Source of the DNA: Protoeuglena noctilucae
Lineage: Eukaryota
Assembly (NCBI GenBank): GCA_958009085.1
Contig: OY253677.1
Location: 434,001-498,000 of the forward strand
Reading direction: 5' to 3'
DNA: 64,000 nucleotides
Shown: positions 1 to 64,000 of the stretch, one piece after another
How positions within the stretch are numbered: position 1 is the stretch's first letter
Layout of the letters: each line of letters begins with the position of its first letter
Notes under the pieces: generated by a model
Told to the model about the DNA's origin: nothing
Seen by the model: only the letters and a program-made list of their open reading frames with translations
Databases searched by the model: none
Made by a program: the position numbers and the translations under genes

Positions 1-3000
1 GATGAGACGCAGGACGGGTTCCCGCCGGCCCGGGTGCCTCGCAGCGACGCCGCTGCCCAGGACGGCAAGGGTCAGAAGGGGAGGGGGGGAACCAAGGCGA
101 GTCCTGGATGCATGGGGCATCAGAGCAAGGGCCAGAGGGGGTATGCAAAGCAAGCCTACCTGTATTTTGCAAACCTAGGACACCCTTGTACCTCAGCGTT
201 CCCGTTGCTGTCCCATGGTGGTGGTGGCCAGTGACATACCACCCTCACGCTGTACCACACCGTCGCTCGCTTCCAGGCCCCCAGCGCAGCCCCAGCGGGT
301 GCCGGTCCAAGCCGCGCTGTTCACGCGGATCACGACGATGCTGGGCACGACTCTGAGGCGGACGTGGACATGGATGGCGGCACGGACGCTGGCCCAGAGA
401 CGGACGATGACGTGGACGACGTCGGCAGGACGCACGGCGGCAACGGTGGCATTGGGGCAGGCGGTGGCGCGGGGGAGGGCCGCGCGGGTGTGCTGCGGGG
501 TCGGCCGGCCAAGGGACCTGTGCTGGGTGCCAATGTCCAGGCCCGACAGCGGTGAGTCAGCCGCTGCATGGCATGCAGGGTCAATGGGGATGTTGAGCTA
601 TGATGGCTGGGCTGGAGGCAAGCTTATTGGCTGTCGATGCACAGTCACTCTCGTGCCCGTTCATGCGGTGGCAGGAGACACAGCTGCACATGCTGCACCC
701 CACCACCGATCGTCACCACCCTCGGTCCCCCGTGCTTGGCAGGAGGGGCAAGCAGTCCCGTCTGCAGGCCCTGGCACCCAAGGATCCACCCAAGGCCTCA
801 GATAAGGCCCCTTCTAAGGCATCCCAGCGAGCCCCGACTGCCGCTAAGGGCCACAAGGCAGGCGCTTCCCCCACGAAGGCTACACGCGCCCAGCCCGCTC
901 CCTCCAAGCCCGCCCCAGCCAAGGCCGCTGAGGTGTCGATGGGACACGAGGATGACCCCTACTACGCAGATGGAGACGACGCCTATGCACTGGAGACGAC
1001 GCAGGCAAGGGATGGGATGGGACGGGTAGCTGGGCATAGGTGCAGACATCACGCACGCAGGCAAGCCATACGTGACATGCTGCGTGTGACATTGACGTTG
1101 GGTGTCAAGACAGGAGCTAGTTGCATTGGTTTGTTGTAACTTTTACCCTGTCGCAGTAGCACTCTGCTCCCAATGGTCGGCCACCATTCCATGTCGGACA
1201 AGAGCACCGTGGCCCCACCAACCCCCTCCCCTGCTTCCCTTCCCCCCAGCCTTCCCAGGACGCCGTCCCCGCAACGGTTCCCGTCCGCTCCCAGCGTGCC
1301 GCTGCCAAAAAGGCTGCTGAGAAAATCAAAGAGGCCGCGTCACCCGCCTCACAGAAGGGTACCAGCCCCAAGACACCCGCAGCGATTGAGGGCGCAGGGC
1401 ACGCCGGGAAGGGCGGGGCAGCGGCGGTGGGGCGCGCGCCGGGCGGCAAGGGGCGGGGCGGTGGTGCGAAGGGGGTGCGGTCACCGAGGGGTGCCAAGGC
1501 GGGGGCGGGTGCGGGTGCTGTGGCGGTGACGCCGGTGGCTGAGGGCGGCAGGCACCGCTCTGCTTTCCACGGCGCTCTGTTCCCCGGCGATGGCGTGAGG
1601 GGCGGGGCGCCGGAGGTGCCCGGGCGCGGGCCGGAGGTGCCTGTGTTTGAGAGCGCCAGGAAGGCGGCGAAGCGACAGGAGGCGGCAGGTGAGGGGATGG
1701 ATGGGGTGGGGAATGGGTGAAGTGTGGGATGACTGTGACTGTGCTAAGGGGTCGTTGAGTGGGTGGGGGGTGTTGAGGTGTTGTGGCGCTGGTATGACTG
1801 ATGCACTGTGCTGCCGTCACCCCAACACCGAGATGCACACGGCTGTCACCTTGCTGCACTCTCATGTACGTCCTGTGCGAGTCACCGGTGGCCCTTCGTT
1901 GCCCTTGCAGCCAAGTCGGCCCGCCCAGAGGTTCCCCACCCCAAGGGCCGCACCGCAGCGGCGGACGGCCTGGGTGACTACGGCGGGGCTGCTGATCAGT
2001 TCCTGGCAGATGTGGCGGAGGAGAGGGCCCGCAGCACGTTTGGCAAGGCGCAGCACGTTGCCGGGAGGGGCGCGGCGGAGGAGGGGCGACCCAAGCGACT
2101 CGCGGCGCTGGGTGGGGAGGGCCTTGGGGCATCGGCGGCTGGGCTGGGTCGCCCCGCAGCATCGCCCCTGGAGGGCCGCGGGGTGACGGACAAGACGCCT
2201 GCGACGGTGAGGGTCATTAACCAATGGAACTGGGACCTGCGTGCTGGGCGCTTCGTATCACACCCCTGCCCTTCTCCTCGTCGCATCGCATGACACACTC
2301 ACACTCACACGCACACTCACCCTCGTCTCTCCACTCCCCTTCAGCTGGGCAAGCGCAAGACGCCTGCGACGGAGCAGCTGACGGGTCCAGTGGCGGAGGG
2401 CGAGCCTCGCAAGAAACGCGCCACTCACGCGCTGCTGAGGGACGAGGGCGGCGCTGGGGAGAGGAGGGCCGAGGGAGGGGGAGGGACCGTGGAGGTGAGG
2501 TGGGGGTGGGGTGGGCGAGGGGGGATGAGGGGGATTGTGTAGGTGAGAGGATGCGGGGTGAAGGAAGGCGAGGGTAGGGGAGGGGCAGTGTGGGGGTGAG
2601 ACGCCCATCACTTCACCTTCCCTGCTTAGCCACAGTGAAATAAGTCTCTCTATATGCCCATCCATCACCCCACCTCCCCTTTCCTTCCACAGTGGGAGGA
2701 TGCCCTGGGCCGCCTCTTTGACGACGCGGCGGGTGGGGTGGCAATGGCAGCGGACACCAATGCTGCCACGGGTGCCGGGGCTGGCATGGACACGCGACGA
2801 TCGACGCTGTCTCCTCAGATGGCCCCGTCCCTGGGCGGCGACGCGACCCCGGCGCTGCTGGGGGAGAGCCCGGGGGTCGTCACGGACATCGGTGAGGGAC
2901 GCGCTGAGGGCTGATGAGGACTGATGACGATGCAGGGGCTGGGTGGATGAATGCATGAATGTGTGACTGTATATGTATGTGCATGTGTACGTTTTGTCTT

Positions 3001-4844
3001 TCCGTTAGGGTCTAGCACAGCCATGAGTGGTGCTGCGACCTTCGTCGCGATTGGTCCTCATCTCTCATGGCTCATCACTGCTGGTCGCGAATGGACTCTC
3101 TTCCTTTGCTCTCTGCAGATATCAGCCCCACATCTGATGCTCTGGGGGGACTCGACTTGGACCTCTCCTTCAACCCCATGCGCACCACTGCCACGCGCAC
3201 CGCACCCATGCCACATGCACGCGCGGCCCCCAAGGCAGCCAAGACCGCCGGCAAGCGCCAGGTGAGGGCTGACGGCTGTTGAGAAGTCACTGCGAGTGGC
3301 ACAGCATGTGACACGGCATGCGTGGTGACTGAGTGGCATCGTGGCTGAGTGACAAGCCATGCACAGTGGCTGTGCCCCACGGCATGCATGGTAGCTGCCA
3401 GCGCAATGTGAGGTTGCCAACTCGATCTCAATGTCGATTTCATGTGCACTACACTGTGCCTGGCTGATCACTGCAGGCAGGTGGTGGTCGCGGTGGCGTC
3501 AGCCGTGGGCGTGCGGTGTCCCCCAGCCGCGGTGGTGAAGAGGAGGAGCCGGGCCTGCAGGAGATTCTGGCAGCGGTGGGGTCATTGGGGGACGACGTGG
3601 ACGACGAGGGGGCCAGGAGCCTGCAGGAGGTGGGGGGTTGGACTGAAGGGTGGGGGGTGGCGATGCGATGTGTGGGGGAAGGTGTGGGTGGGTGGACGGC
3701 TTGCAGGTTCGTGACTAAGACCAAATTCCCCATATTCAAACGCGGTGCAATGATTAACTGTGTCGTGTCGTGCGTCGCAGGCCATGGCGGCGCTGGTGCG
3801 GGCGTGGCAGCAGAAGGCACGCAAGGCGCGGCTGCACATCATGGACGAAGTGGAGGTGAGGGTGATGATGGGGAGAGTGATGATGAGAGAGATGGGTGCC
3901 GGGCCAAGTCACTATTACTGCCCTAGCGATCATCAGTGCCTAGTACTACTACCACTGACATGACGGTCATCACTAGCTCGACTCGATTGATGACTATCAC
4001 CGCCCCTCTCTCGCAGTCTGCCCTGGCGGAGGGTCAGCGTCGGCTGTGCGCAGAGATCGCCGCTGCTCAGAAGAAGGACGCCGGTAGCATCGCCGGCAAA
4101 GCAGGGGCACTGCAGAAGGCACTCGCAGCACGCGCCAAGTGAGAGCACGAGCGTAGATGGCGTGTTGGCTTGCCCCGGATGCACAACATATGTGAGATAC
4201 AGTAAGCGAGGCCGGTGTCACATTGTGCGTTGGCCCATGAGATCAGACACCGTGCACCGCCCGCACATGACCCAACACGTTCCCCTCCCCACCACACTCC
4301 ACTCACACATGCGCATTCCACCCACCCATGACCCCTCTCCTCGTGTCCCTCCCAGGGCCATGGATGACGAGCAGTCGGCATTCCAGTCACGGATGCAGTA
4401 GCTGTGGGACGACTACGTCACTGCGTACAAGGATGGCGTGCAGGGCATCAAGAGGGAGGCGCAGGCACTGCAGACCAGGAGGGCGGCGGCGAACAAGGTG
4501 AGGGCTGCGGGTGTGGGGGTGTGGGTGATACCGATGAGATGAGGGTGGCTGCCAAGTAAGGGAAAGGCATGGGGTCTGAAGTTGTGGGTGTAGGAATTGT
4601 GGGTGTTGAGAGAGATGAGAGCTGCTTGCCGCATTCTATTGTAACGCGTTGCTCTACACACAGCCTCAGTTATCAATCTTACACTGAATATTGCCACTCC
4701 TCATCATCGCAGCGCAAGGTGGACGATTTCCGTCGATCTGTGGAGGAGATGGTGGGTGCAGCGGAGAGGCGACTGGCGGAGGCGTCGAGGAGGCGGCCGG
4801 CTAAGGAAGCACTGGTGGGGCTGATGAGGATGATGCAGGAGTGA
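1..4844 (+). CDS. Low-complexity protein with C-terminal coiled coil, candidate ASY3/PAIR3-like meiotic axis protein; 5' end outside window or unresolved; one in-frame TAG at 4399-4401
   Basis: Phase-compatible exon chain: ...-1004 (GC donor), 1250-1688, 1911-2206, 2345-2494, 2693-2891, 3119-3261, 3477-3629, 3781-3855, 4017-4138, 4356-4497, 4713-4844 (TGA). The C-terminus DEGARSLQEAMAALVRAWQQKARK...RKVDDFRRSVEEMVGAAERRLAEASRRRPAKEALVGLMRMMQE resembles the plant ASY3 C-terminal coiled coil by eye. Gene structure is well supported; the identity is inference. Confidence 0.55.
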
Positions 4845-5140
4845 TGGTGGGGATGGGGTGGCAGTAGGGGTGGTGAGGATGATGCAGGAGTGATGGTGGG
4901 GATGGGGTGGCAGTAGGGGTGGTGAGGATGATGCAGGAGTAATGGTGGAGATGCTGGTAGTGGGGCTGATGAGGATGGTGCAGGAGTGATGGTGGGGTGG
5001 TGGTAGTGGGGCTGATGAGATGGTGCAGGAGTGATGGTGGGGTGGTGGTAGTGGGGCTGATGAGGATGGTGCAGGAGTGATGGTGGGGTGGTGGTAGTGG
5101 GGCTGATGAGGATGGTGCAGGAGTAATGGTGGGGTGGTGA
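4816..5140 (+). repeat. Minisatellite (about 48-51 bp unit, about 7 copies) containing the last codons and stop of the upstream gene
   Basis: Recurrent gctgatgaggatg(a/g)tgcaggagt(g/a)atggtgggg unit; the first copy is the coding end LMRMMQE*. Confidence 0.9.
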
Positions 5141-5837
5141 GGGTGGTTGGCGCAAGAAGTGGTGGTGGGCTGGTGAGGCGAATGCAGGATGGAAGAGGGG
5201 AGTGGGAATGGTGGGGATGATGCACGGGTGAAGGGATAGAACGAAGGAGAATTAACAAAGCAAATGGCTGGGAAAGTGGGGATGTGACGCATGGGCAAGT
5301 TGGGGGTCATGAGAGGGCTGGCGGGTGTGGTGGCGGTGCATGCTCGGAGGGCGTGGGCGAGGGAGAGGAGAGCTGAGATGGGCGGAGGACTGGTAGAGAG
5401 GACGCGGGTGGGAGATTGGTGGACCGATGGGGGAGTGCGAGCGGCTTGCAAGGGTCTGTTGTCGACACCCGCTTACGTGCCGGGGAGTGGGAGGTTCAGG
5501 CTGAGGTTGCCCAAACTTGGGTTGCCCCGAATGTGCATGCCTCGACTGGGCTAGCAGCCCAAGCAGGACTGGGCATTGCGTGCGCCCATCAGCAGCGGCC
5601 GATGAGAGCTGGCATCGTTGGGATTGAATGACGCAGAGACGCCGCCATGGCACGGAATGAGACGGCGTTGTGTGCAGTCCGTTCTTAAAGTGGCTAGTGC
5701 TGATAGTCTGAGCCGTGACGGCGACCGCGACGGCCATATCTACGCCTGTCTTTGCCACGAACCCCATTCCGCAAAACCCATCCCTCCCACCAACCGCACA
5801 CAACAGTCTCGACCCAGTCATCCACCATCTCCCCCCA

Positions 5838-8205
5838 TCACTGCCCCTCGTCCTCCGCCTTCTGTGACTGCCAAACATCCAACCCAAGCAACGCCGAGAC
5901 CTCGTCGCCAACGATAGCACAGACAATCGCACCCCCCACGTCGCTGGCAATCCCAAGCACAAAGATAGTCCTGGGGACCCAGCTGTAAGGTATCAGGGGC
6001 AGGGCTGCGGTGAGGATCGCTGCTGACACGCACGGGGCGACTGCGGGTGGGGAGAGGGAGGGAACGGTGGCCCAACTGCAGTGGGTGCGGCACAGGCAAA
6101 CACCAGCCGAGTAGTTGGGCAGCCCAAAGCATGCCGCCACCAGCGCGCCACCATGCTCGCCGCCGCCCGCCCCTCACCCGCCACCCGCATGCCCGCCTGC
6201 ACAAAGCTGTTTGCCAGAAACTGCCAGTTCCCGGGGACCTTGGACTTGGGCGGCAGCACAGGCACCCCGTCCTCATCCACCTCCAGCTCCCGCACCCCCT
6301 GCCACCCGGCCAGCGCCCGCACATGCCGCACCACATCCACCCCCAGCATCAGCCCGGCGTCAACCACCGCGTAACCCCCGGCCTGCCGCCACACCGTGCG
6401 CGCCGCCTTTGCCGTACAGTCCACATATCGCGCGCGCCCGGTCGCCACCTCCAACGCCCGCCCGACCTTGCGCTGCAGGGACTCGCCCAGCTCCTTGCAC
6501 AGCTTCCAGCTCCACCGGCGCCCCTCGACGCGGTCCACCCACTTGTACAACCCCGTGCTGGCAACCACCCGCGCGACCGTGTAGCCTGCGGTGGGGGTTT
6601 GGGGGTGGCAGTGGCTGGTAGTGGCTGGCACTGATAGAGCGGGAGGGCCGCAGACTTTGGATGCTGCGTGTGACTCGAGCAGTGCCCCAGTCCCCCTGCG
6701 TGGCTGGCTGTCCCATGTCCCATGCCTCACCGACGGACAGGCATGCGTGCATCGTGGCTATCAGTCCCATGCCTCACCTACGGACAGGCCTGTCTGCTGG
6801 AACACGCCGAGCCAGGGGATGGGGTCCGGGGGTGGGTTGTTCTCTGGATCCTCGTCAAAGGCGTCGCTCTGCCTGACGAACCTAATCAGGTGCCTGTGCA
6901 GGGCCATCAAGAAAGAGCCACCTGTAAGGGAGGGGCGGGTAACATGGTTGCTGTGGATGAAATGAGAGTGGAGTTGCAGCAGGGAGGCGGGGGCGGCGTC
7001 AATTGGCAGAAAGGATTTTTGTGTTTCCGGGGGGTCACTGGGGAAGCGTGGGTGTGGGGATGTAACACGGCATGGGGCGGCCAAGAGGTCGGGAACGGTG
7101 GCGACAAACGTGGCAAGGTGGCGCCGCCCACCGATGGAGAGGAGGAAGGGCCATGACAGGATCCGCTCGATTCCCCTAATGATGTACTTGTGATGCTTGT
7201 ATGTCAGGTTCTCGCTCGCAAGGATCGTGAGGTCCAGGAATTTAATGCCGGAAGCCCTGCGAGGGCGGTGGGGGGCGACAGGGCTGGGAGGGGAGAGGGG
7301 CCAGGTGCAGCAAGAAGCAGGGGGGCTGAGCGGAGGGGCAGGTGGGAGGTCTGGGAGAGCGCTGGGAGGGCGGCGCTGGTCACAGGGCACGAGCACCACG
7401 CGGGCCCTAAACTAAGCCAGAACCAAACGGACGAGAAGATGTTAAGCGAGGGTACTGTTGTGCTGTGCTGAAAGAGTGTAATGACACGGCTGGCGGGCCC
7501 CTGTTCGCTCGAGTTTACGCATGCTGCCCTCTCTCACCCCATCGGCGGCCTCTTGGGGCGCGCCAGGGCCATCAGCACGCACCTGAGTATGGAAGTAATG
7601 TATTCCAGCATCTCGTGTACCCAGTCGTGACCCGTGAGGGTGTCGGCAAGCGCAGGGGGCATCGCGAGCGCTCGAAGATAAGCGGCCACGTCTTGGGAGC
7701 CGAGCGTCCTGGTGCCCGCGGGCGCAGTGGCGATAAACACCTTCACCGCTCCCGGCCATGATGACCTTGCATATCCACTGCGAGGAACACACACGCGGGA
7801 AGCGTTCCCGCTCGCGCGCGGGGAGGGCGGGCTCCCACGCCCCGCCTGCCGAGGGACCCCGCCCTGGGCGCGGCTCGCGGGCCTTGAAGCCCACGTGCCA
7901 TAAGCAAGACAACGAAAGAAGAGTGAATCGCAACGGCGAGAGTCTCGTCACAAAGCCGGCAGCGGCGCGGCGGGCAGCCCTCACGACCCCGCCCCCTTCC
8001 CCGCCATCGCGAGCGCGGACGATGCCGGGCTGCCGAGGCTCGCAGAGCGGAGGATGGCCCCAAGGGACTGGGCCATCCCCGCCACCGCCATCGCGCTCCG
8101 CTCCCAGGCTACGCGCAGGCAGCGCGGTCACAGAACCAGTGTATGGGTTCAGAGCCAATCGCACGCGGTATCAGCTACGTCTTGATGACTTTGTGCTTGG
8201 ACATG
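5838..8205 (-). CDS. Multi-exon hypothetical protein with a hydrophobic C-terminal segment; 5' exons uncertain
   Basis: Coding-like exon blocks at ~7540-7775 (VKVFIATAP...EMLEYITSIL), ~7070-7255 (IKFLDLTILASENLTY...), ~6780-6921 (GSFLMALHRHLIRF...PPPDPIPWLG), ~6145-6585 (YTVARVVASTGLYKW...SWKLCKELGESLQRK) and 5838-5983 (WVPRTIFVLGIASDVGGAIVCAIVG...*). Not all junction phases were resolved. Confidence 0.5.
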
Positions 8206-8517
8206 TGTGCTGGATAGTGCCATATGTTTGCCAAAGACCGGCAGGACGCCCCAAACCACAAAGCTGACACGACGTTCCTGCTGAGCGCAGAGCCCTGGCG
8301 CATCATGATAAAGATCGTGAGTCTTTCTTGTGTCGCATGAGGACTGTGCTTGCTGCATTTAGGGTGCTGCACGAGTCGGGGCTCGAGAAACGGCCTGCCT
8401 GCGCCCCACAGGGCACAACTGGGTACCAATCCTTGAACGTCGCCCGCGGCTGGAGACCAGAGTGCGCACCCATCATGACACAGCGGCGACACTATGAGAA
8501 AATCGATTGCCTGCCAG

Positions 8518-9547
8518 TTACATGCCCTTGGTCCCCTCCACGATCTCTTCCATCGAGATGGCCTGCTCCTTCCCCGCAAAGTCGTTGTCCTCCGTCAGGA
8601 AGAGCATGCAGTGGCACTCCTTCCTCTCGCGCATGGGCACGCACGGGCAGTTCCAGAAACCCTGCTTCGCCTCCGCCTCCTTGTCGTCGTAGTGCCGACA
8701 CGGGCACAGGGGCGCGCCCAGCGTGTCCTGCAAGGGCGAGCCGGAGCCGTCTCCTGCCACCAGCCGTCGCCCGGCGGCCTCCCCGGGGCGCGCGTGCGTG
8801 CGCATGCCCGCCTCGTTGGCCCGGGACACAACCAAGTCCGCCCCGCCCACCTTGTGCTCTGCGAGGCCGCAGATGACCACCGCCGTCACCGACTTGTCCA
8901 CGCAAAAGTACGTCCCGCTGCCCTTGGCGTACTGCTCCGAGAACTTCCTCATCACCTGCAACGGAGGGGCGGGGCAGCGGGCCTCGATGGGGCGCGCAGG
9001 GCCGGCGAAACGCTCGGACGCACAGCCTCGCGGATGCGAGCCCGTGGGCGCGCCGGGGGCGCCCATCGGCCGGCGCACGGAGATGCTGACGGCGGCAACG
9101 ATGCTAGATCACGATGCGCGAGAAAGCCACGTGAGAGAGCGGGCGGATCGAGCACCGCGGGCAAAGGTAGGGTCGACTCGATGGGCGCCCCGAAACCAAG
9201 CGTATGGAACACGCGGGCGTGTCGCAGGAGGCGCGCGAGGACGCATACAACGAATCGCGTCGAAGGTGAGGAAGGCACGCGGCGAGACGAATGGGAGGCG
9301 TCGATTTGCGAAAACCGTTTCCCGAAACCGCTCTCCCGGCGCCGATGGGCCGAGAACCAGGCTGGCCAATGCATCGCCGGCTTGTAAAGCGCCAACCGTC
9401 CGCATCGGGAGCTCCGGAGGGACGGGACGGCCTCCTCACTTCAATGTTCTTGCTGCTGGGCTCCGCCTGTGCCACCGTGCCCTCCCTCCGCGCGGCCCCG
9501 ACCCTCGCGCCCATCGCAAGGCGGGGCCGGTACGCCAGGGACGCCAT
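8518..9547 (-). CDS. FTRC: Ferredoxin-thioredoxin reductase catalytic (beta) chain, chloroplast precursor, 140 aa
   Basis: Exons 9547-9440 (transit peptide, ...AEPSSKNIE), 8955-8851 (VMRKFSEQYA...GLAEHK), 8727-8518. CPC, CPC and CHC signature in LGAPLCPCRHY...WNCPCVPMRERKECHCMLF; TAA stop. Confidence 0.97.
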
Positions 9548-9970
9548 CGTCCTGCGCCTGGGCCAGGACTTGAGCACGCGACGCCTGTGCTGGGAGACCG
9601 GCGCGATGGGCGAGCTTGGCGCTGCCGATGGGACGTGTCGTCAGTGAGGAGCGAGGAAATAGGCGAGAGAGGGGCCCCGCGGTGGCAATTGGGCGGCGAC
9701 AGCAGATCTGGCGTGGCGAGCGCGCCAGCGGCAGCGCCTGCTGTGTGCGAAGGAAGCGGCATCCGGGCACCCACTCCTCTGGCTGTCATCGCTTGCTTGC
9801 GCTTGCACCAATCCCTGCCTCTAGCGCGCCCTCGCTTGCGGCCGGGCTCACTCTCCTGCACACCGCCACCGGGCGTGGACGAGGAGTTGCTGGCCTGGCA
9901 GGCGCGCGAGTAGGGAGGAGGACCTGCCCGGCCACGGGGGTGACCGGGCCGTGGCGGGCCAGGAACGGCC

Positions 9971-10784
9971 ATGACCTCGCTGCGCCGGATGACGTGCAAC
10001 GACCTCTTTACGTTCAATGAGGTCAACCTCGACGTCCTGACTGAGACGTATCACATGCCATTTTACCAGCAATACCTCGCCACGTGGCCAGAGTACTGGT
10101 GCGGCCTGCACCCGCGCGAGGGTGGCGGGCTTCGTGGGGAAGTGGACGGGCCGCCGAACCACGCCCCAAAGCCACCTTTCCCCGCCCGCGCAGCGTCCTC
10201 GCGGAGGGGCCGGGCTCCCGGACGATGGGCTATGTGCTCGGCAAGGTGGAGGGCCGGGGGACCAATTGGCACGGGTGATTGCGAGTGCAGACCAGCTCCG
10301 GGCAGTAATGGGGCCGGGCCCTCGGCTGCCTCCTGCGACGCGCCGCGTCCTCCGCGCGCAGGCACGTGACGGCGGTGACCGTGGCGCCGTCGTTCCGCCG
10401 GATGCGGCTGGCAGAGAAGCTGATGGCCCTGCTGGAGGACGTGTCGGAAAAGGCGAGGTCGCAATCTGCAATACTACTTTGCAGTAGCATTCCTTTGGGC
10501 TCACAGTGCTCACAGTGCTTACCTTCATCCCGACGGAAACCGCGCTCCTCGTTACGCAGATGCACGATGCCTACTTCGTGGACCTCTTCGTCCGCGTGTC
10601 CAACACGGTGGCCATCGACATGTACAGGAAGTTCGGGTACGTGGTGTACCGCCGCGTGTTGGGCTATTACAGCGGAGATGAGGACGCCTTCGACATGCGC
10701 AAGGCTCTGCCGCGGGACGTCGACCGGCGCAGCGTCGTGCCACTCGAGCGCGCGGTGCGCCCGCATGAGCTCGAATTCGATTGA
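9971..10784 (+). CDS. NAA20: N-terminal acetyltransferase B catalytic subunit (NatB, GNAT fold)
   Basis: Exons 9971-10098, 10194-10274, 10362-10452 (GC donor), 10560-10784. Motifs VNLDVLTETY, MGYVLGKVEG, WHGHVTAVTVAP, YFVDLFVRVSN, EDAFDMRKAL. Confidence 0.97.
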
Positions 10785-11497
10785 ATTCGACACATGCAGC
10801 GTCGCACGTGGTGTTTACAACCGAGGAGCGCGTTCGTTTTGTTGGGCCTATCGACTTATTGAGAGAAGGGAGTATCGTGCTGCGTGCCACACCGAGCTCG
10901 GTGCTGTGGCCGCCGTTCAAGCGGCGGCCGCCAGTCACCCTGCAATGCTGGCAATGGTGCAGTGACAGGATGTGCAGCCGTCACATCTCTGGAGATATGA
11001 CCCCTCACAACTGGCAGGGTAGGTAGCGCCCCCACGCGCTATTCCGCGACCCGTCGTCGCGGCCAACGCGCATCCTGCGACTTCGAAGCTTAGTGCAGTC
11101 GCAAGCGAGCGGCATCGGTGGAGGATTCCCCGCGCCGTGGCCAATCGGGTCGAGTTGCCTTTGCCCGGCCGGCGGGGCTCCGTTTTGAGCTCGAGGAAGA
11201 GATATACAGGATCATCGCTTTCCTGATTTTGTAATTAACCCCTTGTCGAGCGAAGCGAGGGGCCAAAAGGTCTTGTGGGTGAGTGCGGACCGAAACGGCC
11301 CCACGCACTCCTGGCCGACGCTGCGCCTCCCGGACTCACGCCGTGGGCATATAGTCAAACTGTCTTCGTCTTTGTGACGTCTGCGTTAGGGGAATACTCT
11401 CACATCGCAAAGCGGGTGGCCATTTCTCCCCGCCTGCGCTTCCCTCAGGAGGCACGGAGCGCTTCGCTGACGCAGCGCCGACCACTCGCCAGCCGGG

Positions 11498-13312
11498 ATG
11501 GGGAGCGTCTTCTCCTGCTGCTCATCTGCACCCGATCAGGGAAAAGGGCAGGTTGCCCCGGCAGTGCAGCCGACAATTGCCGCACCTGCTCATGAGGAGC
11601 CGGCCGAGACGTTGGCCCACGATGCATCCGAGCTGCTGGAGGTGCCCCCTCAGCCGCCCAAGCTCCCCGTCGCCAACGGACGCTACATGCTGGTCATCGA
11701 TGACGACCAAGACCCGGTGTCTTCACGGTGCGGACCCCGGCTGGCGCGTGCGCCTGCCTGCGCTCGAGTACCTGGGCTCGTCTCACTGCTTGCCTGCGAG
11801 TCTGCGTCGCTATATGTAACGTCCCCGGCAATTCCCGCCCTCCGCCACAGGCGCCCTTTCGTCCGCATTCGGGTCCCACGCCGCTCAAGCCTCGTCAGGT
11901 TCAGCAACTACCTGCGAGACTTGGACAGAAACACCCCCCCCGACCAACTGGTGCTGGAATGGAGTGAGGTTCCATCTGCCCTCTACTCGACGACAGGCGA
12001 GGGGAACGCTCCGTCATGGCGCGCCGGGCATGGACCCTGGACATACCTGGATGACTGACTGCGTCCCCCCCCGCGTGCGCGTGCAGTGGACGTGGCCATC
12101 AAGATCGCCGACGACGCCGCCCAGTACATCGACGACATCAACTCGGCCATCGTCACGGCCTGGCACAGCCTCGCGACGGCCGTGCACCCCACGGAGAAAG
12201 ACGCGGAGAACCTCTTCCTCCTCGCCATGCGCCTCGACGCGCCCGTACTCTACATCACGGCCGCTATCTACCTCAACCGCGATGCTGCCGTGTACGACGG
12301 CCCCCAGGGGATGCTCCCGGCATACAACGACGGCGCCTCGCTACTGACGGGCCGGGGGCTGCAAGAGCTGGTGCAGCGGATCCCGGTTTTGCAGGCGGAC
12401 ATGGCCCAGTTCGACCCGCCCCTGAGCCTCCGGGCGCTGGACATGCTGTGCCTGGCGGGCGCGCTGCATTTGGTGTGCGAGAGTATCTCCCTTCACACGT
12501 GGGATAACGTCGTGCCTCGGCTGCCAAAAGCCTTCCTCAAGGCCATCGAGGGAAGGCACTTGAGGGTCATGAAGTACCTGGTCGACGTGTGCGAGCGGGA
12601 CCACAGCGTCTTGCGCGACATGGTGACGGCGGGGTGGCCCCCATGCACCGGGCACTCGGCGATGCGCTACCTCGCCGAGCACTGCACGGGCCGCAGCGGT
12701 GACGGCTTCGCCCGCGACGCGACCAGGCTCCTCATCGACTGCTACCGGAAGGTGGACGGGCTGGAGGGCATGCAGACGCACAAGAGCCACGCGATCCTGC
12801 GTGCAAGTGCCCGGCACGGCGCGACGGACGTGCTGCAGGAGCTCTTGGGGGCGTACCAGTGGGGTCTGCCGGCGACGACGTCCTTGGGGGCAGTGGGTCT
12901 GGAGGCGGGGTCGCACGAGTGCCTGTACCACGCGTCGAGGCGTTCCGACTCCACGATGATCCAGCTGCTGCTGGTGCGATACAAGCGGCCCGGGTTCGAG
13001 GACGTGCTGAGGAGGGGACTCAAGGCCAAGCAGCACAGGGCTATCCGGGCCGCGGCGTGCCTCGCCCTGCTGGGCCCGACCGACACCTTCCAGCAACTCC
13101 TCGGGGCGTACCAGCACGCGGATCCCAGCAACCGCTTACTCGCCGAGGTCATCGCGATGTCCGACGACGTGCGGGAGGGTGAGTGATTTGGCGCAGGGAT
13201 GGCAGGCGGCGAGCCCAGAGCGCACTGCCATACCACTGAGTGGCCCGTGCTTGCAGGTGGCGTGCCAGTGAACCCTGACCCTGTCAGCATCACGGCGAAC
13301 GCGCTGGTCTGA
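11498..13312 (+). CDS. Putatively N-myristoylated/palmitoylated protein with BTB/SKP1-like segment and degenerate ankyrin-like repeats
   Basis: Starts MGSVFSCC. Exons ~11498-11727, 11899-~11963/11996, 12087-13178, 13257-13312. Ankyrin-like units AFLKAIEGRHLRVMKYLV, AILRASARHGATDVLQELL, CLYHASRRSDSTMIQLLL, AIRAAACL...TFQQLL. BTB-like SRFSNYLRDL...ENLFLLAMRLDAPVL. Confidence 0.65.
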
Positions 13313-13839
13313 GTTCCACACCCGACATTGTTGATAGGGAAGTGATATTACCTATCCATCTTAGTACAGCATGATGTCAGCAGCACCAGTTGCCCTGCGG
13401 CCAGCTGTTGAGCGGCGCACACTTTAAAGCGCATTTCACGGAACTGACCATGGCCAGAGGGCCGACAGAGGCTGCTCTGGATTAAGACATCGTCACTTCG
13501 CGTCTCACCAGGGGCCTTTCTGGCATCCCCAGGTATGCCCTGCTTCTATGGTCTGACAACGGGCATTTAATCACCAGCCTCGCAAATACAGCGTATGTTT
13601 CTTGCACGTTCTTGCGGCTCGCGCGCGCTATTCTTGCGCTCTTCGCGCTTCACGTTTCGAGTTCCATGGCAGCCGCAACTTTGGTAGGCCCGTTGCCGCA
13701 GGCATCTGTATATATTTGCTGTGCTAGACGACATTAATACCGCTGGTGGACAGAGGGGCAGAGATTCGCGCGAGCTGCGCGAGGAGGGACGGTGGAAGGC
13801 TCTCCGCCCCCGTGAAGCCGTATCCGCCATCCCCGCGAC

Positions 13840-16130
13840 ATGTCGCCGGCGTCCCAGGTTGCGATGGCGCCACAGGGGCCGGCAGGTGCGTCTGATGGGC
13901 CGAGAGCGGCGCGGCCCCGAGCGCGGCGGCCTGCGCAGAGCCTGCGGTCGGTTACGGTGTCCACAAGCCAGCGCGGCGATTATTTGCAGACACCCTCCGA
14001 CCCGTGCACACAAAATTTTGTAAACATGATTCTGGAATAACCGCTGGAGCATGTAGGGCTGGCAACTGCGTGCGGCCGCATCTGGTTGCTGGTTGCTGGT
14101 CGATGCATACATGTGGCGGCCACCCCCGAGGGGGAGCGCGGGCCAAACGATGAAAAATTGCCACTTACCATTTTGTTCATCGATAGTTGCTCCCTGGGTG
14201 CAGGGGGGCCGAGTGCGGGTCAGGGCCACGCCAGCTCCACTGTGGCTCCGACCCAAGCGCAACTGACCAAGGCGGATGAGGCACAGGTCATGCTCGACGT
14301 GTTCCTGAGAGTCATGGAGGCTGACGAGAGCGAGGAAAACGAAAAGTTCATCGACAGGATGAACAAAATTTCAGGCGTGGTCCATGGTGTGCAGTGTGCC
14401 GTCAAGGACATGCCCTACTTGCAAGTGGTGGCACCAATCCTCGGCATAGCAAGCACCCTGTTCAAGCTGTTTGCTGACACAAGGGCGAACCATGGCGACG
14501 CCAGAGCTTTGATCCAAGAAGTCGAGCTTGTTACCAAGGGCGTGTACGGTCGCTTATACGAAAGGGTGGAGGCTGGCTACGGTGTCACCAATGTCGACGT
14601 CGTCAAGGGACGTTTGGAGAACCTCAAGAAGAGCTTGATGAATACTGAGAAGACTGTGGAGGTGTGGTGGTCTATATGCGCGGCCGGCTTTTCGGGCCTG
14701 GGCCCCCCCAAGGGGGTACTGGCTTGGCTGGTTCCGGCAGGAACCCTATCCAAGTCCCCCCAGTGCCCTTGCAGCCAAGGCAGAGCTTCATGCATGGCAG
14801 TCAGATGAATCGATCTCCTTGCATTGGAGTGATTGCAGAAATTTTTTAAGGAGCCAAATTTCGTCAAGGCTATAAAGAGCACGGGCTGGGCAAGGAAGTT
14901 CCAGGCGTGCAGGGACAATCTGGAAGACAAGGCGAGTAATATCTGCTGTCGTGTCGGGTCAGCTCTGCCACACATGCCAGAGCTACATGCTTTCACAGCA
15001 TTTCACAGCTGTGCATAGCACGAGAATTTCTGCAAGCGACCTGCTTTTCTTCTTTCTTGACTTGCAGTACAATTTTTTTTGCGAGGAGCTGCCGTGGCTG
15101 CCGCCGTCAGCCCGGCGGCGGCGCAACGTGGCTGCCTACCAGGAGAGCATGCTTGCGGACTTGAAGTTGACGGCAAAGAAGGGGGGCGTCGTGGATCTTG
15201 AGGCAAGATAGCTGCGCAATCCGTAGTTGTGGATTGGCAATTGCTTAAGCGAAGCATTTACAGCACGTGATGTGCTGTAAAGACTCTCCCTTTGGTGTGG
15301 TGTCGCAGGGCCTCTGCGTGACCTTAACGCCCTCGCAGCCCCTCGTGGTTGCCAACGCCGTGAAGCTCACAATCGCGAACGGGACCCTGGAGATGTGCAG
15401 TTGTGACGCCCCGCACGGGTACGCTATCAGTGTGGAAAATCGGGGGACCTCTCTTATTATGGAGGGTGTGACCCTGGTCACGGCAGGCATCCTGTGCTGT
15501 GATGGTGGAGAGGCGCTGCTCACGGGGACGACCATCAAGGGTGCGCCCGAGTTCGGCGTGCGGTGTGTCTGAGGCGGAAAGGCCAAGCTGGTTAACGTGA
15601 CAGTCTCGGCAGCCAAGAAGTACGGGCTGCATGTCGATGGGGACAAGAGCATGATGAGCGTGCAGGGGGGCACCGTGGAGGGGGCGGACGGCAACGCCAC
15701 TGGGGTCATGTGCCAGAACGAGGGCCGGGTGGAGATGGCAGAGGTGGCGCTGGCGCGGTGCCTGGGTGTCGTGGTATCCGGCAAGGGCAGCAGAGCGGTG
15801 ATAGAGAGGGGCAGCATCAAGGAAGCGGGGCAGAACAGCGGCGTGTTCTGCCAGTACGGCGCGTCAGCGGAGCTGGACAGCGTGACCATCTCCGACTGCC
15901 GCTGCGGGGTGTCTCTGTTCCATATGGGCAGCAGCGTGAAGATCACGGGGGGCGCGATCCTGGGATGCGTCGAGGACGGGGTGCACCTGGCCAAGGACAC
16001 GGCCGCAGAGCTGCGCCGCGTGACGGTGCTCAGATGCGGGCGGCACGGCATGCACTGCGTCGGCGGCCAGCTGATCGAGGAGGGGTGCAACCTTAGCGAG
16101 TGCGCGCAGGGGAGCGTTTTCAAGCGGTGA
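13840..16130 (+). CDS. MLKL/HeLo-like N-terminal four-helix bundle fused to a right-handed parallel beta-helix (~517 codons); in-frame TGA at 15570-15572 (possible pseudogene)
   Basis: Exons 13840-13885, 14204-14661, 14839-14931 (GC donor), 15068-15202 (GC donor), 15309-16130, all phase-compatible. Beta-helix coils GILCCDGGEALLTGTTI, GVRCV*GGKAKLVNVTV, GVFCQYGASAELDSVTISDC, GVHLAKDTAAELRRVTVLRC. Confidence 0.65.
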
Positions 16131-16496
16131 TAAACCGCAGCGCCTGCCTGCCCTGGCACTGAGGCCGTGGATGGAGTTGTGCAGGGTACGACCATTGCTG
16201 TTTATGCATCGTGTGGAGGACACCGAGGGTGCTGTCGCCTGCTGCGACCTAAGGATAGGCCGTGTGCCATGCTTTGAATTCCGTTTCACATTCTGTCGGC
16301 CTTGCACTCCGCGCCTGGGGCCCTCAACCCAGGCACGGGGCGTCGGCCGTTGCAAAAGACTAGCACTAGCACTAGCACATCCACCATGTCATCGTTTGAT
16401 CATGCTATCTAGGTGCTTCTACGTGAGTCACAACCACGACAGTCAATCACAGACAACACGTCGGGAGGGGGCCATAATCCATCATCCCCGCCGCCA

Positions 16497-19400
16497 TCAC
16501 CGCCTCTTCCCTCCCTGCCCCTTCTCGCCCTTGCCCCCCTCGCCGCTCCTCTTCCGTGCGCCCCGGGCCACCCACTCCGCCCCCGGCCACTGGCTGGGGT
16601 CGCTGTCGCCCTGCACACCCGCCGCATCCGCCACGCCCTCCACCATTGGTACACCGGTCCCCCCGCCCCTCGCCGCCACCAGCAGCGACGCCGCCAGCGC
16701 CTCCAGCCTCTTGGCGCGAGATGCGGCGGCCTCCAGGTCCCGGCTCCTCGCCTCCAGCGCCACCGTCAGCCTCTCAATGCGAGCGTCCCGGGCCCTCACC
16801 ACGTCCCGCAGCAGCCGCTCTGCAAAGACGACGCAGGGGCGGGGAATGCTTCGGTGGCAAGAGAAAGCGAGTGCCGCGAAACGACATTTTACAATGCTCG
16901 CTGTCAACCTCGACCACCAAGCCCTTGCACTTCACACCGTGCGCATCCCCGCCACCAGCGCAGCTCTGCCTGACCCACACCCAGTGACCCAGCTCAGACT
17001 TCCCTACGCCCCTCACCGGTCTCAGAAGACGCCGCTTTGCGCATCGCCGCCGCGTCACGGGCGGCAGCGACCGGCCCATCCCGCGACGCAGTGGCCGCCT
17101 CCGCCAGCGCCCTGTGCCGCGCGCACTCCGCCTCCAGCTCTTCCCTCCTCGCCTCCAGCGCCTCGCACCGCTTCCGAGACTCTCCCAACTGCCCCTGCAG
17201 CACCGCGAGGTCCTTGGCCATCTGTGACGCAAGGTCGCGTCCCTGGGGGGGCGAGAGCGAAGGCGGTGTCGGCACGCCCGGGGTGGGGAGCGGCCATGTG
17301 ATGAGGTGACGTGACGCTCCAGCTAGTGCCCTCTCGACCCTATCTCACCTTGTCCACCACCTCCCGCAGGGCCGCCTTGGCCGCCGCTTTCCCCTCCCGC
17401 TCCCTCCGCGAGTCCTCTGACAGACGCTCGCACCGCGCGCGCAGCACCGCCACCTCCCGCCGCAGCGCCAGCATCGGCTGCCGGGCCGCGGACGCCATCG
17501 CCTGCGCCACCAGCGTCGCCACCGCCCACGCCACACCCGGCCCTGGCCCCTCCCCATCGCCCGTCTCTGCCTCCGCCCGCACATTCCCACCACGGCCCTC
17601 CACCCGCCGCCACCCCCGCCCGCACCCCACGCACACCCCCTCCCGCACCCGCACCCGGGGCAGGCCGCTGCCCCCCGTCCCCACCGGCCCGTGCTCCAGA
17701 GCCACCCTCCTCGCCACCCCATCCGCCGCATCCGCCCCGGCCCTCTCCACACCTGCCACCGCCCCTCTCATGTGCGTCAACGCCTCCACCTGGCGCAGCG
17801 CATTCGCCAGCGCCACCTCCTTTGCCGCCAACTCCCTCCGCAGCAACGCGGTCTCCGAATCGACCCCCACTGACGACCCCGGCCCCTCGACCCCACCGCC
17901 CGCCTCTGCCCTTGCACCTCCAGCCACCTCTGCCTCTACCCTCACACTTTCCGTCACCACCGTCCCGTCTGCCCCCCTTCGCACCCCCGCTTCTGCTGCC
18001 ACCAGCGCTGCCGTCAAGTCCGCACGCTCTCCCTCCAGCGCCGCCACCCGGCCCCGCAGCGCCGCCGCCTCCTCCGCCGCCCTCGCCAGCTGCCCCTCCA
18101 GCACCTCCGCCCGCGTGCTCACCGCCCCCACCTCGCGCTCCGCCTTTGCCTCAGCAACACGCGCAACCTCCTCCGCCCTCACCCGCCCCGCCCTCGCCTC
18201 ACGCTCCCCCCTCTCCGCCGCCTCTACCAAAGCCTCCAGCCGCGCCGCCCGCTCCCTCGCCACCCGCAAATCCTGCGCGAACGCCTCTGGCACGCGCCCG
18301 CGCCAGCCACCCTCCGCACGGTACGCAGCCAACGCCGCCTCCGCCTCCGCCCCCTCCATCCCCACCCCTACCACCCCCGCCAACGCCCCCTCCGCTGCCG
18401 CCGCGCTCTGCTCCCCGTCGTACCGCGCGCTGCCCGCCTGCGACTGCCCCTCCCTCCCCACCACGCCACCTACTGAGTCCCCCACCGTTGGCCCACCCAC
18501 CGCCGTCGCCACCGTCACTGGTGCTGTAACCTGCCCCGGCTGCCGCAGCCGCGACGGAGTCCGCGGCACCCGCGGCGCCCCCGCCGGCGTCCGCAGCGCG
18601 TCGATGCCCTCCGCCCGCGCCGTCACGGGCCGCAGTGCCTCGGCAAACAGCCTCTGCCTCGTGCCACGCACCCCGCTCGTCACGCCCGCACCATCCCCCG
18701 ACCTCCCGCGCCCCGGGCTGCCCTCCGGCACCCTCGCAAGCAAATCCTCCGTAGGTGTTTGCGTTTGTGTTCCCCCATCGCTCCCCTCCCTGCCCCCAGA
18801 CCCCTCCCCCACACCGCCTGGCTCGAACAGGGGGTTGCTTCCCATGCGTCGCTCCCCACGGCTCGACGCTCCACCGCTCTCCGTCCCCCCCGGCGACTCG
18901 GACGTTCCCTGTGACTCCTCTGCCAGGCCCAGCAGGTCCGACAAGGTCGCCTGGGCCCCACCCGTCTCTGCCTCGCCCCCCTCACGCACCGCCCCTCCCA
19001 CCTCGTCACCCTCTCCACCCACTTCCCCCACGTCGATGCGCGCGTCAGACATGGCAAACACCGACGCCGCGCTTCCCAGCTCCGACAGCCCCGGCAGCAG
19101 CGCACCCGAAGCCTCGGGGGACCCCACCGCCCCCGACACTCGCAATGCTGACCGCGCACCCGCCGCATCCTCAGCCAACGCCCCCGACACTCGCGGCTCT
19201 CCACCCACACCCGCCGCATCCTCTGCCCCTTCACCGCGGCTGCTCTCTGGAGCCTCCCACCTCCCGCCACGCGGCGTGCGGCTACCCCCCGCGCCCTTCC
19301 TGCTCCCGCCATGCGCTGCCCCTGTACTCTCGCGCGCCCCCCGCATCGCTCGCCGGCCCTCAGGAGTCTTGGCAGGGCTCATGTCGAAGAACCCGCCCCG

Positions 19401-22400
19401 CCTGCGCCCCGCCACCGCGCTGCCCCGGGCGCTGCCCAGTGGGGATGGGCCCGAGGACCCCGCTGGAAGCCCTGTGCCCCCAACTGCGTCGCTCTGACTG
19501 AGAGCATCCCGGGACAAGGACAGCTCCGTCTGTGCAGCGTCCCTCGGCGTTGCGGGAAGGCCGAACTCCGGGTCCGGCGTGAAGGGCGCGGGGTAGAGCC
19601 CCGCACCCCCCCGCAGCCGCAGCACCGTGTGCGACGCCTCCACTGTCCCCAGCTCCCCTGCACCGTCCCACGGCCCGCCGCCCCCGCGCAGCCGCAGCAC
19701 CGAATGCGGCGCCTCTGCTGTGCCCAGCCCCTGCGGCTCCCTCTCAGCATCCGCTGCAGCAGCGGGGGTCCCTGGGGCCTGGCGCGCCCCCGCAGATGGG
19801 CTGGCCCTGGGCGCGGCTGCTGGGCTCCTGGCCTGGAACCGCGAAGTGCGGGCGGGGGACCCAGGCGCGCCTGTTTGCGCTCTCCCCGCCTGCACAGCCC
19901 TGCGCTTGCCGCCACCTGTGATGCCCTCCCTGCGCCCCCCGCCCCCCCTCTGCTCCCAACAGCGCCGCGGCGGTCATCCCTTCCGCCAGGGACNNNNNNN
20001 NNNNNNNNNNNNNNNNNNNNNNNNNNNNNNNNNNNNNNNNNNNNNNNNNNNNNNNNNNNNNNNNNNNNNNNNNNNNNNNNNNNNNNNNNNNNNNNNNNNN
20101 NNNNNNNNNNNNNNNNNNNNNNNNNNNNNNNNNNNNNNNNNNNNNNNNNNNNNNNNNNNNNNNNNNNNNNNNNNNNNNNNNNNNNNNNNNNNNGGCCTCC
20201 TCGCACCGATGCTCAGCCGCCCTCGCCTCGCGCCGCGCCGCCGCTGCGTCCCCCGCCGCCGCCGCCGCCACCGCTGCCGCCGCCTCCAGCTCCGCCTCCG
20301 CAGCAACCCGCGCCCGCGACTGTGCCGCCCCCTCCTCCGCCAGCACCCCGATCTGCGACTCCGCCTCTCCCAGACGCCGCTGCAGGTCGGCAGCAAGCGC
20401 ACGCGAGCCCTCCAATTCCACCGCCAGTTGAGAAGGGTTTGAGGGACCCTGGGGGACGGCATCAGCCGCCTGTGGTGCTGGCGTAGCATGGTGGTGGGAT
20501 TGGGCGCCGTCATCCAGCAACCGCGGCCCTTCCGACTGCACCCCGACGCTCAACCCTGCTCGCATCTCAGCTGCCTGCGTCCCTGCATTGGACATGGTTG
20601 CAGAGGTGTCTGTGGCAGTGGCCACCGTTAGGGCGAGAGGCGCGGCCTGTGTGGAGGTATTCTGGCCAGGCCTCGCAGCCGTGTCCAGGCTGACGTACGC
20701 GGCTGCCGTCTCAGGGAGGGCCGCCTGGGTTTGGGCGTGCGCGGTGGGGGCGATGGCTGGGTCGGTGCCCCGTTCGGCCGTTGCCGCTGTCGCCCACACA
20801 CCAGCGTCCGCGATCGATGCAGATGCTTGGCCCGCCGCGTCATGCGATGCCGCTTGGGTCGTCTGCTGCCCTGCATCGCGAGCCCCGTCCTGTGTAACAG
20901 TTTCCTCCCCCTGGTCACGCACAGCAGAGCTGCTGGTCTGCTGCTCAGCGTCATGGGCGTGGCGTGCAACCGTCTGCTCGCCCCAGTCATGCACACGTGC
21001 TCCCTCCGTCTGCTGCCCCGCCTCATGATGGACACGCACAAGCGTCTGCTCGCCCTCATCGCGTGTGGCAGTGCGAGCACCGTCCGTCTGCTGCCCAGCA
21101 TCGCGACCCACTCTCACAGGCGTCTGCTCGCCCTCGTCACGCACGCCAGCCCCGACCGTCTGCTGCCACGCGTCGCGAGCCCCGCTCTGTGTGACTGTCT
21201 GCTCTCCCTGTTCGCGCACAGCAGTACCGCGAGTCTGCTGCGCGGCGTCCAGGCTCGCTTGCGCTGTCATCTGCGTCCCGGCGTTGCGGACGGGGGACCG
21301 CGGAGCAACAAACGTCGACACGGGCAGACCAGGGCGGGCAGGGCTCTGCGGCAGCTGCCCATTCGATGCACGCCGCTCCATTGCTGGCCCACCGGCCTCC
21401 TGCACCGTCCCCTGGCCGGCAAGTGTGACCGGTGCAACCGGTGTGTCGGCCTGGGATGCTCGGGACAGCGACAGGGGTACCGCGAGAGAGCCCTGCGAGT
21501 GCACTTCTGCCATAGCCTGCGCCCCTCGCGACACAGTCACGGGGCGTGGGCTTTGAATATCGCTGGCGTCTGTGGGTCGCCCAGACTCGGTCACCAATGG
21601 GAGCCCTGATTGTGCGGTCATTTTGACGGCGCGTCGCAGGTGACCCAGCTCTGCCTCCAATGCCCCCCGCTCCCCACGCAGGCGCCCCAGCTCCGCAGCC
21701 ATGTCCACCAGCTGCCCCTCCAGATCCGCCGCCCTCTGCAGCGCCTCCCCCAGCGCTGCCACCTGCTGCGCCGTCCCCGCTTCCTGTGACGCACGGCGAT
21801 CATTCACTGCACGTGTCGCCGCCTCGCGTGCCGCGGCCAGCTCTTCGCCCGCCGACGCCAGAGCAACCCGCAAAGCCTCTGCGCGGCCCTCTGCCTCAGC
21901 TACACGTGACACCTCCACCAGTGGCAGTGCCTGGTCCCTGGACGGCGTAATGGGGGCCACAGCCGCAGCTGCTGCAGCTGCCGCTTCGGCCTCGGCCACC
22001 CGGGCCTCTGCGGCGGCGAGTAAGCCCGCCAACGCCCGCGCCAGGCGCGCGGCCTCTTCCCTTCCAGTTGCCGCCTCCGCCACCGCCTCTGCCACCCGCG
22101 CTTGCGCCGCCACCACCTCCCGTCGCAACGCCACGTCCCGCTGCTGCGCTGCCTCCTCCACGTCCACGCAACGCGCACGCCACGCCTCCATGCTCCTGCC
22201 GAGCTCCTCCACCTCCCGCCGCAGGCCCTCCGCTGCTTGGACTGCGACGTCGCACTCTCGCTGCGACGCCTCAACTGCCTCCTGCGCCGCCCGCAGTTCC
22301 TCCCGCAAAGCCGCAGCCGCGCCCGCTTCCACCGCCGCGCGGTCTCCCGCCTGCAACGCCGCCTCCAGCGTTGCCCGGAGCACTCGCACTTCCTCCGCCA

Positions 22401-25400
22401 TCGCCCGCTGCCCTGCACCGGCCCGCTCGCGCTCAGCTGCCGCCGCCGCCGCCACTGCCCGCAGCCTCTGCACCTCCCCCGCGACTGCCTCCGCGGGCGC
22501 CGCCCCTGCCGCGTCGACCTGAACCTGCAACGACGCCACCCGCGCACGCAGAGCGCTTGCTTCAGCCGCCACCCCCCGCACGCCCGCCTCCGCCGCCGCC
22601 AGCTCCGCCTCGAGCACCCGCACGCGGTCCCACAGCGCGTGCACCTCGGCCCTCGCGTCCCCCGCCTGCAGCAGCGCCTGCCGAGCCGCGTCCAGGTTGG
22701 CAGACAGGGCCCGAACCTGCCCCTCCAGTGCGCTACGCTCCGCTTGCACCAGCGCCCGACCGGGCGACTCCGGCTCCCAGTTCCTGCCGTCCCCGACGCC
22801 CGCGAGCCGGGGCGTGATGGGGGGCGTCACGCCAGGCAGTGGCAGCGGCAGCGCTAGGGCAGGCACGACGGCGTCACCCCGGCCGGTAGAAGACAGTGCA
22901 CCCTCATGCCCCGCCCCGCCAGAGCCCTCGTCACGGATCACTGAGCTTCCCTCACGAATCGCCGATTGCGCCGAGCGATCTCGCATGACGCTCTCTGCCG
23001 CCTCCACGTCCCGCGCACGCACGCCGAGCTCCCGGCCGGCAGCCTCCACCTTCCCCGCCCGCTTAGACAGCTCGACTTCCCACGCCCGCAACTGCTCTTC
23101 CTTAACTGAGACCTCGCTTGCCCGTGCCTCCACCTCACGCCCCATTGCAGCCAGCTCTCCCTCGCGCTCCGCCGCCCGCCTCTCCCCCTCCACCAGACCG
23201 CTCGCACGCTCCAGCAGCTCGTCCTCCGCCGCAAGCAGCTCTTGTAGTTTCGCGTCCAGTGCCCGCCGCTGCTGCTCCAGCTCCTCTCGCACGGCCAGCT
23301 CACGTGCCTCCCCCGCCCCCAGTTGGGCCTGGAACGATGCCATTGCGGCCTCACGGGCGGCCAGGCTGTCTTGCGACGCACGCAGCTGCGCCTCCAGCTC
23401 TGTTGCTGCAGCCTCCCGGGCGGCCAGGCTGTCTCGCGACGCACGCAGCTGTGCCTCCAGCTCTGCCGCCGCAGCCTCCCGGGCAGCCAGTGCCGCCTCC
23501 GCCTGCCCAGTGACCGCCTCGCGCGCCGCCAGCGCAGACTCCGCCATGCCCACCGCTGCCTCCCTATCCACGAGACCAGCCTGGGCCTCCCAAAGCCTGC
23601 CCTCTTGCTCCCCCAGCGCTGCCTCCCTGCTGGTAAGCGTGGTGGCCACAGCGTCGCCCGTGCGGTCCCCTGTTGAAATTCCCTCCGCTCCCACTGGCCC
23701 GCTCATCTCGGCAGAAGTCGTTGCCGCCGTCACCGCAGGCAGCTCGGCCCTCGCCGCCTCCATTGCCCCTCTCTGTTGCTCCACATCAGCCCTCTCCCTC
23801 TCCACCCCTGCCCTCATCGCCTCCACCGCCGCCCTCTGCTCATCCAACTCCGCCCTCTCCCCCTCCACCTGCATTGCACGCTCTTCCACTGCTGCCCTGC
23901 CCCTCTCCACCTCAGCCATCGCCCTCTCCACCTCCACCGCACGCCCCTCCACTGCCGCCCTCTCCCTCTCTGCCTCAGCCCTCGCCTCCTCCACTGCTGC
24001 CCCCTCCCTCTCCACCTCTGCTCTTGCCGCCTCCACCGCCGCCCTCAGCTCATCCACCTCGGCCCTCTCCCTCTCCACATGCACCGCACGCCCCTCCACC
24101 TCCGCCCTCATCGCCCGCACCCGCTCCTCCTCCTCCAGCACCCGTGCCGCGTGGCCCCGCACCTCCCCTCGCATCACACCCACCCTCGCCTCGGCCTCTG
24201 CCATCTCGGCACGCATCCCCGCCACCCTCGCCTCCGCCTCCGCCGCCCGTGCTGCCGCCCGCTCCAGCGCCTCCTCCGCAGCGTGGTGGTCCGCAAGTAA
24301 CGCGTCGAATCGCGCCTTCCACCCCGCCACCACCCCCATCGCCTCCGTCACTCGCGCACGCAGCGTCTCATTGTCACGACGCAGTGCCGACGCGTCCTCT
24401 GCCCTGCCAACGCTTACGCCCACCCACTCGACGTCCCCGGAGCTCCACAGCGTCGGCAGCGCCCGCACAGGCGACGCCCCAGGGCCCATACCACCCTCCT
24501 GCGCTCTGTCGTGCCTGGGCGCGTGGGTCGACATGCCACCCACAGGTGACGCCGTGACCTCCTCAGGCGCGCCACCATGCCGCTCTGGTGTTGTGGCCCC
24601 GAACGCAGCTGCGTCCGTGCCCAGACCAGCCGTGGCGCCCCTGGTGGCGTCAAACAGAGGGTTCTCTGCCAGACTCGGGGACCGCGGCCGCCTCCACGCG
24701 ATGGGACTGGCAGCCGAGGTGGGGCTGTGAGGCGGCGACGCGTGGCCCGCCGTCTCTGCAGCCAGTGACTCCGCCGTAGGTGCCGAGACAATGTGAACAG
24801 CAGCGTCGGCCGTCAACGTGGTGCCGGGCCAGAGTTGGCGAGCCGTGGCAACCACCGCAACTGCGGATTCCAGCTCCCGCACCCGCCCCGCCAGCGCAGC
24901 GTTGTCGGCCAAGAGCTCCGCAATGCGAAGGGCGTCGTGCGCGGGTGGTGCCCGAGCCGGCGACCATGGTGCGGCGGGCGCATTCACTGGCACGCCTGAG
25001 TCATGCGCCCCTGACGCCTCTGTCAGGGTGCCAGTCGCTTGCGTCGACACGGCGTCAGTCGCCATCCCCGTCTCGGCAGTGATTGGCCGTGCGCCGACCG
25101 CCGCAGAGGCGACGGGGGTGTCAGGGTGGGGAGCAGGGAGGTGCGCCATAGGAGCGACCGCTGAGGCGACACCCATTGGCACTTCCGCCTGCGTCGCTGC
25201 GTCGGCCGTCTCGAGTGGCCTTGCGACGAGCCTCAAGTGCCCGTCTCCGTCGTTCCCCGGGCCGCTGGATGCGGATGAGGATGGCGACGGTGGCTGTGAG
25301 GAGCGTGGGGCGCTGTGGGGTGAAGACGATGACGACGATGGGTTTCCTGATGGACCGCCCGTTTGCGTGCTTGCATGAGCCGGCGCAAGTGTCTCGGCAG

Positions 25401-28400
25401 AGCGCGGGCCGGCAGATGAGTCAGCACCCGCCCCGCCAGTCTCGGGAGCGACGGTCGCCACGTGCTCTGTCCGGCTAGCAGCCACAGCGGCCTCTGCCGC
25501 ACGCAGTTGCGCCGTCGCAGCAGCGAGCTGGTCCTCGAGTCTCCGCGCCCTCGCAGACATCACGGACAGCCGCTCGTCGCGCGCCTCCATCGCACGCCTC
25601 AGCTCCTCCACCGCGGCCAACAGCACTCCATGCTCCGCCGCCGACGCTCCGGGCGTGGCCGCCGGCGTCGCGAGCGCGTGCTGCGGCAGCCACGACTGCA
25701 CCACGGCGTCTGCCAGGTCGCGTGACGAGGACCCCACCCCCGCGTCCACCGTCACTGGCGCCAGAACCGAAACGTCAGAATCCGACTCCTCCGAGTCAGA
25801 AACGGACTCAAGGACCGCAGAGTCGAGGACCGCGGAGTCGGTGAGCGCCGTGTCCCCTGCAGTTTGAGCCAAAGCCCCGACCCCTGCGCTCTGGGCCAAC
25901 AGCGCTGGTCTGCCAGCAGCGGCCGCCCCAGTCGCCACGCCCTCACGTGCGGACTCCCACCCGCGCGGCCGCAGCTCCTCCCCAGCACCGGGTCCGCCGA
26001 GCAGCGGCTGCGCTTCCCCGGCACTTAACGCCCGTGACACCATGCCTGCCTGCTCTGACCCCCCACGTGCGACGCCAGCTGCCGCCGCGGCACCCCCAGG
26101 CGCGGCCTCCGAGGGCGCCACGGACGGCGCCGGGGTGAAGAAGCGCGTGTCCTGGCGCGGCAGGCCCTGGCCGCCCTCCCACGCGGCACTGTCGGCCGTC
26201 TGAGACCCAGCCGCCGTCACTGATGCAACTGCGTGCGATGGCTGCGGCTGCGTGGATGTCCCCGCTTCGACCAGGGGCGACCCGGGCCCCGCCTGGGACA
26301 CCGCGTCGCGCGTCTCGGCGCCCCGCGGCGAGACTGGCGGGGTTCTATGAGGAGGGGTGGTCGACAGCGTGGCAGCGTGACCGGTGTCGTCACGCACGCC
26401 CTCTCCTCTCCCCTCCAACACCACCCTCGCGCGGATGAGTTCCTCGTCCCGCTGGCCCAGCTCCCCGTGCAGCTCCGCCACGAGGGCCTGGAGGCCATCG
26501 ATGCGGGCCTGGAGCGCCGCCTCCCGGTGACGAGCCTCCCTGGCCGCCCGTGCCAACGCCTCTAGCGCTCGCGCCTCCGCCTGCTCCCCGCACGGCTCGC
26601 CAGGGGCAGCACTGGGGTGGAGCTGCACCGGCACTCCCTCTGCCGTTGTCGTCGCTGCGCCAACAAGCGACATCGCTCCCTCAGCCTCGGAACCTTCCAG
26701 CTCCCGTCGCCGGGTCTCGCTTACCTCCCTTTCGTGCTCCAGGGCCGCCTGCAGCTCTGCCGCGCGCCGGAGGTGCGCCTCGGCCTCTCGCTGGGCGCTC
26801 TGCAGTTCGGTCTCCAACGCACGCAGTTGCGCAGACTTCTCGCGGACCGCCTCTTCATGTGATACCACAGTCACGTCGTCTCTCGGTCGCTCTGAGCCAG
26901 GCGTGCGGTCCTCCTGAGCCCAAGCATCCGCAGTGGTTGCGGCAGCCTGCGCAGCGGTCGATCGCACTGGCACAGACGCTGACGCTTCCCTCGCGTTGAT
27001 CGAAAGCACGACTGCCGTCTGCTCGGAGACCACCCTGTCTGTCTGTGTCCATTGGTCGGCCGGGTCGCCTCCGCTGGGCTGTGTTGCCCACACAGGGTCG
27101 CTTTGCCCACTCCCAATCGCCTGCGTGGCCACTGATGACGCTGCCGTCCCAAAGTCGGACCCTGCCGCTGCCTCGACCATCGCTGGGCTGTCCGTCTGGG
27201 CCACCGAGTGCGCCCTCGCAGCGGCGATGAGAGGCGCCTGACGCTCAACGGCATCTCGCAAGACATCGTCCGTCTGCATGGACGTCTCCTGCGCCTGCCC
27301 GCCAGCGCTCGCCGACGCTGCCCTTGGCTCGTCGCTGTGCACGACCAGGGTGATGGTGACGGGCGTGGGGGCACCCTGCACTGTCAGATCGGCTGTCTGC
27401 GCCATGGTCGCGACCGTGGAGCGCGCAAGGTCGCCACTCGAATGCTCATCCGTTTGCACTCCCTGCACGGCCCTGCCACGCTCATCGGAATCCCCAAGGG
27501 CCTCGCCGGAGCCAGTCTCAAGTGTGACAGGTGCGACGGTCTGTGTGCTTGCGTGATCTCCCAGGACCCGCGGCACCTCCCCACGGCTCACGGCAGCCTC
27601 GGGCAGAGTCTGGGACGCCCCGTCAGCGACCGCAGACGTCGCCTGCACCGCCGCTGGGACCGCAGAGACCTCGGGAGACTGCGCGACGGCATCAGCAAAT
27701 GTCAGGGTCGCCAGATGCTGAGATGATGTGCTACGCGTAGTTGGTGCTGCATCGTGCTGAGCCGACGCGTCAGCCGCGGTGGGTGCTGCCCCATGTTGAG
27801 ATGCGGCATCAGCCGTGGTAGTTGCCGCCGCACGCTGAGTCCCAGCATCAACCATTGCCGGTGCTGCACCATGCTGAGTCGCAGCGTTGGTCTGGTCTGT
27901 CCAAGCGCTTGCCTGGGTTGCCGCCTCCGCTGTGGCACTGCGGTCCGTGGCAGTGGCCGCGTCGGCAGTCAGAATCGCACGCGTCGCAACAGCAGCATCG
28001 CTGAGTGCTACAGCTTCCGTCATTGTAAACGCATCGGATCCGGGAGCAACTCCGTCAGAACCACGCGCATCGTGGGGCGCACTTGCATTGGTCGCCGATG
28101 CTGCCGGTGCGTTGCCTGCGCCAGCCGTGGCAGAGGCAACAGCGCGGACGGGGATCATGACCGGATCCATGGTCGCCCCGAACACCCCTGCAAATGGTGG
28201 CGCGTCCGTGCCCACATCTGTCGTGTGGACACGTTCCGTGTCCGTCGATGCGTCTGCCACCATGGCGCGTCGGACGCCTGCCCCAGTCTCAGGCAGTCCC
28301 TCAGGCCCCAGCGCGTCTGCCTGGGCGACCGCATTTGCCACCGCGTGCACGCCGAATGCCTGGGGCTCGGTGCCCGTCGAGGCATCCATGCCTGCGACAC

Positions 28401-31400
28401 CCGGGGTGGCGTCCGTGGTCATACCTGCGTCGACGAGTCGCACATCAGGCCGAGCCTCCATGGCGGTCGAGGCGTCGATGCCAGCCACACGTGGGGCGGG
28501 ATCTGTGTTGGTGTTTGCATCGTTGCTTGTGACCCCAGGCTCAGTGCTCGTGGCTGCGTCGTTGGCTGCCACCCCAGGTTCAGCGTCCGTGGCTGACACA
28601 GCATCGAGGCTAACCACGCGCCGAACGGCGTTGGTGACTGTTGCCGCGTCCACAGCCGCCACGCCAGAGGACTGGTCGTCCGTAGATGTCGCTGCGTCGA
28701 TGGCAGTAACTCGCGGTGCGGCATCCGTTGCAGTGGCGGCATCGAGGCTGGTTGCGCCAGGTGCGGCGTCGGTGATGGTAGACACGTCTGTGCCCCGGAA
28801 GCGAGGCTGGACATCTGTTGTTGTCGTCGTGGAAGTACCGACGGTTGCAATACCCGCCTCGGCATCCGTGACCGACCCCACATCGACGAGTTGGATACCG
28901 GCGTGAGCGTCCGTGGCAGTGTCTGCGTCGACACCAGCCGCATGCGGGGCAGGATTTGTACCCGTGGATGCGTCATGGCGTGAGACACGAGACGGAGTAC
29001 CCACAGCAGGAGTAGTAGCAGTACCCGCACCCTCTGCTGCAATGTCAGGCTCAGTGGTGGTGAGCGCATCGGCCCTCTCGACATGAGGCGGGGCATCCGT
29101 GGCTGTCGCCGCGTCGAGGCTGGCGATGCGAGGGATGGCGTCCGTCATAGTAGACGCAGCCGCGCTCTCAGGCAGGGCCCTGGGCTCCACACTCCTTGTC
29201 TGAGCCGCAATGACGGCAGTTGCGGCCACAGCCTGGGCACCGGCGCTGTGCATCGCAAGTTCCTCCCCCACCGCCGCTTGCACACCAGCACTGTGCATGG
29301 CGGGTGCCTCTCCCACTGCCGCATCCACCCTCGCCCCATCTCCCCCATCGCGCACCACTACTGGCATGTCGCTGTGTTGCGTCCCAAAGTCTGTCGTCTG
29401 CACCGCCTCCGTCACTGTCCCACGCTCCACCCCTCGCAGCTCCCCGCCCGCCTGGGTCGCCGCCTCGCTCGCCCCCCCCCCCGCCTGAACGCCCTGCTCC
29501 ACGTCCCCAGCAACTGCACCACCAGACCCCGCCTCGCCACCCACCACGCGCTGCCCTTGGTCGCCCGAGACCTGGGGCCCCTCCCCAGTCCCCCAGACCC
29601 ACGCATCACCCTCCTCTGCGCTGGCGTACCCCTCCTCGTCGCCGCCGCTCGACTCTGGCGAGTCCCATGCGCTGCGAAACTCCAATTCCGACGCAGCGAC
29701 AGAAACCGCACGCGAGCGCGCACCGTGACCACCCCTCCCGGCCCCGCGTCGCTCCGATGCCGAGCGTGTCGAGCGCGGTTGAGGGCCGGGCCAGGCGATT
29801 GCCTCGGATGGGGCAACGGATGACGGGGAGTGGAAGGCGGTGCCAGTCTCACTCCGCGTCCGCGACAGCGCCCCCAGGGACCGGTGACGTGGGGTGGCGG
29901 TCTCGGACCTGGGGCCGGCATGCGCCGCGTCCCTCGCGCTCAGGCTGGCGCCCGCGAGCAGGGACTCGGGCGCGACCACTGACAGTGGCGGGCGACGGCG
30001 GGGCACTGTCGTGTCGGCCGCTGTCATAGACACCTGGACAGCAGCGTCGGCGCGAGTTTGGCCGGAGGGAGCCTCAAACGTGCCGGGACGAGCCGCATGC
30101 TCAGCTGGCTCTCCCGGCTGCAACTGGGCAGGTGGCGTCTGCGCGGACGCGTCGGCTGTTGTGACGGCCGCGACAGCATCGCTGCCTGCATCCACGCGCT
30201 CCACGGTTGCGGCATGCGACGCGCTCGCACGCGGCTCCTCCGCCGGCTGAACAGCGGCCGCCCCAACCCCTCCCTCCGTCTGCACGTGGCCGTCCGCCAC
30301 ATCCACCGCCAACCGCGGACCTCGCGCCTCGTCGCTGCGTCGGCCCTCCCCCAGCGCCGCCGCCATCTTCAACGCGGCCAGCTCTCTGCGCAGCCGCTCC
30401 ACCTCCGCCTCGCGCTGCGCCACCGCCGCCGCCGCCGTCGCCTTGCCCCACGACCCCTCCGCCCCGCCCTCGCCGCGCCCCGCCAGCTCCCCGTCCCGCA
30501 GAGCCAAGTCCCGCTGGAGCCCCTCTGCCACGCCCTGCAGCCACTCCGCCCGACGCCGCTCCGTGTCCGCTGCGTGCTGGGCTTCCTGCCACTGCATGAC
30601 CACCTCCGCCAGCTCCCCACGCAACTCCGTCACCGCTCCCTCCGCAGCCCGCGCGCGCTCCTCCCAGTCCACCGCCCCTGCCGCCGCGTCCACATGCGGA
30701 CCCCCTGCGCCACTTGCGGGCTCTGGAAGGGACTGCTCACCTTCGTCCCCTGACGATGTCGACACTGACCCCACCTCATCTACGCGTGACGATGGTGACG
30801 GGGGCACCGAATGGTCCCCCCCGCCCGCACCCGCGCCAGTCGTGAACGCATCGCCACGCGTCGAGTCTCCTGCCCGCCTCGAGTCTCCTGCCAGCCGCTG
30901 GTGGAAGTCGCGGTCGCTGGGGGACGTGGCGAGGGTGGCGGACGGCAGCGTCGACGGCGGCTGCACTACACGCGGCGGCGGCGAGAGACCCGGCGTCGAC
31001 GCAGCGTCCTGCTCCACTGTGCTCCGTGCTGCGCTCGGCCCGCGGATGACAAGGGGCAATGCAGGTCCACGCACCGTAGTCGTAATGGCGGGCGCACTCG
31101 GCACACCGCTGTCCATCGCAGCGACAGCGTCCCAGTCCGCGACCGCGTGGGCCTGCGCCTGGTGCCGTAGCGCCTCCACTTGCCGCCGCAGCTCGGCAAT
31201 CTCAGCCTGCGCTGCGTCCCAAGCAGCTGGGCCACCCCCCATGTCCGCTGCACCGTCTGTCATCCCATGCGCTGCACCGTCAATCCCAGAGTCAGCCGCG
31301 TTTCCAGCGCTGTCCGATGTCAGTGCTATCATCGCGCGTGGGACGGCCAGCGAGTCCCCAGGAACCGGGGTTGACACCGACCCCGCCACCCGCCTGGCCT

Positions 31401-34400
31401 CCGCCTCTGCCGCCGCCAGCGCAGCCCAGCTGGTGCCGAACGCCCCCACGTCTGTCTGCACATTTGCGTCTCGCACCGCCCCCTCCGCCTGCATCGCGAT
31501 TAACGATGCAGCCGGGACATTCCGTGACCCCTCTGCCACGCTGGCTGCTGCCCTCGGCCCAGCTGTAGACGCATCCACGCCCTCTAGAGCTCCTGAAGCC
31601 TCAACAGCCCCCGGGCCAGTCCCAGTCTCGAACGCAGAGGACGCGTCGAGGAATGCTGCAGCGAACTCTGCGTCCATCGCCTCGTGGGCCAACCGACGCG
31701 ACTGCTCCAACGCCGCACGCAGCGCCACCACCTCCGCCTGCGCCGCCCGCGCCCGCATCTCCGCCTCCTCGGCGCGCCGCAGCAGCGCCCGCGGCCCCGC
31801 CGGCAACCCCGCCCTGCCGCCTGGTCCACTGCCACCCTCTCCGCCTTCGCTGGATGACTCGTCTGATGCCGCACCAGAGGGCCCTTCGCTGGTCTCCAAG
31901 GATGAGTATGAGTCTGACGATCCCGCAGACGCCATCTCCACGATCGCCGCGCCTGAGGAAGGGGCTGGGACGTGGCCTGCAGCTGCGCTTGCACCCGCAT
32001 CCCCCATACCAGGGTCGGCATCACCGTCCCCGCGCGCCGAGTCCTCGGCCCTCACAGCAGCCACCAGGGCTTCTTGACGCATAGGTGCCTCAGTCTGCGC
32101 GCCCTGCCGTGCCACTTCTGCCCCCGTTGCCTCCTGCGGGGTCCCTTGGGCCATCGTGGGCTCCCCCGTCACCCGCGGGACCCTCACAGGAGACCCAGGG
32201 ACCGCAGATGCTTTTTCTTGCATGGAATTGATGAAGTCCATCTGCGCCCGCGCCCTCTGCAGCTCAGCCGTCCGCTGCTCGAGCAGCTGCCAGGCGTGGC
32301 TGGCTTCCTCCGTGAGCCTCGCGACCTCAAGCGAAGCCACCATCGCCTCTTCCCTCGCAGCCTCCAGCGCCGCACGCAGGGCGGCTGTGTCCTCGAAGTC
32401 CCCTGCATTGCCAAGGGTGCTAACCACGACAGGAGCGGCGGTGGACGGGCTGAGTGGGTTCGTCTCTTGTGGGTGGAGAGGCTCTGCCTGTGCTGCAGCC
32501 TCAGCGGTGCTGACCCCTGCCTGCGTGGTTGCTGCTCCCATTGCCAGAGGCTCCGACTGTACTGCAGCCTCCCCAGTGCTAACCCCCGCCTGCGCCCCAA
32601 AGTCAGCACGCTCCGTCGACCTGGCCAGACGCTGGGCTGTAACAAGACCAGCAGAGTCGTCCTCAGCAGCATCCGCCCCTCTATCAGATGTCTTTGCTGC
32701 TGCCTGAACCGCCCGAGCCTCCCCCGCTTGCGGCATTGTGCCAGTCCCGGCCTCCGCCACGCCCGCCACCGCTTGCACTCCGCTGTGGGCGCGCTCGCTC
32801 ACAACGGCGTCAGTGCCATGAGCACGCTGGCTGGGATCGCTGGCGTAGGCATCAGTGCCCGCGCTCGTGATTGCCGGCACTGCCTGCACCCCCCCATCCA
32901 CGCCCTGAATCATCTCCATGACAGTGATGGCCTCGGCTGTCCCCATCACCGCCTGTGCACCGCCATCGGCACGCTCGCTGCCGCTTGCATCAGTGCCGAC
33001 CTCGGCTGTCGTCGCTGCCGCCTGCATCCCGCACTCCATGCCGTCGCCTACAGCCCTGAGGGCCCCCGGCGTCGGTGAGTGAGGCGACGTCTGCGCAACG
33101 CCGTCCACAGTCAGTTCCTGTGCCTGCAGAGCCACGTCCCGCACCGCCGCTGGGTCCGTCTCCGTTGCCACGGCCACGTCGACAGGGCGCGGCACAGCGC
33201 TGACGGCGTCCGGCGCGCCTGCACCGACCGCCAGGGGTGCAAGTGGCCGAGACTCCCCACTCGCACGGCCCTCTGCCACAGAGCTCTGCACCGCAGTGGC
33301 TGCCGTCTCTGCCACCGTCTGCGTGGCTTGCGTGGCTGTGACTGGAACCGCCTCCCCACAAGCGACCGTATTGGATGGGGCAATGATGGGCCGCGGTGTC
33401 CCTGTCTGGGTCAGCTCTGCACCCTCGACGTCAGCAAAGGTATCTGTTTGCGTCGACCCTTGCTGGGACACAAGCACAGCACCGTCCGTCTGCGTGGATC
33501 GCAGCTCGGCGGCCACCCCAGCACCGTCCGTCTGCGTCCCATGCATCGCCATCTCGAACACCGCCTCGACCCCAGCGGACGCCACCGGAGCCCTCGCCAC
33601 CAGTGCCGCATCCACCCTCGCCGCCAGCGCTTCGCTCTGGTCCAGCAGAGCGCCGCTCCCGGTCGCCAGGTCCGCAAGGACGTCCGCCAGGTTTCGAACC
33701 TGGGACCTTAGGGCTTCGTTATCCGCAGCTAGACCGGCCGCGTGCAACGCCGGCGCGTCCGTCGGCACGCCCGGTGGGGCGACCGTGAGGGCGAGTGTGA
33801 CGGGGCGACCGTCACGGGGCGACCTCGCCACCGCATCTGTAAATGTGCCCTGTTCCATTGTGCTGGCAGTCACAGTATCTGTTTCGGTCCCCTGCTCCAG
33901 TGTTCTGCTGGCGACTGCATCTGTAGCTGTACCCTGCTCGAGTGTGCTGGCAACCGCATCTGTAGATGTACCGTGATCCATTGTGGCAGCAAGAGCATCA
34001 GTCACCGTGCCCTGCTCCACCGCGGATGACGGAGGCACGAGGCTGTTGTCCTGCCACGCCCTCGCAACCTCCGTCAGCCCCGCACCCTCCGTCTGCGTCC
34101 CCTCCGCAGCCGCAGCATCCAGCCCCGGGCCGTCCTGCGTGCCTGCCGTCACCAATCCACGGCCGCTCGCTGCCATCTCCCTTCCCACCAACGAAGCCGC
34201 ATCGACCCCACTCACGCCCTCCGTCTGAGTCTCTATCGCCAACCCCACTGGCGGTGCCCTGCTTACCCCACCCGCATCATCCGTCTGAGTCTCTGCCCCC
34301 AGCCCCGCCGCACGCGGCCCAGCCGGGCTTGGCAAAGCGACCGCATCCGTCCCAGCGTCCGCGACATCCACCTCGTCGTCCCCGCCCACGCGAACCGACC

Positions 34401-37400
34401 GCAGGGCAGCGAAGCTCGGCCCAGCCGCCACGTCCACCCCGCGCCCCTCAGCGCCCTCTCCCACCCCCACAGACGCCGTCGACACAAAGCTGGGCCCAGC
34501 TGCCACATCCACCCCATGCCTCCCAGCGCTCTCTCCCACCCCCACAGACGCCGTCGACAAGAAGCTAGGACCGGCTGCCACGTCCACCCCATGCCTCTCA
34601 ATGCCCTCTCCCACCCTTACAGAGGTCCTTGACACAAAGCTAGGCCCGGCTGCCACGTCCACCCCACGCCCCTCAGCGCTCTCCCCCACCCCCACAGACG
34701 TTGTCGACAAAAAGCTAGGGCCGGCTGCCACGGACCGCCGCTCCACCTCCGCCTCCACGCCTGCCGAGCGCCGCTCCAAGTTGGGGCCGCCTGGGACACT
34801 GCTAATCTCCGTCTGCGCGCCCGCATCCTCAGCTGTGGTTGGTGCACCAGTATCCGTCTGCGCACCGACATTCTCGACCTCGGCCTGTGCACCAGCACCA
34901 GCGTCCGTCTGTGCGCCAGCCTCAGTCTGAGCACCGACATCCCCAGCCTCGGCCTGTGCACCCACATCCCCGCGTTCCCTTTGCTCTCCAGCCCCCCCAG
35001 CCTCGGTCTGTGCGCCGGCAGACGCGGCCGCTGGTGCCACTGGCGTCGACGGAGTTGCAGCGGCGCGACGGTCCAGCATCCGGACAGTGTGGTTGCGTGC
35101 AGCAACGAGAGCCTGCGGGGTGGAATAGGAAACACTTCATTTACCGCGTACCTAGCAGTGCTCGGCCCTTAGCCCATATCTAGCAACACAAACATCTCAC
35201 ACGCACTGCGGCAGCACGTCTATGCTTAGCCGAACATGCCTTGCAATTCAACCCACGCCACTCACCCCCCGGGTCACGCGCAGTGCTCCTTGCAGCTCAG
35301 TGACAACCCCGCGCAGCGTGGCGAGCTCCGACTCGAGCTGACCCACCCGCGCCTGCGCCTCCGAATCACCCACAGCCGAGGGCCCGGCCGACTCTGTCAG
35401 GGTCTGCGTGTCACGCGTTGCCACGGCATCAGCCGTGACCTCAGGTGCCCCCCCAGCACCTGCAGGCGCTGCCTTAGCAGCTGTCGAAGCCACCGGGGGC
35501 CCTGCAGCTTTGTCCGGCTGCGCCCCAGCACCCCTCTCGCGTGCCTTGCCGCTCTCCGCCGCCCGCAGCTTGGCGCGCAGGTCGTGGATCGCGTGGTCCC
35601 GCCACGACACCTCGGCCTGCAGAGCGCGCACCCGGCGGCTCGCATCTTCCGCTTCCTGCCTGGAGGCCTCCAACAGGCCCCTCAGCCCCGCCAGGCGCTC
35701 GCCCTCCGCCCCCGCTCCCGGGTGCTGCGGGGCTGGGCTGGGCCCCGGTGAGCGTGCCTGCGTCGCCATCTGCGACGTCCCCAGAGATGAGCGGACCGGA
35801 GAGGGTGAGACCACCGGGCTGGCCGCGGTGGCCTGGCCGGCTTTGCCTGCTGCCATCGGCGCCGGCACGATCTCCGGCTCTGGGGGCGGAGGTACCGCCC
35901 TGCTATGGGCGAGCGGGAGGTTGACGCCGGTGGCAGTGGGCGTCGCGCCATGCGTCGTTCCTAAGGCATGTTCCGATGGACCCACGAGATCCATCAGGGC
36001 AGAGAGGTCCTGGGCCTCGCTGGCCTGCAGCAGGTGCCGCAGTGCCTCCACCTGCGCCCGCAGCTCCCGCAGCTCCGCCTCGCGCCCCGCAGCAGCTGCA
36101 CCTCCGGCCTCCGACGCAGCAGGGGCGTCCGCGGGCGCTGGGGTCGGCGGGGCGCTGGGCGACGCAGCGGCGACAGCGGCAGTGACTCGTGCAGCCAGCG
36201 TGGGTTCTGTCGTGGCAGTGAATGCGTCGCATCCGCGGTCTGCCACGGTCGGCGCTGCCTGCACGCCCGACTCGGTCAGCTGCGTCGATGCGGCAGTTTG
36301 AGACGGAGACTCGAGTACCGCAATGGCTGGGCGTGGGTCGCCCACTGCTGTCGCATCCGGGGCTGACGTCTGCGTCGCCAGGTGGATGCCCTCGCTTGAG
36401 CCAGCAGAGCCATCCGCCTGCGACGCCGCACTCGTGGCATCTGGCCGGGCTTGCGTGGCTGCGGTGGCGCTCGAGCGATGGCTTCCTGCCTCCACCGATG
36501 CGTCTGCCATCGTCGCGCCCTGCTGCGTGGCTGCGTCCGCAACCTCGCCTCGCTGCGACTCGGTCTGAGCGACGACACTGGAGTGGGACTGGGCGAGTGA
36601 CTGAGTGCCCACATCGGCGCCAGTGGGCGCCATTGCTGCCTGCGTCGCCTCGTCTGTGCCCTGAACGGGGCCTGCCTGTGTGCCAGCAGTGAAACCCGGA
36701 TACACCACCCCCGCCTGTCTCGCCCCGTCTGCGACCCGCGGAGGGCCTGCCTGGGTGCAAGCAGCAACGTCCGCATGCACCACCACCGCTTGTGTCGCCT
36801 CGTCTGTGTGCTGTACATGGCTCACTTGTGTGCCAGTATCGGCGCCCGCCCGCACCGTTCCCTCCCGTCGTTGCGCCGCCACCTCCTCTGCCACCCTCGC
36901 CTCCATCGCATCCCGCTCCCGCCGCCACGACTCAGCCAAGCCCTCCGCGTCTGCCACCCGCGCCTCCAGCATCGCCCTCTCCTGCCTTGCCGTCTCTAGC
37001 GCCGCCTCCGCCTCCCGCACGCGTCCCATCAGCGCCGTGCCCGGCTCGCCTCCTGCCACCTGCGCCAGCTCTGCCGCCAGCGCCCCCACCATCGCCCGCT
37101 CCTGTGCCAGGGCCTCTTTCAGAGCGTCGATGTCCAAGCGACCCAAAGTCGACGCCCTCTCTGCCGACGCCAACTCCTCCCGCAGCTGAGCAGCCTCCGC
37201 CTCTGCCGTCGTCAGTCGCTGGCGCTCCATGGAAAGTGCCTCTTGCATGACTCGCAGCTCAGCGCGGACGTCGGCCAAGGCCGCGCGCAGAGCATCGACT
37301 GCCTCTGCATCAACCGGAGCGCTCGTTTGCGCCTGCGGTGGCTGGCTGGGCTGCCCGGTCGACTCTGCCCCGCTGGCAACGTCGCGGCGATCTGCCACGT

Positions 37401-40400
37401 CCGTCCCCACCCCCACGCTGGCAGCCAACGCTTGCCCCTCCCCACTCGCAGCATCGTGCTTGCCAACTGTGTCAGTCCCCACCCCCACGCTCGCGGCCGA
37501 TGCCGGGCCGTCCATACCCGTGCCCACGCTACGCTCTTCAGGCGCCCCCTCTCCCGCTTGCACCCCTGCCTCGACCCCCTCCCCCACGCGCCCCACCCCG
37601 TTGACCGCCTCTGTCGATGCACCCGGGTTATCAGGGGCAGACATTGCCGCATCGATCTGAGAGAACTGCCGCTCGAGGGCCGAAGCGAGCGACGCGGCGC
37701 GGGACAGATGCTCCGCCACCGTCGCCCGCCAGTCGGCGCTGCCACCCTCGTCCTCATCACCAGCACTGGACACCAGCCCATCTGCATCCGCGCCTGTCTC
37801 GGTGCCGCCCGTCTCTTGCGGGGATGAAGCGACCTGAGACTCGGCGCCCGCCACGGCACTCCACGCCGCGTCCACCACCGCCCGCAGCTCCCCCTGGCCT
37901 TCCCGCACCAGACGGACCACATCCTCCATGACGCCCATTGCCTGCGCGCGACCCACCGCCCGGCCCTCCGCACGCTCCGCCCGGCCCCGCTGCACGGCCG
38001 CCTCGGCTCGCAAAGACGCGCGCTCGGCCTCCGCGGCGCGCAGGGCCGCGCGGGTGGACGCCAGCTCCCCAGCCGTCGCCTCCAAAAGCGTTGTCGCCTC
38101 CGCCAGCTCTCGCACCGCCATCGCCACTGCTGCCTCTGAGCCTACCTCGTGGCTGGAAGTGCTCGTGCCCACATCTGTGGCAGCGATGGTCCCCGTCGCC
38201 CCACGCAGCTCGTCCGCCGCCGCCCTGGCTTCCTCGGCGCGACGAGCCGAGTGCTCCGCCCTCCGCCTCGCATCCTCCCCCTCCACCTCCGCCGCCGCAG
38301 CTCGCGCGCGCGCCGCCGCCAGCTGCGCTTCTGCGTCCGCCAAGGCCGCGCGTAGGGCGTCCCTCTCTTCCTGATTCCATTCCTCGCCCTCTGCCTTTGC
38401 GGGGGTTGCAGCGTCGGACCCGGCAGCTGCATCTGCACGCATCGACGGACGCTCTCTCTCCGCCCGCTCCCTCTGCGCCGCCTCCAACACTGCCTCGAGC
38501 TCCGCTGAGCGAGCGCGGGCCGCCTTGACGTCCTGCAAGCAGAGCAAGGGACGTGGCATGAGCCTTACATTGGTTAGCTCTGACCAGGCACCCATCGCCA
38601 CACCACCACTGAGCCAGCTACCAATTTTTACAGTGCTGGTCACAGCAACAGCCCACTTGCCTCCAGAAGAGCCTTCGCCGCTGCCGCCTCCACCTCCGCG
38701 GCTGCTTCGGCGGCCATCCGTTGCATCTCCGCCTCTCTCGCGCGCGCCTCGACCTCCCGGATCGTCCACCCCAGCTCCGCAATCGTCGCCTCTGCCTCTG
38801 CCGCGCGTCTCTCCGCGTCCTCAGCCATCGTCTCTGCCTCTTTAGCATGTCTTTGCGCTTCGTCAACCACCGCCTCTGCCTCTGCCGCGCGCCTCTCTGC
38901 GTCCTCCACCGCAAAGGACACGTCCCGAGGCTCCACGCCCCCTCGCAAAGCAAGCAGGGGCGAGGCTTGGAGGGGCGAGGCTTGGACAGACGAGGCTTGG
39001 AGAGGCCCGGTGGGGAGGGGCGAGGCCCACGCTGGCGACGCAGGGGGGGACGCTCTTTGTGAAGGCGGCTGGGGTGACGAGGCCGGCCGAGCCTTCTGCA
39101 TTGCGGTAAGAGAGCAGCGTAGGGTCGCGAGCAGATGCAGCACCGTCGATGGCGAGAAGAGAAACGACAGAAGTGATACGCAAACCAGTGTTGCCGAGCA
39201 ACGCCCATGCGACGCGCTCAGTCCCACCCCTCAGCCCCGCTCCCGCACCTCCATGGCAGCTTGCAGCTCCAGCAGAAGCGCTCGCTGCGTCGATTTCAGC
39301 TCCGCCGCTTCTCTCTCCACCGCCGCCAGCGCCGCCTCCGCCTCCGATGCGCGTCTGCGTGCCTCCGCCAGCGCTGAGCCCAACTCCACGACCCGCGCTT
39401 CCAGATTCCGCACATCCGCGGCGTCCCTAGTAAACCCGGCATCCTCGCGGGGGGCGACCTCGCTCCCTGCCGCGCCCAGCTCCGCCGGGGTCGCCTTGCC
39501 AGGGCCCCTCGCCTCCCCCTGCACACCCGCATCCCCGCTCTCGCTGCGGCCCGCCTGCCCACCCGCCAAGTCACGGCGCAAGTCATCGCCGCTGGCCGTG
39601 CTGGACGCGCCGGGGCTGTCCGCCTGCTCCCCCCCGCTTCTGACACTCGCGTCCGACGCTGACTCTGCCAGTGACCCTGGCCCGGAGGTCTGCACGGCCT
39701 CCTCGGCGCACGGCGGCCCCGACGACTGCCGCGACATGGGCTGCAGGGTGCGAAGGAGGGCCCTCGTGGCCTGCAGCTCGGCGTCGCGGGTTGCTGCCTG
39801 GGCACGGTCGGCCAGTCCGCGGCGCACGGCCACGTCCAGCTCGGCACTGCGATGGGAGACGGGACATGTGGGATATCTTATAGTTTACTGCATATCATGT
39901 TCTTATAGCTTACTACATATCATGTAGTATCTATGCTATCTTATGAATATCGACGCACGGCATCAGGTTCACCGACAACTGCAGTTGCATCTGTCCCCAG
40001 GTGCCCTCAGCTCATCGCGTGACATCCACTTATAGTTGCATTTGTATCTCCCACTCACCGCATCAGGTTCATGGACAGATGCATCTGTTCCCACGCACTG
40101 CCGAGCTCATCCGTCTGCACCGAGGCGTCGCCCCACGCGTGGACCGGCCCAGCGCCACCAGCGCCCGCCTCGTCCACCACGCCACGCGATGCTTGACCGG
40201 GCACAGCCACTCTTGAGCTGACTCTTTGAATGGCCCCAGCCTGCCCAACGCTCGTTTCATCAATCGCCGCACCCACGCGTGACGCACCCCCAGCACCCGC
40301 ACCACCCCCTGCACCCGCACCACCCATCGCCCCCTCCGGCGAGGCAGGGACCAGGGCGTTTGCCCCCCGAGCCTCCGCCAGCCGAGCTGCCAGGTTCCCA

Positions 40401-43400
40401 CGGCCAGTCACCGAGAGGAAGCTTTGGCCCAGCGGCAACCCCTGACCCATCCCCGCCAGTGTCGCCTCGCCTTGCAGCGAGTCGTCCATACCCAAACGCG
40501 GCTCATCTGCACCCTGCCGCGGTTGATCCGCACTCAACTGCATCCCATCCGCACTTAACTGCAGCCCATCCCCACCCAGCCGAGGCACGCTCCGCTGTAC
40601 ACCCGGTGCAGCCCCGGTCCTCGGCAGGGCCCGTGCCTCCCCGCTGGGCCCCGGAACCCGATCGGCGTCGGAGCCGGGCGCCTCGTGCATCCCCCCTCTC
40701 TGCGTGGGTGGCCCTCTGGGGGTGACCTCTTGCATGGCGTGCATTTGCTCCCTCAACCGCTCCATCTCCGCCCTGGTTGCGTCCAGCTTCGCCTTACAGT
40801 CCGGTATATCACAGTGGTGCTTGTGAATATATATTAGATATGCTATCGGACGACACAAGTTGCATCTGCCGCATACGTTGCACCGTCATCGTCATCGCCA
40901 TGCCAACTCCAACCATGCCATGTGCTATGCTTCACTGCCCCTCCTAATGCCATCGTCACCTCGCATTCGTCGTGCTCTTCCTTGGTGATGGACACCAACG
41001 CACCGTTGCCATCGTCGTCCCCCTCCTCTCGCTTGCGCCGCATCTCCTGCAACTCCGCCTCCACCTCCCGCAGCTGCACCCGCAAGTCTTCCCTCTCCAC
41101 CTTGCACGCCGCCAGCTCGGCTTCCGTCTTTGCCAGATCCTCCATTGCGTCCTCGAGAAGCCTCCGCGTGTCGCCCAGCTCTGCTAAGGCCGCCGCCAAC
41201 GCACGCGACGTGACGCCCTCAGTCGCCATCGCACTTGCGCCAGTCCCGAACTCCGTGGCTGTCCCAACGCTACGCCCAGTGCCCATCTCAGTAGCAACCC
41301 CGACGCTGCGACCGGTGCCAAACTCCGCCCCAGCACCCGCGCCTGCCGGCCCACTGCCCTCCAGCTCCCCACGAGGCGTGCCCACGGGTGTCCCGCGAGA
41401 TTCGACCGCTGACGAGGCCGGGGTGCCATACCCCGCGTCCCCGCCTGCCACCCCACGCTCCTGCACCCCAGCGCCCATACTGCTCCCCGCGAACGCCCCG
41501 CCCCTCGCGCCGCCCTTCCCAGCCTCGGCAGCCGCCACTCGCGCCCTCAGCGCCCCGCACTCGTCCTGCAACTCCTTCACCTCCCGCAGCGTCGCCTGAA
41601 GCACCAAACGCAGACGCTCCACCTCCGGGACTGCTGTTGGCGCCTCGGCTGCCGAGGGCCGGGACGCCGACGGTCCCTCCGACCCACGCGGGGTTGCCGT
41701 ATTGGTAGCCGACGACCCCGCATGACCAGGTCGAGACGACCTTACCGGCGTGGCACCTGCCGCGGTCGGCATTGGCTGCGTGACTGCAGTGGTGGCGTCC
41801 GTCTGCGTCTGGGCTACGGCGTCCACAGCGCCTCCGCCCTTCTGCACGCCAGCGTCTCTCCTTGACGCCGACGCCGCCGCCACGGACCCCTCCGCGGCTC
41901 CCGCGCCCCTCTCCAGCGCCTCACGCAGCCGCCGCTCGGCACGCTCCGCCCGCCCCTGCGCCCCCCGCGCCACCTCTCTGTCTGCCTCCGCGGCCCGCTC
42001 CAGTGCGCCCGTCCGCGTCCGCTCGGTTTCTGCTTCGTCCCGCATCCGCGCCAACGCCGCCTCCAGCCGCGCCACCTCCCCGCGCAGCCGACGCGCCTCG
42101 GCATCCGCCACCGATGCCCCGGCATGCGGGCGCTCGGCCGACCCCGGCTCGCCGCCCTCCCCGGCCGCCGGCAGGCGCAGGGCCGCTTTCAGGGCGCTGT
42201 TCTCCAGGAACATCTCGGTGCACTCCGCACGGACGTCCTCCAAGGACTGCAAATGCAAAGACGACTTAGTCATGATGAGTGACTAATCTAGACTAAGCAA
42301 TGGTGCTAAGCCATTATGCTAAGCCAGTTTGCGTGCTGAGCCATCGCAAGAGTCTTGTAGCAGCAGCCCGACACGGCAGTGAAAGGAGTCGCGCCCGCGT
42401 TGCCATCGCCACCCCCGCCACCCATCCCCGTCAGCCACCCACGCGCTGCCCCCCCCGTCACCTTCATGAGCCGTGCCACGGTCGCCTCGAGCTCCTCGCA
42501 CCGCGCCCGTCCCCGCGCCGCCTCCTCTCCCAGCCGCTCCTCCCCCGCCCTCAGCTCCTGCACCCGCACCTCCATGGCCTCTCGCTCCAACACCCATGCG
42601 TCACCCGCACTCCCGGATCCCCCGCTCTTGGCCGCCAGCTGCGCCCGCAGCGCCGCGCTGTCCGCCAGCGCCGCCCCCAGGGCCCCCTCCGCCCTCTCCG
42701 CCCGTGCCAGAACCTCGTTGCGGTCCGCCAGACCGCGTGTCAGAGCGTCCTCCGCCTCCACGAGACTCGACAGCACCGCCGCGTCACTCGAGTCAGACGA
42801 CGGCGAGGACGACGCCGAGCGAGCGGAGGCGGGGGCGGTGGGGTCTGCTTGGGCTCCAGGCAGCGTGCGGAGCTCGGGTGCCGTCGCGCCATGCCGCGTC
42901 GCTGGAGCACCGCTGGGGCCCTCTGCGCCTGCGTCGCCCACGCGGCTTGCAATGTCGCTTGGCATGCGAGAGAGGGCGTCGAACATGGTCGGGACCTCGA
43001 CGGTAGATGCCATGGGAGCGGGGGCGGCAGCTGCGCGTGAGGGCCGGGATGGCCGGGACGACGCGAGCAGCGCGTCCACGGTCGCGCGGAGCCGAGCGAT
43101 CTCCTCGTCCCGCGCCGCCAGAGCCGCACGGACGTCCTGCAGGCCACCCTGGTCGGACTCGCCATGTCGCAGCCTTGCACCCGGACCCGGACCCGCACCG
43201 GCGTCCAAGGTTGGGCCCAGGTCCCGTCGCACCGCGTCCAGCTCCCCAGCCACCGGCGACGCCACCGACCGCAGCGCGCTGTCGGGCGTGGCTGCATGCG
43301 CGTGCGCACCCACGCGCCCCGTCAGCCCCGGTGTCGNNNNNNNNNNNNNNNNNNNNNNNNNNNNNNNNNNNNNNNNNNNNNNNNNNNNNNNNNNNNNNNN

Positions 43401-46400
43401 NNNNNNNNNNNNNNNNNNNNNNNNNNNNNNNNNNNNNNNNNNNNNNNNNNNNNNNNNNNNNNNNNNNNNNNNNNNNNNNNNNNNNNNNNNNNNNNNNNNN
43501 NNNNNNNNNNNNNNNNNNNNNNNNNNNNNNNNNNNNGACACGGTCGTGACTATGCCACGTGTAAGTATCGACACCGGCCGGCCATCTGTAACCCAACCAC
43601 CGCCGCAACAGCCCCGCCCCTCACCTGCGCCGTGAGCCTGCGCATCTCCTCGGCGTGGCGCTGCCGCATCTCCGCAGCCGCGCGTTCCGCCGCGTCCGCT
43701 CGCTCCTTCTCCGCCCTCACTGCCTCCTGCGCCCTCCTAAGCTGGCCGCGCAGGAACGACGCCGCGCCCTGCCCCGCGGCCTGCGCGGCCTCCACCACGC
43801 TGCTGCCCGCCTCGCTGGCCGCGCTCACCACCGACGCCTCGCTCGCCGACACCCGGCGCCGGGAGACGGCCGAGGGGGCGCCGCCGCTGTTTCGCATCCG
43901 CGAGTGGGCCCGGTCGAAGAACTCCCACGCGGGCCGGCGGCCGCTCGGGGCGGACGACCGCGGGCTGCCGAGCTCCGACGGCGCCCCGGGTGCGGGCGCG
44001 GGGGTCGCCCCTGCCAGCGATGGGCCATCACGGGACGGGAACTGGGAAGCACCCGTGCCAGTGCCGGCAGCGACGCGCGCTGGGACCTTGCCGCGGGGCT
44101 TCGGTGACGTCGCCGCAGACGCAGAGGGCCCTTCGGCGTCGCCTTGCAATGCACCGGACCCCGTGCTGGGACCCGCAGCCCCCACGCCCTCATCCCGCCC
44201 GCGCTTCTCCCTCCGTGCGGCCGTCCCGGGCCCCTCCGTCGCCGCGGGCGGCGCGAGCGCGGGCGGGCCGGGCCGCGGTGGCCGGCCCTCGACACCCCTC
44301 CGCCCCGGCACCTCCCCCTCGCCCTCCGCCCGTCTCAGGGCCTCTCTGTTCCTCCCATCCACCAGCAGCGCCTGCAGTGCCGCGATGGCCCGGTCCTTTC
44401 TCGCCAGCACCTCCCGGATGGCTCCCACCAGGCCCCTCACGGGCGCAGGCAGGCCATCGAACGCCACGCCCTCCTCCCCCGCCGCGTGCATCGCAGCCAC
44501 CAGATCCGTGATGCTCGGAGTGCCGCCCGCGTCCGACGACCCCGCTTCATACGCCCGTCCCTGACCGTGACGACCGCTCGCATCCGTCCGCCCCGTCCTG
44601 TCGATGGTAGATGCTTGCGGCCCGCCCTGGCCGCCCACCTCCGCCCACTCCCCGTCGTCGTCCACTTCGCTCAAATCAATCACGCCCCGCATGCCGCGCT
44701 CGCGGCTGCCCTCGCCGCCCTCGGCGTCCCGCAGGAGGCCCGCTAAAGGGTTGCGATGGCGCTCACCTGAGTCGATGTCAGTGTCAGTGTCGTGGGGGGC
44801 GTGCAGCAGACGGGGCCGTGTGGGGGGGGAGGGGTCGGGGAGCAGCAGGCTGCGGATCTCAGACGCCAACTGCTCCAAAATGGTGTCCCTGGAAGCGAGT
44901 TGGAACAGGATGGGGAGAGTGTCAGCGTGAGTTGCGCTTGTTGAAAGGCGCAGGAACGGGCACGACGTCGTATGACGTGAGGCGTCCCTTCTCGGTAACA
45001 CGCCCAGCCACTACCCCCACAACTTCGTCAGCCATCAGCCCCTCCCCTCACCGCCTCCTTTACCCCTCTCACCGCCTCCTCTGCCCCGCCCTGCCCCTCA
45101 CCGCGTGGTGAGCTCGAGTTCCATCGCCAGCGTTTCCTCGGCCAGCCTCCCCATCTCCAACCGTGACCCCTGCACCGCCTGCGCCGCCAGCCCCGCCTCA
45201 CGAGCCGCCTCGCCCTCCACGGCGGCCACGCGCACTTCCAAAGACGCGTGGGAGGCCTCCAGCTCCGCCAGGGACTGCTGCGCGTGCTCCAGCTCCATCT
45301 CGAGCGCACGGGCCTGTGAGGTGAGGGGAGCAGGGTGGGGTGGGCATGGTGGTGCAAAGAGTGGTGGGACCAGGGCAGCATCCAGTCTCACACTTCCACA
45401 GATCATCTAGACCTGCCAATGCGCTCATCAAACACACTGCCAATCTCTGTCTTTGTCCAAAGCACACCGCTAGGGACGTCCCTTTCACCCAAAACCCCCC
45501 GCCCCTCACCTGCCGTGCCCGCTCCTCCAAGCTGCCCCACTCCCGCTCCATCTCCCTCATCGACTCCCTCGCCCGGTTGCGCTCCTGCACCGCCCGGTCC
45601 AACTCCTCCCTCGCCAGCCGGAGCTCGTCGCTGTCCTGGGCACGCTCGGTCAGACGCGACTGGGCCTGCGCATTGAGGGAGATATGGGGATGCAAGTGTC
45701 AGAAACTATCTGTGCACGTGGAAACATGATTGTAAGACCCTGTCTTGATACGATATAGTCACACGCGTGAAGCCGCATCGGCAATGCGGCATCGCGCAGG
45801 CAACACGAAGACCCCCAGGCAGGGTCACACGTGACTGCCTGGGGGCCACACGTGCTGTACTGATACACAGCACGAACCCTCACCTGCTTCCAGCGATAGA
45901 AGAAGACCCGTGCCTGCTGCCGCACAACGCGGGGATCCTCGGAGTCCAGCGCCGCCAACTCCGCGCGAGAGGGACTGGCGGGGACCGCCATCGCTGTGTT
46001 AGAAGCGCCGACGCCGCCCGACGCCCTGACTGGAGAAGTGCCGCTGCCGCTGCCGGCCGCCTCTTCCCACGCGCGCTTGCCGAGCCCGGAGCGTTCCGGG
46101 GAGCCCCGCGGGCGCCACGTGGCGTCCGAGGCATCGACGGCAGAAGGCGACCCGAACCCGAACCCACCGTTTGTGGCCACGGCGCCCATGCCCATGCCCG
46201 CGCTCTCCATGGCCAGGCGCGCCGCAAACTCCTGCTCCGCGCGCGTCGCCTCGTCCGAGAGGTGCCGCCGGGCGAGGGCCGTGCCGCGGCCGGGAGGGCT
46301 GGCGGCGATGGGCGACGGGAGCGTGCGTGCAGGGGAGGGCACCCCCACGCGCACGGGCGCCGTGGTCCGCCATGCATGGGAGCCACCCGGCGTGGAGACG

Positions 46401-47216
46401 AGGCGCTCCTGCCGGGACGGGCCGAGGGCCAGGGACGGCGACGACACGGACGCGCCCCCCGCCACCCCCGCCTCGATCAGCGAGTGGTGCAGCACCGACG
46501 TGCCCTCCGGCACGCTGATGTCCCCACGGAAGGTGACGACGGTCGAGGCGTCCGGGCCGCCCGCCAGAATGCTGTGTCCCTCCTCCCCCACGAACCCCTG
46601 GCCGCGCCTGGCACGGGGGCCGTGTCGGGCGCCTTGCCCCCCGCGATGCGCATTGAACGAAGACTCGGTCAGCGCGCCCGCTGACGTCCAGTGCCCCGCG
46701 CGGGACGCACCCCGGAAGTCGCCCGTCAGCACCCCGCCGGGAGGGCTTCCGGCGGGGCGGGCAGGCGGCACGGGGTTGCGCGGGGGTGGCACAGGGTTGC
46801 GCGGGGGTGGCACCGGGCGCGCCTCGCTGGCAGCTGAGGGAGGGCTGCCGTCCGGAGACGCCATCGGCGCATCGCCCGCTGCGCGAGGGGCGACCACCCC
46901 TGCGCTGGGTTCTGCGGGCGGGGCGGCGAGGGGAGCACGGGTGAGCAGTCGGCCGGGGGTCCGGCGGGATCGATGCGTGGGCGACCCTTCGCCGCTCGCC
47001 TGTGGGATCTCTCGCGCTGGCGCGGGGACTCCCCGCACCCTCTGGCGATCCAAAAGGAGTCCGCGGCAGCAGCAGCTGGTCCTCGATGTCTTGTGCACCC
47101 ACGGCTTTGAGACGCATAGTGGGCACGTGCACCCGCTCCGTGACCTCCGGGGGCCGGTGCCGCATCGACCGCGGAGGGCTATTGAGCCGCCCCGCGGGGG
47201 GCCGATGCTCCGACAT
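16497..47216 (-). CDS. Giant (~9,400 aa) Ala/Glu/Thr-rich disordered and coiled-coil scaffold protein with arrays of TQT-like motifs
   Basis: Exons: 47216-47039, 46911-45884, 45665-45510, 45313-45102, ~44888-43625, (gap) 43336-42462, 42246-40960, 40792-40059, 39846-39249, 39095-38661 (GC donor), 38532-35266, 35112-20194, (gap) 19993-17349, 17242-17017, 16819-16497 (TGA). About 28.1 kb coding with no internal stop. Continuity across the two N gaps is inferred. Confidence 0.8.
19605..19725 (-). repeat. 75-bp (25-aa) coding duplication, each copy ending in VLRLRGG
   Basis: GLGTAEAPHSVLRLRGG...ELGTVEASHTVLRLRGG; motifs at 19700-19680 and 19625-19605. Confidence 0.9.
19994..20193. other. Assembly gap (200 N)
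   Basis: Run of exactly 200 N inside the giant exon; the reading frame differs on the two sides. Confidence 1.
20830..21290 (-). repeat. Coding repeat, about 12-aa period, RD(A/E)G(Q/E)QT, about 13 copies
   Basis: LDAAQQT, REQGEQT, RDAWQQT, RDEGEQT, RDAGQQT, HEAGQQT, HDWGEQT, HDAEQQT and further variants. Confidence 0.85.
28330..29170 (-). repeat. Coding repeat, about 15-aa period, DAxTxTD-like
   Basis: LDAATATDAPP, ADALTTTEP, HDASTGTNP, VDVGSVTDA, IDAATSTDD, NDAATSTEP, MDASTGTEP and further variants. Confidence 0.8.
34390..34745 (-). repeat. Coding tandem repeat, 75-bp/25-aa unit (GVDVAAGPSFxSTxSVGVGE), 5 copies
   Basis: gccac(g/a)tccacccc recurs at ~34427, 34502, 34577 and 34652, with a degenerate copy at ~34727. 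Confidence 0.9.
43337..43536. other. Assembly gap (200 N)
   Basis: Run of exactly 200 N. Confidence 1.
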
Positions 47217-47902
47217 GGTTCCTGCGGCAACGGCGAGGCCGTCGGCTCAACCGCGGCGGGACTGATGGTGCGCACGGGCTTGGGCACAGGCGTTGGAGTG
47301 GATATATGCGCGCGCATAGGACGGCAAATGCAAAAGAAAGCATCCGCTGCCTGTGCTGAGGAGAAGCAAGCGCGTGGGGGCCTGGGTATGGGGCACGGAT
47401 GCAGTAGGCGCAAGACAGCCGCGCGCGCTCCAGCGCCTGCCGCTCGGCTAATGAAGGGTAGATCCGCCCCCTGAAATGCCCACCAAAAGCCGATGACGAC
47501 CGCGCGCCGTGCCACCGATGGAGCGCGCACCTTCAGCCTTCGCGCCGTGTTCGTTCAAAAGCTGGCCCTGAGGAGGGAAGCTGGTTGAGCCTCGCAAGCC
47601 CCGCGCAAGTGAGCCCGGCCTGCTCACGAAATCTGTCTGCACCTTCAGTCGGGAGAGGGCACGCGGCCGGGCCGCGCACTTCCTCCCAGCTGTTTTTGTG
47701 ACTTCCGCCCGCGCCCTGGCAGCGCGGACGGTGCGGCGCGGGTCGAGGATTGACGTGACGGACCCGGCGGCGAGGCTCGTCAGTGCGTGCCCGCGGGGCG
47801 CGACGGAGTCTGGCACCGACGCGTGGCATGAAACGATTCATATCTCTCATGCCTACCCGGCAATTTGCAATGCACCGGACCCAGCGAAGCGCATCTCGCT
47901 CG

Positions 47903-49939
47903 CTAAGGGAGCTTGTTGAGCGCCGTCTGGATGGCCTGCTTCATCTCATTGCGCGACATGCTCGTCACGACGTGGATCTCCTGCACGTCCGTGCCGGCGC
48001 GGGCCACCACGTTGAATCCGTCTGCGAGCGATGGGGACTTCGCGATTACATGCTCGTTCGCCTGCACTCCCCAACGATTATTTGGGACGACCAACCCTGT
48101 CCAGCACAATTTGCAGCTCGCGCTCACCCGAGACCTCCTGCGTGGTCAGCCATATCTCCAGGTCCTGCGACACCACGCGGTCGTTGCGCCCGCGGCGGCC
48201 CAGCTGCACGGACGCCACCCCCGGCTCCGCCAGCAGCGTTTGGCAGAGGAGGCTCACGCCAGCAATGGAAGACCCGGAGAACGCCTTGGACCCAGCCGCG
48301 GATTCCTGCAAAGCAATGGACGCAATACAACTCCAGCTCTGACCCTGGCAAAACGTGTAGCACTGTAGCACTGCACGTGGACTGCGCACGCCAAGAGCCA
48401 TCACCTGGCTGTCCCCGAGCGGCAGCAGATCCTCCAGGGTCTCCTTGATGGGGTCTTCCGACAGCTGCTTGAGCGATAAGGTGATGCGGCGCCTGCGCTT
48501 GTCCACGCCCACGACCTTGACCCGCACCCGGTCGCCCTTCTTGACCACGGCGTCCGGCGCCGAGATGCGCTGCCAGCTGAGCTCGGACAGGTGGATCAGC
48601 CCCTCGGCCCTGCGACGTCCAGGAGCAGTAGCGCTGGCCGTCATCTCGCACAGGCCACTCTCAGATGCACCACTTCAATGCATCATCGCTCCACCACCCG
48701 CTGCTCGCCCGCACGCAACGCTCACTGCAGAGCACCATGCGTCCTCGCGCCCCTCACCCGTGGAACTCCCCGTCGGGCCCCTGGAGGGCGCAGAAGGCCC
48801 CGAAGTCGGCGAGGGACGTGACGACGCCCTCCACGACCTCGCCGACCCTGAACGCGTCCACCGCCTGCGCCATCACCGCCCCGCGCTCGCTGAGAAGCAG
48901 GTCCCTGCGGGGACGGAATCGCGAGAAGGAAGGGTCACGGCGGGATGACGCCGACTGGACAGAAACTACGCCTTCTAGGCAGAGTCACGAGCACCACCCG
49001 GCTGTGCTGTGCGCATGGCCACTGCTCTGCTAGAGCTTCAATAGTGCCCCTGGCCCATCCACGCTATGTGAGCCTCCTGTGAACTACGCACTTGCTGGGC
49101 ACGTCGACGCGGACGACCTGGGCGCTGATTTCTGAGCCTATCACGCCCGCCAAGCACGACTCGAGGAGGTCCGCCTTGGACATGTCCGCAGGGAGGCGAG
49201 TGGGGTCCAGAAGGTTGTACGGGATGAACCCTTCGAGTGGCCCCACCTGCTGGCGGCGATGCAGGGCGAGGGGTCAGGGTGACGAGCGGCGGTGCAGTTT
49301 GTGTACCCAGCCACGCCGACCGTCGCTTGCCTGGACGATGACGCCCCCCCGATTGCACCGGATGGCTTTGTACTGGCGCACTTCCCCGCTCCGCATCAGC
49401 TGAACCGCCTCGCGCCACGCGGCCTCGCGGTCCGTGGTCGCCGTCGAGTCCTGCACGCCTGACTGCGCGCTCCGAGCCACCCACGATCCAGAGCGCGCTG
49501 GTGACGTCCTGCAAGCGCGTGCCTCACATCGTCGGGGGTCCATGGAACGGCAGGCGCGCCCAGCAGCGTCCTGTGCCGCGTGTCGTCGCTCGGCCCACCT
49601 GAGCGTGCGCAGTCGCGCGGAAGCCGAGGCGCCATGCAGGTACGCTCTCGTCCATGCAACCTGTACGCAAGAGACGTCGCGGGCCGTCAGCCCCACCATC
49701 GAGGCTGTGGGATCCCGATCGGAGGCGTAGCCAAAAGGACCCGCGGAGGAAAATGGCGAGAGTGGAGGCGCTGTCCGGAAGCCCATGAGAACAAGTGATG
49801 CCAGCAGGCGCAAGCAAGGCCCACGCGCGTGGCTCGGGTCGCGCGTTGAGGCCGTCTCGGACTCGTGGCCGCGGATGCGCACCTGGCCCGTCCCCGAGCT
49901 CGTCGTGGGCAGGGCGTGGGCCCGGCACGCACACGTCAT
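47903..49939 (-). CDS. Chloroplast S1-domain RNA-binding protein, similar to Arabidopsis SRRP1; start uncertain
   Basis: Three S1-type segments: NRGGVIVQ/VGPLEGFIPYNLL, GEVVEGVVTSLADFGAF, EGLIHLSELSW...GDRVRVKVVGVDKRRRRITLSLKQL. C-terminal VVSQDLEIWL...VARAGTDVQEIHVVTSM...LNKLP*. GC donor at 49330. Confidence 0.85.
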
Positions 49940-50283
49940 GGCTCTCACAGCGCCGAGGGAGAGGTCTGTTACGGCGTCGCTGCGGGGATGTGCCACCAAG
50001 CCTTCGCCCGCGCACGGCGAAACTGGAGAGCGATGGAGGCGACCGCGGGGATGAGAAGCGGGGGTTGCAGGCGTACTGCTGCGGATCCGCGGTGTCCGCC
50101 CGGTGTTACAGGCACGGGGGGGCGCGAACCCGTGACACTGGCGCCACGCCTGGCACTTGTTCGAGCTGCTCCGAGGCTCTCCGCGGCCAGTTCTGTCGTC
50201 CGGGATCCCGAAATCGACAACTCGCGACGTTGCAAAGAGAACGCGGCCTCGACAGGCACCGTGGACGAGGGACGGGCTCCAGG

Positions 50284-51397
50284 ATGTTTGCTCTGAGCGG
50301 GGCGGCCGTGACGGGCAGGCCGATGGCGGCGGGGGTTCGCGTTCAGCGTTGCCGGGCGCAGACGCAGGTGCGTGCCCGGTCTCCCGCCCTCAGAGGCCCG
50401 GGGCGGCTCACTTGCGCCCGAAGCGGGTCGCGGGATGGTTGCGGCAGGGGTGCGGCCTGCTCCTTCTCTTGATTTTTCCTCGCTTAATGGCCTGCTTGCA
50501 TGCGTTTGCCGGGAAAGCCTCGCTCCGGGCCCCGGTCGCCGGCTCCCAGGCGTCGCCATTAGGGCCCGCCACGCGCTGTGGGGACCCCCGCTGCGATGTC
50601 CAGCCATGCACCTCGCATCTATGGATAGTTATCAATCCATATAGAAAGCGAGGCGGCCGCGGCGATGGCCCCGTCGCCTGTTGACCCCGTTTGTTTCCCA
50701 CCGGCCGACATATCCATCCCCGCAAGCGCCGGGACGGGGACTTCCATGACGGCCTCGCGCCCCCCGACATCGCCTACTGTCATCTGTCATTCGGAACCAC
50801 TGCGAGTGCGTCGTGCTCGCGCCGCTGCGTGACCTGGGCCACGGTCTCGCCTCCCGCAGGTTGCCAAGGCGCTCTCGGCGCCCGCGGGGTACAAGACGTA
50901 CGAGTCGATGATGGTGCTGCGCCCGGACCTGATGGAGGAGGAGCGTGACGCGCAGCTGGCCAAGGTGCAGGCCCGCGGCAGGAGTTGGCAGCACACGGTC
51001 GTGCCCCTGTGCTCCAGCCTCAGTGCCGTGGCTCAGTCGCTCAGTTTGCGTCCTAGCCGACCGTCCTCGCAGGTGGAGTCTATCCTGGCTGAGAACGGGG
51101 CGATCGACATCAAGCTCGTGACCAAGGGGATTCAGCGCATTGCGTACCCCATCGATGGGATGTGGGAGGGCTTCATGGTGTTCATGACGGTGCGGCGCGC
51201 TTGGCTGAGCCGTGGAGAGGGACAGCTAGTGCACCTGGCGGGCAACGTCAGCCCTGATGCATTCTCACGTGACCCCTCGTGCCTGGCTGCAGTACATGAC
51301 GCCGCCGAGCGGCATCCGGGCGTTCGAGAACCGCCTGTCAAACCCAGACGCGGACTCGCAGGGCAAGATCATGCGCTGGAATATCCTCAGGATGTGA
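50284..51397 (+). CDS. PRPS6: Plastid 30S ribosomal protein S6 (bS6c) precursor
   Basis: Transit-peptide exon from 50284 (MFALSGAAVTGRPMAAGVRVQR), then YESMMVLRPDLMEEER, KGIQRIAYPI, ...GKIMRWNILRM*; 4 exons with GT-AG introns. Confidence 0.9.
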
Positions 51398-51756
51398 AGC
51401 ACGGACGTCTGAGCCCCACACACGTTGACGGTCCCCTGTGTGGAGCCAGCCGGCCGGCCACAGCCAGGGATGGGCGGCCCCTTGCACTCGCTGACTATTG
51501 CTGCTGATCACCGTAGCCTGTTGTGAAGATTTGGCGTTGAGAAATTTCAGTTACGAAGAGAGAAACTCTGACGACTTCGCCCGTGCCCTTCTGACAGCTT
51601 TGTTACAGCTCGGCTGCCTGCGCCGTCGCGCGAGCATTCAGCGCGAGACGCGACCCGCAACACGCAAGCGTCTGCCTGGCTTCTCCTCGAGATCCGCCGC
51701 CGGCGCAAGCGAATTACTCCCGGTGTCCTGGGCTTCTCTTTCGTCGCGTGCTCACC

Positions 51757-53388
51757 ATGAGTGCGCAGCAGAAGATCAAGGACATCGAGGCGGAGATGGA
51801 GAGGACGCAGAAGAACAAGGCAAGCATGCGGTTCGCCCGCCGCATCGCTGGCCCCGGGGCTCAGCAGCAGCCAGCCCCACGCCGTGTCCTCTGCGCAGGC
51901 GACCGAGGGACATCTGGGCTTGCTGAAGGCTAAGCTGGCAAAGTTGAAGAGGGAGCTGATTGAGGAGGCGACGCGGGCGTCGGGCGGCGGGGGCGGGGGC
52001 CGGTGAGCGAGCGCGCGGCGGTGCTGGGGGCTCTGCTCCATCGAATGGCCTGCTCCGGAGCTTGAGCGCTGTCGCCTGATTCCCAGGGGCTTCGAGGTGA
52101 ACAAGGTCGGCGATGCGCGCGTGGGCTTCGTGGGATTCCCGTCGGTGGGCAAGAGCACTCTGCTCACCAAGCTCACGGGGACGTTCAGCGAGAGCGCCGA
52201 GTACGAGTTCACGACGCTGACTGCCGTTCTGGGGACACTGCGCTATCGGGGCGCGCGCATCCAGCTCCTGGACTTGCCAGGCATCATCGAGGGGGCCAAG
52301 GACGGCAAGGGGAGGGGGCGGCAGGTCATTGGTGAGTCGCGAATGGCTCGATGCAGACGCATCGTGGATGTCTCGCGAGCGAACCGCGGTCTGCTGATCC
52401 CTGCCGGTCTTCCCGTGCGCACCCGCAGCGACGGCGCGGACGTGCGACCTAATTCTGATCTGCCTGGACGCGATGAAGCCCATCACGCACAAGAAGATTA
52501 TCGAGAAGGAGCTGGAGGGGTTCGGCATCCGCCTGAACAAGTCGCCGCCCAACATTGAGTATCGCAAGAAGGAGAAGGGCGGCGTGGGGCTGGTCAACCA
52601 GACCAAAAGCTCCCTGACGCTGGACGAGTGCAAGGCCATCCTGCAGGAGTACCGCGTGCACAACGCCGATATCATCGTGCGCTCGGACGACGTGACGGCC
52701 GACGACCTGATCGACATCATCGAGGGATCGCGCGTCTACGTCCCGGCCATCTACGTCATCAACAAGATCGACCAGATCACCCTCGAGGAGCTCAACATCC
52801 TTGACCGCATGCCCAACTACTGCCCCATCTGCGCCTACCACGAGGTGCACACAGCGCATGCCGGCGCAGCGCATGTGAACGCTCGCACGCGCCTTGGCTA
52901 GGCGCCCACGCAGTGCCTGGCTTCTGCGCCGCAGTGGAACCTGGACGGCCTGGTGGAGATGATCTGGGACCGGCTGGAGCTCGTGCGCATCTACACCAAG
53001 CCCAAGGGGCAGCTGCCAGACTACAACGAGCCCGTGGTCATCAGGAAGGGCCACACCACAATCGAGAACTTCTGCAACAAGGCGAGGGGCTGTCCCATGC
53101 GTGCACCTCCGCGCTTCTTTGTTCTTGCGGCTCTGCTCTCTGATCGCAAGCGGACAAGGCAGGGCCCGGGTGCCGTGGCGCGTCGCTGATCTTGACCCAG
53201 GGCCGCCCTGCGTCGTATGTTCTGTTCCAACGCATGCCCGCCCGGTCCCGCAGATCCACAAGGGCATCCTGAAGCAGTTCAAGTATGCGCTCGTGTGGGG
53301 CTTATCAGCCAAGCACCGGGGGCACAAGGTGGGGAAGGACCACGAGCTGGAAGACGAGGACATCGTGCAGATCGTCAAGAAGATCTGA
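51757..53388 (+). CDS. DRG1: Developmentally regulated GTP-binding protein, DRG1/Rbg1 type
   Basis: [73 protein letters not shown]-domain end [14 protein letters not shown] donors at 51820 and 53082. Confidence 0.97.
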
Positions 53389-53521
53389 GCGGGGCTGTTG
53401 TAAGCGCGAGCCCAATGCGAGACCTGATGCGACGCCGCGCGGGGGCGGGTGCCAACACGCTATGGCTGCTGACGCTGCGCCTAGCCCCGAGCCCTCCGAC
53501 GCGCTCGCTCTGTCGGCCCTC

Positions 53522-54378
53522 TCACTTGAGGATCGGCTTGCCCTCCGAGTCCAGCGGCCATGGGTTGCCGTCCACGTCCACCGGCACCTCCAGCCTGCAT
53601 GGCGCACCGTGCGCGATGCATGAGTTTAGCTCCGCGCTGCTCTGCGCTGCTGCGCGTGCCCGCGGTGTCTGAAGCGCACTTCCTGCCAGCAGCTGCGCCT
53701 CACTTGCGGAGCTGCGGGGTGCTCCAGGGGTGGTCCTTGACCATGGCCCACTCGATGGGCCGGCCGAAGTTCTTCTTGAGGTTCTCGGTGAACACGCGCT
53801 GGGCTTCCCGGAACTCGGGCGTGCAGAAGGACATGCGCGGGTCCTCGTACTTCCTGCGAGGGAAGCGTGGGTGCGAATGACGAGTTGTTCCGTTGCGCTT
53901 CCCATGCAAGCTCGAGCCCCGCAGGGGTCCCGCGCACCTCATCTCCTCCAGCTTCTTGATGTGCTGCCGCATCTCGTCCAACAGCGCCTGCGCCTGTTTG
54001 TCGTTCGGGTTCGCGCGGCGCTCGAACTCCCTCTGCGCGGAGGGGGCTGGCCAGGGCACCGTCAGCTCGAGTTAAGCATGACTATACGGCGCCCCTGCAG
54101 TACGTGCAGCAAACGGATGCCATCAGCATGGCGCAAGGTGCTCGGAGCGCCGTTTCGTCCCAGGGCGGCTTGCTGAGTGCGCCACTGCCTCGGCCGGGGT
54201 GCCCGGCCCGGGTGCGCGTCGAGGCAACTTCCGCGGCCGCCTCAGGTTGATTCAGTAGAAATGCAGCATCTGACCCGCTTGAGGGCCCGCGGGACCCGCT
54301 CAACAAGCCGAGCGGCGGCCACGTCCATCCGTCTTCTCTCACCAGCCTGTCGGCCTCGGGGACGCCTCCCGCCGCCAT
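53522..54378 (-). CDS. Small hypothetical protein (~118 aa)
   Basis: Four phase-compatible exons: MAAGGVPEADRL / REFERRANPNDK...KLEEMR / KYEDPRMSFCTPEFREAQRVFTENLKKNFGRPIEW...QLRK / LEVPVDVDGNPWPLDSEGKPILK*. Confidence 0.75.
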
Positions 54379-54637
54379 GCTGCCCCCAATCGGATAATCG
54401 ACAGGCAAGGATCGCGGCGAGTCCGGTGAATGGGGCGGACATCGCTGCAGCGAGGCACTCTGCCCCGCTCAGCCCAGAAACAGCAGGTAGGGTTTTGGTC
54501 AGATGTGTTCTGGACGCACCATCAGCACGACATGTGCACATCGGCGACCCAGATGCGTCCCGAGGAACCCAGGTAGCTTCAACGTCGAGGCTGGCCCCCT
54601 CGCGGATCAAAAAGGGTCTCGCGCATGTGCTGGGCCG

Positions 54638-55190
54638 CTACTTCGCCCCATCGGAGCCCATGGCGACACGGTAAATCTGATACAGCCCCGTTGCTGCCAT
54701 GAATGCGATCACCGTCATCAGGTTGTAGTTGACGGGCGTGATCTGGGTGGAGTAGCGCACCCTGCGGCACAGCGAGGGGGCGTGCATGCTGACGGTCCTG
54801 CCAGTGACACATCGTCGCCGTAAAGATGTCGCTGCAAGTTGCCACTCGGTTGTCAACCGCGTGCCTCACCAGATCATGCCTGTGCCCGCCACCGCCAGCT
54901 GTTGGGGCAGGGAAATCTGCTCGATGGGTCGCTGGAAGTCGCTGATATTTGCCAACGTGATGGCCCACTTGAACGTCGGCGCCCAAAAGTGAATCGTCAG
55001 CGGGCCTGCGGGCGCGAGGGATGCGGGGGCACTGATAAGGCGTCGTGCGAGGCACGATTCGCGTTGTGACCCTCCGGCTGCGTCGCTCAGTTGCGATACT
55101 TGCTCCGTGGGAGGCTGGGAGGCCGGGGATAGTGGCCAGCGGCGCCTGCGCACCTGCCGGGTGGTTGATGAACGCCCGTATGGCCGACAT
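54638..55190 (-). CDS. MPC2: Mitochondrial pyruvate carrier, MPC2 type
   Basis: HPAGPLTIHFWAPTFKWA...QQLAVAGTGMIWVRYSTQITPVNYNL...TGLYQIYR; 3 exons. Confidence 0.95.
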
Positions 55191-55695
55191 CGTCGCCAGC
55201 CTCGGGTTCCCCCCCGGTGCAAATCCGTGACACGCACTCCGAGGCTGCGGGAAGCAAAAGAGAACGGGTTGGCAACGCCTCGGTGCGCCCCGCTGAGGGT
55301 CACGCCCGTTGCACGCTTCCTACGCCACCATGGGGGCAGCGGGGCGGCGTGGACCAGAGCCAAAGTCACGCGAGGGCTGACGACGGTGCAGCTTGCGGGA
55401 ATTGTCACCTCGGGAGCCCCTAACGGTCGAAAGCTTCGCCCTCTGTCTCGCCAGGTATCCGTCGAGCCGCCGATCCACCCAGGAATTGACACAGCGAGGA
55501 CACTGGCCGTGCCGACGCCATGCGCGACGTTTGGGCCCCTTGCTTTCGTGCAGTGCAACGGCTAGAAATGAGCAATCGATTTGCTTGCGCTTGATGGAGC
55601 GACAACGTGCACTGCTGTGAGCTGCACCGTCGTGCGCGGACCGGGGACGCATCGAGGACACGGAGGCAGTGACGCAGTGAGCGCAAGAGGCACAG

Positions 55696-57231
55696 ATGCG
55701 AGTGGACGGCCTGGACGAGGAGCAAGCGGCCATCTACGACCGCCAGCTGCGAGTGTGAGTTCACAGTTATCGGGGGATGCCCTGCGGAAGCGCGGTGCAA
55801 TCAATTGACACACGAGACGGCCCTCGCCCCACGCTGTGCACGATGCTGGTGGCAACTCTGCGATCGCGGTGCCAGCCTCTCCCGCGACCATGCCCCTTGC
55901 AGATGGGGAGTAGAAGCACAAAGGCGCATCTCAGCGTCCCGCCTGCTCTTCATCGGGTCCACGGGGCTGGCTGCGGAGGCCGCCAAGAACGCTGTGCTGG
56001 CGGGGTGCGGGAGAGGTGCGCGGGGACGGGCCGCGCGTGCGCCATGTGAAATAGGTTATGTTATATCAGCTGCGGTGCCGACGTATCGATCCGCAGTCGC
56101 TCTCGATCCGCAGTCCACCTGTTTGACACGCCGGGGGCGCGCCCGGGGATTGGCAACTTCCTGGTGGGTGCCGACGACGGCGACGACCAGCGGAGCGTGC
56201 CGCAGCGGTGTGCCGCAGCCCTGCGTGAGATGAATCCGTTCGTGGAGGTGCAAGGGACCGAGGGGGACCCTGCAAGTTTCACGACGGATGCCCTGCGGGA
56301 GTATGACTTGGTCGTGTGCGCTGGGGTGCCCCTCTCGACCGCGCGGCTACTGGCGGGGCGGTGCCGCGAGGCCGGCGTCAAGTTCGCGTGCGGGGACTGC
56401 CGGGGCACCTTTGGGTGGTACGTGCTTGACTTGGGGGACCATGGGTTTGTGGTGCAAGTGCCTGTCCAAGGCAAAGACGAGAAGACCCTGGTGGAGGTGA
56501 GCAGCAGGTCTATTGTTGATATCAGAGCTGCCTGGGTCATGGTGACACCGGCTGCTCCTTGTGCCCTGCTGCTCTGTGCCTGGTGGAGATGCTGGCTCCC
56601 GTAGACGTGTCGATGTAACGTAGCTGTGGGCTACTAACAGCTGCAGATGCTCTTACTGGCATCTTTCTGCTGTCAAAATACGCAGAAGACGACTTCCTAC
56701 CCGTCCTTGGAGGAGGTGCTGTCTGCACGGCTGAGCGAGAGGATGCGGGGCCGGGGGTGCGACGCGTTGGCGATCCTGCGGGTGCTGGACAGGACGGAGC
56801 GGGAGCTGGGGCGGCCGCCGGGGCCCGCGGATGCGGAGCGGGCGGCGGAGGTCGCGGGGACGATGGAAAGCGATGAGTGGGCGCCTGCGGTGAGAGAAGA
56901 GGGGGTCGGTTGTGCAAGGGGTGGGCGCGGAGCGTGTTGCAGTGTCCGTGACGCGTCTCCTGTCGTTTTCGGGTCTGGTCTCGGTATGGTACACTTCACG
57001 TCGCCGTCGTTGCGCGGATTGCAGGGAGGGGTCGACCGTGTCGTTCTGCGGGATTACCTCACTCTGACCGACGAGACGCCGGGGCTCACGGCGGTGCTGG
57101 GGGGCGTGCTTGGCAACGACCTGATCGCTTCCGTGAGCGGGAAGGGGGAGCCTAGCGACAACGTGGTTTCGTTCTCGATGCTGGACGGCATGGTGTGCAG
57201 GGAGCGGCGCCCTGTGACGCGCGCCAAGTGA
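55696..57231 (+). CDS. SAE1: SUMO-activating enzyme subunit 1 (Aos1/SAE1)
   Basis: EEQAAIYDRQLRVWGVEAQRRI, GLAAEAAKNAVLAG, LREMNPFVEV, AVLGGVLGNDLIASVSGKGEPSDN. Confidence 0.9.
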
Positions 57232-57431
57232 GTGGCACCGACGCAGTTGAAAGCCAGGGGCCAATGGGGCCATAGGATACTAACAATCGTGAAAGCGGTG
57301 CCTAGACGAGGTAGGGGTTAGCGGGCGAGACACGAGGGGAGGGAACCAGGTGGCACAAGGGGCCACAAGCGGCGTATGTGGACCCGGAGAGCTGTCGTCG
57401 GAACCCGTGAACGGGTCGAACTCCGCGCTCT

Positions 57432-58304
57432 TTAGTATTTATTAATCCCAAAGAGCCGGACGCCCGTCATACCCGGGAGCTTGGGGACAAGGGCCACCTG
57501 CGGGTGCAGGTGGTGCATCGCCATGGGTGCAGGTCCCTCGGGGCCCTCGCGCAGCGCCAGCCCGCCCTTTCGATGCCTCACCATGACAGCGACTATGTTG
57601 AGGATGAGCGGCTGGCTCTGGTACTCCGCGGTGTGCGTGGCCAAGGCGAAGAGGACGGCGGGCACGACGGCGAGAAACTTGCGGTTCATCGTCCCCTGGA
57701 CACCTTCATCTAGTTGCTCCCAAAACGTCTCCTGGTTGTACTGCGCGTCAGGGGCGGGCAGAGGCTTCGCTGCGCCGATGCCGGGGTCACGTCCGTGCTT
57801 TGGCCAGCCAACTCGCTGCGGGAGCGCATCGGCGGGTCCCAATCACCCCCGCGACGTGGATACGACGCACCTGTCCACTTTCGTCCAGCCCCGGCGTGCC
57901 CTTGACCCAATGGAACGCGTAGAAGGTGAACACAGTGTGGCCCAGGTGCACGATGGTCCACGACTGCGTGCGGAAGCAAACGCTGCCGCCCCTCGCGGTC
58001 GCGAACGCAACATAGACAGGACACGGAGGTAGGGGACACTCCCGCCGGCCCGACGGCGTCCCAGGCGCGTGGCGGGGGCGTGAGACAGCTCACCATGCTC
58101 ATGGGGGCGAAGTTCAGCACGAGCAGCCAGGAGATGACGACGATGAGGATGTATATCAACCATGCTCCTGGCGCGCCCACCCAGTCGACGTTCTTGTTCG
58201 TCACCACGCGCGACGGCGTCCTGCACGGTCGCAGCGACGCAACGGGGGCTCGCCGCGGGCGGGCAGGGCTCGAAGAAACGCAGGGCTTACTTTGCGTCTT
58301 CCAT
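57432..58304 (-). CDS. ORMDL: ORM1/ORMDL sphingolipid biosynthesis regulator
   Basis: NKNVDWV, SWTIVHLGH...FHWVKGTP, TFWEQLD, NRKFL, PKLPGM...LFGINKY* (TAA); 5 exons. Confidence 0.96.
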
Positions 58305-58899
58305 AGACGAGAGCGGCACGCAGCTTGGCATCAGCGAAGGACCCCCGGCGCGGGGCGCGGCGCAGCAACCGACTAGGACAGCCCCGGGCCACCCCACCTG
58401 TTGTGGTGAGAGTGCGGCATCTCGCCCTCCCTCTCTCCCAGATCCTCACGAACGCCTGTTCACGGAGACCATCCGGCGGCCCTCGATTTGGCCAGGAGGA
58501 GAGCGGCCCAGGTCACAGCCTCGGTGTGCGCGCCGCGTATCAAGCGAGGGCCTCCCAAACGCGGCTGGAAAAGTCCGGGAAGGAAAACTGGCGTCGCAGT
58601 TGCTGTGCTGTTCGATACGAGGGCCAGCTGGCGGCGCGCGTTCGTCAGATCCACGTGCACGCGGGGATTCGCTTGACATCCGCTTCCGCCGTCGCGGGTG
58701 GGCTTTGAGGAATGCATTCGATCGCCCCAGCCGTGAGCCAGGCAGAGACCGCTTCGTGAAAGACTCGGGCTCGCGCTTTGCCCAGCGTGTGCCTCGCCGT
58801 TCCGCGCATAAGATTGAGCGTTTGCCTGATACTGGCTCCCCTAGAGTCTGAAGTGCATTTTGAAGGGTTTCGCGATAGTAGGGGGGGAGGGAGAGCAGG

Positions 58900-61401
58900 A
58901 TGGCGCAGCACAGCGAGGACGCGCGGCGCATGGCGCTAGAAGTCCACCAGGTGACGTCGCGCGCGAGCGCCTTGGCAATCATGGTATGTAGAGAACGTGT
59001 AGATTGCCATAATGCATCCCGGCTGGCTGGCTCGATCGTGTACGGCGCGCGTTCACTTGTTCATGCACGTCCGGCGCGCAGCTGTCCCGCCGCGTCGACG
59101 AGACGAGCTTTGCGGACTCCAAGTACCTCGAGAGTGTCGAGAATCAGATCAGGGAGATCAAGCGCATCGGCGAAGATGCAACGACGATCCAGGCGCTGCA
59201 CGGCCTGGTGGTGGTGCAGTCCAAGGCGAGAGCGCGCGCCCCTGCCCGCCTGTAGCCCTGGTGGGTCGCTCGAACGTTGCGACACCACCGTATTGCATCC
59301 CCGCAGATGACTCGCGGGGCGATGAACTTCGCGACGCGGGTCCTGGGCAAGGGTCGTGGCCCGGAGGACTTTGTCCAGTCGATGCGCGCCGTGTATAGAA
59401 GGCGAGCGGCTGTTGCCTATTCACCTAGCGACTATCTTCATCGCATATTGCTTTTCGGTATCTACAGCGGTCCCAGCAGCCGCACAGATGCTCTGCGTGT
59501 ATGGCCACGTTGTCTCGTGCTTTTGCGAAACCTCGACTCTCCCTTTGCTGCCTCAGGACCGGCGCCCGCGGCGACTTCGGCCCTGACGACTTCGACTGGG
59601 ACAAGCTGTGCCGTGAAGTGCGGGGCATGGGGATGTTCCGGCCCGTCGCCACGTCCTCGCACCTGCTGGGGGCCCTGCACGTGCAGGTGAGGGCATTATG
59701 ATGGGCAGCGACAGGTGATGATGATATGAGTGGAAGCGTCACCTCATATCCTCGCACCTGGTGGTAAGCAAATGGCAGGGAGTGGCGGAGGGCTACCTGT
59801 AGCGATAGGACGTGCCGTACTCGGTGGCTGCGTGTGGTGTCACGTGAGGCGTCGTAGCGGCCTCGTCATGGAGCTAGCATTTTGCAGCGCGAGATGCCGA
59901 CTCTGCCGTTTCTGGCGCGTCTCTGGCGCAGGAGAAGATCAAGAAGCCCAAGGAGAGGGTGGCTGCTCAGAGGGTTGAGGTGCCGGACGCGCCCGTGGTG
60001 AACCCGGAGCTGGTGCAGGGGGAGGTGGAGGAGAGGGACAGGGCAGAGACGAACGCGTGAGAGCAGTACATGGGAACGGGTTGCATTAGAACTGGGCGCA
60101 TGACAAAGGCAGGAACAAATGCACGTGACTGTGTGGGGTGTGTCTACCCTGTCAGGTTTGGCTGATCATGCATGCAAGCCTCTGCCCCTTCCGTCTACCT
60201 ACGCCCCGCCATGCCCATGCCCGCTCCCTCCCTCTCCGCAGCAACATGGTGACGATGTTTGAGCGGTTGAAAGACCGAGAGAGGGGCGGCCTCCGCACGC
60301 GTATGGTGGACTTGGTCATGAACATGCAGTCGTTCGCTCAGTTCGTGGAAAACCTCTTTGCGCTCTCCTTCCTCGTCAAGGATGGGCGCGTGAGGTGAGA
60401 TGGGACGCGAGTGGCGGGGTGTATGCATCAGGTGAGGATGGGGTGCATGGGGAAGGTGAGATGGGGTGCGTGCGAGTGGTGGAGGGGGTGCGTGAGGTGA
60501 GATGGGGTGCGTGCGAGTGGTGGAGGGGGTGCGTGAGGTGAGGATGGGGTGCATGCGAGTGGTGAGATGGGGTGCATGCGAGTCACGGGCGGGGGTGTGC
60601 GTGACACGGTAACAGGAGCGTGTGTGTCAGTGACGGTGCTGGGCTAGTGCTAGCAGTCATTCCCAGCGCGTGGAAGTGTGTGAGACGCATACCCACATCC
60701 ACTGCCGGCGTTGCGACCCTGCGTCGTGATTGCTCCTCGCCTGGCCCCCCAGGCTAGACCCGGACGCGGAGCTGGGCGTGATGGCAGGCAGCGTGTCTCG
60801 ACAGGAGAAGGCGGCCAATGAGGCCCTGCCCAGCAAACAGATCGTGGTGTCCTACACCATGGCCGACTGGGAGAGGCTCAAGGCGGGAGTTGAGGTGAAG
60901 AGCGATTGTATTGCTTGTTACTGGCATTACTTACGAACACTAGTATGTTACTCACCTGTGCGGCAGGGAGGACGCCTCGCCAGAGCACGAATCGCCACAA
61001 AGCACGTTCTCCTCCCACGCAACACGCACCACGCCATGACACCCCCCTCCATCCCGTCTCGCTCGCAGGAGTGCGTGATGCCGCACAGGGAGGAGGAGCA
61101 CGATGCCGCGACGCCCCCAGTTACTCACAACCCACGCGCCGCCACTGGGCGAAGGGGCGGCCGCGTGGGCGATGATGCGGGTGCGGGTGCGGGCACGAGT
61201 GCGGGTGCGGGTCCGTCCGGTTTGAGATCGCAATACGACGATTCGGGCGCCGGGCCTTCCGGGGTGAACGGAGGGGCGGGTCCATCGGGGGTGGGGGGGC
61301 AAGAGGGGCGGGGGGTGGTGGGGCGGGGTCGGACACCCAGCAGGCATGCACAGGGGCGTGGATTGTTCGATGATGACGACTCGGATGTGGAGATGCTTTA
61401 G
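58900..61401 (+). CDS. NSE4: SMC5/6 complex kleisin subunit NSE4/EID3
   Basis: FDWDKL, HLLGAL, ETN, VMNMQSFAQFVENLFALSFLVKDGRV (Nse4 C-terminal motif), YTMADW, CVMPHR. GC donors at 59226 and 59402. Confidence 0.88.
60388..60585 (+). repeat. Intronic minisatellite (about 41 bp and shorter units) repeating the NSE4 splice donor
   Basis: ggtgag(g)atggg recurs 6 times; gcgtgaggtgag at 60388, 60490 and 60531. Confidence 0.85.
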
Positions 61402-61689
61402 ATGGCGCACGCAAGCGCGGCACTCTGTCTCCAGCGTGCTGTGCTGGCGACGCGTACAACGTGCTGCGTGCCACGTTTGCTTCGTGCTTTGCGCACGCTT
61501 TTGAGACGAGAGTGTACCTATGCAATCATGGTTTCGAACTTCGTTGAACGTCTGTCGGAGAGCGGTGGTCTAAGGGGGGCTTCGGCGCGTGGCCCTATCA
61601 TCGACCCAGGCCCGAGCCCCGCCACCGCCCAGGCCCTGGCTGTAAGGCTACTATGAAACTATATTGGTCGCCGGAAAGACACAAGACGG

Positions 61690-61889
61690 NNNNNNNNNNN
61701 NNNNNNNNNNNNNNNNNNNNNNNNNNNNNNNNNNNNNNNNNNNNNNNNNNNNNNNNNNNNNNNNNNNNNNNNNNNNNNNNNNNNNNNNNNNNNNNNNNNN
61801 NNNNNNNNNNNNNNNNNNNNNNNNNNNNNNNNNNNNNNNNNNNNNNNNNNNNNNNNNNNNNNNNNNNNNNNNNNNNNNNNNNNNNNNNN
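61690..61889. other. Assembly gap (200 N)
   Basis: Run of exactly 200 N. Confidence 1.
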
Positions 61890-62053
61890 GGGGGTAGCAG
61901 TGGGGGTGGCAGCGAGGGTGGGGTAGAAGTGAGGGTGGCAGTGACGGTGGGGGTAGCAGTGAGGGTGGGGCTGGGAAGGCTGGCTACTGCAGTCGTTTCC
62001 ACATGTGGCTTAATTGGGACATCACCATTACTATCCTCACAACCACCCTTCCC

Positions 62054-63904
62054 TCACCTGTCCCTGTCGACCTGGCTCGGCTGGAACATCATCTCAATCG
62101 GTCCCCTGACTGTCGACACGAACAGGCGCTTCTGGGCCCGACGAGGGCTGGCGGTCGCCAGACGCTCGGGGAAGCCGGGGAAGCCACCGGGTGCCATGAC
62201 CATTGCACGGAAGCGGGGGTACTGCAATTGGGGGGGCAGGTGCGGGAGTGGTGAGTGGGGTGCGGGAGTGGTGAGTGGGGTGCGGGAGTGGTGAGTAGGG
62301 TGCGGGAGTGGTGGGTGGGGTGGCGGAAGTGCGGGTGGGCAAGCGGGCATGCATAGGGAAGGACTAACCATCTTCCTATCGATGTATCTGTCTCGACATC
62401 GCAACGCCGCTAGCATGCAACACGTCGCCTCACTTGTTCCGGCGTCACAGTCAAGTGCACCACGCGGGGCTTGCCAGACGAACTGCCACCCCCGTCCGAG
62501 TTGGGCTGCGAGGGAAGCGAGGGTTGTGATTACTGTCAGACTTACATGTTACAGTTATATGCAACCACGACAGTCATAGACTGGGATGCGGTCGTCATAC
62601 ATGCGACCGTGACCGTCACAACACCCCCCGTCACCCCCGTGCCCCCCTAATCCACACAACCACCCCCCCCTCACCCTCCCCCACCTCCGTGCCCGCCCCG
62701 CTCTCCTCCCCCCCTGCCCTCACCCCCACTACCACCCCACCCTTTCCCTCACCTCCATGCCCCCCTCATCCTCCCCACCCTCCCCCTCACCTCCGTGCCC
62801 GCCCCGTTCTCCTCCCCCCCCTCCTCGGCCCCCTTGCTCGACACCTTCCCCACCGGCCCCACCGCCCCCCGCCTCTGCGGCCGCCCCACCATCGCCGCCA
62901 CTTCGTGTTGCGTCCCGGCTGGGAGGATGAACTCCGTGAAGTCCTGACGGGACATGGGCACGTCCAGAACCACCTCACCGGCCTGGCCCTGGGCGCGGCA
63001 TGGATGAGAGGGGGAGTGAGCTGGGATGGCCGGCTGGCCCTGGGTACAGGGTTGATAAGGCAGGGCAGCTGAGCTCGAATAACTATGGCGGCAGTGACGG
63101 AAAGGTGGTCCTCACCTTGGAGTGGACGGCCTTGAGAAAGGCGTCAGCCACGGCGCCAGTGCACTGCATGAAACGGGAGCGGCAGGACGGCGACACGACC
63201 GCCTTGCCGTTGATCGTCACGGCCGGCAGCTTCTGCACCAGCTTGGCCAGGGGGAGCAGCTCCACGCGGCCCGCGGTCGCGTAGCACGGGCCGTCGCCAT
63301 CCTGTGATGGGAAACGGACAACAGTTGCGGTCGCGCAAGCCGCGTCTCCCGGCAGCGCAGTGACACGCTCCGCTCTGCATGCGCAGGACTGCAAAGCGAG
63401 CACTAGTTCGCGTAAATGACATGAAAACGGTGCGGTATGCATCATGCTAAGGGCCTGAGCTGCAGCTGCCAGGAGCGAGGGACGCACCGCAGGGATCAGC
63501 ACTGCGCTGCGGAGAACGGCCTTGCCAGGCAGTCCGGGGACGACTGCGGGCAAAAGCAATGAAGACTAAGTTAGTTGAATGATAAGTAACTTGTCGGACT
63601 GCCTTGCGAACAGGCCAGGTGAGCGCACCATCGCCACGCGTCGGCACGCACCCAGGATCTGGAGGACCTTGTACGTCCCGTCCGTGGCGACCACGACGTC
63701 GCCCGGCATCACGTTGACATCCATTCCCTCCATCGTTGCGCTCGGGCACGTCCAGGAAGGCGCCACGCCCGTGACCAAGCCCTGGAGCGCCTGCGACGGC
63801 AGCCAAGGCGCAGGCTCTGTGATCCGAACGTCCGTGTACCTCCGCGGGCACTCGCGAACAAAGAGCTTTACGATATAGGAGCACGCGCGAGGCTCCGCTT
63901 CCAT
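62054..63904 (-). CDS. Multi-exon hypothetical protein; 3' end probably in or beyond the gap
   Basis: Exon-like blocks from 63904 (MEAEPRACSYIVKLFV...PGDVVVATDGTYKVL), ~63550-63454, 63302-63116 (DGDGPCYATAGRVELL), ~62975-62890 (VVLDVPMSRQDFTEFIL), ~62225-62057 (YPRFRAMVMAPGGF...IEMMFQP). Confidence 0.55.
62239..62312. repeat. 20-bp tandem repeat (ggtgcgggagtggtgagtgg), about 3.5 copies, intronic
   Basis: Directly visible tandem array. Confidence 0.85.
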
Positions 63905-64000
63905 TCGCCGCTCGCCTTGAACTCGGTAATAACGTCGTGGCCCTCCGGAGGCCGCACGTGGTACCCCGCGCGGTCCTCCGAGAGCGAGAGCTGAACGAGG

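Follow-up and report, generated by a model that had tools for sequence, protein, structure and literature searches.

An in-frame TAG codon in the penultimate exon of a transcribed Protoeuglena noctilucae gene, opposite a glutamine in its only detected relative

Results

A twelve-exon gene with a single internal stop codon

The DNA analysed is a stretch of 64,000 nucleotides from Protoeuglena noctilucae (contig OY253677.1, positions 434,001 to 498,000 of the forward strand), hereafter the window, and all coordinates refer to positions within it. Its first 4.8 kb, with a GC content of 66%, hold the 3' part of a gene on the + strand, whose introns are spliceosomal and whose 5' end lies beyond the window. 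By reading the three frames and joining them at GT/GC..AG sites, we obtained a model of 12 exons with GT/GC-AG borders between positions 277 and 4844. The joined length is divisible by three, and the single internal stop is a TAG at 4399-4401, with 719 open codons before it and 75 after it in the spliced frame. The 12 introns of the gene measure between 138 and 245 nt.

Specifically, positions 1-96 (+) correspond to the 3' part of an upstream exon. An RNA contig from the metatranscriptome run X9 (record 25) joins 1-94 to 275-480 with four ambiguous letters at the joint, which fits a cut at 96/277; shifting the cut by two bases rightward gives the intron at 97-276 GC..AG ends. The following coding exon, 277-551, opens in frame 1 and is backed by frame reading, by the spliced model and by the RNA contig. 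Exon 743-1004, which carries a GC donor, was placed by frame continuity in the model, no RNA joint being seen there. Exons 1250-1688, 1911-2206 and 2345-2494 derive from the model; the first is rich in Ala, Gly, Lys and Pro and disordered-looking in composition, and the third bears basic K/R patches resembling an NLS. GC-AG ends occur in two of the 12 introns, namely 97-276, seen as an RNA contig joint, and 1005-1249, seen in the model only.

From this point on, most borders were also found in RNA, the X9 junctions upstream of the stop-bearing region being 96/277 (GC-AG), 2891/3119, 3261/3477 and 3855/4017. Thus, exon 2693-2891 of the model ends at the joint 2891/3119, and exon 3119-3261 is delimited by the joints 2891/3119 and 3261/3477. 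Exon 3477-3629, supported by the model, the RNA and its composition, marks the start of a Pro/Gly-poor helical region, and its junction with the next exon (3629/3781) is represented in X9 by a 12-letter loose end before 3779, which matches the end of exon 3477-3629. Exons 3781-3855 and 4017-4138 are fixed by the joints 3855/4017 and, for the latter, 4138/4356.

The in-frame stop lies in the penultimate exon (exon 11, 4356-4497), which is defined by the model and by RNA and is predicted by AlphaFold2 to form a single continuous helix. Its translation reads (K)AMDDEQSAFQSRMQ, followed by the stop and by LWDDYVTAY..., and the donor GTGAGG is found after 4497. The letter next to the TAG is a C, and 32 codons (4402-4497) separate the stop from the end of the exon. 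The last exon (exon 12, 4713-4844), established by the RNA joint 4497/4713 and by the model, adds 43 codons and then a TGA at 4842-4844. The exon structure proposed in the preliminary description, in which a frame interrupted by TAG stays open, uses a donor and is completed by a further exon, is therefore confirmed by the model together with a spliced RNA contig.

The 3' end of the gene overlaps a minisatellite, a 46-bp tandem repeat on the + strand at 4815-5139 with about seven copies and 92% matches. The first repeat unit contains the last nine sense codons of the gene and its TGA; the later units thus place further copies of the sequence that codes for the C-terminus downstream of the gene, in its 3' flank. 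Contigs derived from the repeat are present in DNA and RNA runs alike.

Neighbouring genes

Pfam matches elsewhere in the window identify a ferredoxin-thioredoxin reductase catalytic chain (FeThRed_B, 8521-9108, minus strand), an S1-domain protein (48081-48674, minus strand), ribosomal protein S6 (Ribosomal_S6, 50833-51504, + strand) and a mitochondrial pyruvate carrier (MPC, 54869-55561, minus strand). These neighbours indicate that the host is a photosynthetic eukaryote, and the ferredoxin-thioredoxin reductase gene lies 4 kb from the stop-bearing gene. The FeThRed_B match falls in two stretches of one open frame, probably separated by an in-frame, stop-free intron, and a search of the ESM Atlas with this exon returned clusters of cyanobacterial type only.

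In addition, two giant stop-free frames are found on the minus strand, 19747-35136 (5130 codons) and 35251-38820 (1190 codons). They are about 114 nt apart, are both rich in Ala, Glu and Arg and coiled-coil-like, have no Pfam match at 1e-5, and probably belong to one giant gene. The longer frame spans a run of 200 N at 19994-20193; runs of exactly 200 N are also found at 43337-43536 and 61690-61889, and all three may be assembly gaps.

The TAG is present in DNA and in spliced RNA

Four public runs were compared with positions 1-4850 of the window at the level of contigs, at which rare variants are lost; the window itself may originate from one of the DNA runs. In the culture run labelled with the name of the organism (X5, record 9), a 10.6-kb contig with a depth of 207 spans 1-4850 with 0 differences and keeps the TAG. 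Another sample, a marine metagenome (X8, record 24), yielded a contig that spans 4333-4850, again with 0 differences and with the TAG kept. The metatranscriptome contig of 442 nt (X9, record 28) shows 0 differences over 4015-4138, 4356-4495 and 4711-4801; its splice junctions fall exactly at 4138/4356 and 4497/4713, and it contains exon 11 whole and carries the TAG as well. Across the stretch, the four runs gave no other letter at the contig level, at which minor variants would not show, and this includes the contig with a depth of 207.

A different picture was obtained from run X12, whose metatranscriptome contigs (286-562, 1123-1286, 1420-1757, 1988-2249 and 3055-3254) are unspliced across exon-intron borders. 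They represent pre-mRNA or DNA carry-over and were hence left out as evidence of expression.

Inspection of 4399-4401 in DNA and RNA, suggested in the preliminary description as a way to reveal a CAG or a GAG, returned TAG in all three contigs that cover the site and neither of the other codons at the contig level. In conclusion, the TAG at 4399-4401 consists of genuine letters and is the same in the spliced mRNA.

The sequence after the stop still looks coding

An open frame of this length is in itself a weak indication, given that the window is GC-rich and that 75 codons or more are spanned by 26% of its 2053 stop-to-stop segments; at the stop frequency of introns, 75 open codons would occur by chance with P of about 0.04. 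Stronger evidence for coding downstream of the TAG comes from codon bias and from the relative described below.

A log-odds model that was trained to contrast the upstream exons with the introns gave the 75 downstream codons +39.0 bits in the frame in question, compared with -58.4 and -14.6 bits in the other two. Among 1955 intron windows of equal length, not one attained this value (mean -57, maximum -23.5 bits), and in-frame windows of the upstream exons averaged 54 bits with a minimum of 24. A comparable result was observed with a model trained on the two unrelated giant ORFs, which assigned 0.36 bits per codon downstream and 0.39 upstream of the stop. GC3 downstream of the TAG is 0.83, and the introns are 57% GC. 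By all these measures, the region 4402-4841 still looks coding.

Protein architecture and the part lying beyond the stop

Within the window the protein model comprises 809 residues, with the stop at residue 734. The Pro+Gly content is 16-38% in most blocks upstream and falls to 2-11% in the last ~160 residues, which are rich in helix formers. The protein is, by composition, mostly disordered, and it is probably nuclear. A crude heptad score exceeded the 95th percentile of shuffled sequences only where the window began at residues 730-740 or 758-769. For exon 11 with Gln placed at the stop, AlphaFold2 run on a two-sequence alignment predicted a helix at residues 2-45 with a mean pLDDT of 92.9, the block bearing the stop averaging 98.

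According to these predictions, termination at the TAG would remove both heptad-positive segments and break the predicted helix. Of the protein length encoded within the window, the truncated form would keep about 90%, and it may retain activity.

A single relative with Gln at the position of the stop

An exhaustive phmmer search with exon 11, the stop being read as Gln, against 1.84 billion protein representatives returned two matches, P0001 and P0002. P0002 (E value 3.6e-5, to whose score the Gln placed in the query makes a slight addition) is a 125-residue ORF from genomic contigs, the longest of 21.7 kb. Its residues 1-46 align without gaps to residues 2-47 of the query with 46% identity. 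P0002 begins at the Met of the exon, and the likeness stops exactly at the last Lys of exon 11, after which P0002 continues with 'VR...', as a GTG-type donor would read when translated.

The residue of P0002 opposite the TAG is Gln (Q14). When the 32 residues after the TAG were compared alone, 15 of 32 were identical (47%), again without gaps and with the TAG opposite Q14; 5 of the 13 residues before the TAG are identical, as counted from the alignment, so that conservation after the stop is not lower. Inspection of this codon in relatives, which the preliminary description had also proposed, thus gives Gln in the one relative found. Taken with the conservation of the exon, the Gln of P0002 indicates that the stop most likely derives from a Gln codon. 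P0002 could be a paralogue.

P0001, a Cluap1/IFT38 protein (PF10234), was set aside: its alignment ran through a helical stretch present in three duplicated copies, which inflated its score, and the match is probably due to chance. PF10234 had no match at E<=10 in Pfam scans with single exons of the window. Further searches for homologues returned no usable match. In a word-indexed search against longer proteins, 0 of 11 candidates held up for exon 11 and 0 of 14 for residues 1-46 of P0002; a profile built from exon 11 and P0002 recovered, among 68 candidates of near lengths, just P0002 itself; and a search of the ESM Atlas with exon 12 gave no usable match. Among 502 pattern matches to exon 11 in JGI metagenome contigs, the sole locus to pass (L001) is a 14-residue chance match on a contig of bacterial type. 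Run X10, which is labelled as a different organism, contains 12% of the sampled words of the stretch and may hold the orthologous gene of a close relative. None of these searches assigned the gene to a known family, and as it stands it belongs to a lineage-restricted one.

The similarity detected to meiotic axis proteins is one of general architecture

The gene had been described as an ASY3-like meiotic axis candidate. Axis core proteins are long and mostly disordered and end in a coiled coil of about 100-190 residues; the present protein, with its helical last ~160 residues, does have this arrangement, and this general architecture is the part of the label that stands. Other features that characterise the family are a HORMAD-binding closure motif near the N-terminus, assembly into tetramers and filaments either alone or together with a small partner (ASY4/SYCP3), and expression specific to meiosis. 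The same combination of a long disordered region and a C-terminal coiled coil is common to many unrelated proteins, among them many nuclear scaffold proteins.

As for sequence, the searches, which used single exons of 25-146 residues and hence have low power, lend the label no support. Pfam scans of 10 single exons detected none of the axis-protein families at E<=10. Exons 10, 11 and 12, each compared singly with the sequences of the PDB, matched no axis protein and gave nothing below an E value of 0.49, and the exhaustive phmmer search with exon 11 returned no axis protein, just P0002 and the Cluap1 protein. The occurrence of the spliced transcript in an ordinary ocean metatranscriptome also gives no hint of meiosis-specific expression.

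Discussion

A Gln codon probably turned into a stop

The data presented above depict a gene in which a Gln codon has probably mutated to TAG, the new codon being real, transcribed and correctly spliced, and expected to truncate the helical tail of the protein. In the scenario that we propose, the gene would encode a protein of at least 800 residues, the last ~160 of which, poor in Pro and Gly, would be helical with heptad character. A Gln codon in the middle of the helix would have become TAG in this species, and the TAG would pass unchanged into correctly spliced mRNA. Since a real TAG is present in the spliced mRNA, ribosomes should mostly terminate early, that is, 75 codons before the end of the frame. 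The resulting product would be devoid of both heptad-positive segments, and any self-association by the tail would be lost or strongly weakened.

The TAG in DNA and in RNA, the splicing, the coding signature beyond the stop and the Gln of the relative are observed. From these we infer that the change went from Gln to stop, that it is recent, that a truncated product results and that its function is affected accordingly. The preliminary description had considered a recent loss of the gene as one of its explanations. A putative, presumably recent loss is the option that fits best with the Gln of the relative and with a downstream sequence that is still coding-like. As a counterpoint, a functional product of readthrough would be equally compatible with the intact downstream frame, its strong codon bias and the normal splicing.

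Alternative explanations

The simplest alternative, an error of the assembly or of the consensus, was also put forward in the preliminary description. It can be given almost no credence, and at the contig level it is refuted, because three runs, each of a different sample and study and one of them of spliced RNA, gave contigs with identical letters, the TAG included. That the TAG is the natural end of the gene, with 4402-4844 forming a 3' UTR that contains an intron, might seem favoured by the frequency of open frames of 75 codons in this DNA (26% of stop-to-stop segments), but the relative has Gln at the site and is conserved beyond it at 15 of 32 residues, and the in-frame log-odds match those of upstream exons; we regard this reading as very unlikely. 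A variant nuclear code in which TAG specifies Gln would account for the Gln lying exactly opposite the TAG in P0002. However, the two giant ORFs contain 303 Gln codons among 6320 codons and zero TAG, and coding-like segments are bridged by TAG in 6 of 102 cases and by TGA in 21 of 352, without any excess. The two best TAG-bridged cases are low-complexity Arg/Gly frames, and hence artefacts of composition. TAA ends the ORF of the ferredoxin-thioredoxin reductase (FeThRed_B) six residues past its Pfam match. A search for tRNA genes within the window found none. In any case, only a few sense codons can become TAG through a single substitution, and a codon for Gln is one of them. On these grounds a variant code appears extremely unlikely. 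An improbable but less remote case is that of a heterozygous or polymorphic locus, in which the TAG allele would coexist with at least one other and the function would come from an allele with Gln intact. Contigs drop minor variants and could conceal such an allele; against it, no alternative letter emerged in the four runs, one at a depth of 207, and the same TAG was found in the culture-labelled run and in two ocean samples.

The remaining alternatives leave the TAG in the gene and circumvent it at the level of RNA or of translation. A stage-specific switch, the third option of the preliminary description, would be of this kind and may exist; the UAG is kept in the spliced RNA contig, the RNA behind it shows no unusual structure, and the one relative does not share the stop. 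Stage-specific editing, or the removal of a small alternative intron, might eliminate the stop from a minor fraction of the transcripts. The preliminary description had stated that no nearby splice choice skips the stop in frame. In the strict sense this does not hold, because in-frame GT/GC..AG pairs spanning the TAG do exist, for instance from a donor at 4398 to acceptors at 4455, 4479 and 4482; yet these candidate micro-introns, 24-117 nt long, fall short of the real introns (138-245 nt), have weak donors and do not appear in the RNA contig. Skipping of exon 11 would shift the frame, and the spliced RNA contig retains both the TAG and the entire exon. As regards editing, fungal A-to-I editing in the sexual stage is described as repairing UAG codons (PMC11156358, PMC5496914, PMC10776026), and had been invoked as a precedent. 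The analogy proves weak, given that the host is a photosynthetic eukaryote and not a fungus, and that conversion of UAG to UGG would yield Trp instead of the Gln of the relative. Altogether, an RNA-level correction is quite improbable. Functional readthrough, in which a near-cognate tRNA-Gln would decode the UAG at a useful rate, constitutively low or raised at some stage, and so deliver the full-length protein, is in our opinion unlikely. In its favour, the downstream frame is intact and coding-like, as expected of the extension in programmed readthrough, the mRNA is made and spliced, and the stop lies between a Gln codon and a C. A study in yeast reports the insertion of Gln, Tyr and Lys at UAG (PMC4150775), and Gln codons flanking a premature stop are reported to raise readthrough (PMC13192750). 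On the other side, the stop is not conserved, the single relative having Gln, as opposed to the stop conservation seen in programmed readthrough; of the QXQ motif just the upstream half is present; and the RNA after the stop, folded as 99 nt of contiguous sequence starting from the stop, showed no unusual structure (z -0.63, with 53 of 200 shuffles folding equally well). It is plausible that some full-length protein, with the Gln of the relative, would be produced at a low level. A doubtful extension of the same idea is that the UAG may act as a dosage valve, by which a small and perhaps stage-dependent full-length fraction with a self-associating tail would accompany a dominant tail-less form.

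Significance

The in-frame stop of the assembly is a property of the organism, found in DNA and in sea-derived spliced mRNA, and not a fault of the assembly, and P0002 points to Gln as the likely earlier residue. As it stands, the locus is an ordinary nonsense-interrupted gene in a lineage-restricted family. Should readthrough turn out to be substantial, it would become a case of natural UAG suppression that restores Gln, a 'self-healing' premature stop in a wild marine alga. Were the protein, on the other hand, part of the meiotic axis, the stop would be relevant to the question of whether sex persists in this alga, although we obtained no support here for a link to meiosis.

Comparison with known systems

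The resemblance to the axis core proteins ASY3/PAIR3, Red1 and SYCP2 lies in a length of some 800 residues or more, in disorder over most of it and in some 150 helical residues at the C-terminus; in the cited report, the coiled coil of Arabidopsis ASY3, a protein of 793 residues, spans 605-793 and binds ASY4 (PMC6349405). The present protein differs from them in having no sequence or profile similarity when single exons are used, and the N-terminus of the gene, where the HORMAD-binding closure motif would be expected, falls outside the window. With Cluap1/IFT38, the common element is a short LW..YV helical stretch in both P0001 and exon 11.

The targets of A-to-I editing in filamentous ascomycetes are, as described in the reports cited above, premature UAG codons in otherwise intact genes, which is also the situation found here; unlike those targets, the host is photosynthetic, the RNA contig, from an ocean sample, is unedited, and the expected residue would be Trp where the relative has Gln. 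The yeast cases of readthrough by tRNA-Gln (PMC4150775, PMC13192750) are comparable in that here, too, there is a UAG at which Gln would restore the residue of the relative, with a Gln codon just before it and a C just after; the present stop differs in having neither a complete QXQ motif nor, in the 99 nt folded, a stimulatory structure, and in not being conserved in the relative. Finally, the locus differs from unitary pseudogenes and premature-stop alleles that are still transcribed and spliced in that its loss of function is putative and the truncated protein, which would keep about 90% of the length within the window, may retain activity; it shares with them a single nonsense change in a gene that is otherwise intact and expressed, with a coding signature in the downstream codons and a sense codon at the same position in the relative.

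Follow-up and report, generated by a model that had tools for sequence, protein, structure and literature searches.

Does the locus at positions 13840-16130 of the 64,000-nucleotide stretch of Protoeuglena noctilucae DNA analysed here (the window) encode a cell-death-type helical bundle fused directly to a parallel beta-helix, as the original prediction proposed, and would such a fusion be made as an intact protein today? The answer that we consider probable, though well short of certain, is that a GC-rich marine photosynthetic eukaryote carries at this locus a genuine nuclear gene, orphan and restricted to its lineage, probably in the form of an allele that is truncated or was disabled recently. 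The organism had been called an alga, a description that the window bears out only to the extent of a photosynthetic eukaryote, through the ferredoxin-thioredoxin reductase catalytic chain encoded at 8521-9108 on the reverse strand.

We modelled the gene with five exons on the forward strand, from an ATG at 13840 to a stop codon at 16128-16130; joined by their coordinates, these give 1554 nt (517 codons plus stop) in a frame that is open except at codon 332. The proposed exon 1 (13840-13885) opens with the ATG, spans 15 codons plus 1 nt and ends at a CAG/GTGCGT donor, all by splice-site reading alone, and the start of the gene model is uncertain because this exon is too short for a composition check. 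A TATA-like element (TATATAT, 13709-13715, forward strand) lies 125 nt 5' of the proposed ATG, a reading of the letters that is suggestive only. Exon 2 (14204-14661) would encode residues 16-168, predicted to be all-helical, and ends at a GAG/GTGTGG donor, whilst exon 3 (14839-14931, residues 169-199) holds the end of helix 3, a proline turn and most of a fourth long helix, and exon 4 (15068-15202, residues 200-244) completes helix 4 and adds a PWLPP/RRRR linker and another helix. The peptides on which the original prediction was built are indeed encoded on the forward strand, in these three exons. The exact end of exon 4 was placed by splice-site reading alone, and alternative GT donors, both in phase 0, follow positions 15187 and 15190. 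Exon 5 (15309-16130, residues 245-517) encodes the predicted Cys-rich, right-handed parallel beta-helix of ~11 rungs and closes with TGA TAA.

Three-base coding periodicity is present in the proposed exons (GC2 0.36-0.52, GC3 0.68-0.89, by composition) and is missing from the four proposed introns, which are flat in composition; this argues that the gene is real. The splice sites of all four introns are consensus-like and their phases compatible, and two of the introns are of the GC-AG type, with the donors AAG/GCGAGT at exon 3 and GAG/GCAAGA at exon 4. The two GC donors of the helical/beta-helix gene match local usage: the conserved DRG GTPase gene (51757-53388) splices to an open 369-residue frame, and two of its five introns are also GC-AG (donors AAG/GCAAGC and AAG/GCGAGG). 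In GC-rich pelagophytes, according to one preprint, 14-17% of introns are GC-AG (10.1101/2024.10.30.620910). The use of GC-AG introns in the window is of practical value to anyone who annotates this genome.

The lower GC content of the locus relative to its giant neighbour was correctly noted in the original prediction (0.555 at 14001-15000 vs. 0.69-0.75 in the region of the giant ORF beside it), and is explained by composition: K, N, F and E are abundant in the N-terminal part (GC2 0.36), and the GC content of two introns is 0.49. The idea that the low GC came from a transposon or a virus was considered and rejected, with no terminal repeats around 13-17 kb and no viral relatives. The neighbouring long ORFs had no Pfam match. 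One RNA run, from the same sample, contained any of the stretch (5 of 30 bins), as a single 205-nt contig at 14984-15188 with a depth of 3.4; the contig follows the genome without a break through the intron 3 acceptor, shows no splice joints, and therefore may be pre-mRNA or carried-over DNA. The end of the contig at 15188 could be read as a splice at the possible GT donor after 15187, which at this depth was treated as chance.

By profile match and structural model, exon 5 is a right-handed parallel beta-helix of ~11 rungs. Its translation, with X at the in-frame stop, matched PF13229 Beta_helix in Pfam at 49.4 bits (gathering score 25.9, E 4.9e-13), and contains 11 rung starts of the pattern G-[VLM]-x-[CVL], 22-26 residues apart. 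The AF2 model of this exon is all-beta with 25 short strands (pTM 0.68, pLDDT 70-83 over residues 50-170), and Foldseek with this model returned mostly beta-solenoids among the matches listed, the best at E 0.025 and none at E ≤ 0.001. The profile match, the all-beta model and the rung count together uphold the ~10 beta-helix coils first reported from the letters. The domain resembles PF13229 Beta_helix and NosD-like proteins in its above-gathering match, its rung length and its predicted beta-solenoid fold, but differs from PF13229 proteins in having no close relative (best 24-27% identity), in being unusually Cys-rich (16 Cys in 272 residues), and in being apparently cytosolic, located behind an N-terminal helical module and interrupted by a stop codon.

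This regularity bears on the reading in which there is no gene at all, only chance open frames in GC-rich DNA. Long ORFs are common in several frames here, including one of 316 residues on the opposite strand at 15245-16195, and the proposed gene has neither relatives nor firm RNA support. However, the three-base periodicity is strong and confined to the proposed exons, a Beta_helix score of 49.4 bits is accompanied by eleven regular rungs, and consensus-like splice sites with compatible phases occur at all four introns; we regard chance frames as extremely unlikely.

The original prediction missed an in-frame TGA at 15570-15572 (forward strand), codon 332 of 517, which falls in the turn of beta-helix rung 3, at a position occupied by G, N, Y, H, K or D in other rungs, and in the local context C-V-TGA-G-G, with a Cys two residues before the TGA. 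The TGA is genuine: the three DNA contig sets compared (the culture and two metagenome runs) all carry it, with no differences across 13600-16400 in contigs X1 (metagenome) and X2 (culture) and none across 15481-15783 in record 9 of metagenome contig X7. Contigs drop minor variants, so a second, sense-codon allele could exist in a diploid. The 185 codons beyond the TGA keep the regular rung pattern with a GC3 of 0.89, and this post-stop segment alone matches Beta_helix (42.8 bits, E 5.3e-11), which suggests that the break is either young or bypassed.

Were it bypassed, the TGA would not act as a terminator in vivo, whether through selenocysteine, programmed read-through, splicing out or a coexisting sense allele, and a (nearly) full-length protein would result. 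The intact rungs, coding-like composition and separate Pfam match of the post-stop segment are in keeping with this, as are the nearby Cys, the compatibility of the contigs with a second allele, and the 30 frame-preserving pairs of donor-like and acceptor-like sites that enumeration found across the TGA (e.g. 15558-15665 and 15541-15612). The segment that any such intron would remove is, however, itself coding-like: the candidate at 15558-15665 (forward strand, GGC/GTGCGG...GTGCAG/GGG, 108 nt) has a GC2 of 0.39 and a GC3 of 0.78 and encodes regular rungs, and looks like coding sequence and not an intron. Selenocysteine in eukaryotes is recognised by a TGA together with a SECIS element, and only the TGA was found, with no match at E ≤ 10 to Rfam families including SECIS in 13000-18000 and no SECIS core (ATGA..AA..GA) on the forward strand from the gene end to 27135. 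Further points against bypass are that TGA also ends both the DRG GTPase gene and the helical/beta-helix gene itself, that prokaryote-style ORF calls on 13 public contigs all begin after the TGA, and that one G-to-T change in a Gly codon would explain it, Gly being present at the same turn in other rungs. We judge bypass to be distinctly unlikely and return to the truncated or young disabled allele. The architecture of a helical N-terminal part joined to a beta-helix holds, whereas the idea of an intact 'sensor-effector fusion' made today is weakened by the overlooked TGA.

Searches for relatives indicate that the gene is a lineage-restricted orphan in the collections searched. The N-terminal helical part had no relative among 1.84 billion representative proteins, and the three representatives that reached E ≤ 0.001 comprised an ORF call on this very DNA and two repeat artefacts. 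For the beta-helix exon, one of 2654 near-length candidates passed, which was the sequence itself, together with two of 6513 longer candidates, both generic PF13229 proteins sharing 24-27% identity. These two are large surface-type, bacterial-type repeat proteins of 1400-1600 residues. Pattern matches were confirmed in none of the metagenome contigs (0 of 373+104), viral contigs (0 of 18+4) or genome contigs (0 of 55). Paralogues did not appear in the 64-kb window, where tblastn of all exon translations gave self matches only; beyond it, the search for paralogues covered protein collections.

In the N-terminal part, exon 2 has a GC2 of 0.36 and a GC3 of 0.71, and its AF2 model is of low confidence (pLDDT 51.5), with predicted helices at 22-38, 45-66, 75-96, 99-125 and 128-151 of the exon translation and with fold neighbours that are generic helical bundles, namely those of BAR domains, of designed proteins and of channel transmembrane regions. 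The most hydrophobic helix is VVAPILGIASTLFKLF (14425-14472, forward strand, residues 90-105): the top 19-residue Kyte-Doolittle window starts at residue 88 (mean 1.72), and Eisenberg hydrophobicity is also highest in this helix. Directly before it lies an internal Met (residue 85, 14410-14412, forward strand), a possible alternative start. Translation from Met85 would place the hydrophobic helix at the N-terminus. The strongest amphipathic moment of the N-terminal part is at residues 152-175 (muH 0.58), and Gly/Pro breaks at residues 113, 128-131, 140-142, 151, 174 and 208-212 divide it into helices of 20-30 residues. Under the five-exon model no hydrophobic stretch occurs in the first 80 residues, and a signal peptide is therefore lacking, as had been claimed.

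MLKL/HeLo-type families often need profile-profile methods for detection, and Pfam includes HeLo, HeLo-like and RPW8 models. In an hmmscan of Pfam-A with each exon translation taken separately, none of the three N-terminal exon translations matched MLKL_N, HeLo, HeLo-like, RPW8 or Goodbye at E ≤ 10, and comparison of the N-terminal part with PDB sequences, PADLOC and NCBIfam gave no MLKL_N, HeLo, RPW8 or Goodbye match. The sole Pfam-A match in these exons was to ARM_TANGO6 (E 0.082, 12.8 bits vs. a cutoff of 27). Two other hits were dismissed as chance, one between exon 3 and the TALE-like repeat protein BurrH in PDB (E 0.019), in which no single stretch was significant, the other between exon 2 and a lipoprotein signal peptidase in NCBIfam (E 0.025, 14.7 bits vs. 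181). The one positive sign for the MLKL/HeLo idea came from the protein-language-model neighbours of exon 2, which were fungal (mostly Basidiomycota) small helical hypothetical proteins at 0.91, with four clusters in the neighbourhood in which 10% of members carry PF22215 MLKL_N, and with Goodbye (PF17109) at 0.84 and DUF7708 at 0.81-0.82 lower down; by the calibration of the model this recognition is weak (1836 vs. a bar of 2300), and a family is 'probably wrong' if few top matches agree.

Carried over to the five-exon model, the original prediction would have residues ~85-244 fold into a membrane-permeabilising four-helix bundle of the HeLo/MLKL/RPW8 type, with the beta-helix as a fused sensor or oligomeriser, making an algal immune or death protein without a NOD or kinase. 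Like the HeLo, HeLo-like, Goodbye-like, MLKL_N and RPW8 bundles of fungal NLR N-termini, animal MLKL and plant RPW8/CC-R proteins, the module is predicted to be all-helical and ~150-160 residues long, with a hydrophobic helix first, long amphipathic helices and an extra 'brace-like' helix, and its nearest language-model neighbours are fungal, some clusters carrying MLKL_N or Goodbye. Its size (~160 residues) and its four long helices plus one are compatible with such a bundle, the most hydrophobic helix opens the module directly after Met85, and the fungal neighbours at 0.91, with their four clusters of 10% MLKL_N, point the same way, weakly by calibration. HeLo/HELL activity is reported to depend on an N-terminal helix with transmembrane propensity (PMC10197012); unlike in these bundles, the hydrophobic helix here (90-105) is N-terminal only with a start at Met85, or with the helices before it counted as an extension. 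A study of basidiomycetes describes MLKL-like and Goodbye-like domains that often have at least one helix preceding the core of four, many of the MLKL-like domains falling below Pfam thresholds (10.1101/2022.03.16.484565), and the two helices before the hydrophobic helix could match the extra helices of these BaMLKL/Goodbye-like families. For the domains of the same study, the link to MLKL came from HHpred (>98%) and from good AF2 models based on family alignments (10.1101/2022.03.16.484565), whereas searches with the algal module gave no homologues for such an alignment. It also differs from the known bundles in having no profile match in Pfam and no sequence match to these families, and in being fused to a beta-helix, the only other domain of the protein, instead of a kinase, a NOD/NLR or an amyloid motif, and this in a photosynthetic protist and without relatives. 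In our limited literature search, the papers found on HeLo-like and MLKL domains and algae all concerned fungal NLRs, and none described a HeLo/MLKL-beta-helix fusion in an alga. We consider a death-type bundle doubtful.

The same helices could instead be an ordinary stalk, oligomerisation element or membrane tether of a beta-helix binding protein, similar to the coiled-coil necks on beta-solenoid proteins and with no role in death. This would suit an N-terminal part without family signal of any kind, the generic helical bundles among the structural neighbours of the low-confidence model, and the large surface-type PF13229 repeat proteins that are the only longer relatives of the beta-helix. 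However, the Gly/Pro breaks, which give helices of 20-30 residues, speak for a bundle that folds back on itself and less for a single long coiled coil, a surface role would lack its signal peptide, and the language-model neighbourhood points elsewhere, albeit weakly. A stalk is possible, if something less than probable.

Whichever role the helices play, the conceptual product would be a cytosolic protein of 517 residues in three parts: an 84-residue leader; an alpha-helical module of ~160 residues with a hydrophobic Gly/Ala/Ser-rich helix followed by three long amphipathic ones and a further short one; and a Cys-rich right-handed beta-helix of ~11 rungs. The present-day product is most likely limited to 331 residues, the helical module with a stump of 3.5 rungs, and would represent the truncated or recently disabled allele that we favour. 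In the established model, a stop codon in the last exon is not expected to trigger exon-junction-dependent mRNA decay, and as the TGA lies in the last exon, such decay would not be expected here. In an intact form, judging from composition and weak analogy, the beta-helix would most likely serve as a rigid scaffold for binding or self-association, holding or releasing a membrane-active helical module, the hydrophobic first helix of which would engage the membrane. A bolder version, which we think unlikely, is a minimal one-protein sense-and-kill device, perhaps antiviral, in which a very divergent HeLo/MLKL-type bundle is joined to the beta-helix with no NOD, kinase or amyloid relay, and in which the TGA marks a population just disarmed or a conditional read-through.

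The locus illustrates how a plausible domain call, made on sequence alone, may be founded on a gene with a premature stop, and it is an example of the orphan genes of GC-rich algal genomes that standard profile tools cannot assign. If the helical part were truly a HeLo/MLKL-type module, it would bring marine phytoplankton into the range of this executioner superfamily and would represent a new mode of coupling, by direct fusion to a beta-solenoid, which would bear on how bloom-forming algae die, or how they resist viruses.

The peptides quoted in the original prediction are indeed encoded on the forward strand within 13840-16130 when the sequence is translated, and we read the gene there as five exons: exon 1 at 13840-13885 (donor CAG/GTGCGT), exon 2 at 14204-14661 (GAG/GTGTGG), exon 3 at 14839-14931 (AAG/GCGAGT), exon 4 at 15068-15202 (GAG/GCAAGA) and the last, exon 5, at 15309-16130, all on the forward strand. 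Each of the four introns has an acceptor ending in GCAG, and the phases are compatible throughout. A script that concatenated the exons from these coordinates produced 1554 nt: 517 codons, of which codon 332 is the sole internal stop, and then the terminal stop. The exons have the coding periodicity typical for the genome (GC2 0.36-0.52, GC3 0.68-0.89); by the same measure, composition is flat in both flanks and in each of the four introns as proposed. Exon 1 and the precise 3' end of exon 4 are uncertain, alternative in-phase GT donors for the latter lying after 15187 and after 15190. RNA support for the gene is minimal, consisting of a 205 nt RNA contig (14984-15188) that is colinear with the genome. 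A 456 nt metatranscriptome contig (depth 4.8) starts 3' of the gene's stop, at 16313, and may represent the 3'-terminal part of the neighbour on the minus strand, or else the gene's own 3' UTR.

In most organisms a gene with two GC-AG introns would raise doubts, and local usage was therefore checked in the gene of a conserved DRG-type GTPase (51757-53388, forward strand), identified by MMR_HSR1 and its C-terminal extension. Its six exons join into an open frame of 369 residues, and GC-AG introns make up two of the five (AAG/GCAAGC and AAG/GCGAGG), so that GC-AG splicing is common in this genome; these AAG/GCAAG and AAG/GCGAG donors are of the same kind as those in the gene under study. For GC-rich pelagophyte algae, a preprint reports a GC-AG share of 14-17% of introns (10.1101/2024.10.30.620910).

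Exon 5 encodes a parallel beta-helix, and the roughly ten coils originally proposed were correctly recognised. Its translation scores 49.4 bits with Pfam Beta_helix (PF13229; cutoff 25.9, E 4.9e-13), a G-[VLM]-x-[CVL] rung start returns at intervals of 22-26 residues to give about 11 rungs, and a single-sequence AF2 model is all-beta (pTM 0.68, pLDDT 70-83 over residues 50-170). The domain is rich in cysteine (16 of 272 residues). Among the Foldseek matches listed for this model, most were beta-solenoids (pentapeptide-repeat proteins, phage depolymerases, polygalacturonases and NosD), the best at E 0.025 and none at E ≤ 0.001.

The fusion of a helical and a beta-helical half, as first proposed, stands as far as the gene and both of its halves are concerned, but an in-frame TGA that interrupts the beta-helix had been overlooked. 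This codon (15570-15572) falls in a turn of rung 3, flanked by strands 82-87 and 91-100 of the model. An assembly slip is ruled out by identical sequence in other contigs: those from a culture run and from a metagenome run (possibly the source) span 13600-16400 with no differences from the window, and one from a third run spans 15481-15783, likewise with none. ORF calls recorded in 13 public contigs begin just 3' of the TGA. Recoding was considered too; TGA is a normal terminator here, ending both the DRG gene and the gene under study, an Rfam scan of 13000-18000 at E ≤ 10 returned no family, SECIS included, and no SECIS-type ATGA..AA..GA core was found on the forward strand downstream of the gene. 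As to splicing around the stop, 30 donor-like and acceptor-like pairs would keep the frame across it, the best-looking of which (15558-15665) would excise a segment with the composition of coding DNA (GC2 0.39, GC3 0.78) and regular rungs in its translation.

Most simply, the TGA is read as a nonsense change at a turn position occupied by Gly in other rungs. Since the stop lies in the last exon, junction-dependent decay would probably spare the transcript, which would give a 331-residue product. The 185 codons beyond the TGA are of pristine coding quality (GC3 0.89), and alone still match PF13229 (E 5.3e-11); the break is therefore young, or bypassed, or offset by a second allele, which contigs cannot reveal.

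The helical part (exons 2-4) had been assigned to the MLKL/HeLo type of membrane-targeting bundle, an assignment we consider possible but less likely than not. A Pfam search of the three N-terminal exon translations, each taken singly, found no MLKL_N, HeLo, HeLo-like, RPW8 or Goodbye at E ≤ 10, PADLOC and NCBIfam scans gave nothing meaningful, and PDB sequence matches were judged chance. For the 152 residues of exon 2, exhaustive phmmer against 1.84 billion representatives returned three matches at E ≤ 0.001, none a true relative (one was the same DNA as a prokaryote-style ORF, two were repeat artefacts), a word-indexed search among longer proteins confirmed none of 361 candidates, and no pattern match in metagenome, viral or prokaryotic contigs was confirmed. 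AF2 folds exon 2 alone into five helices at low confidence (pLDDT 51.5).

In a protein-atlas search, exon 2 adjoins small helical proteins of fungi, mostly basidiomycetes (0.91), and the family-bearing clusters carry MLKL_N on 10% of members in four, followed by Goodbye (0.84), TNFAIP8 (0.84) and DUF7708. This neighbourhood is consistent with published descriptions of HeLo/HELL and Goodbye-like domains as kin of the MLKL bundle that act via an N-terminal helix with transmembrane propensity (PMC10197012), and of basidiomycete MLKL-likes as often under Pfam thresholds and with extra helices preceding the bundle (10.1101/2022.03.16.484565). The most hydrophobic helix of the protein (residues 90-105, KD 1.72) directly follows Met85, helices of 20-30 residues with Gly/Pro breaks come after it, and the amphipathic moment peaks at residues 152-175. 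Against this, the atlas recognition score of exon 2 is 1836, below the 2300 reached by 91% of known families, 4%-10% of shuffled proteins also obtain a 0.9 match, and only two of the ten best family-bearing matches agree, a level of agreement at which the tool's calibration reads 'that family is probably wrong'.

The gene has no paralogue within the 64 kb window, no terminal repeats around it, and no viral relatives were found. GC is lower than in the surroundings at 14001-15000 (0.555), owing to the amino-acid composition of that helical half and to two AT-richer introns, and a foreign origin is not required; the window's lowest value is at 61001-62000 (0.524). Directly upstream, an ORF at 12059-13183 (forward strand, 375 codons, GC3 0.90) is strongly coding-like with no Pfam match, and the motif in its internal direct repeat (12809-12859 and 13064-13114, 85 codons apart) may resemble an ankyrin-type helix pair. 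Neighbouring long ORFs carry no Pfam domain at E ≤ 0.001, including a minus-strand ORF of 5111 residues (19744-35079, containing the N run 19994-20193), which together with flanking minus-strand ORFs is possibly one giant structural gene. These flanking ORFs lie at 35248-38769, 40843-42273, 43550-45001, 45650-47530 and 17340-19895, the last Ala/Glu/Arg-rich and coiled-coil-like in appearance. Scaffold gaps of exactly 200 N occur at 19994-20193, 43337-43536 and 61690-61889. The stretch also occurs in marine metagenomes and in sequencing runs that carry a single organism label. Domain matches identify ordinary eukaryotic and plastid-related genes: ORMDL (57435-57842, minus), an S1 domain (48081-48674, minus), ribosomal protein S6 (50833-51504, plus) and the ferredoxin-thioredoxin reductase catalytic chain (8521-9108, minus, E 2e-38), which establishes a photosynthetic organism and nothing narrower.

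The best-supported account is a lineage-restricted gene that joins a helical module to a beta-helix and exists today as a truncated allele or a recently disabled one; its interest is modest unless the MLKL-like reading of the helical part is borne out.

Follow-up and report, generated by a model that had tools for sequence, protein, structure and literature searches.

A giant minus-strand gene of Protoeuglena noctilucae with arrays of LC8-like motifs between coiled-coil-type rods: a possible multivalent LC8 client

Introduction

The closest described counterparts of the locus reported here are the LC8 (DYNLL) clients KANK1, Nup159, ASCIZ and RSP3. The L2 linker of human KANK1 is described as binding at least 15 LC8 dimers cooperatively, with formation of rods, through weak and non-canonical motifs (TST/TNT, VNT, VMA, IGC), of which the TST/TNT anchors carry Asp at -4 and Asp or Glu at +2 (bioRxiv 10.1101/2025.07.16.665182); this makes outdated the statement of the original prediction that known clients carry about a dozen sites or fewer. 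The five sites of yeast Nup159 DID-Dyn2, separated by 4-5-aa linkers, form LC8 "beads on a string" duplexes, and ASCIZ, with seven sites in fly, gives homogeneous complexes at 6-9-aa linkers. Ten motifs are listed for ATMIN in Table S4 of PMC6607443. Chlamydomonas RSP3, the only characterised green-algal multivalent LC8 client found in the literature searched, has five N-terminal motifs (TQT, TQTQT, IQT, TQT, TQI) spaced 17-31 aa apart before a dimerising helix (PMC3392930).

Residue preferences around the anchor can be read from the 79 validated binders in Table S4 of PMC6607443, where a hand tally gives Asp at -4 in 31, Gly or Ser at -2 in 39 and Asp or Glu at +2 in 37, with Ala in 6 and Lys or Arg in 28 at position -3. 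The pair D-A at -4/-3 is found in three of these binders (Chica IDAATQTE, Chlamydomonas RSP3 TDAITQIE and WWC3 CDAGSQTD), and the non-Q anchors TNT, TLT and TMT carry Asp at -4 and Asp or Glu at +2, as also does the TMT anchor in dASCIZ. Position 0 is given in the same paper as the most conserved residue of the motif; TQT peptides are said there often to fail to bind LC8, and IRS1 VDTAAQTN, with an AQT anchor, is listed in the table as a non-binder.

Results

Architecture of the gene

The window analysed is a 64-kb stretch holding three scaffold gaps of 200 N each. The motif region is carried by a giant gene on the minus strand, with the following parts.

39234-45010, minus strand: upstream coiled-coil-like open frames, with AVAQTQTD at 41805, GDASVQTD at 40117, AEEAVQTS at 39692 and two copies of GRSVG[VT]ATE at 41254-41307
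35266-38820, minus strand: exon A, in the open frame 35251-38820; no Pfam family
35113-35265, minus strand: candidate intron of 153 nt (GTGAGT...CAG), inferred from the sequence
20194-35112, minus strand: giant exon B, in the open frame 19747-35136 of 5130 codons
17343-19973, minus strand: downstream coiled-coil-like open frame of 877 codons, with GGTQTQTP at about 18761

The candidate intron runs from phase 0 to phase 0 and joins exons A and B in frame into 6320 aa with a Lys content of 0.3%. Exon A contains helix-like segments; its disordered, TQ-rich block lies at about 36300-36830, and SVGVGTD occurs twice at 37405-37491. The open frame of exon B is broken by the 200-N gap at 19994-20193 and probably resumes beyond it in a different frame, that of 17343-19973. 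The upstream open frames are probable further exons of the same gene. The best explanation of the region is the core of a single giant nuclear gene of more than 7000 codons from a GC-rich marine green alga.

In the giant protein no Pfam family was matched, and sequence database searches found no homologue or orthologue, the sole match (P0003) being a 168-aa fragment of the same sequence and thus a twin rather than a relative. These empty searches, the three gaps and an RNA support made of low-depth contigs only could mean that this is no functional protein, the long frame being an artefact of assembly or a repeat region that is decaying or was never translated. Such an origin is nevertheless very improbable, as the frame stays open for 5130 codons over DNA whose five remaining frames carry 50-130 stops, the GT..AG intron keeps the phase, and an independent DNA contig (run X3, from a second study) spans 30444-37579 with 0 differences. 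Contigs with zero mismatches were also found in three metatranscriptome libraries, at low depth and with the proviso that RNA-library contigs may contain DNA; no spliced contig across the exon A/B joint was seen among them. Synonymous variation at conserved motif residues and confidently predicted long helices, both given below, likewise argue against a non-functional region, and on the frame, the intron and the identical DNA and RNA-library contigs the gene appears real.

Rods and disordered spacers

Along the protein, long alpha-helical rods of coiled-coil type take turns with disordered spacers rich in Thr, Gln and Asp. Helix-like segments make up 21% of residues, and one rod was modelled with AF2 as two long helices (mean pLDDT 88.2).

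23161-24321, minus strand: rod segment with helices of 205 and 169 residues, 14/21/35-aa periodic repeats and TRF periods of 42, 63 and 105 nt

For the largest array (28327-29169, 281 aa), AF2 gave a mean pLDDT of 39.9 and no secondary structure, which is weak evidence since it was a single-sequence run. None of the 57 sites of the loose pattern defined below lies inside a helix-like segment, and helical segments flank the arrays, so that the predicted placement of the motif blocks between coiled coils is borne out. The segment map, and AF2 for the one array modelled, agree with the disorder that is characteristic of LC8 motifs.

Arrays converging on one template

The motifs are grouped in the following arrays.

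34807-35016, minus strand: seven units G-A-Q-[TA]-[ED] (e.g. GDVGAQTE, EDAGAQTE), with LC8-like flanks and an AQT anchor without binder precedent
34411-34732, minus strand: five 25-aa repeats AAGPSF..S[VR]GVGE.., VG-anchored and not a standard LC8 motif (DNA period 75, 4.3 copies, 83% matches by TRF)
34086-34302, minus strand: three TQT[DE] sites (LGAETQTD, LAIETQTE, AAEGTQTE), 20 and 44 aa apart
33834-34020, minus strand: five 13-14-aa units [LMV][ED][QH]-G-T-x-T-D with G, T, T and D invariant and position 0 free (V, S, A, E, F)
33312-33549, minus strand: TQT array of AMHGTQTD, ELRSTQTD, QQGSTQTD and GAELTQTG, exactly 14 aa apart, with ATQATQTV 29 aa on
27942-29163, minus strand: largest array, about 17 units D-A-[AS]-T-x-T-[DE], many 13-15 aa apart with runs at 15 aa, including the precedented anchors TNT, TMT and TST
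27036-27558, minus strand: scattered sites DHASTQTV, AVQGVQTD, QETSMQTD, AHSVAQTD and ADQWTQTD
20860-21207, minus strand: eight units R-D-[EA]-G-[EQ]-Q-T about 12-14 aa apart, with LC8-like D at -4 and G at -2 and with E or Q at -1

Despite their different unit lengths and sequences, all arrays fit the 7-residue template [D/E]-A-[G/S/A]-[T/A/V]-[Q/x]-T-[D/E]. The periods of 13-15 aa leave linkers of 5-7 residues between putative sites, and rows of three or more sites with short uniform linkers adjoin helical segments. The units at 33834-34020 use three Gly codons and three Thr codons, pointing to conservation at the protein level, and more generally the varied synonymous codons at motif residues imply that the motif was kept in the protein rather than recently copied in the DNA.

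The same arrays can be read as lineage-specific low-complexity Thr/Gln/Asp-rich spacers, spread by local duplication in a fast-evolving orphan protein and resembling LC8 sites by coincidence; they would then serve as flexible acidic linkers between coiled coils and possibly as phospho-acceptor arrays, T-x-x-[D/E] being the minimal casein-kinase-2 consensus. This explanation, the chief competitor of the LC8 reading and doubtful but to be taken seriously, agrees with the lack of homologues and Pfam families, with the disorder of the modelled array and with the degeneracy of the DNA tandem repeats (67-90% matches). It agrees as well with the two largest arrays, where the invariant columns are G/A-T-x-T-D and the position critical for LC8, that of Q, is free. 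The convergence of differing arrays on one template speaks against it.

Excess of the motif

Counts were made over exons A and B (6320 aa), with a loose pattern defined as TQT, other [TVI]Q[TV], xQT[DEP] and TxT[DE]. It gave 57 sites, of which 13 are TQT, 7 other [TVI]Q[TV], 13 xQT[DEP] and 24 TxT[DE]. Compared with 300 whole-sequence shuffles, TQT was observed 13 times (mean 1.6, maximum 7), [TVI]Q[TV] 20 times (mean 7.3), QT[DE] 21 times (mean 2.9) and T.T[DE] 31 times (mean 4.4). When shuffling was restricted to blocks of 30-300 aa, the TQT mean was 2.0-2.7 and 13 was reached in 0/300 at every block size, while the 20 [TVI]Q[TV] were reached in 1/300 at block 30 and in 0/300 at the other sizes. 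The permuted tripeptides TTQ and QTT occur twice each, and in the remaining five frames of this DNA TQT is seen 0-2 times. With tandem copies collapsed to about 8 independent TQT places, by our own grouping, the Poisson P is 0.0003-0.007. The motif excess is real and survives both local shuffles and tandem-copy collapse, which again weighs against a coincidental spacer.

Among dipeptides occurring at least 15 times, over-representation is strongest for TD, QT and TQ, and Asp stands four residues before Gln in 51 cases against 16 expected. SQ was found at expectation (23 observed, 22.8 expected); a generic S/T-Q kinase cluster was therefore rejected as the pattern, which also tells against the spacer explanation.

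The minus-strand frame contains all eight strings quoted in the original prediction (ELRSTQTD, QQGSTQTD, LGAETQTD, RDANVQTD, QETSMQTD, ADQWTQTD, [DA]HASTQT and, twice, SVGVGTD). Its "dozens" of motifs hold under the loose pattern but not for precedented [TVI]Q[TV] anchors, which number 20 inside 20480..37560 and 25 gene-wide, 13 of them being TQT in exons A and B; with S at -1 and I or C at +1 allowed the anchors become 32, to which T-[NML]-T adds 9. The spacing of 10-25 aa applies to 18 of the 56 successive gaps.

Fit to LC8 preferences

Around the 88 T[DE] dipeptides, enrichment is 5.2-fold for D at -4, 3.5-fold for G at -2, 5.0-fold for T at -1 and 5.0-fold for Q at 0, and the sites pooled together give D(-4) A(-3) G(-2) T(-1) Q(0) T(+1) D/E(+2) as consensus. 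Set beside the LC8 preferences of Jespersen 2019 (section 9 and Table S4 of PMC6607443), this consensus agrees at six of seven positions (-4, -2, -1, 0, +1 and +2), which is much for the coincidence that the spacer explanation supposes. Position -3 disagrees, being mostly Ala, and Lys or Arg at this position precedes TQT at two sites only. Anchor triplets of the form T/V/I/S-Q-T/V/I/C or of a validated variant are present in the protein. An algal-type LC8 sequence (P0016), which is not this alga's own LC8, matches PF01221 with an E-value of 5.5e-43.

Site by site, the agreement is poorer. Position 0 lacks Q and varies freely in 24 of the 57 sites. In 13 sites the residue at -1 is A, E, Q or M, which is found there in 0/79 validated binders. 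In the majority of array units either Q at 0 or T at -1 is missing, and true TQT sites have flanks of mediocre score. No published qualitative flank rule (polar -4, large -3, no aromatic at -2, P/D/E at +2, no internal Pro) is broken in 9 of the 25 anchors, and 4 of the 25 have P/D/E at +2 as well. With a crude flank matrix of our own (not LC8Pred), the 32 precedented anchors average 0.73 bits, compared with 5.26 for binders and 0.49 for non-binders, and with our binder-versus-non-binder matrix 16 of the 32 come within 1 sd of the binder mean. That TQT flanks score like those of non-binders is a further point for the spacer explanation.

The free position 0 between Thr residues invariant at -1 and +1 would also suit one face of a strand, so that another module might read the template: T-x-T strands could self-associate as a beta-sheet or threonine-ladder solenoid, or an FHA-type phospho-threonine reader could bind. 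Rad53 FHA1 prefers pT-x-x-D, and T at -1 with D at +2 gives T-x-x-D in 24/24 TxT[DE] and 7/7 TQT[DE]. Recognition by such a module is quite unlikely, given that the AF2 model of the largest array has neither strand nor solenoid and that the fivefold enrichment of Q at 0 and the G at -2 would be left unexplained.

Discussion

The giant protein may be a multivalent LC8 client with about 15-25 credible sites, the best, if tentative, reading of its motifs. That dozens of LC8 sites are occupied seems improbable, and it is equally unlikely that most of the 50-60 template sites, T-x-T-[DE] and xQT included, act as cooperative weak LC8 sites. The extreme multivalent LC8 polymer originally predicted is accordingly upheld in part: the consensus, the disordered spacers and the linkers of 5-7 aa fit it, while the mere 13 TQT, the 24 sites without Q, the 13 with unprecedented -1 residues, Ala at -3 and the 9/25 anchors clean by the rules do not.

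One parallel is KANK1 as described in the preprint, where a coiled coil precedes an extended disordered region that carries many weak, non-canonical LC8 motifs and short uniform linkers. The present protein differs in having several separate arrays of putative sites over more than 6000 residues among many helices, and linkers of 5-7 aa instead of 3-4, and the two show no sequence relationship. Tandem TQT-type sites are shared with Nup159 and ASCIZ/ATMIN; in Nup159 and ASCIZ, however, the sites are strong, mostly TQT and well flanked, whereas here most sites are not TQT, the flanks are rich in Ala and Gly, and Lys or Arg hardly occurs at -3. The RSP3 binders ADTSTQTD and TDAITQIE (Table S4 of PMC6607443) resemble the D-A/T-x-T-Q-T-D template, but RSP3 is small, conserved and placed in the radial spoke, unlike this protein without homologue or domain. 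Validated 8-mers in the same table from Chica/FAM83D, WWC1-3 (KIBRA), MAG and myosin Va (IDAATQTE, CDAGSQTD, VDKETNTE, KDSYTLTE, DDKNTMTD) indicate that D-A at -4/-3 and T-[N/L/M]-T-[D/E] anchors, as in the template, can bind LC8; in those proteins the sites are isolated or few, most with Lys at -3, and not in arrays.

As a working model, the template would serve as the strand on which LC8 docks. The coiled coils would hold two parallel chains in register beforehand, and LC8 dimers would bridge them at the subset of about 15-25 sites having T/V/I-Q-T/V anchors or the precedented TNT, TMT, TLT and TST anchors. Many individually weak sites joined by 5-7-residue linkers could then bind cooperatively and convert floppy spacers into beads-on-a-string rods. 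The supply of LC8 would thereby determine how long and how stiff this very extended filament becomes; its most plausible place would be the flagellar apparatus, the basal bodies or the cytoskeleton.

Without LC8 binding, the locus would still cleanly illustrate how an orphan protein can converge on a 7-residue template, and would warn against taking TQT look-alikes for binding sites. If most of the 50-60 sites were true, several dozen LC8 dimers would attach to a parallel dimer of this protein of over 7000 residues, grouped in separate arrays that alternate with rods. Its valency would far exceed that of any other known LC8 client, and it would be either a filament on the micrometre scale, with stiffness and length governed by the LC8 supply, or a large store that buffers LC8 in a tiny algal cell. 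Should LC8 bind, the gene would provide natural test sets of non-Q anchors (T-A-T, T-S-T, T-G-T, T-V-T) for refining LC8 prediction, and would extend the recently described rule by which disordered chains become rods through numerous weak motifs and short linkers, from the one 15-site linker of KANK1 to a modular giant filament in a green alga.

Structure, genomic setting and sequencing support of the giant gene

The window (GC 58-75%) is, to judge from its sequence, nuclear DNA of a photosynthetic eukaryote, the photosynthetic origin following from an exon of ferredoxin-thioredoxin reductase; the same stretch is present in sequencing runs labelled marine metagenome. The giant minus-strand gene and its surroundings are as follows.

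Features of the window
8521-9108, minus: exon of the ferredoxin-thioredoxin reductase catalytic beta chain (PF02943, E 2e-38)
15573-16127, plus: right-handed beta-helix region (PF13229, E 5e-11) in an open frame a short way downstream of the giant gene, opposite strand
17343-19973, minus: open frame of 877 codons, of the same coiled-coil kind as exon B, directly below the scaffold gap
19747-35136, minus: stop-free frame of 5130 codons (open-frame scan)
19994-20193: 200-N scaffold gap interrupting the large exon B
35113-35265, minus: candidate intron of 153 nt (GTGAGT...CAG, phase 0 to 0) joining the 5130- and 1190-codon frames
35251-38820, minus: stop-free frame of 1190 codons (open-frame scan)
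43337-43536 and 61690-61889: further 200-N scaffold gaps, making three in the window
48081-48674, minus: S1 domain, ordinary intron-split gene
50833-51504, plus: ribosomal S6, ordinary intron-split gene
52007-53385, plus: DRG-type GTPase (MMR_HSR1, its extension and TGS), ordinary intron-split gene
54869-55561, minus: mitochondrial pyruvate carrier (MPC), ordinary intron-split gene
57435-58330, minus: ORMDL, ordinary intron-split gene

Open frames of the coiled-coil kind reach upstream to about 45000, and a negative GC skew extends from about 16000 to 46000. That the long frame is non-functional is very improbable; on this DNA the five remaining frames are broken by 50-130 stops. The reading frame differs across the gap at 19994-20193 (frame of 19747-35136 against that of 17343-19973). 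This gap may be bridged by a DNA contig of sequencing run X3, since the contig runs about 1.2 kb below 20305.

Positions 30444-37579 are identical, with 0 differences, in a DNA contig from an independent study, and contigs from three metatranscriptome libraries match many exon parts with 0 mismatches (e.g. 33590-34053). The spliced joint of the intron 35113-35265 was not seen among the RNA-library contigs; cover is low in the bins around the intron, and its absence is therefore not evidence against splicing. Other joints found among these contigs had sides of only 20-25 nt, lying in repeats, and were treated as repeat artefacts. Since RNA libraries can carry DNA and their contigs showed no splice junction, transcription of the giant gene is likely, not proven.

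Protein architecture and homologue searches

The giant protein is rich in Ala (22%), Gly (10%) and Glu (8.5%), with Lys at only 0.3%, and a composition heuristic assigns 21% of its residues to 24 helix-like segments. In single-sequence AlphaFold2 runs, segment 23161-24321 was predicted as two helices of 205 and 169 residues with a mean pLDDT of 88.2, and the largest motif array (28327-29169) gave a pLDDT of 39.9 and no secondary structure. The coiled-coil segment 23740-24321 contains nested periodic repeats of 42, 63 and 105 nt (14, 21 and 35 aa, of E-V-E-R-E-R-A-A-V-E type), indicating that the helices, like the spacers, are repeat-generated.

Pfam searches with all open frames of at least 45 aa of the giant gene gave nothing above cut-offs, and no homologue was found for residues 230-640 among long proteins or for residues 1200-5000 among proteins of the "near" and "shorter" length classes. 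Against all 1.84 billion representatives, residues 1-1200 had just two matches, a 168-aa piece of this very sequence and a spurious hit to a Tyr-rich repeat protein. The ESM Atlas gave unnamed clusters only, at 0.90 or below. The fragment (P0003, from an ENA contig of 2922 nt), the sole database twin of the giant protein, matches by eye the first ~138 residues of the Met-started product of exon B (98% identity over residues 1-142 in the search) and diverges inside the 25-aa repeat array of 34411-34732, a pattern more suggestive of a contig end or a collapsed repeat than of a variant.

Enrichment of LC8-type motifs

All motif strings quoted in the original prediction, which proposed dozens of TQT-like sites for the dynein light chain LC8, were found in the giant protein. 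In the 6320 aa of exons A (35266-38820) and B (from 35112 down to the gap), TQT occurs 13 times, against 1.6 in global and 2.0-2.7 in local shuffles, a count reached in 0 of 300 shuffles at any block size. [TVI]Q[TV] (20; shuffles 7.3-9.9), QT[DE] (21; about 3) and T.T[DE] (31; about 5) are likewise in excess, the permuted tripeptides TTQ and QTT occur twice each, and no other dipeptide occurring at least 15 times is as enriched as TD, QT and TQ. With tandem copies collapsed, by our own grouping, to about 8 independent TQT places, P is still 0.0003-0.007.

The loose pattern of the original prediction yields 57 sites (13 TQT, 7 other [TVI]Q[TV], 13 xQT[DEP] and 24 TxT[DE]), none of them in a helix-like segment, and 18 of the 56 spacings between them are gaps of 10-25 aa. 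"Dozens" holds for the loose pattern alone. The observation of LC8-type motif arrays itself is confirmed.

A seven-residue template kept at protein level

Numbering from the Q of TQT as position 0, a template was derived from the full set of 88 T[DE] dipeptides with no additional selection. D at -4 (24/88, 5.2x), G at -2 (30/88, 3.5x), T at -1 (31/88, 5.0x) and Q at 0 (21/88, 5.0x) are enriched and Ala is most frequent at -3, so that the template reads D-A-G-T-Q-T-D. In degenerate form it is common to at least six arrays differing in unit length and sequence.

Arrays sharing the template
G-A-Q-T-[ED]: 7 units
[LM]-E-Q-G-T-x-T-D: 5 units
x-x-x-[GS]-T-Q-T-D: 4 units, spaced exactly 14 aa
D-A-[AS]-T-x-T-[DE]: about 17 units
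R-D-[EA]-G-[EQ]-Q-T: 8 units
G-R-S-V-G-[VT]-A-T-E: 2 units, in an upstream exon

Synonymous codons vary at the conserved residues (ACG/ACA/ACT/ACC, CAG/CAA, GAC/GAT and three Gly codons), and matches between the DNA repeats amount to no more than 67-90%. Hence what is conserved is the amino-acid template, not a recently copied stretch of DNA. Five 25-aa repeats, AAGPSF[LV]S[TR][TA]SV[GR]VGE.., lie at 34411-34732 (DNA matches 83%), with related units in other exons, SVGVGTD (37405-37491) and GRSVG[VT]ATE (41254-41307).

Comparison with known LC8 motifs

According to Jespersen et al. 2019 (PMC6607443), LC8 prefers T/V/I at -1 and +1, Q at 0 as the most conserved residue and P/D/E at +2. Preferably, position -2 holds no bulky aromatic, -3 has a large side chain and -4 is polar, never a hydrophobic residue larger than Ala; non-binding is common among TQT peptides. 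Our hand count over the 79 binders in its Table S4, sums checked, gave D 31 and S 20 at -4; K 21, R 7 and A 6 at -3; S 20 and G 19 at -2; T 62, I 7, V 6, S 4 and no other residue at -1; Q 74, N 3, L 1 and M 1 at 0; and D 20, E 17 and P 12 at +2. Consequently, the template matches LC8 at -4, -2, -1, 0, +1 and +2, with a mismatch at -3. Among the validated binders, IDAATQTE (Chica), CDAGSQTD (WWC3) and Chlamydomonas RSP3 ADTSTQTD and TDAITQIE are close to units of this gene, as are VDKETNTE, KDSYTLTE and DDKNTMTD, whose anchors lack Q.

According to a preprint (bioRxiv 10.1101/2025.07.16.665182), the LC8 sites of KANK1 are weak and non-canonical, TST/TNT anchors among them, yet together they take up at least 15 LC8 dimers; its peptides alone do not bind, and short linkers bring about cooperative binding. 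This supersedes the premise that known clients carry a dozen sites or fewer. The VG-/VA-type anchors of the 34411-34732 repeats and their related units resemble only the weakest KANK1 predictions. ASCIZ forms homogeneous complexes with 6- and 9-residue linkers (PMC10046861), and Nup159 linkers are given as 4-5 residues; the 13-15-aa periods of the giant-gene arrays leave linkers of 5-7 residues. The published findings on KANK1, ASCIZ and Nup159 favour arrays of weak sites. No paper listed in a literature search combined LC8/TQT arrays with green-algal or prasinophyte terms.

Site scoring and alternative readings

In the two largest arrays T(-1), T(+1) and D(+2) are kept while position 0 is free (V, S, A, E, F, G, N, M, T, I, D), which is the opposite of what LC8 selection alone would lead one to expect. 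A, E, Q or M stands at -1 in 13 giant-gene sites and in none of the 79 binders of Table S4 (PMC6607443), where the AQT peptide of IRS1 is a listed non-binder. Arg two residues ahead of TQT occurs at only two sites (ELRSTQTD, ATRDTQTL) and Lys there at none. In the main rival reading the arrays would be a lineage-specific Thr/Asp-rich repeat spacer, perhaps phospho-regulated, with a coincidental likeness to LC8 sites, an explanation that is possible and less likely than LC8 binding. An S/T-Q kinase cluster was also considered and demoted, SQ not being enriched. That some other module reads the T-x-x-D strands, or that these strands associate with one another, is unlikely; a beta-solenoid for the T-x-T array, for which AlphaFold2 gave no structure, was dropped as the main reading and kept as a lesser possibility.

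As for LC8 binding, 9 of the 25 [TVI]Q[TV] anchors gene-wide break no qualitative rule and 4 also have P/D/E at +2. A flank matrix over four positions, a crude substitute of our own for LC8Pred calibrated on the same 111 peptides, gave means of 0.73 bits for 32 precedent-anchor sites, 5.26 (sd 2.3) for binders and 0.49 for non-binders; the TxT[DE] (5.16) and xQT (4.26) classes are binder-like, partly since they were selected on +2. Good anchors and good flanks therefore generally do not fall together. When a binder-versus-non-binder matrix is used, the precedent anchors within 1 sd of the binder mean number 16 of 32, and the T-[NML]-T sites 5 of 9; on this basis we estimate about 15-25 credible putative sites.

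LC8 itself is represented by a database protein of algal type (P0016, 91 aa; PF01221, E 5.5e-43), and a chlorophyte-type LC8 gene of 91 aa, uninterrupted by introns, lies on a metagenome contig of 55% GC (L004:519-794, minus). Our LC8 alignment was built from 25 LC8s. Among 121 loci retrieved by a motif pattern for LC8, 48 carry a candidate frame that is full-length and confined to one exon. In a few of the 48 the N-terminal half is not LC8-like, so that they probably represent last exons whose frame was drawn out to a Met further upstream.

Taken together, the motif pattern is real, non-random and kept at protein level, and it lies in disordered spacers between the long helices of a giant orphan protein. 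From sequence, we tentatively read this protein as a multivalent LC8 client in which a subset of sites would be bridged cooperatively, a reading just short of probable. The coiled coils would pre-align two chains, LC8 dimers would then bridge some of the sites in a cooperative manner, and this bridging would stiffen the disordered spacers. As an LC8 client, the giant protein would be nearest KANK1 among multivalent clients.
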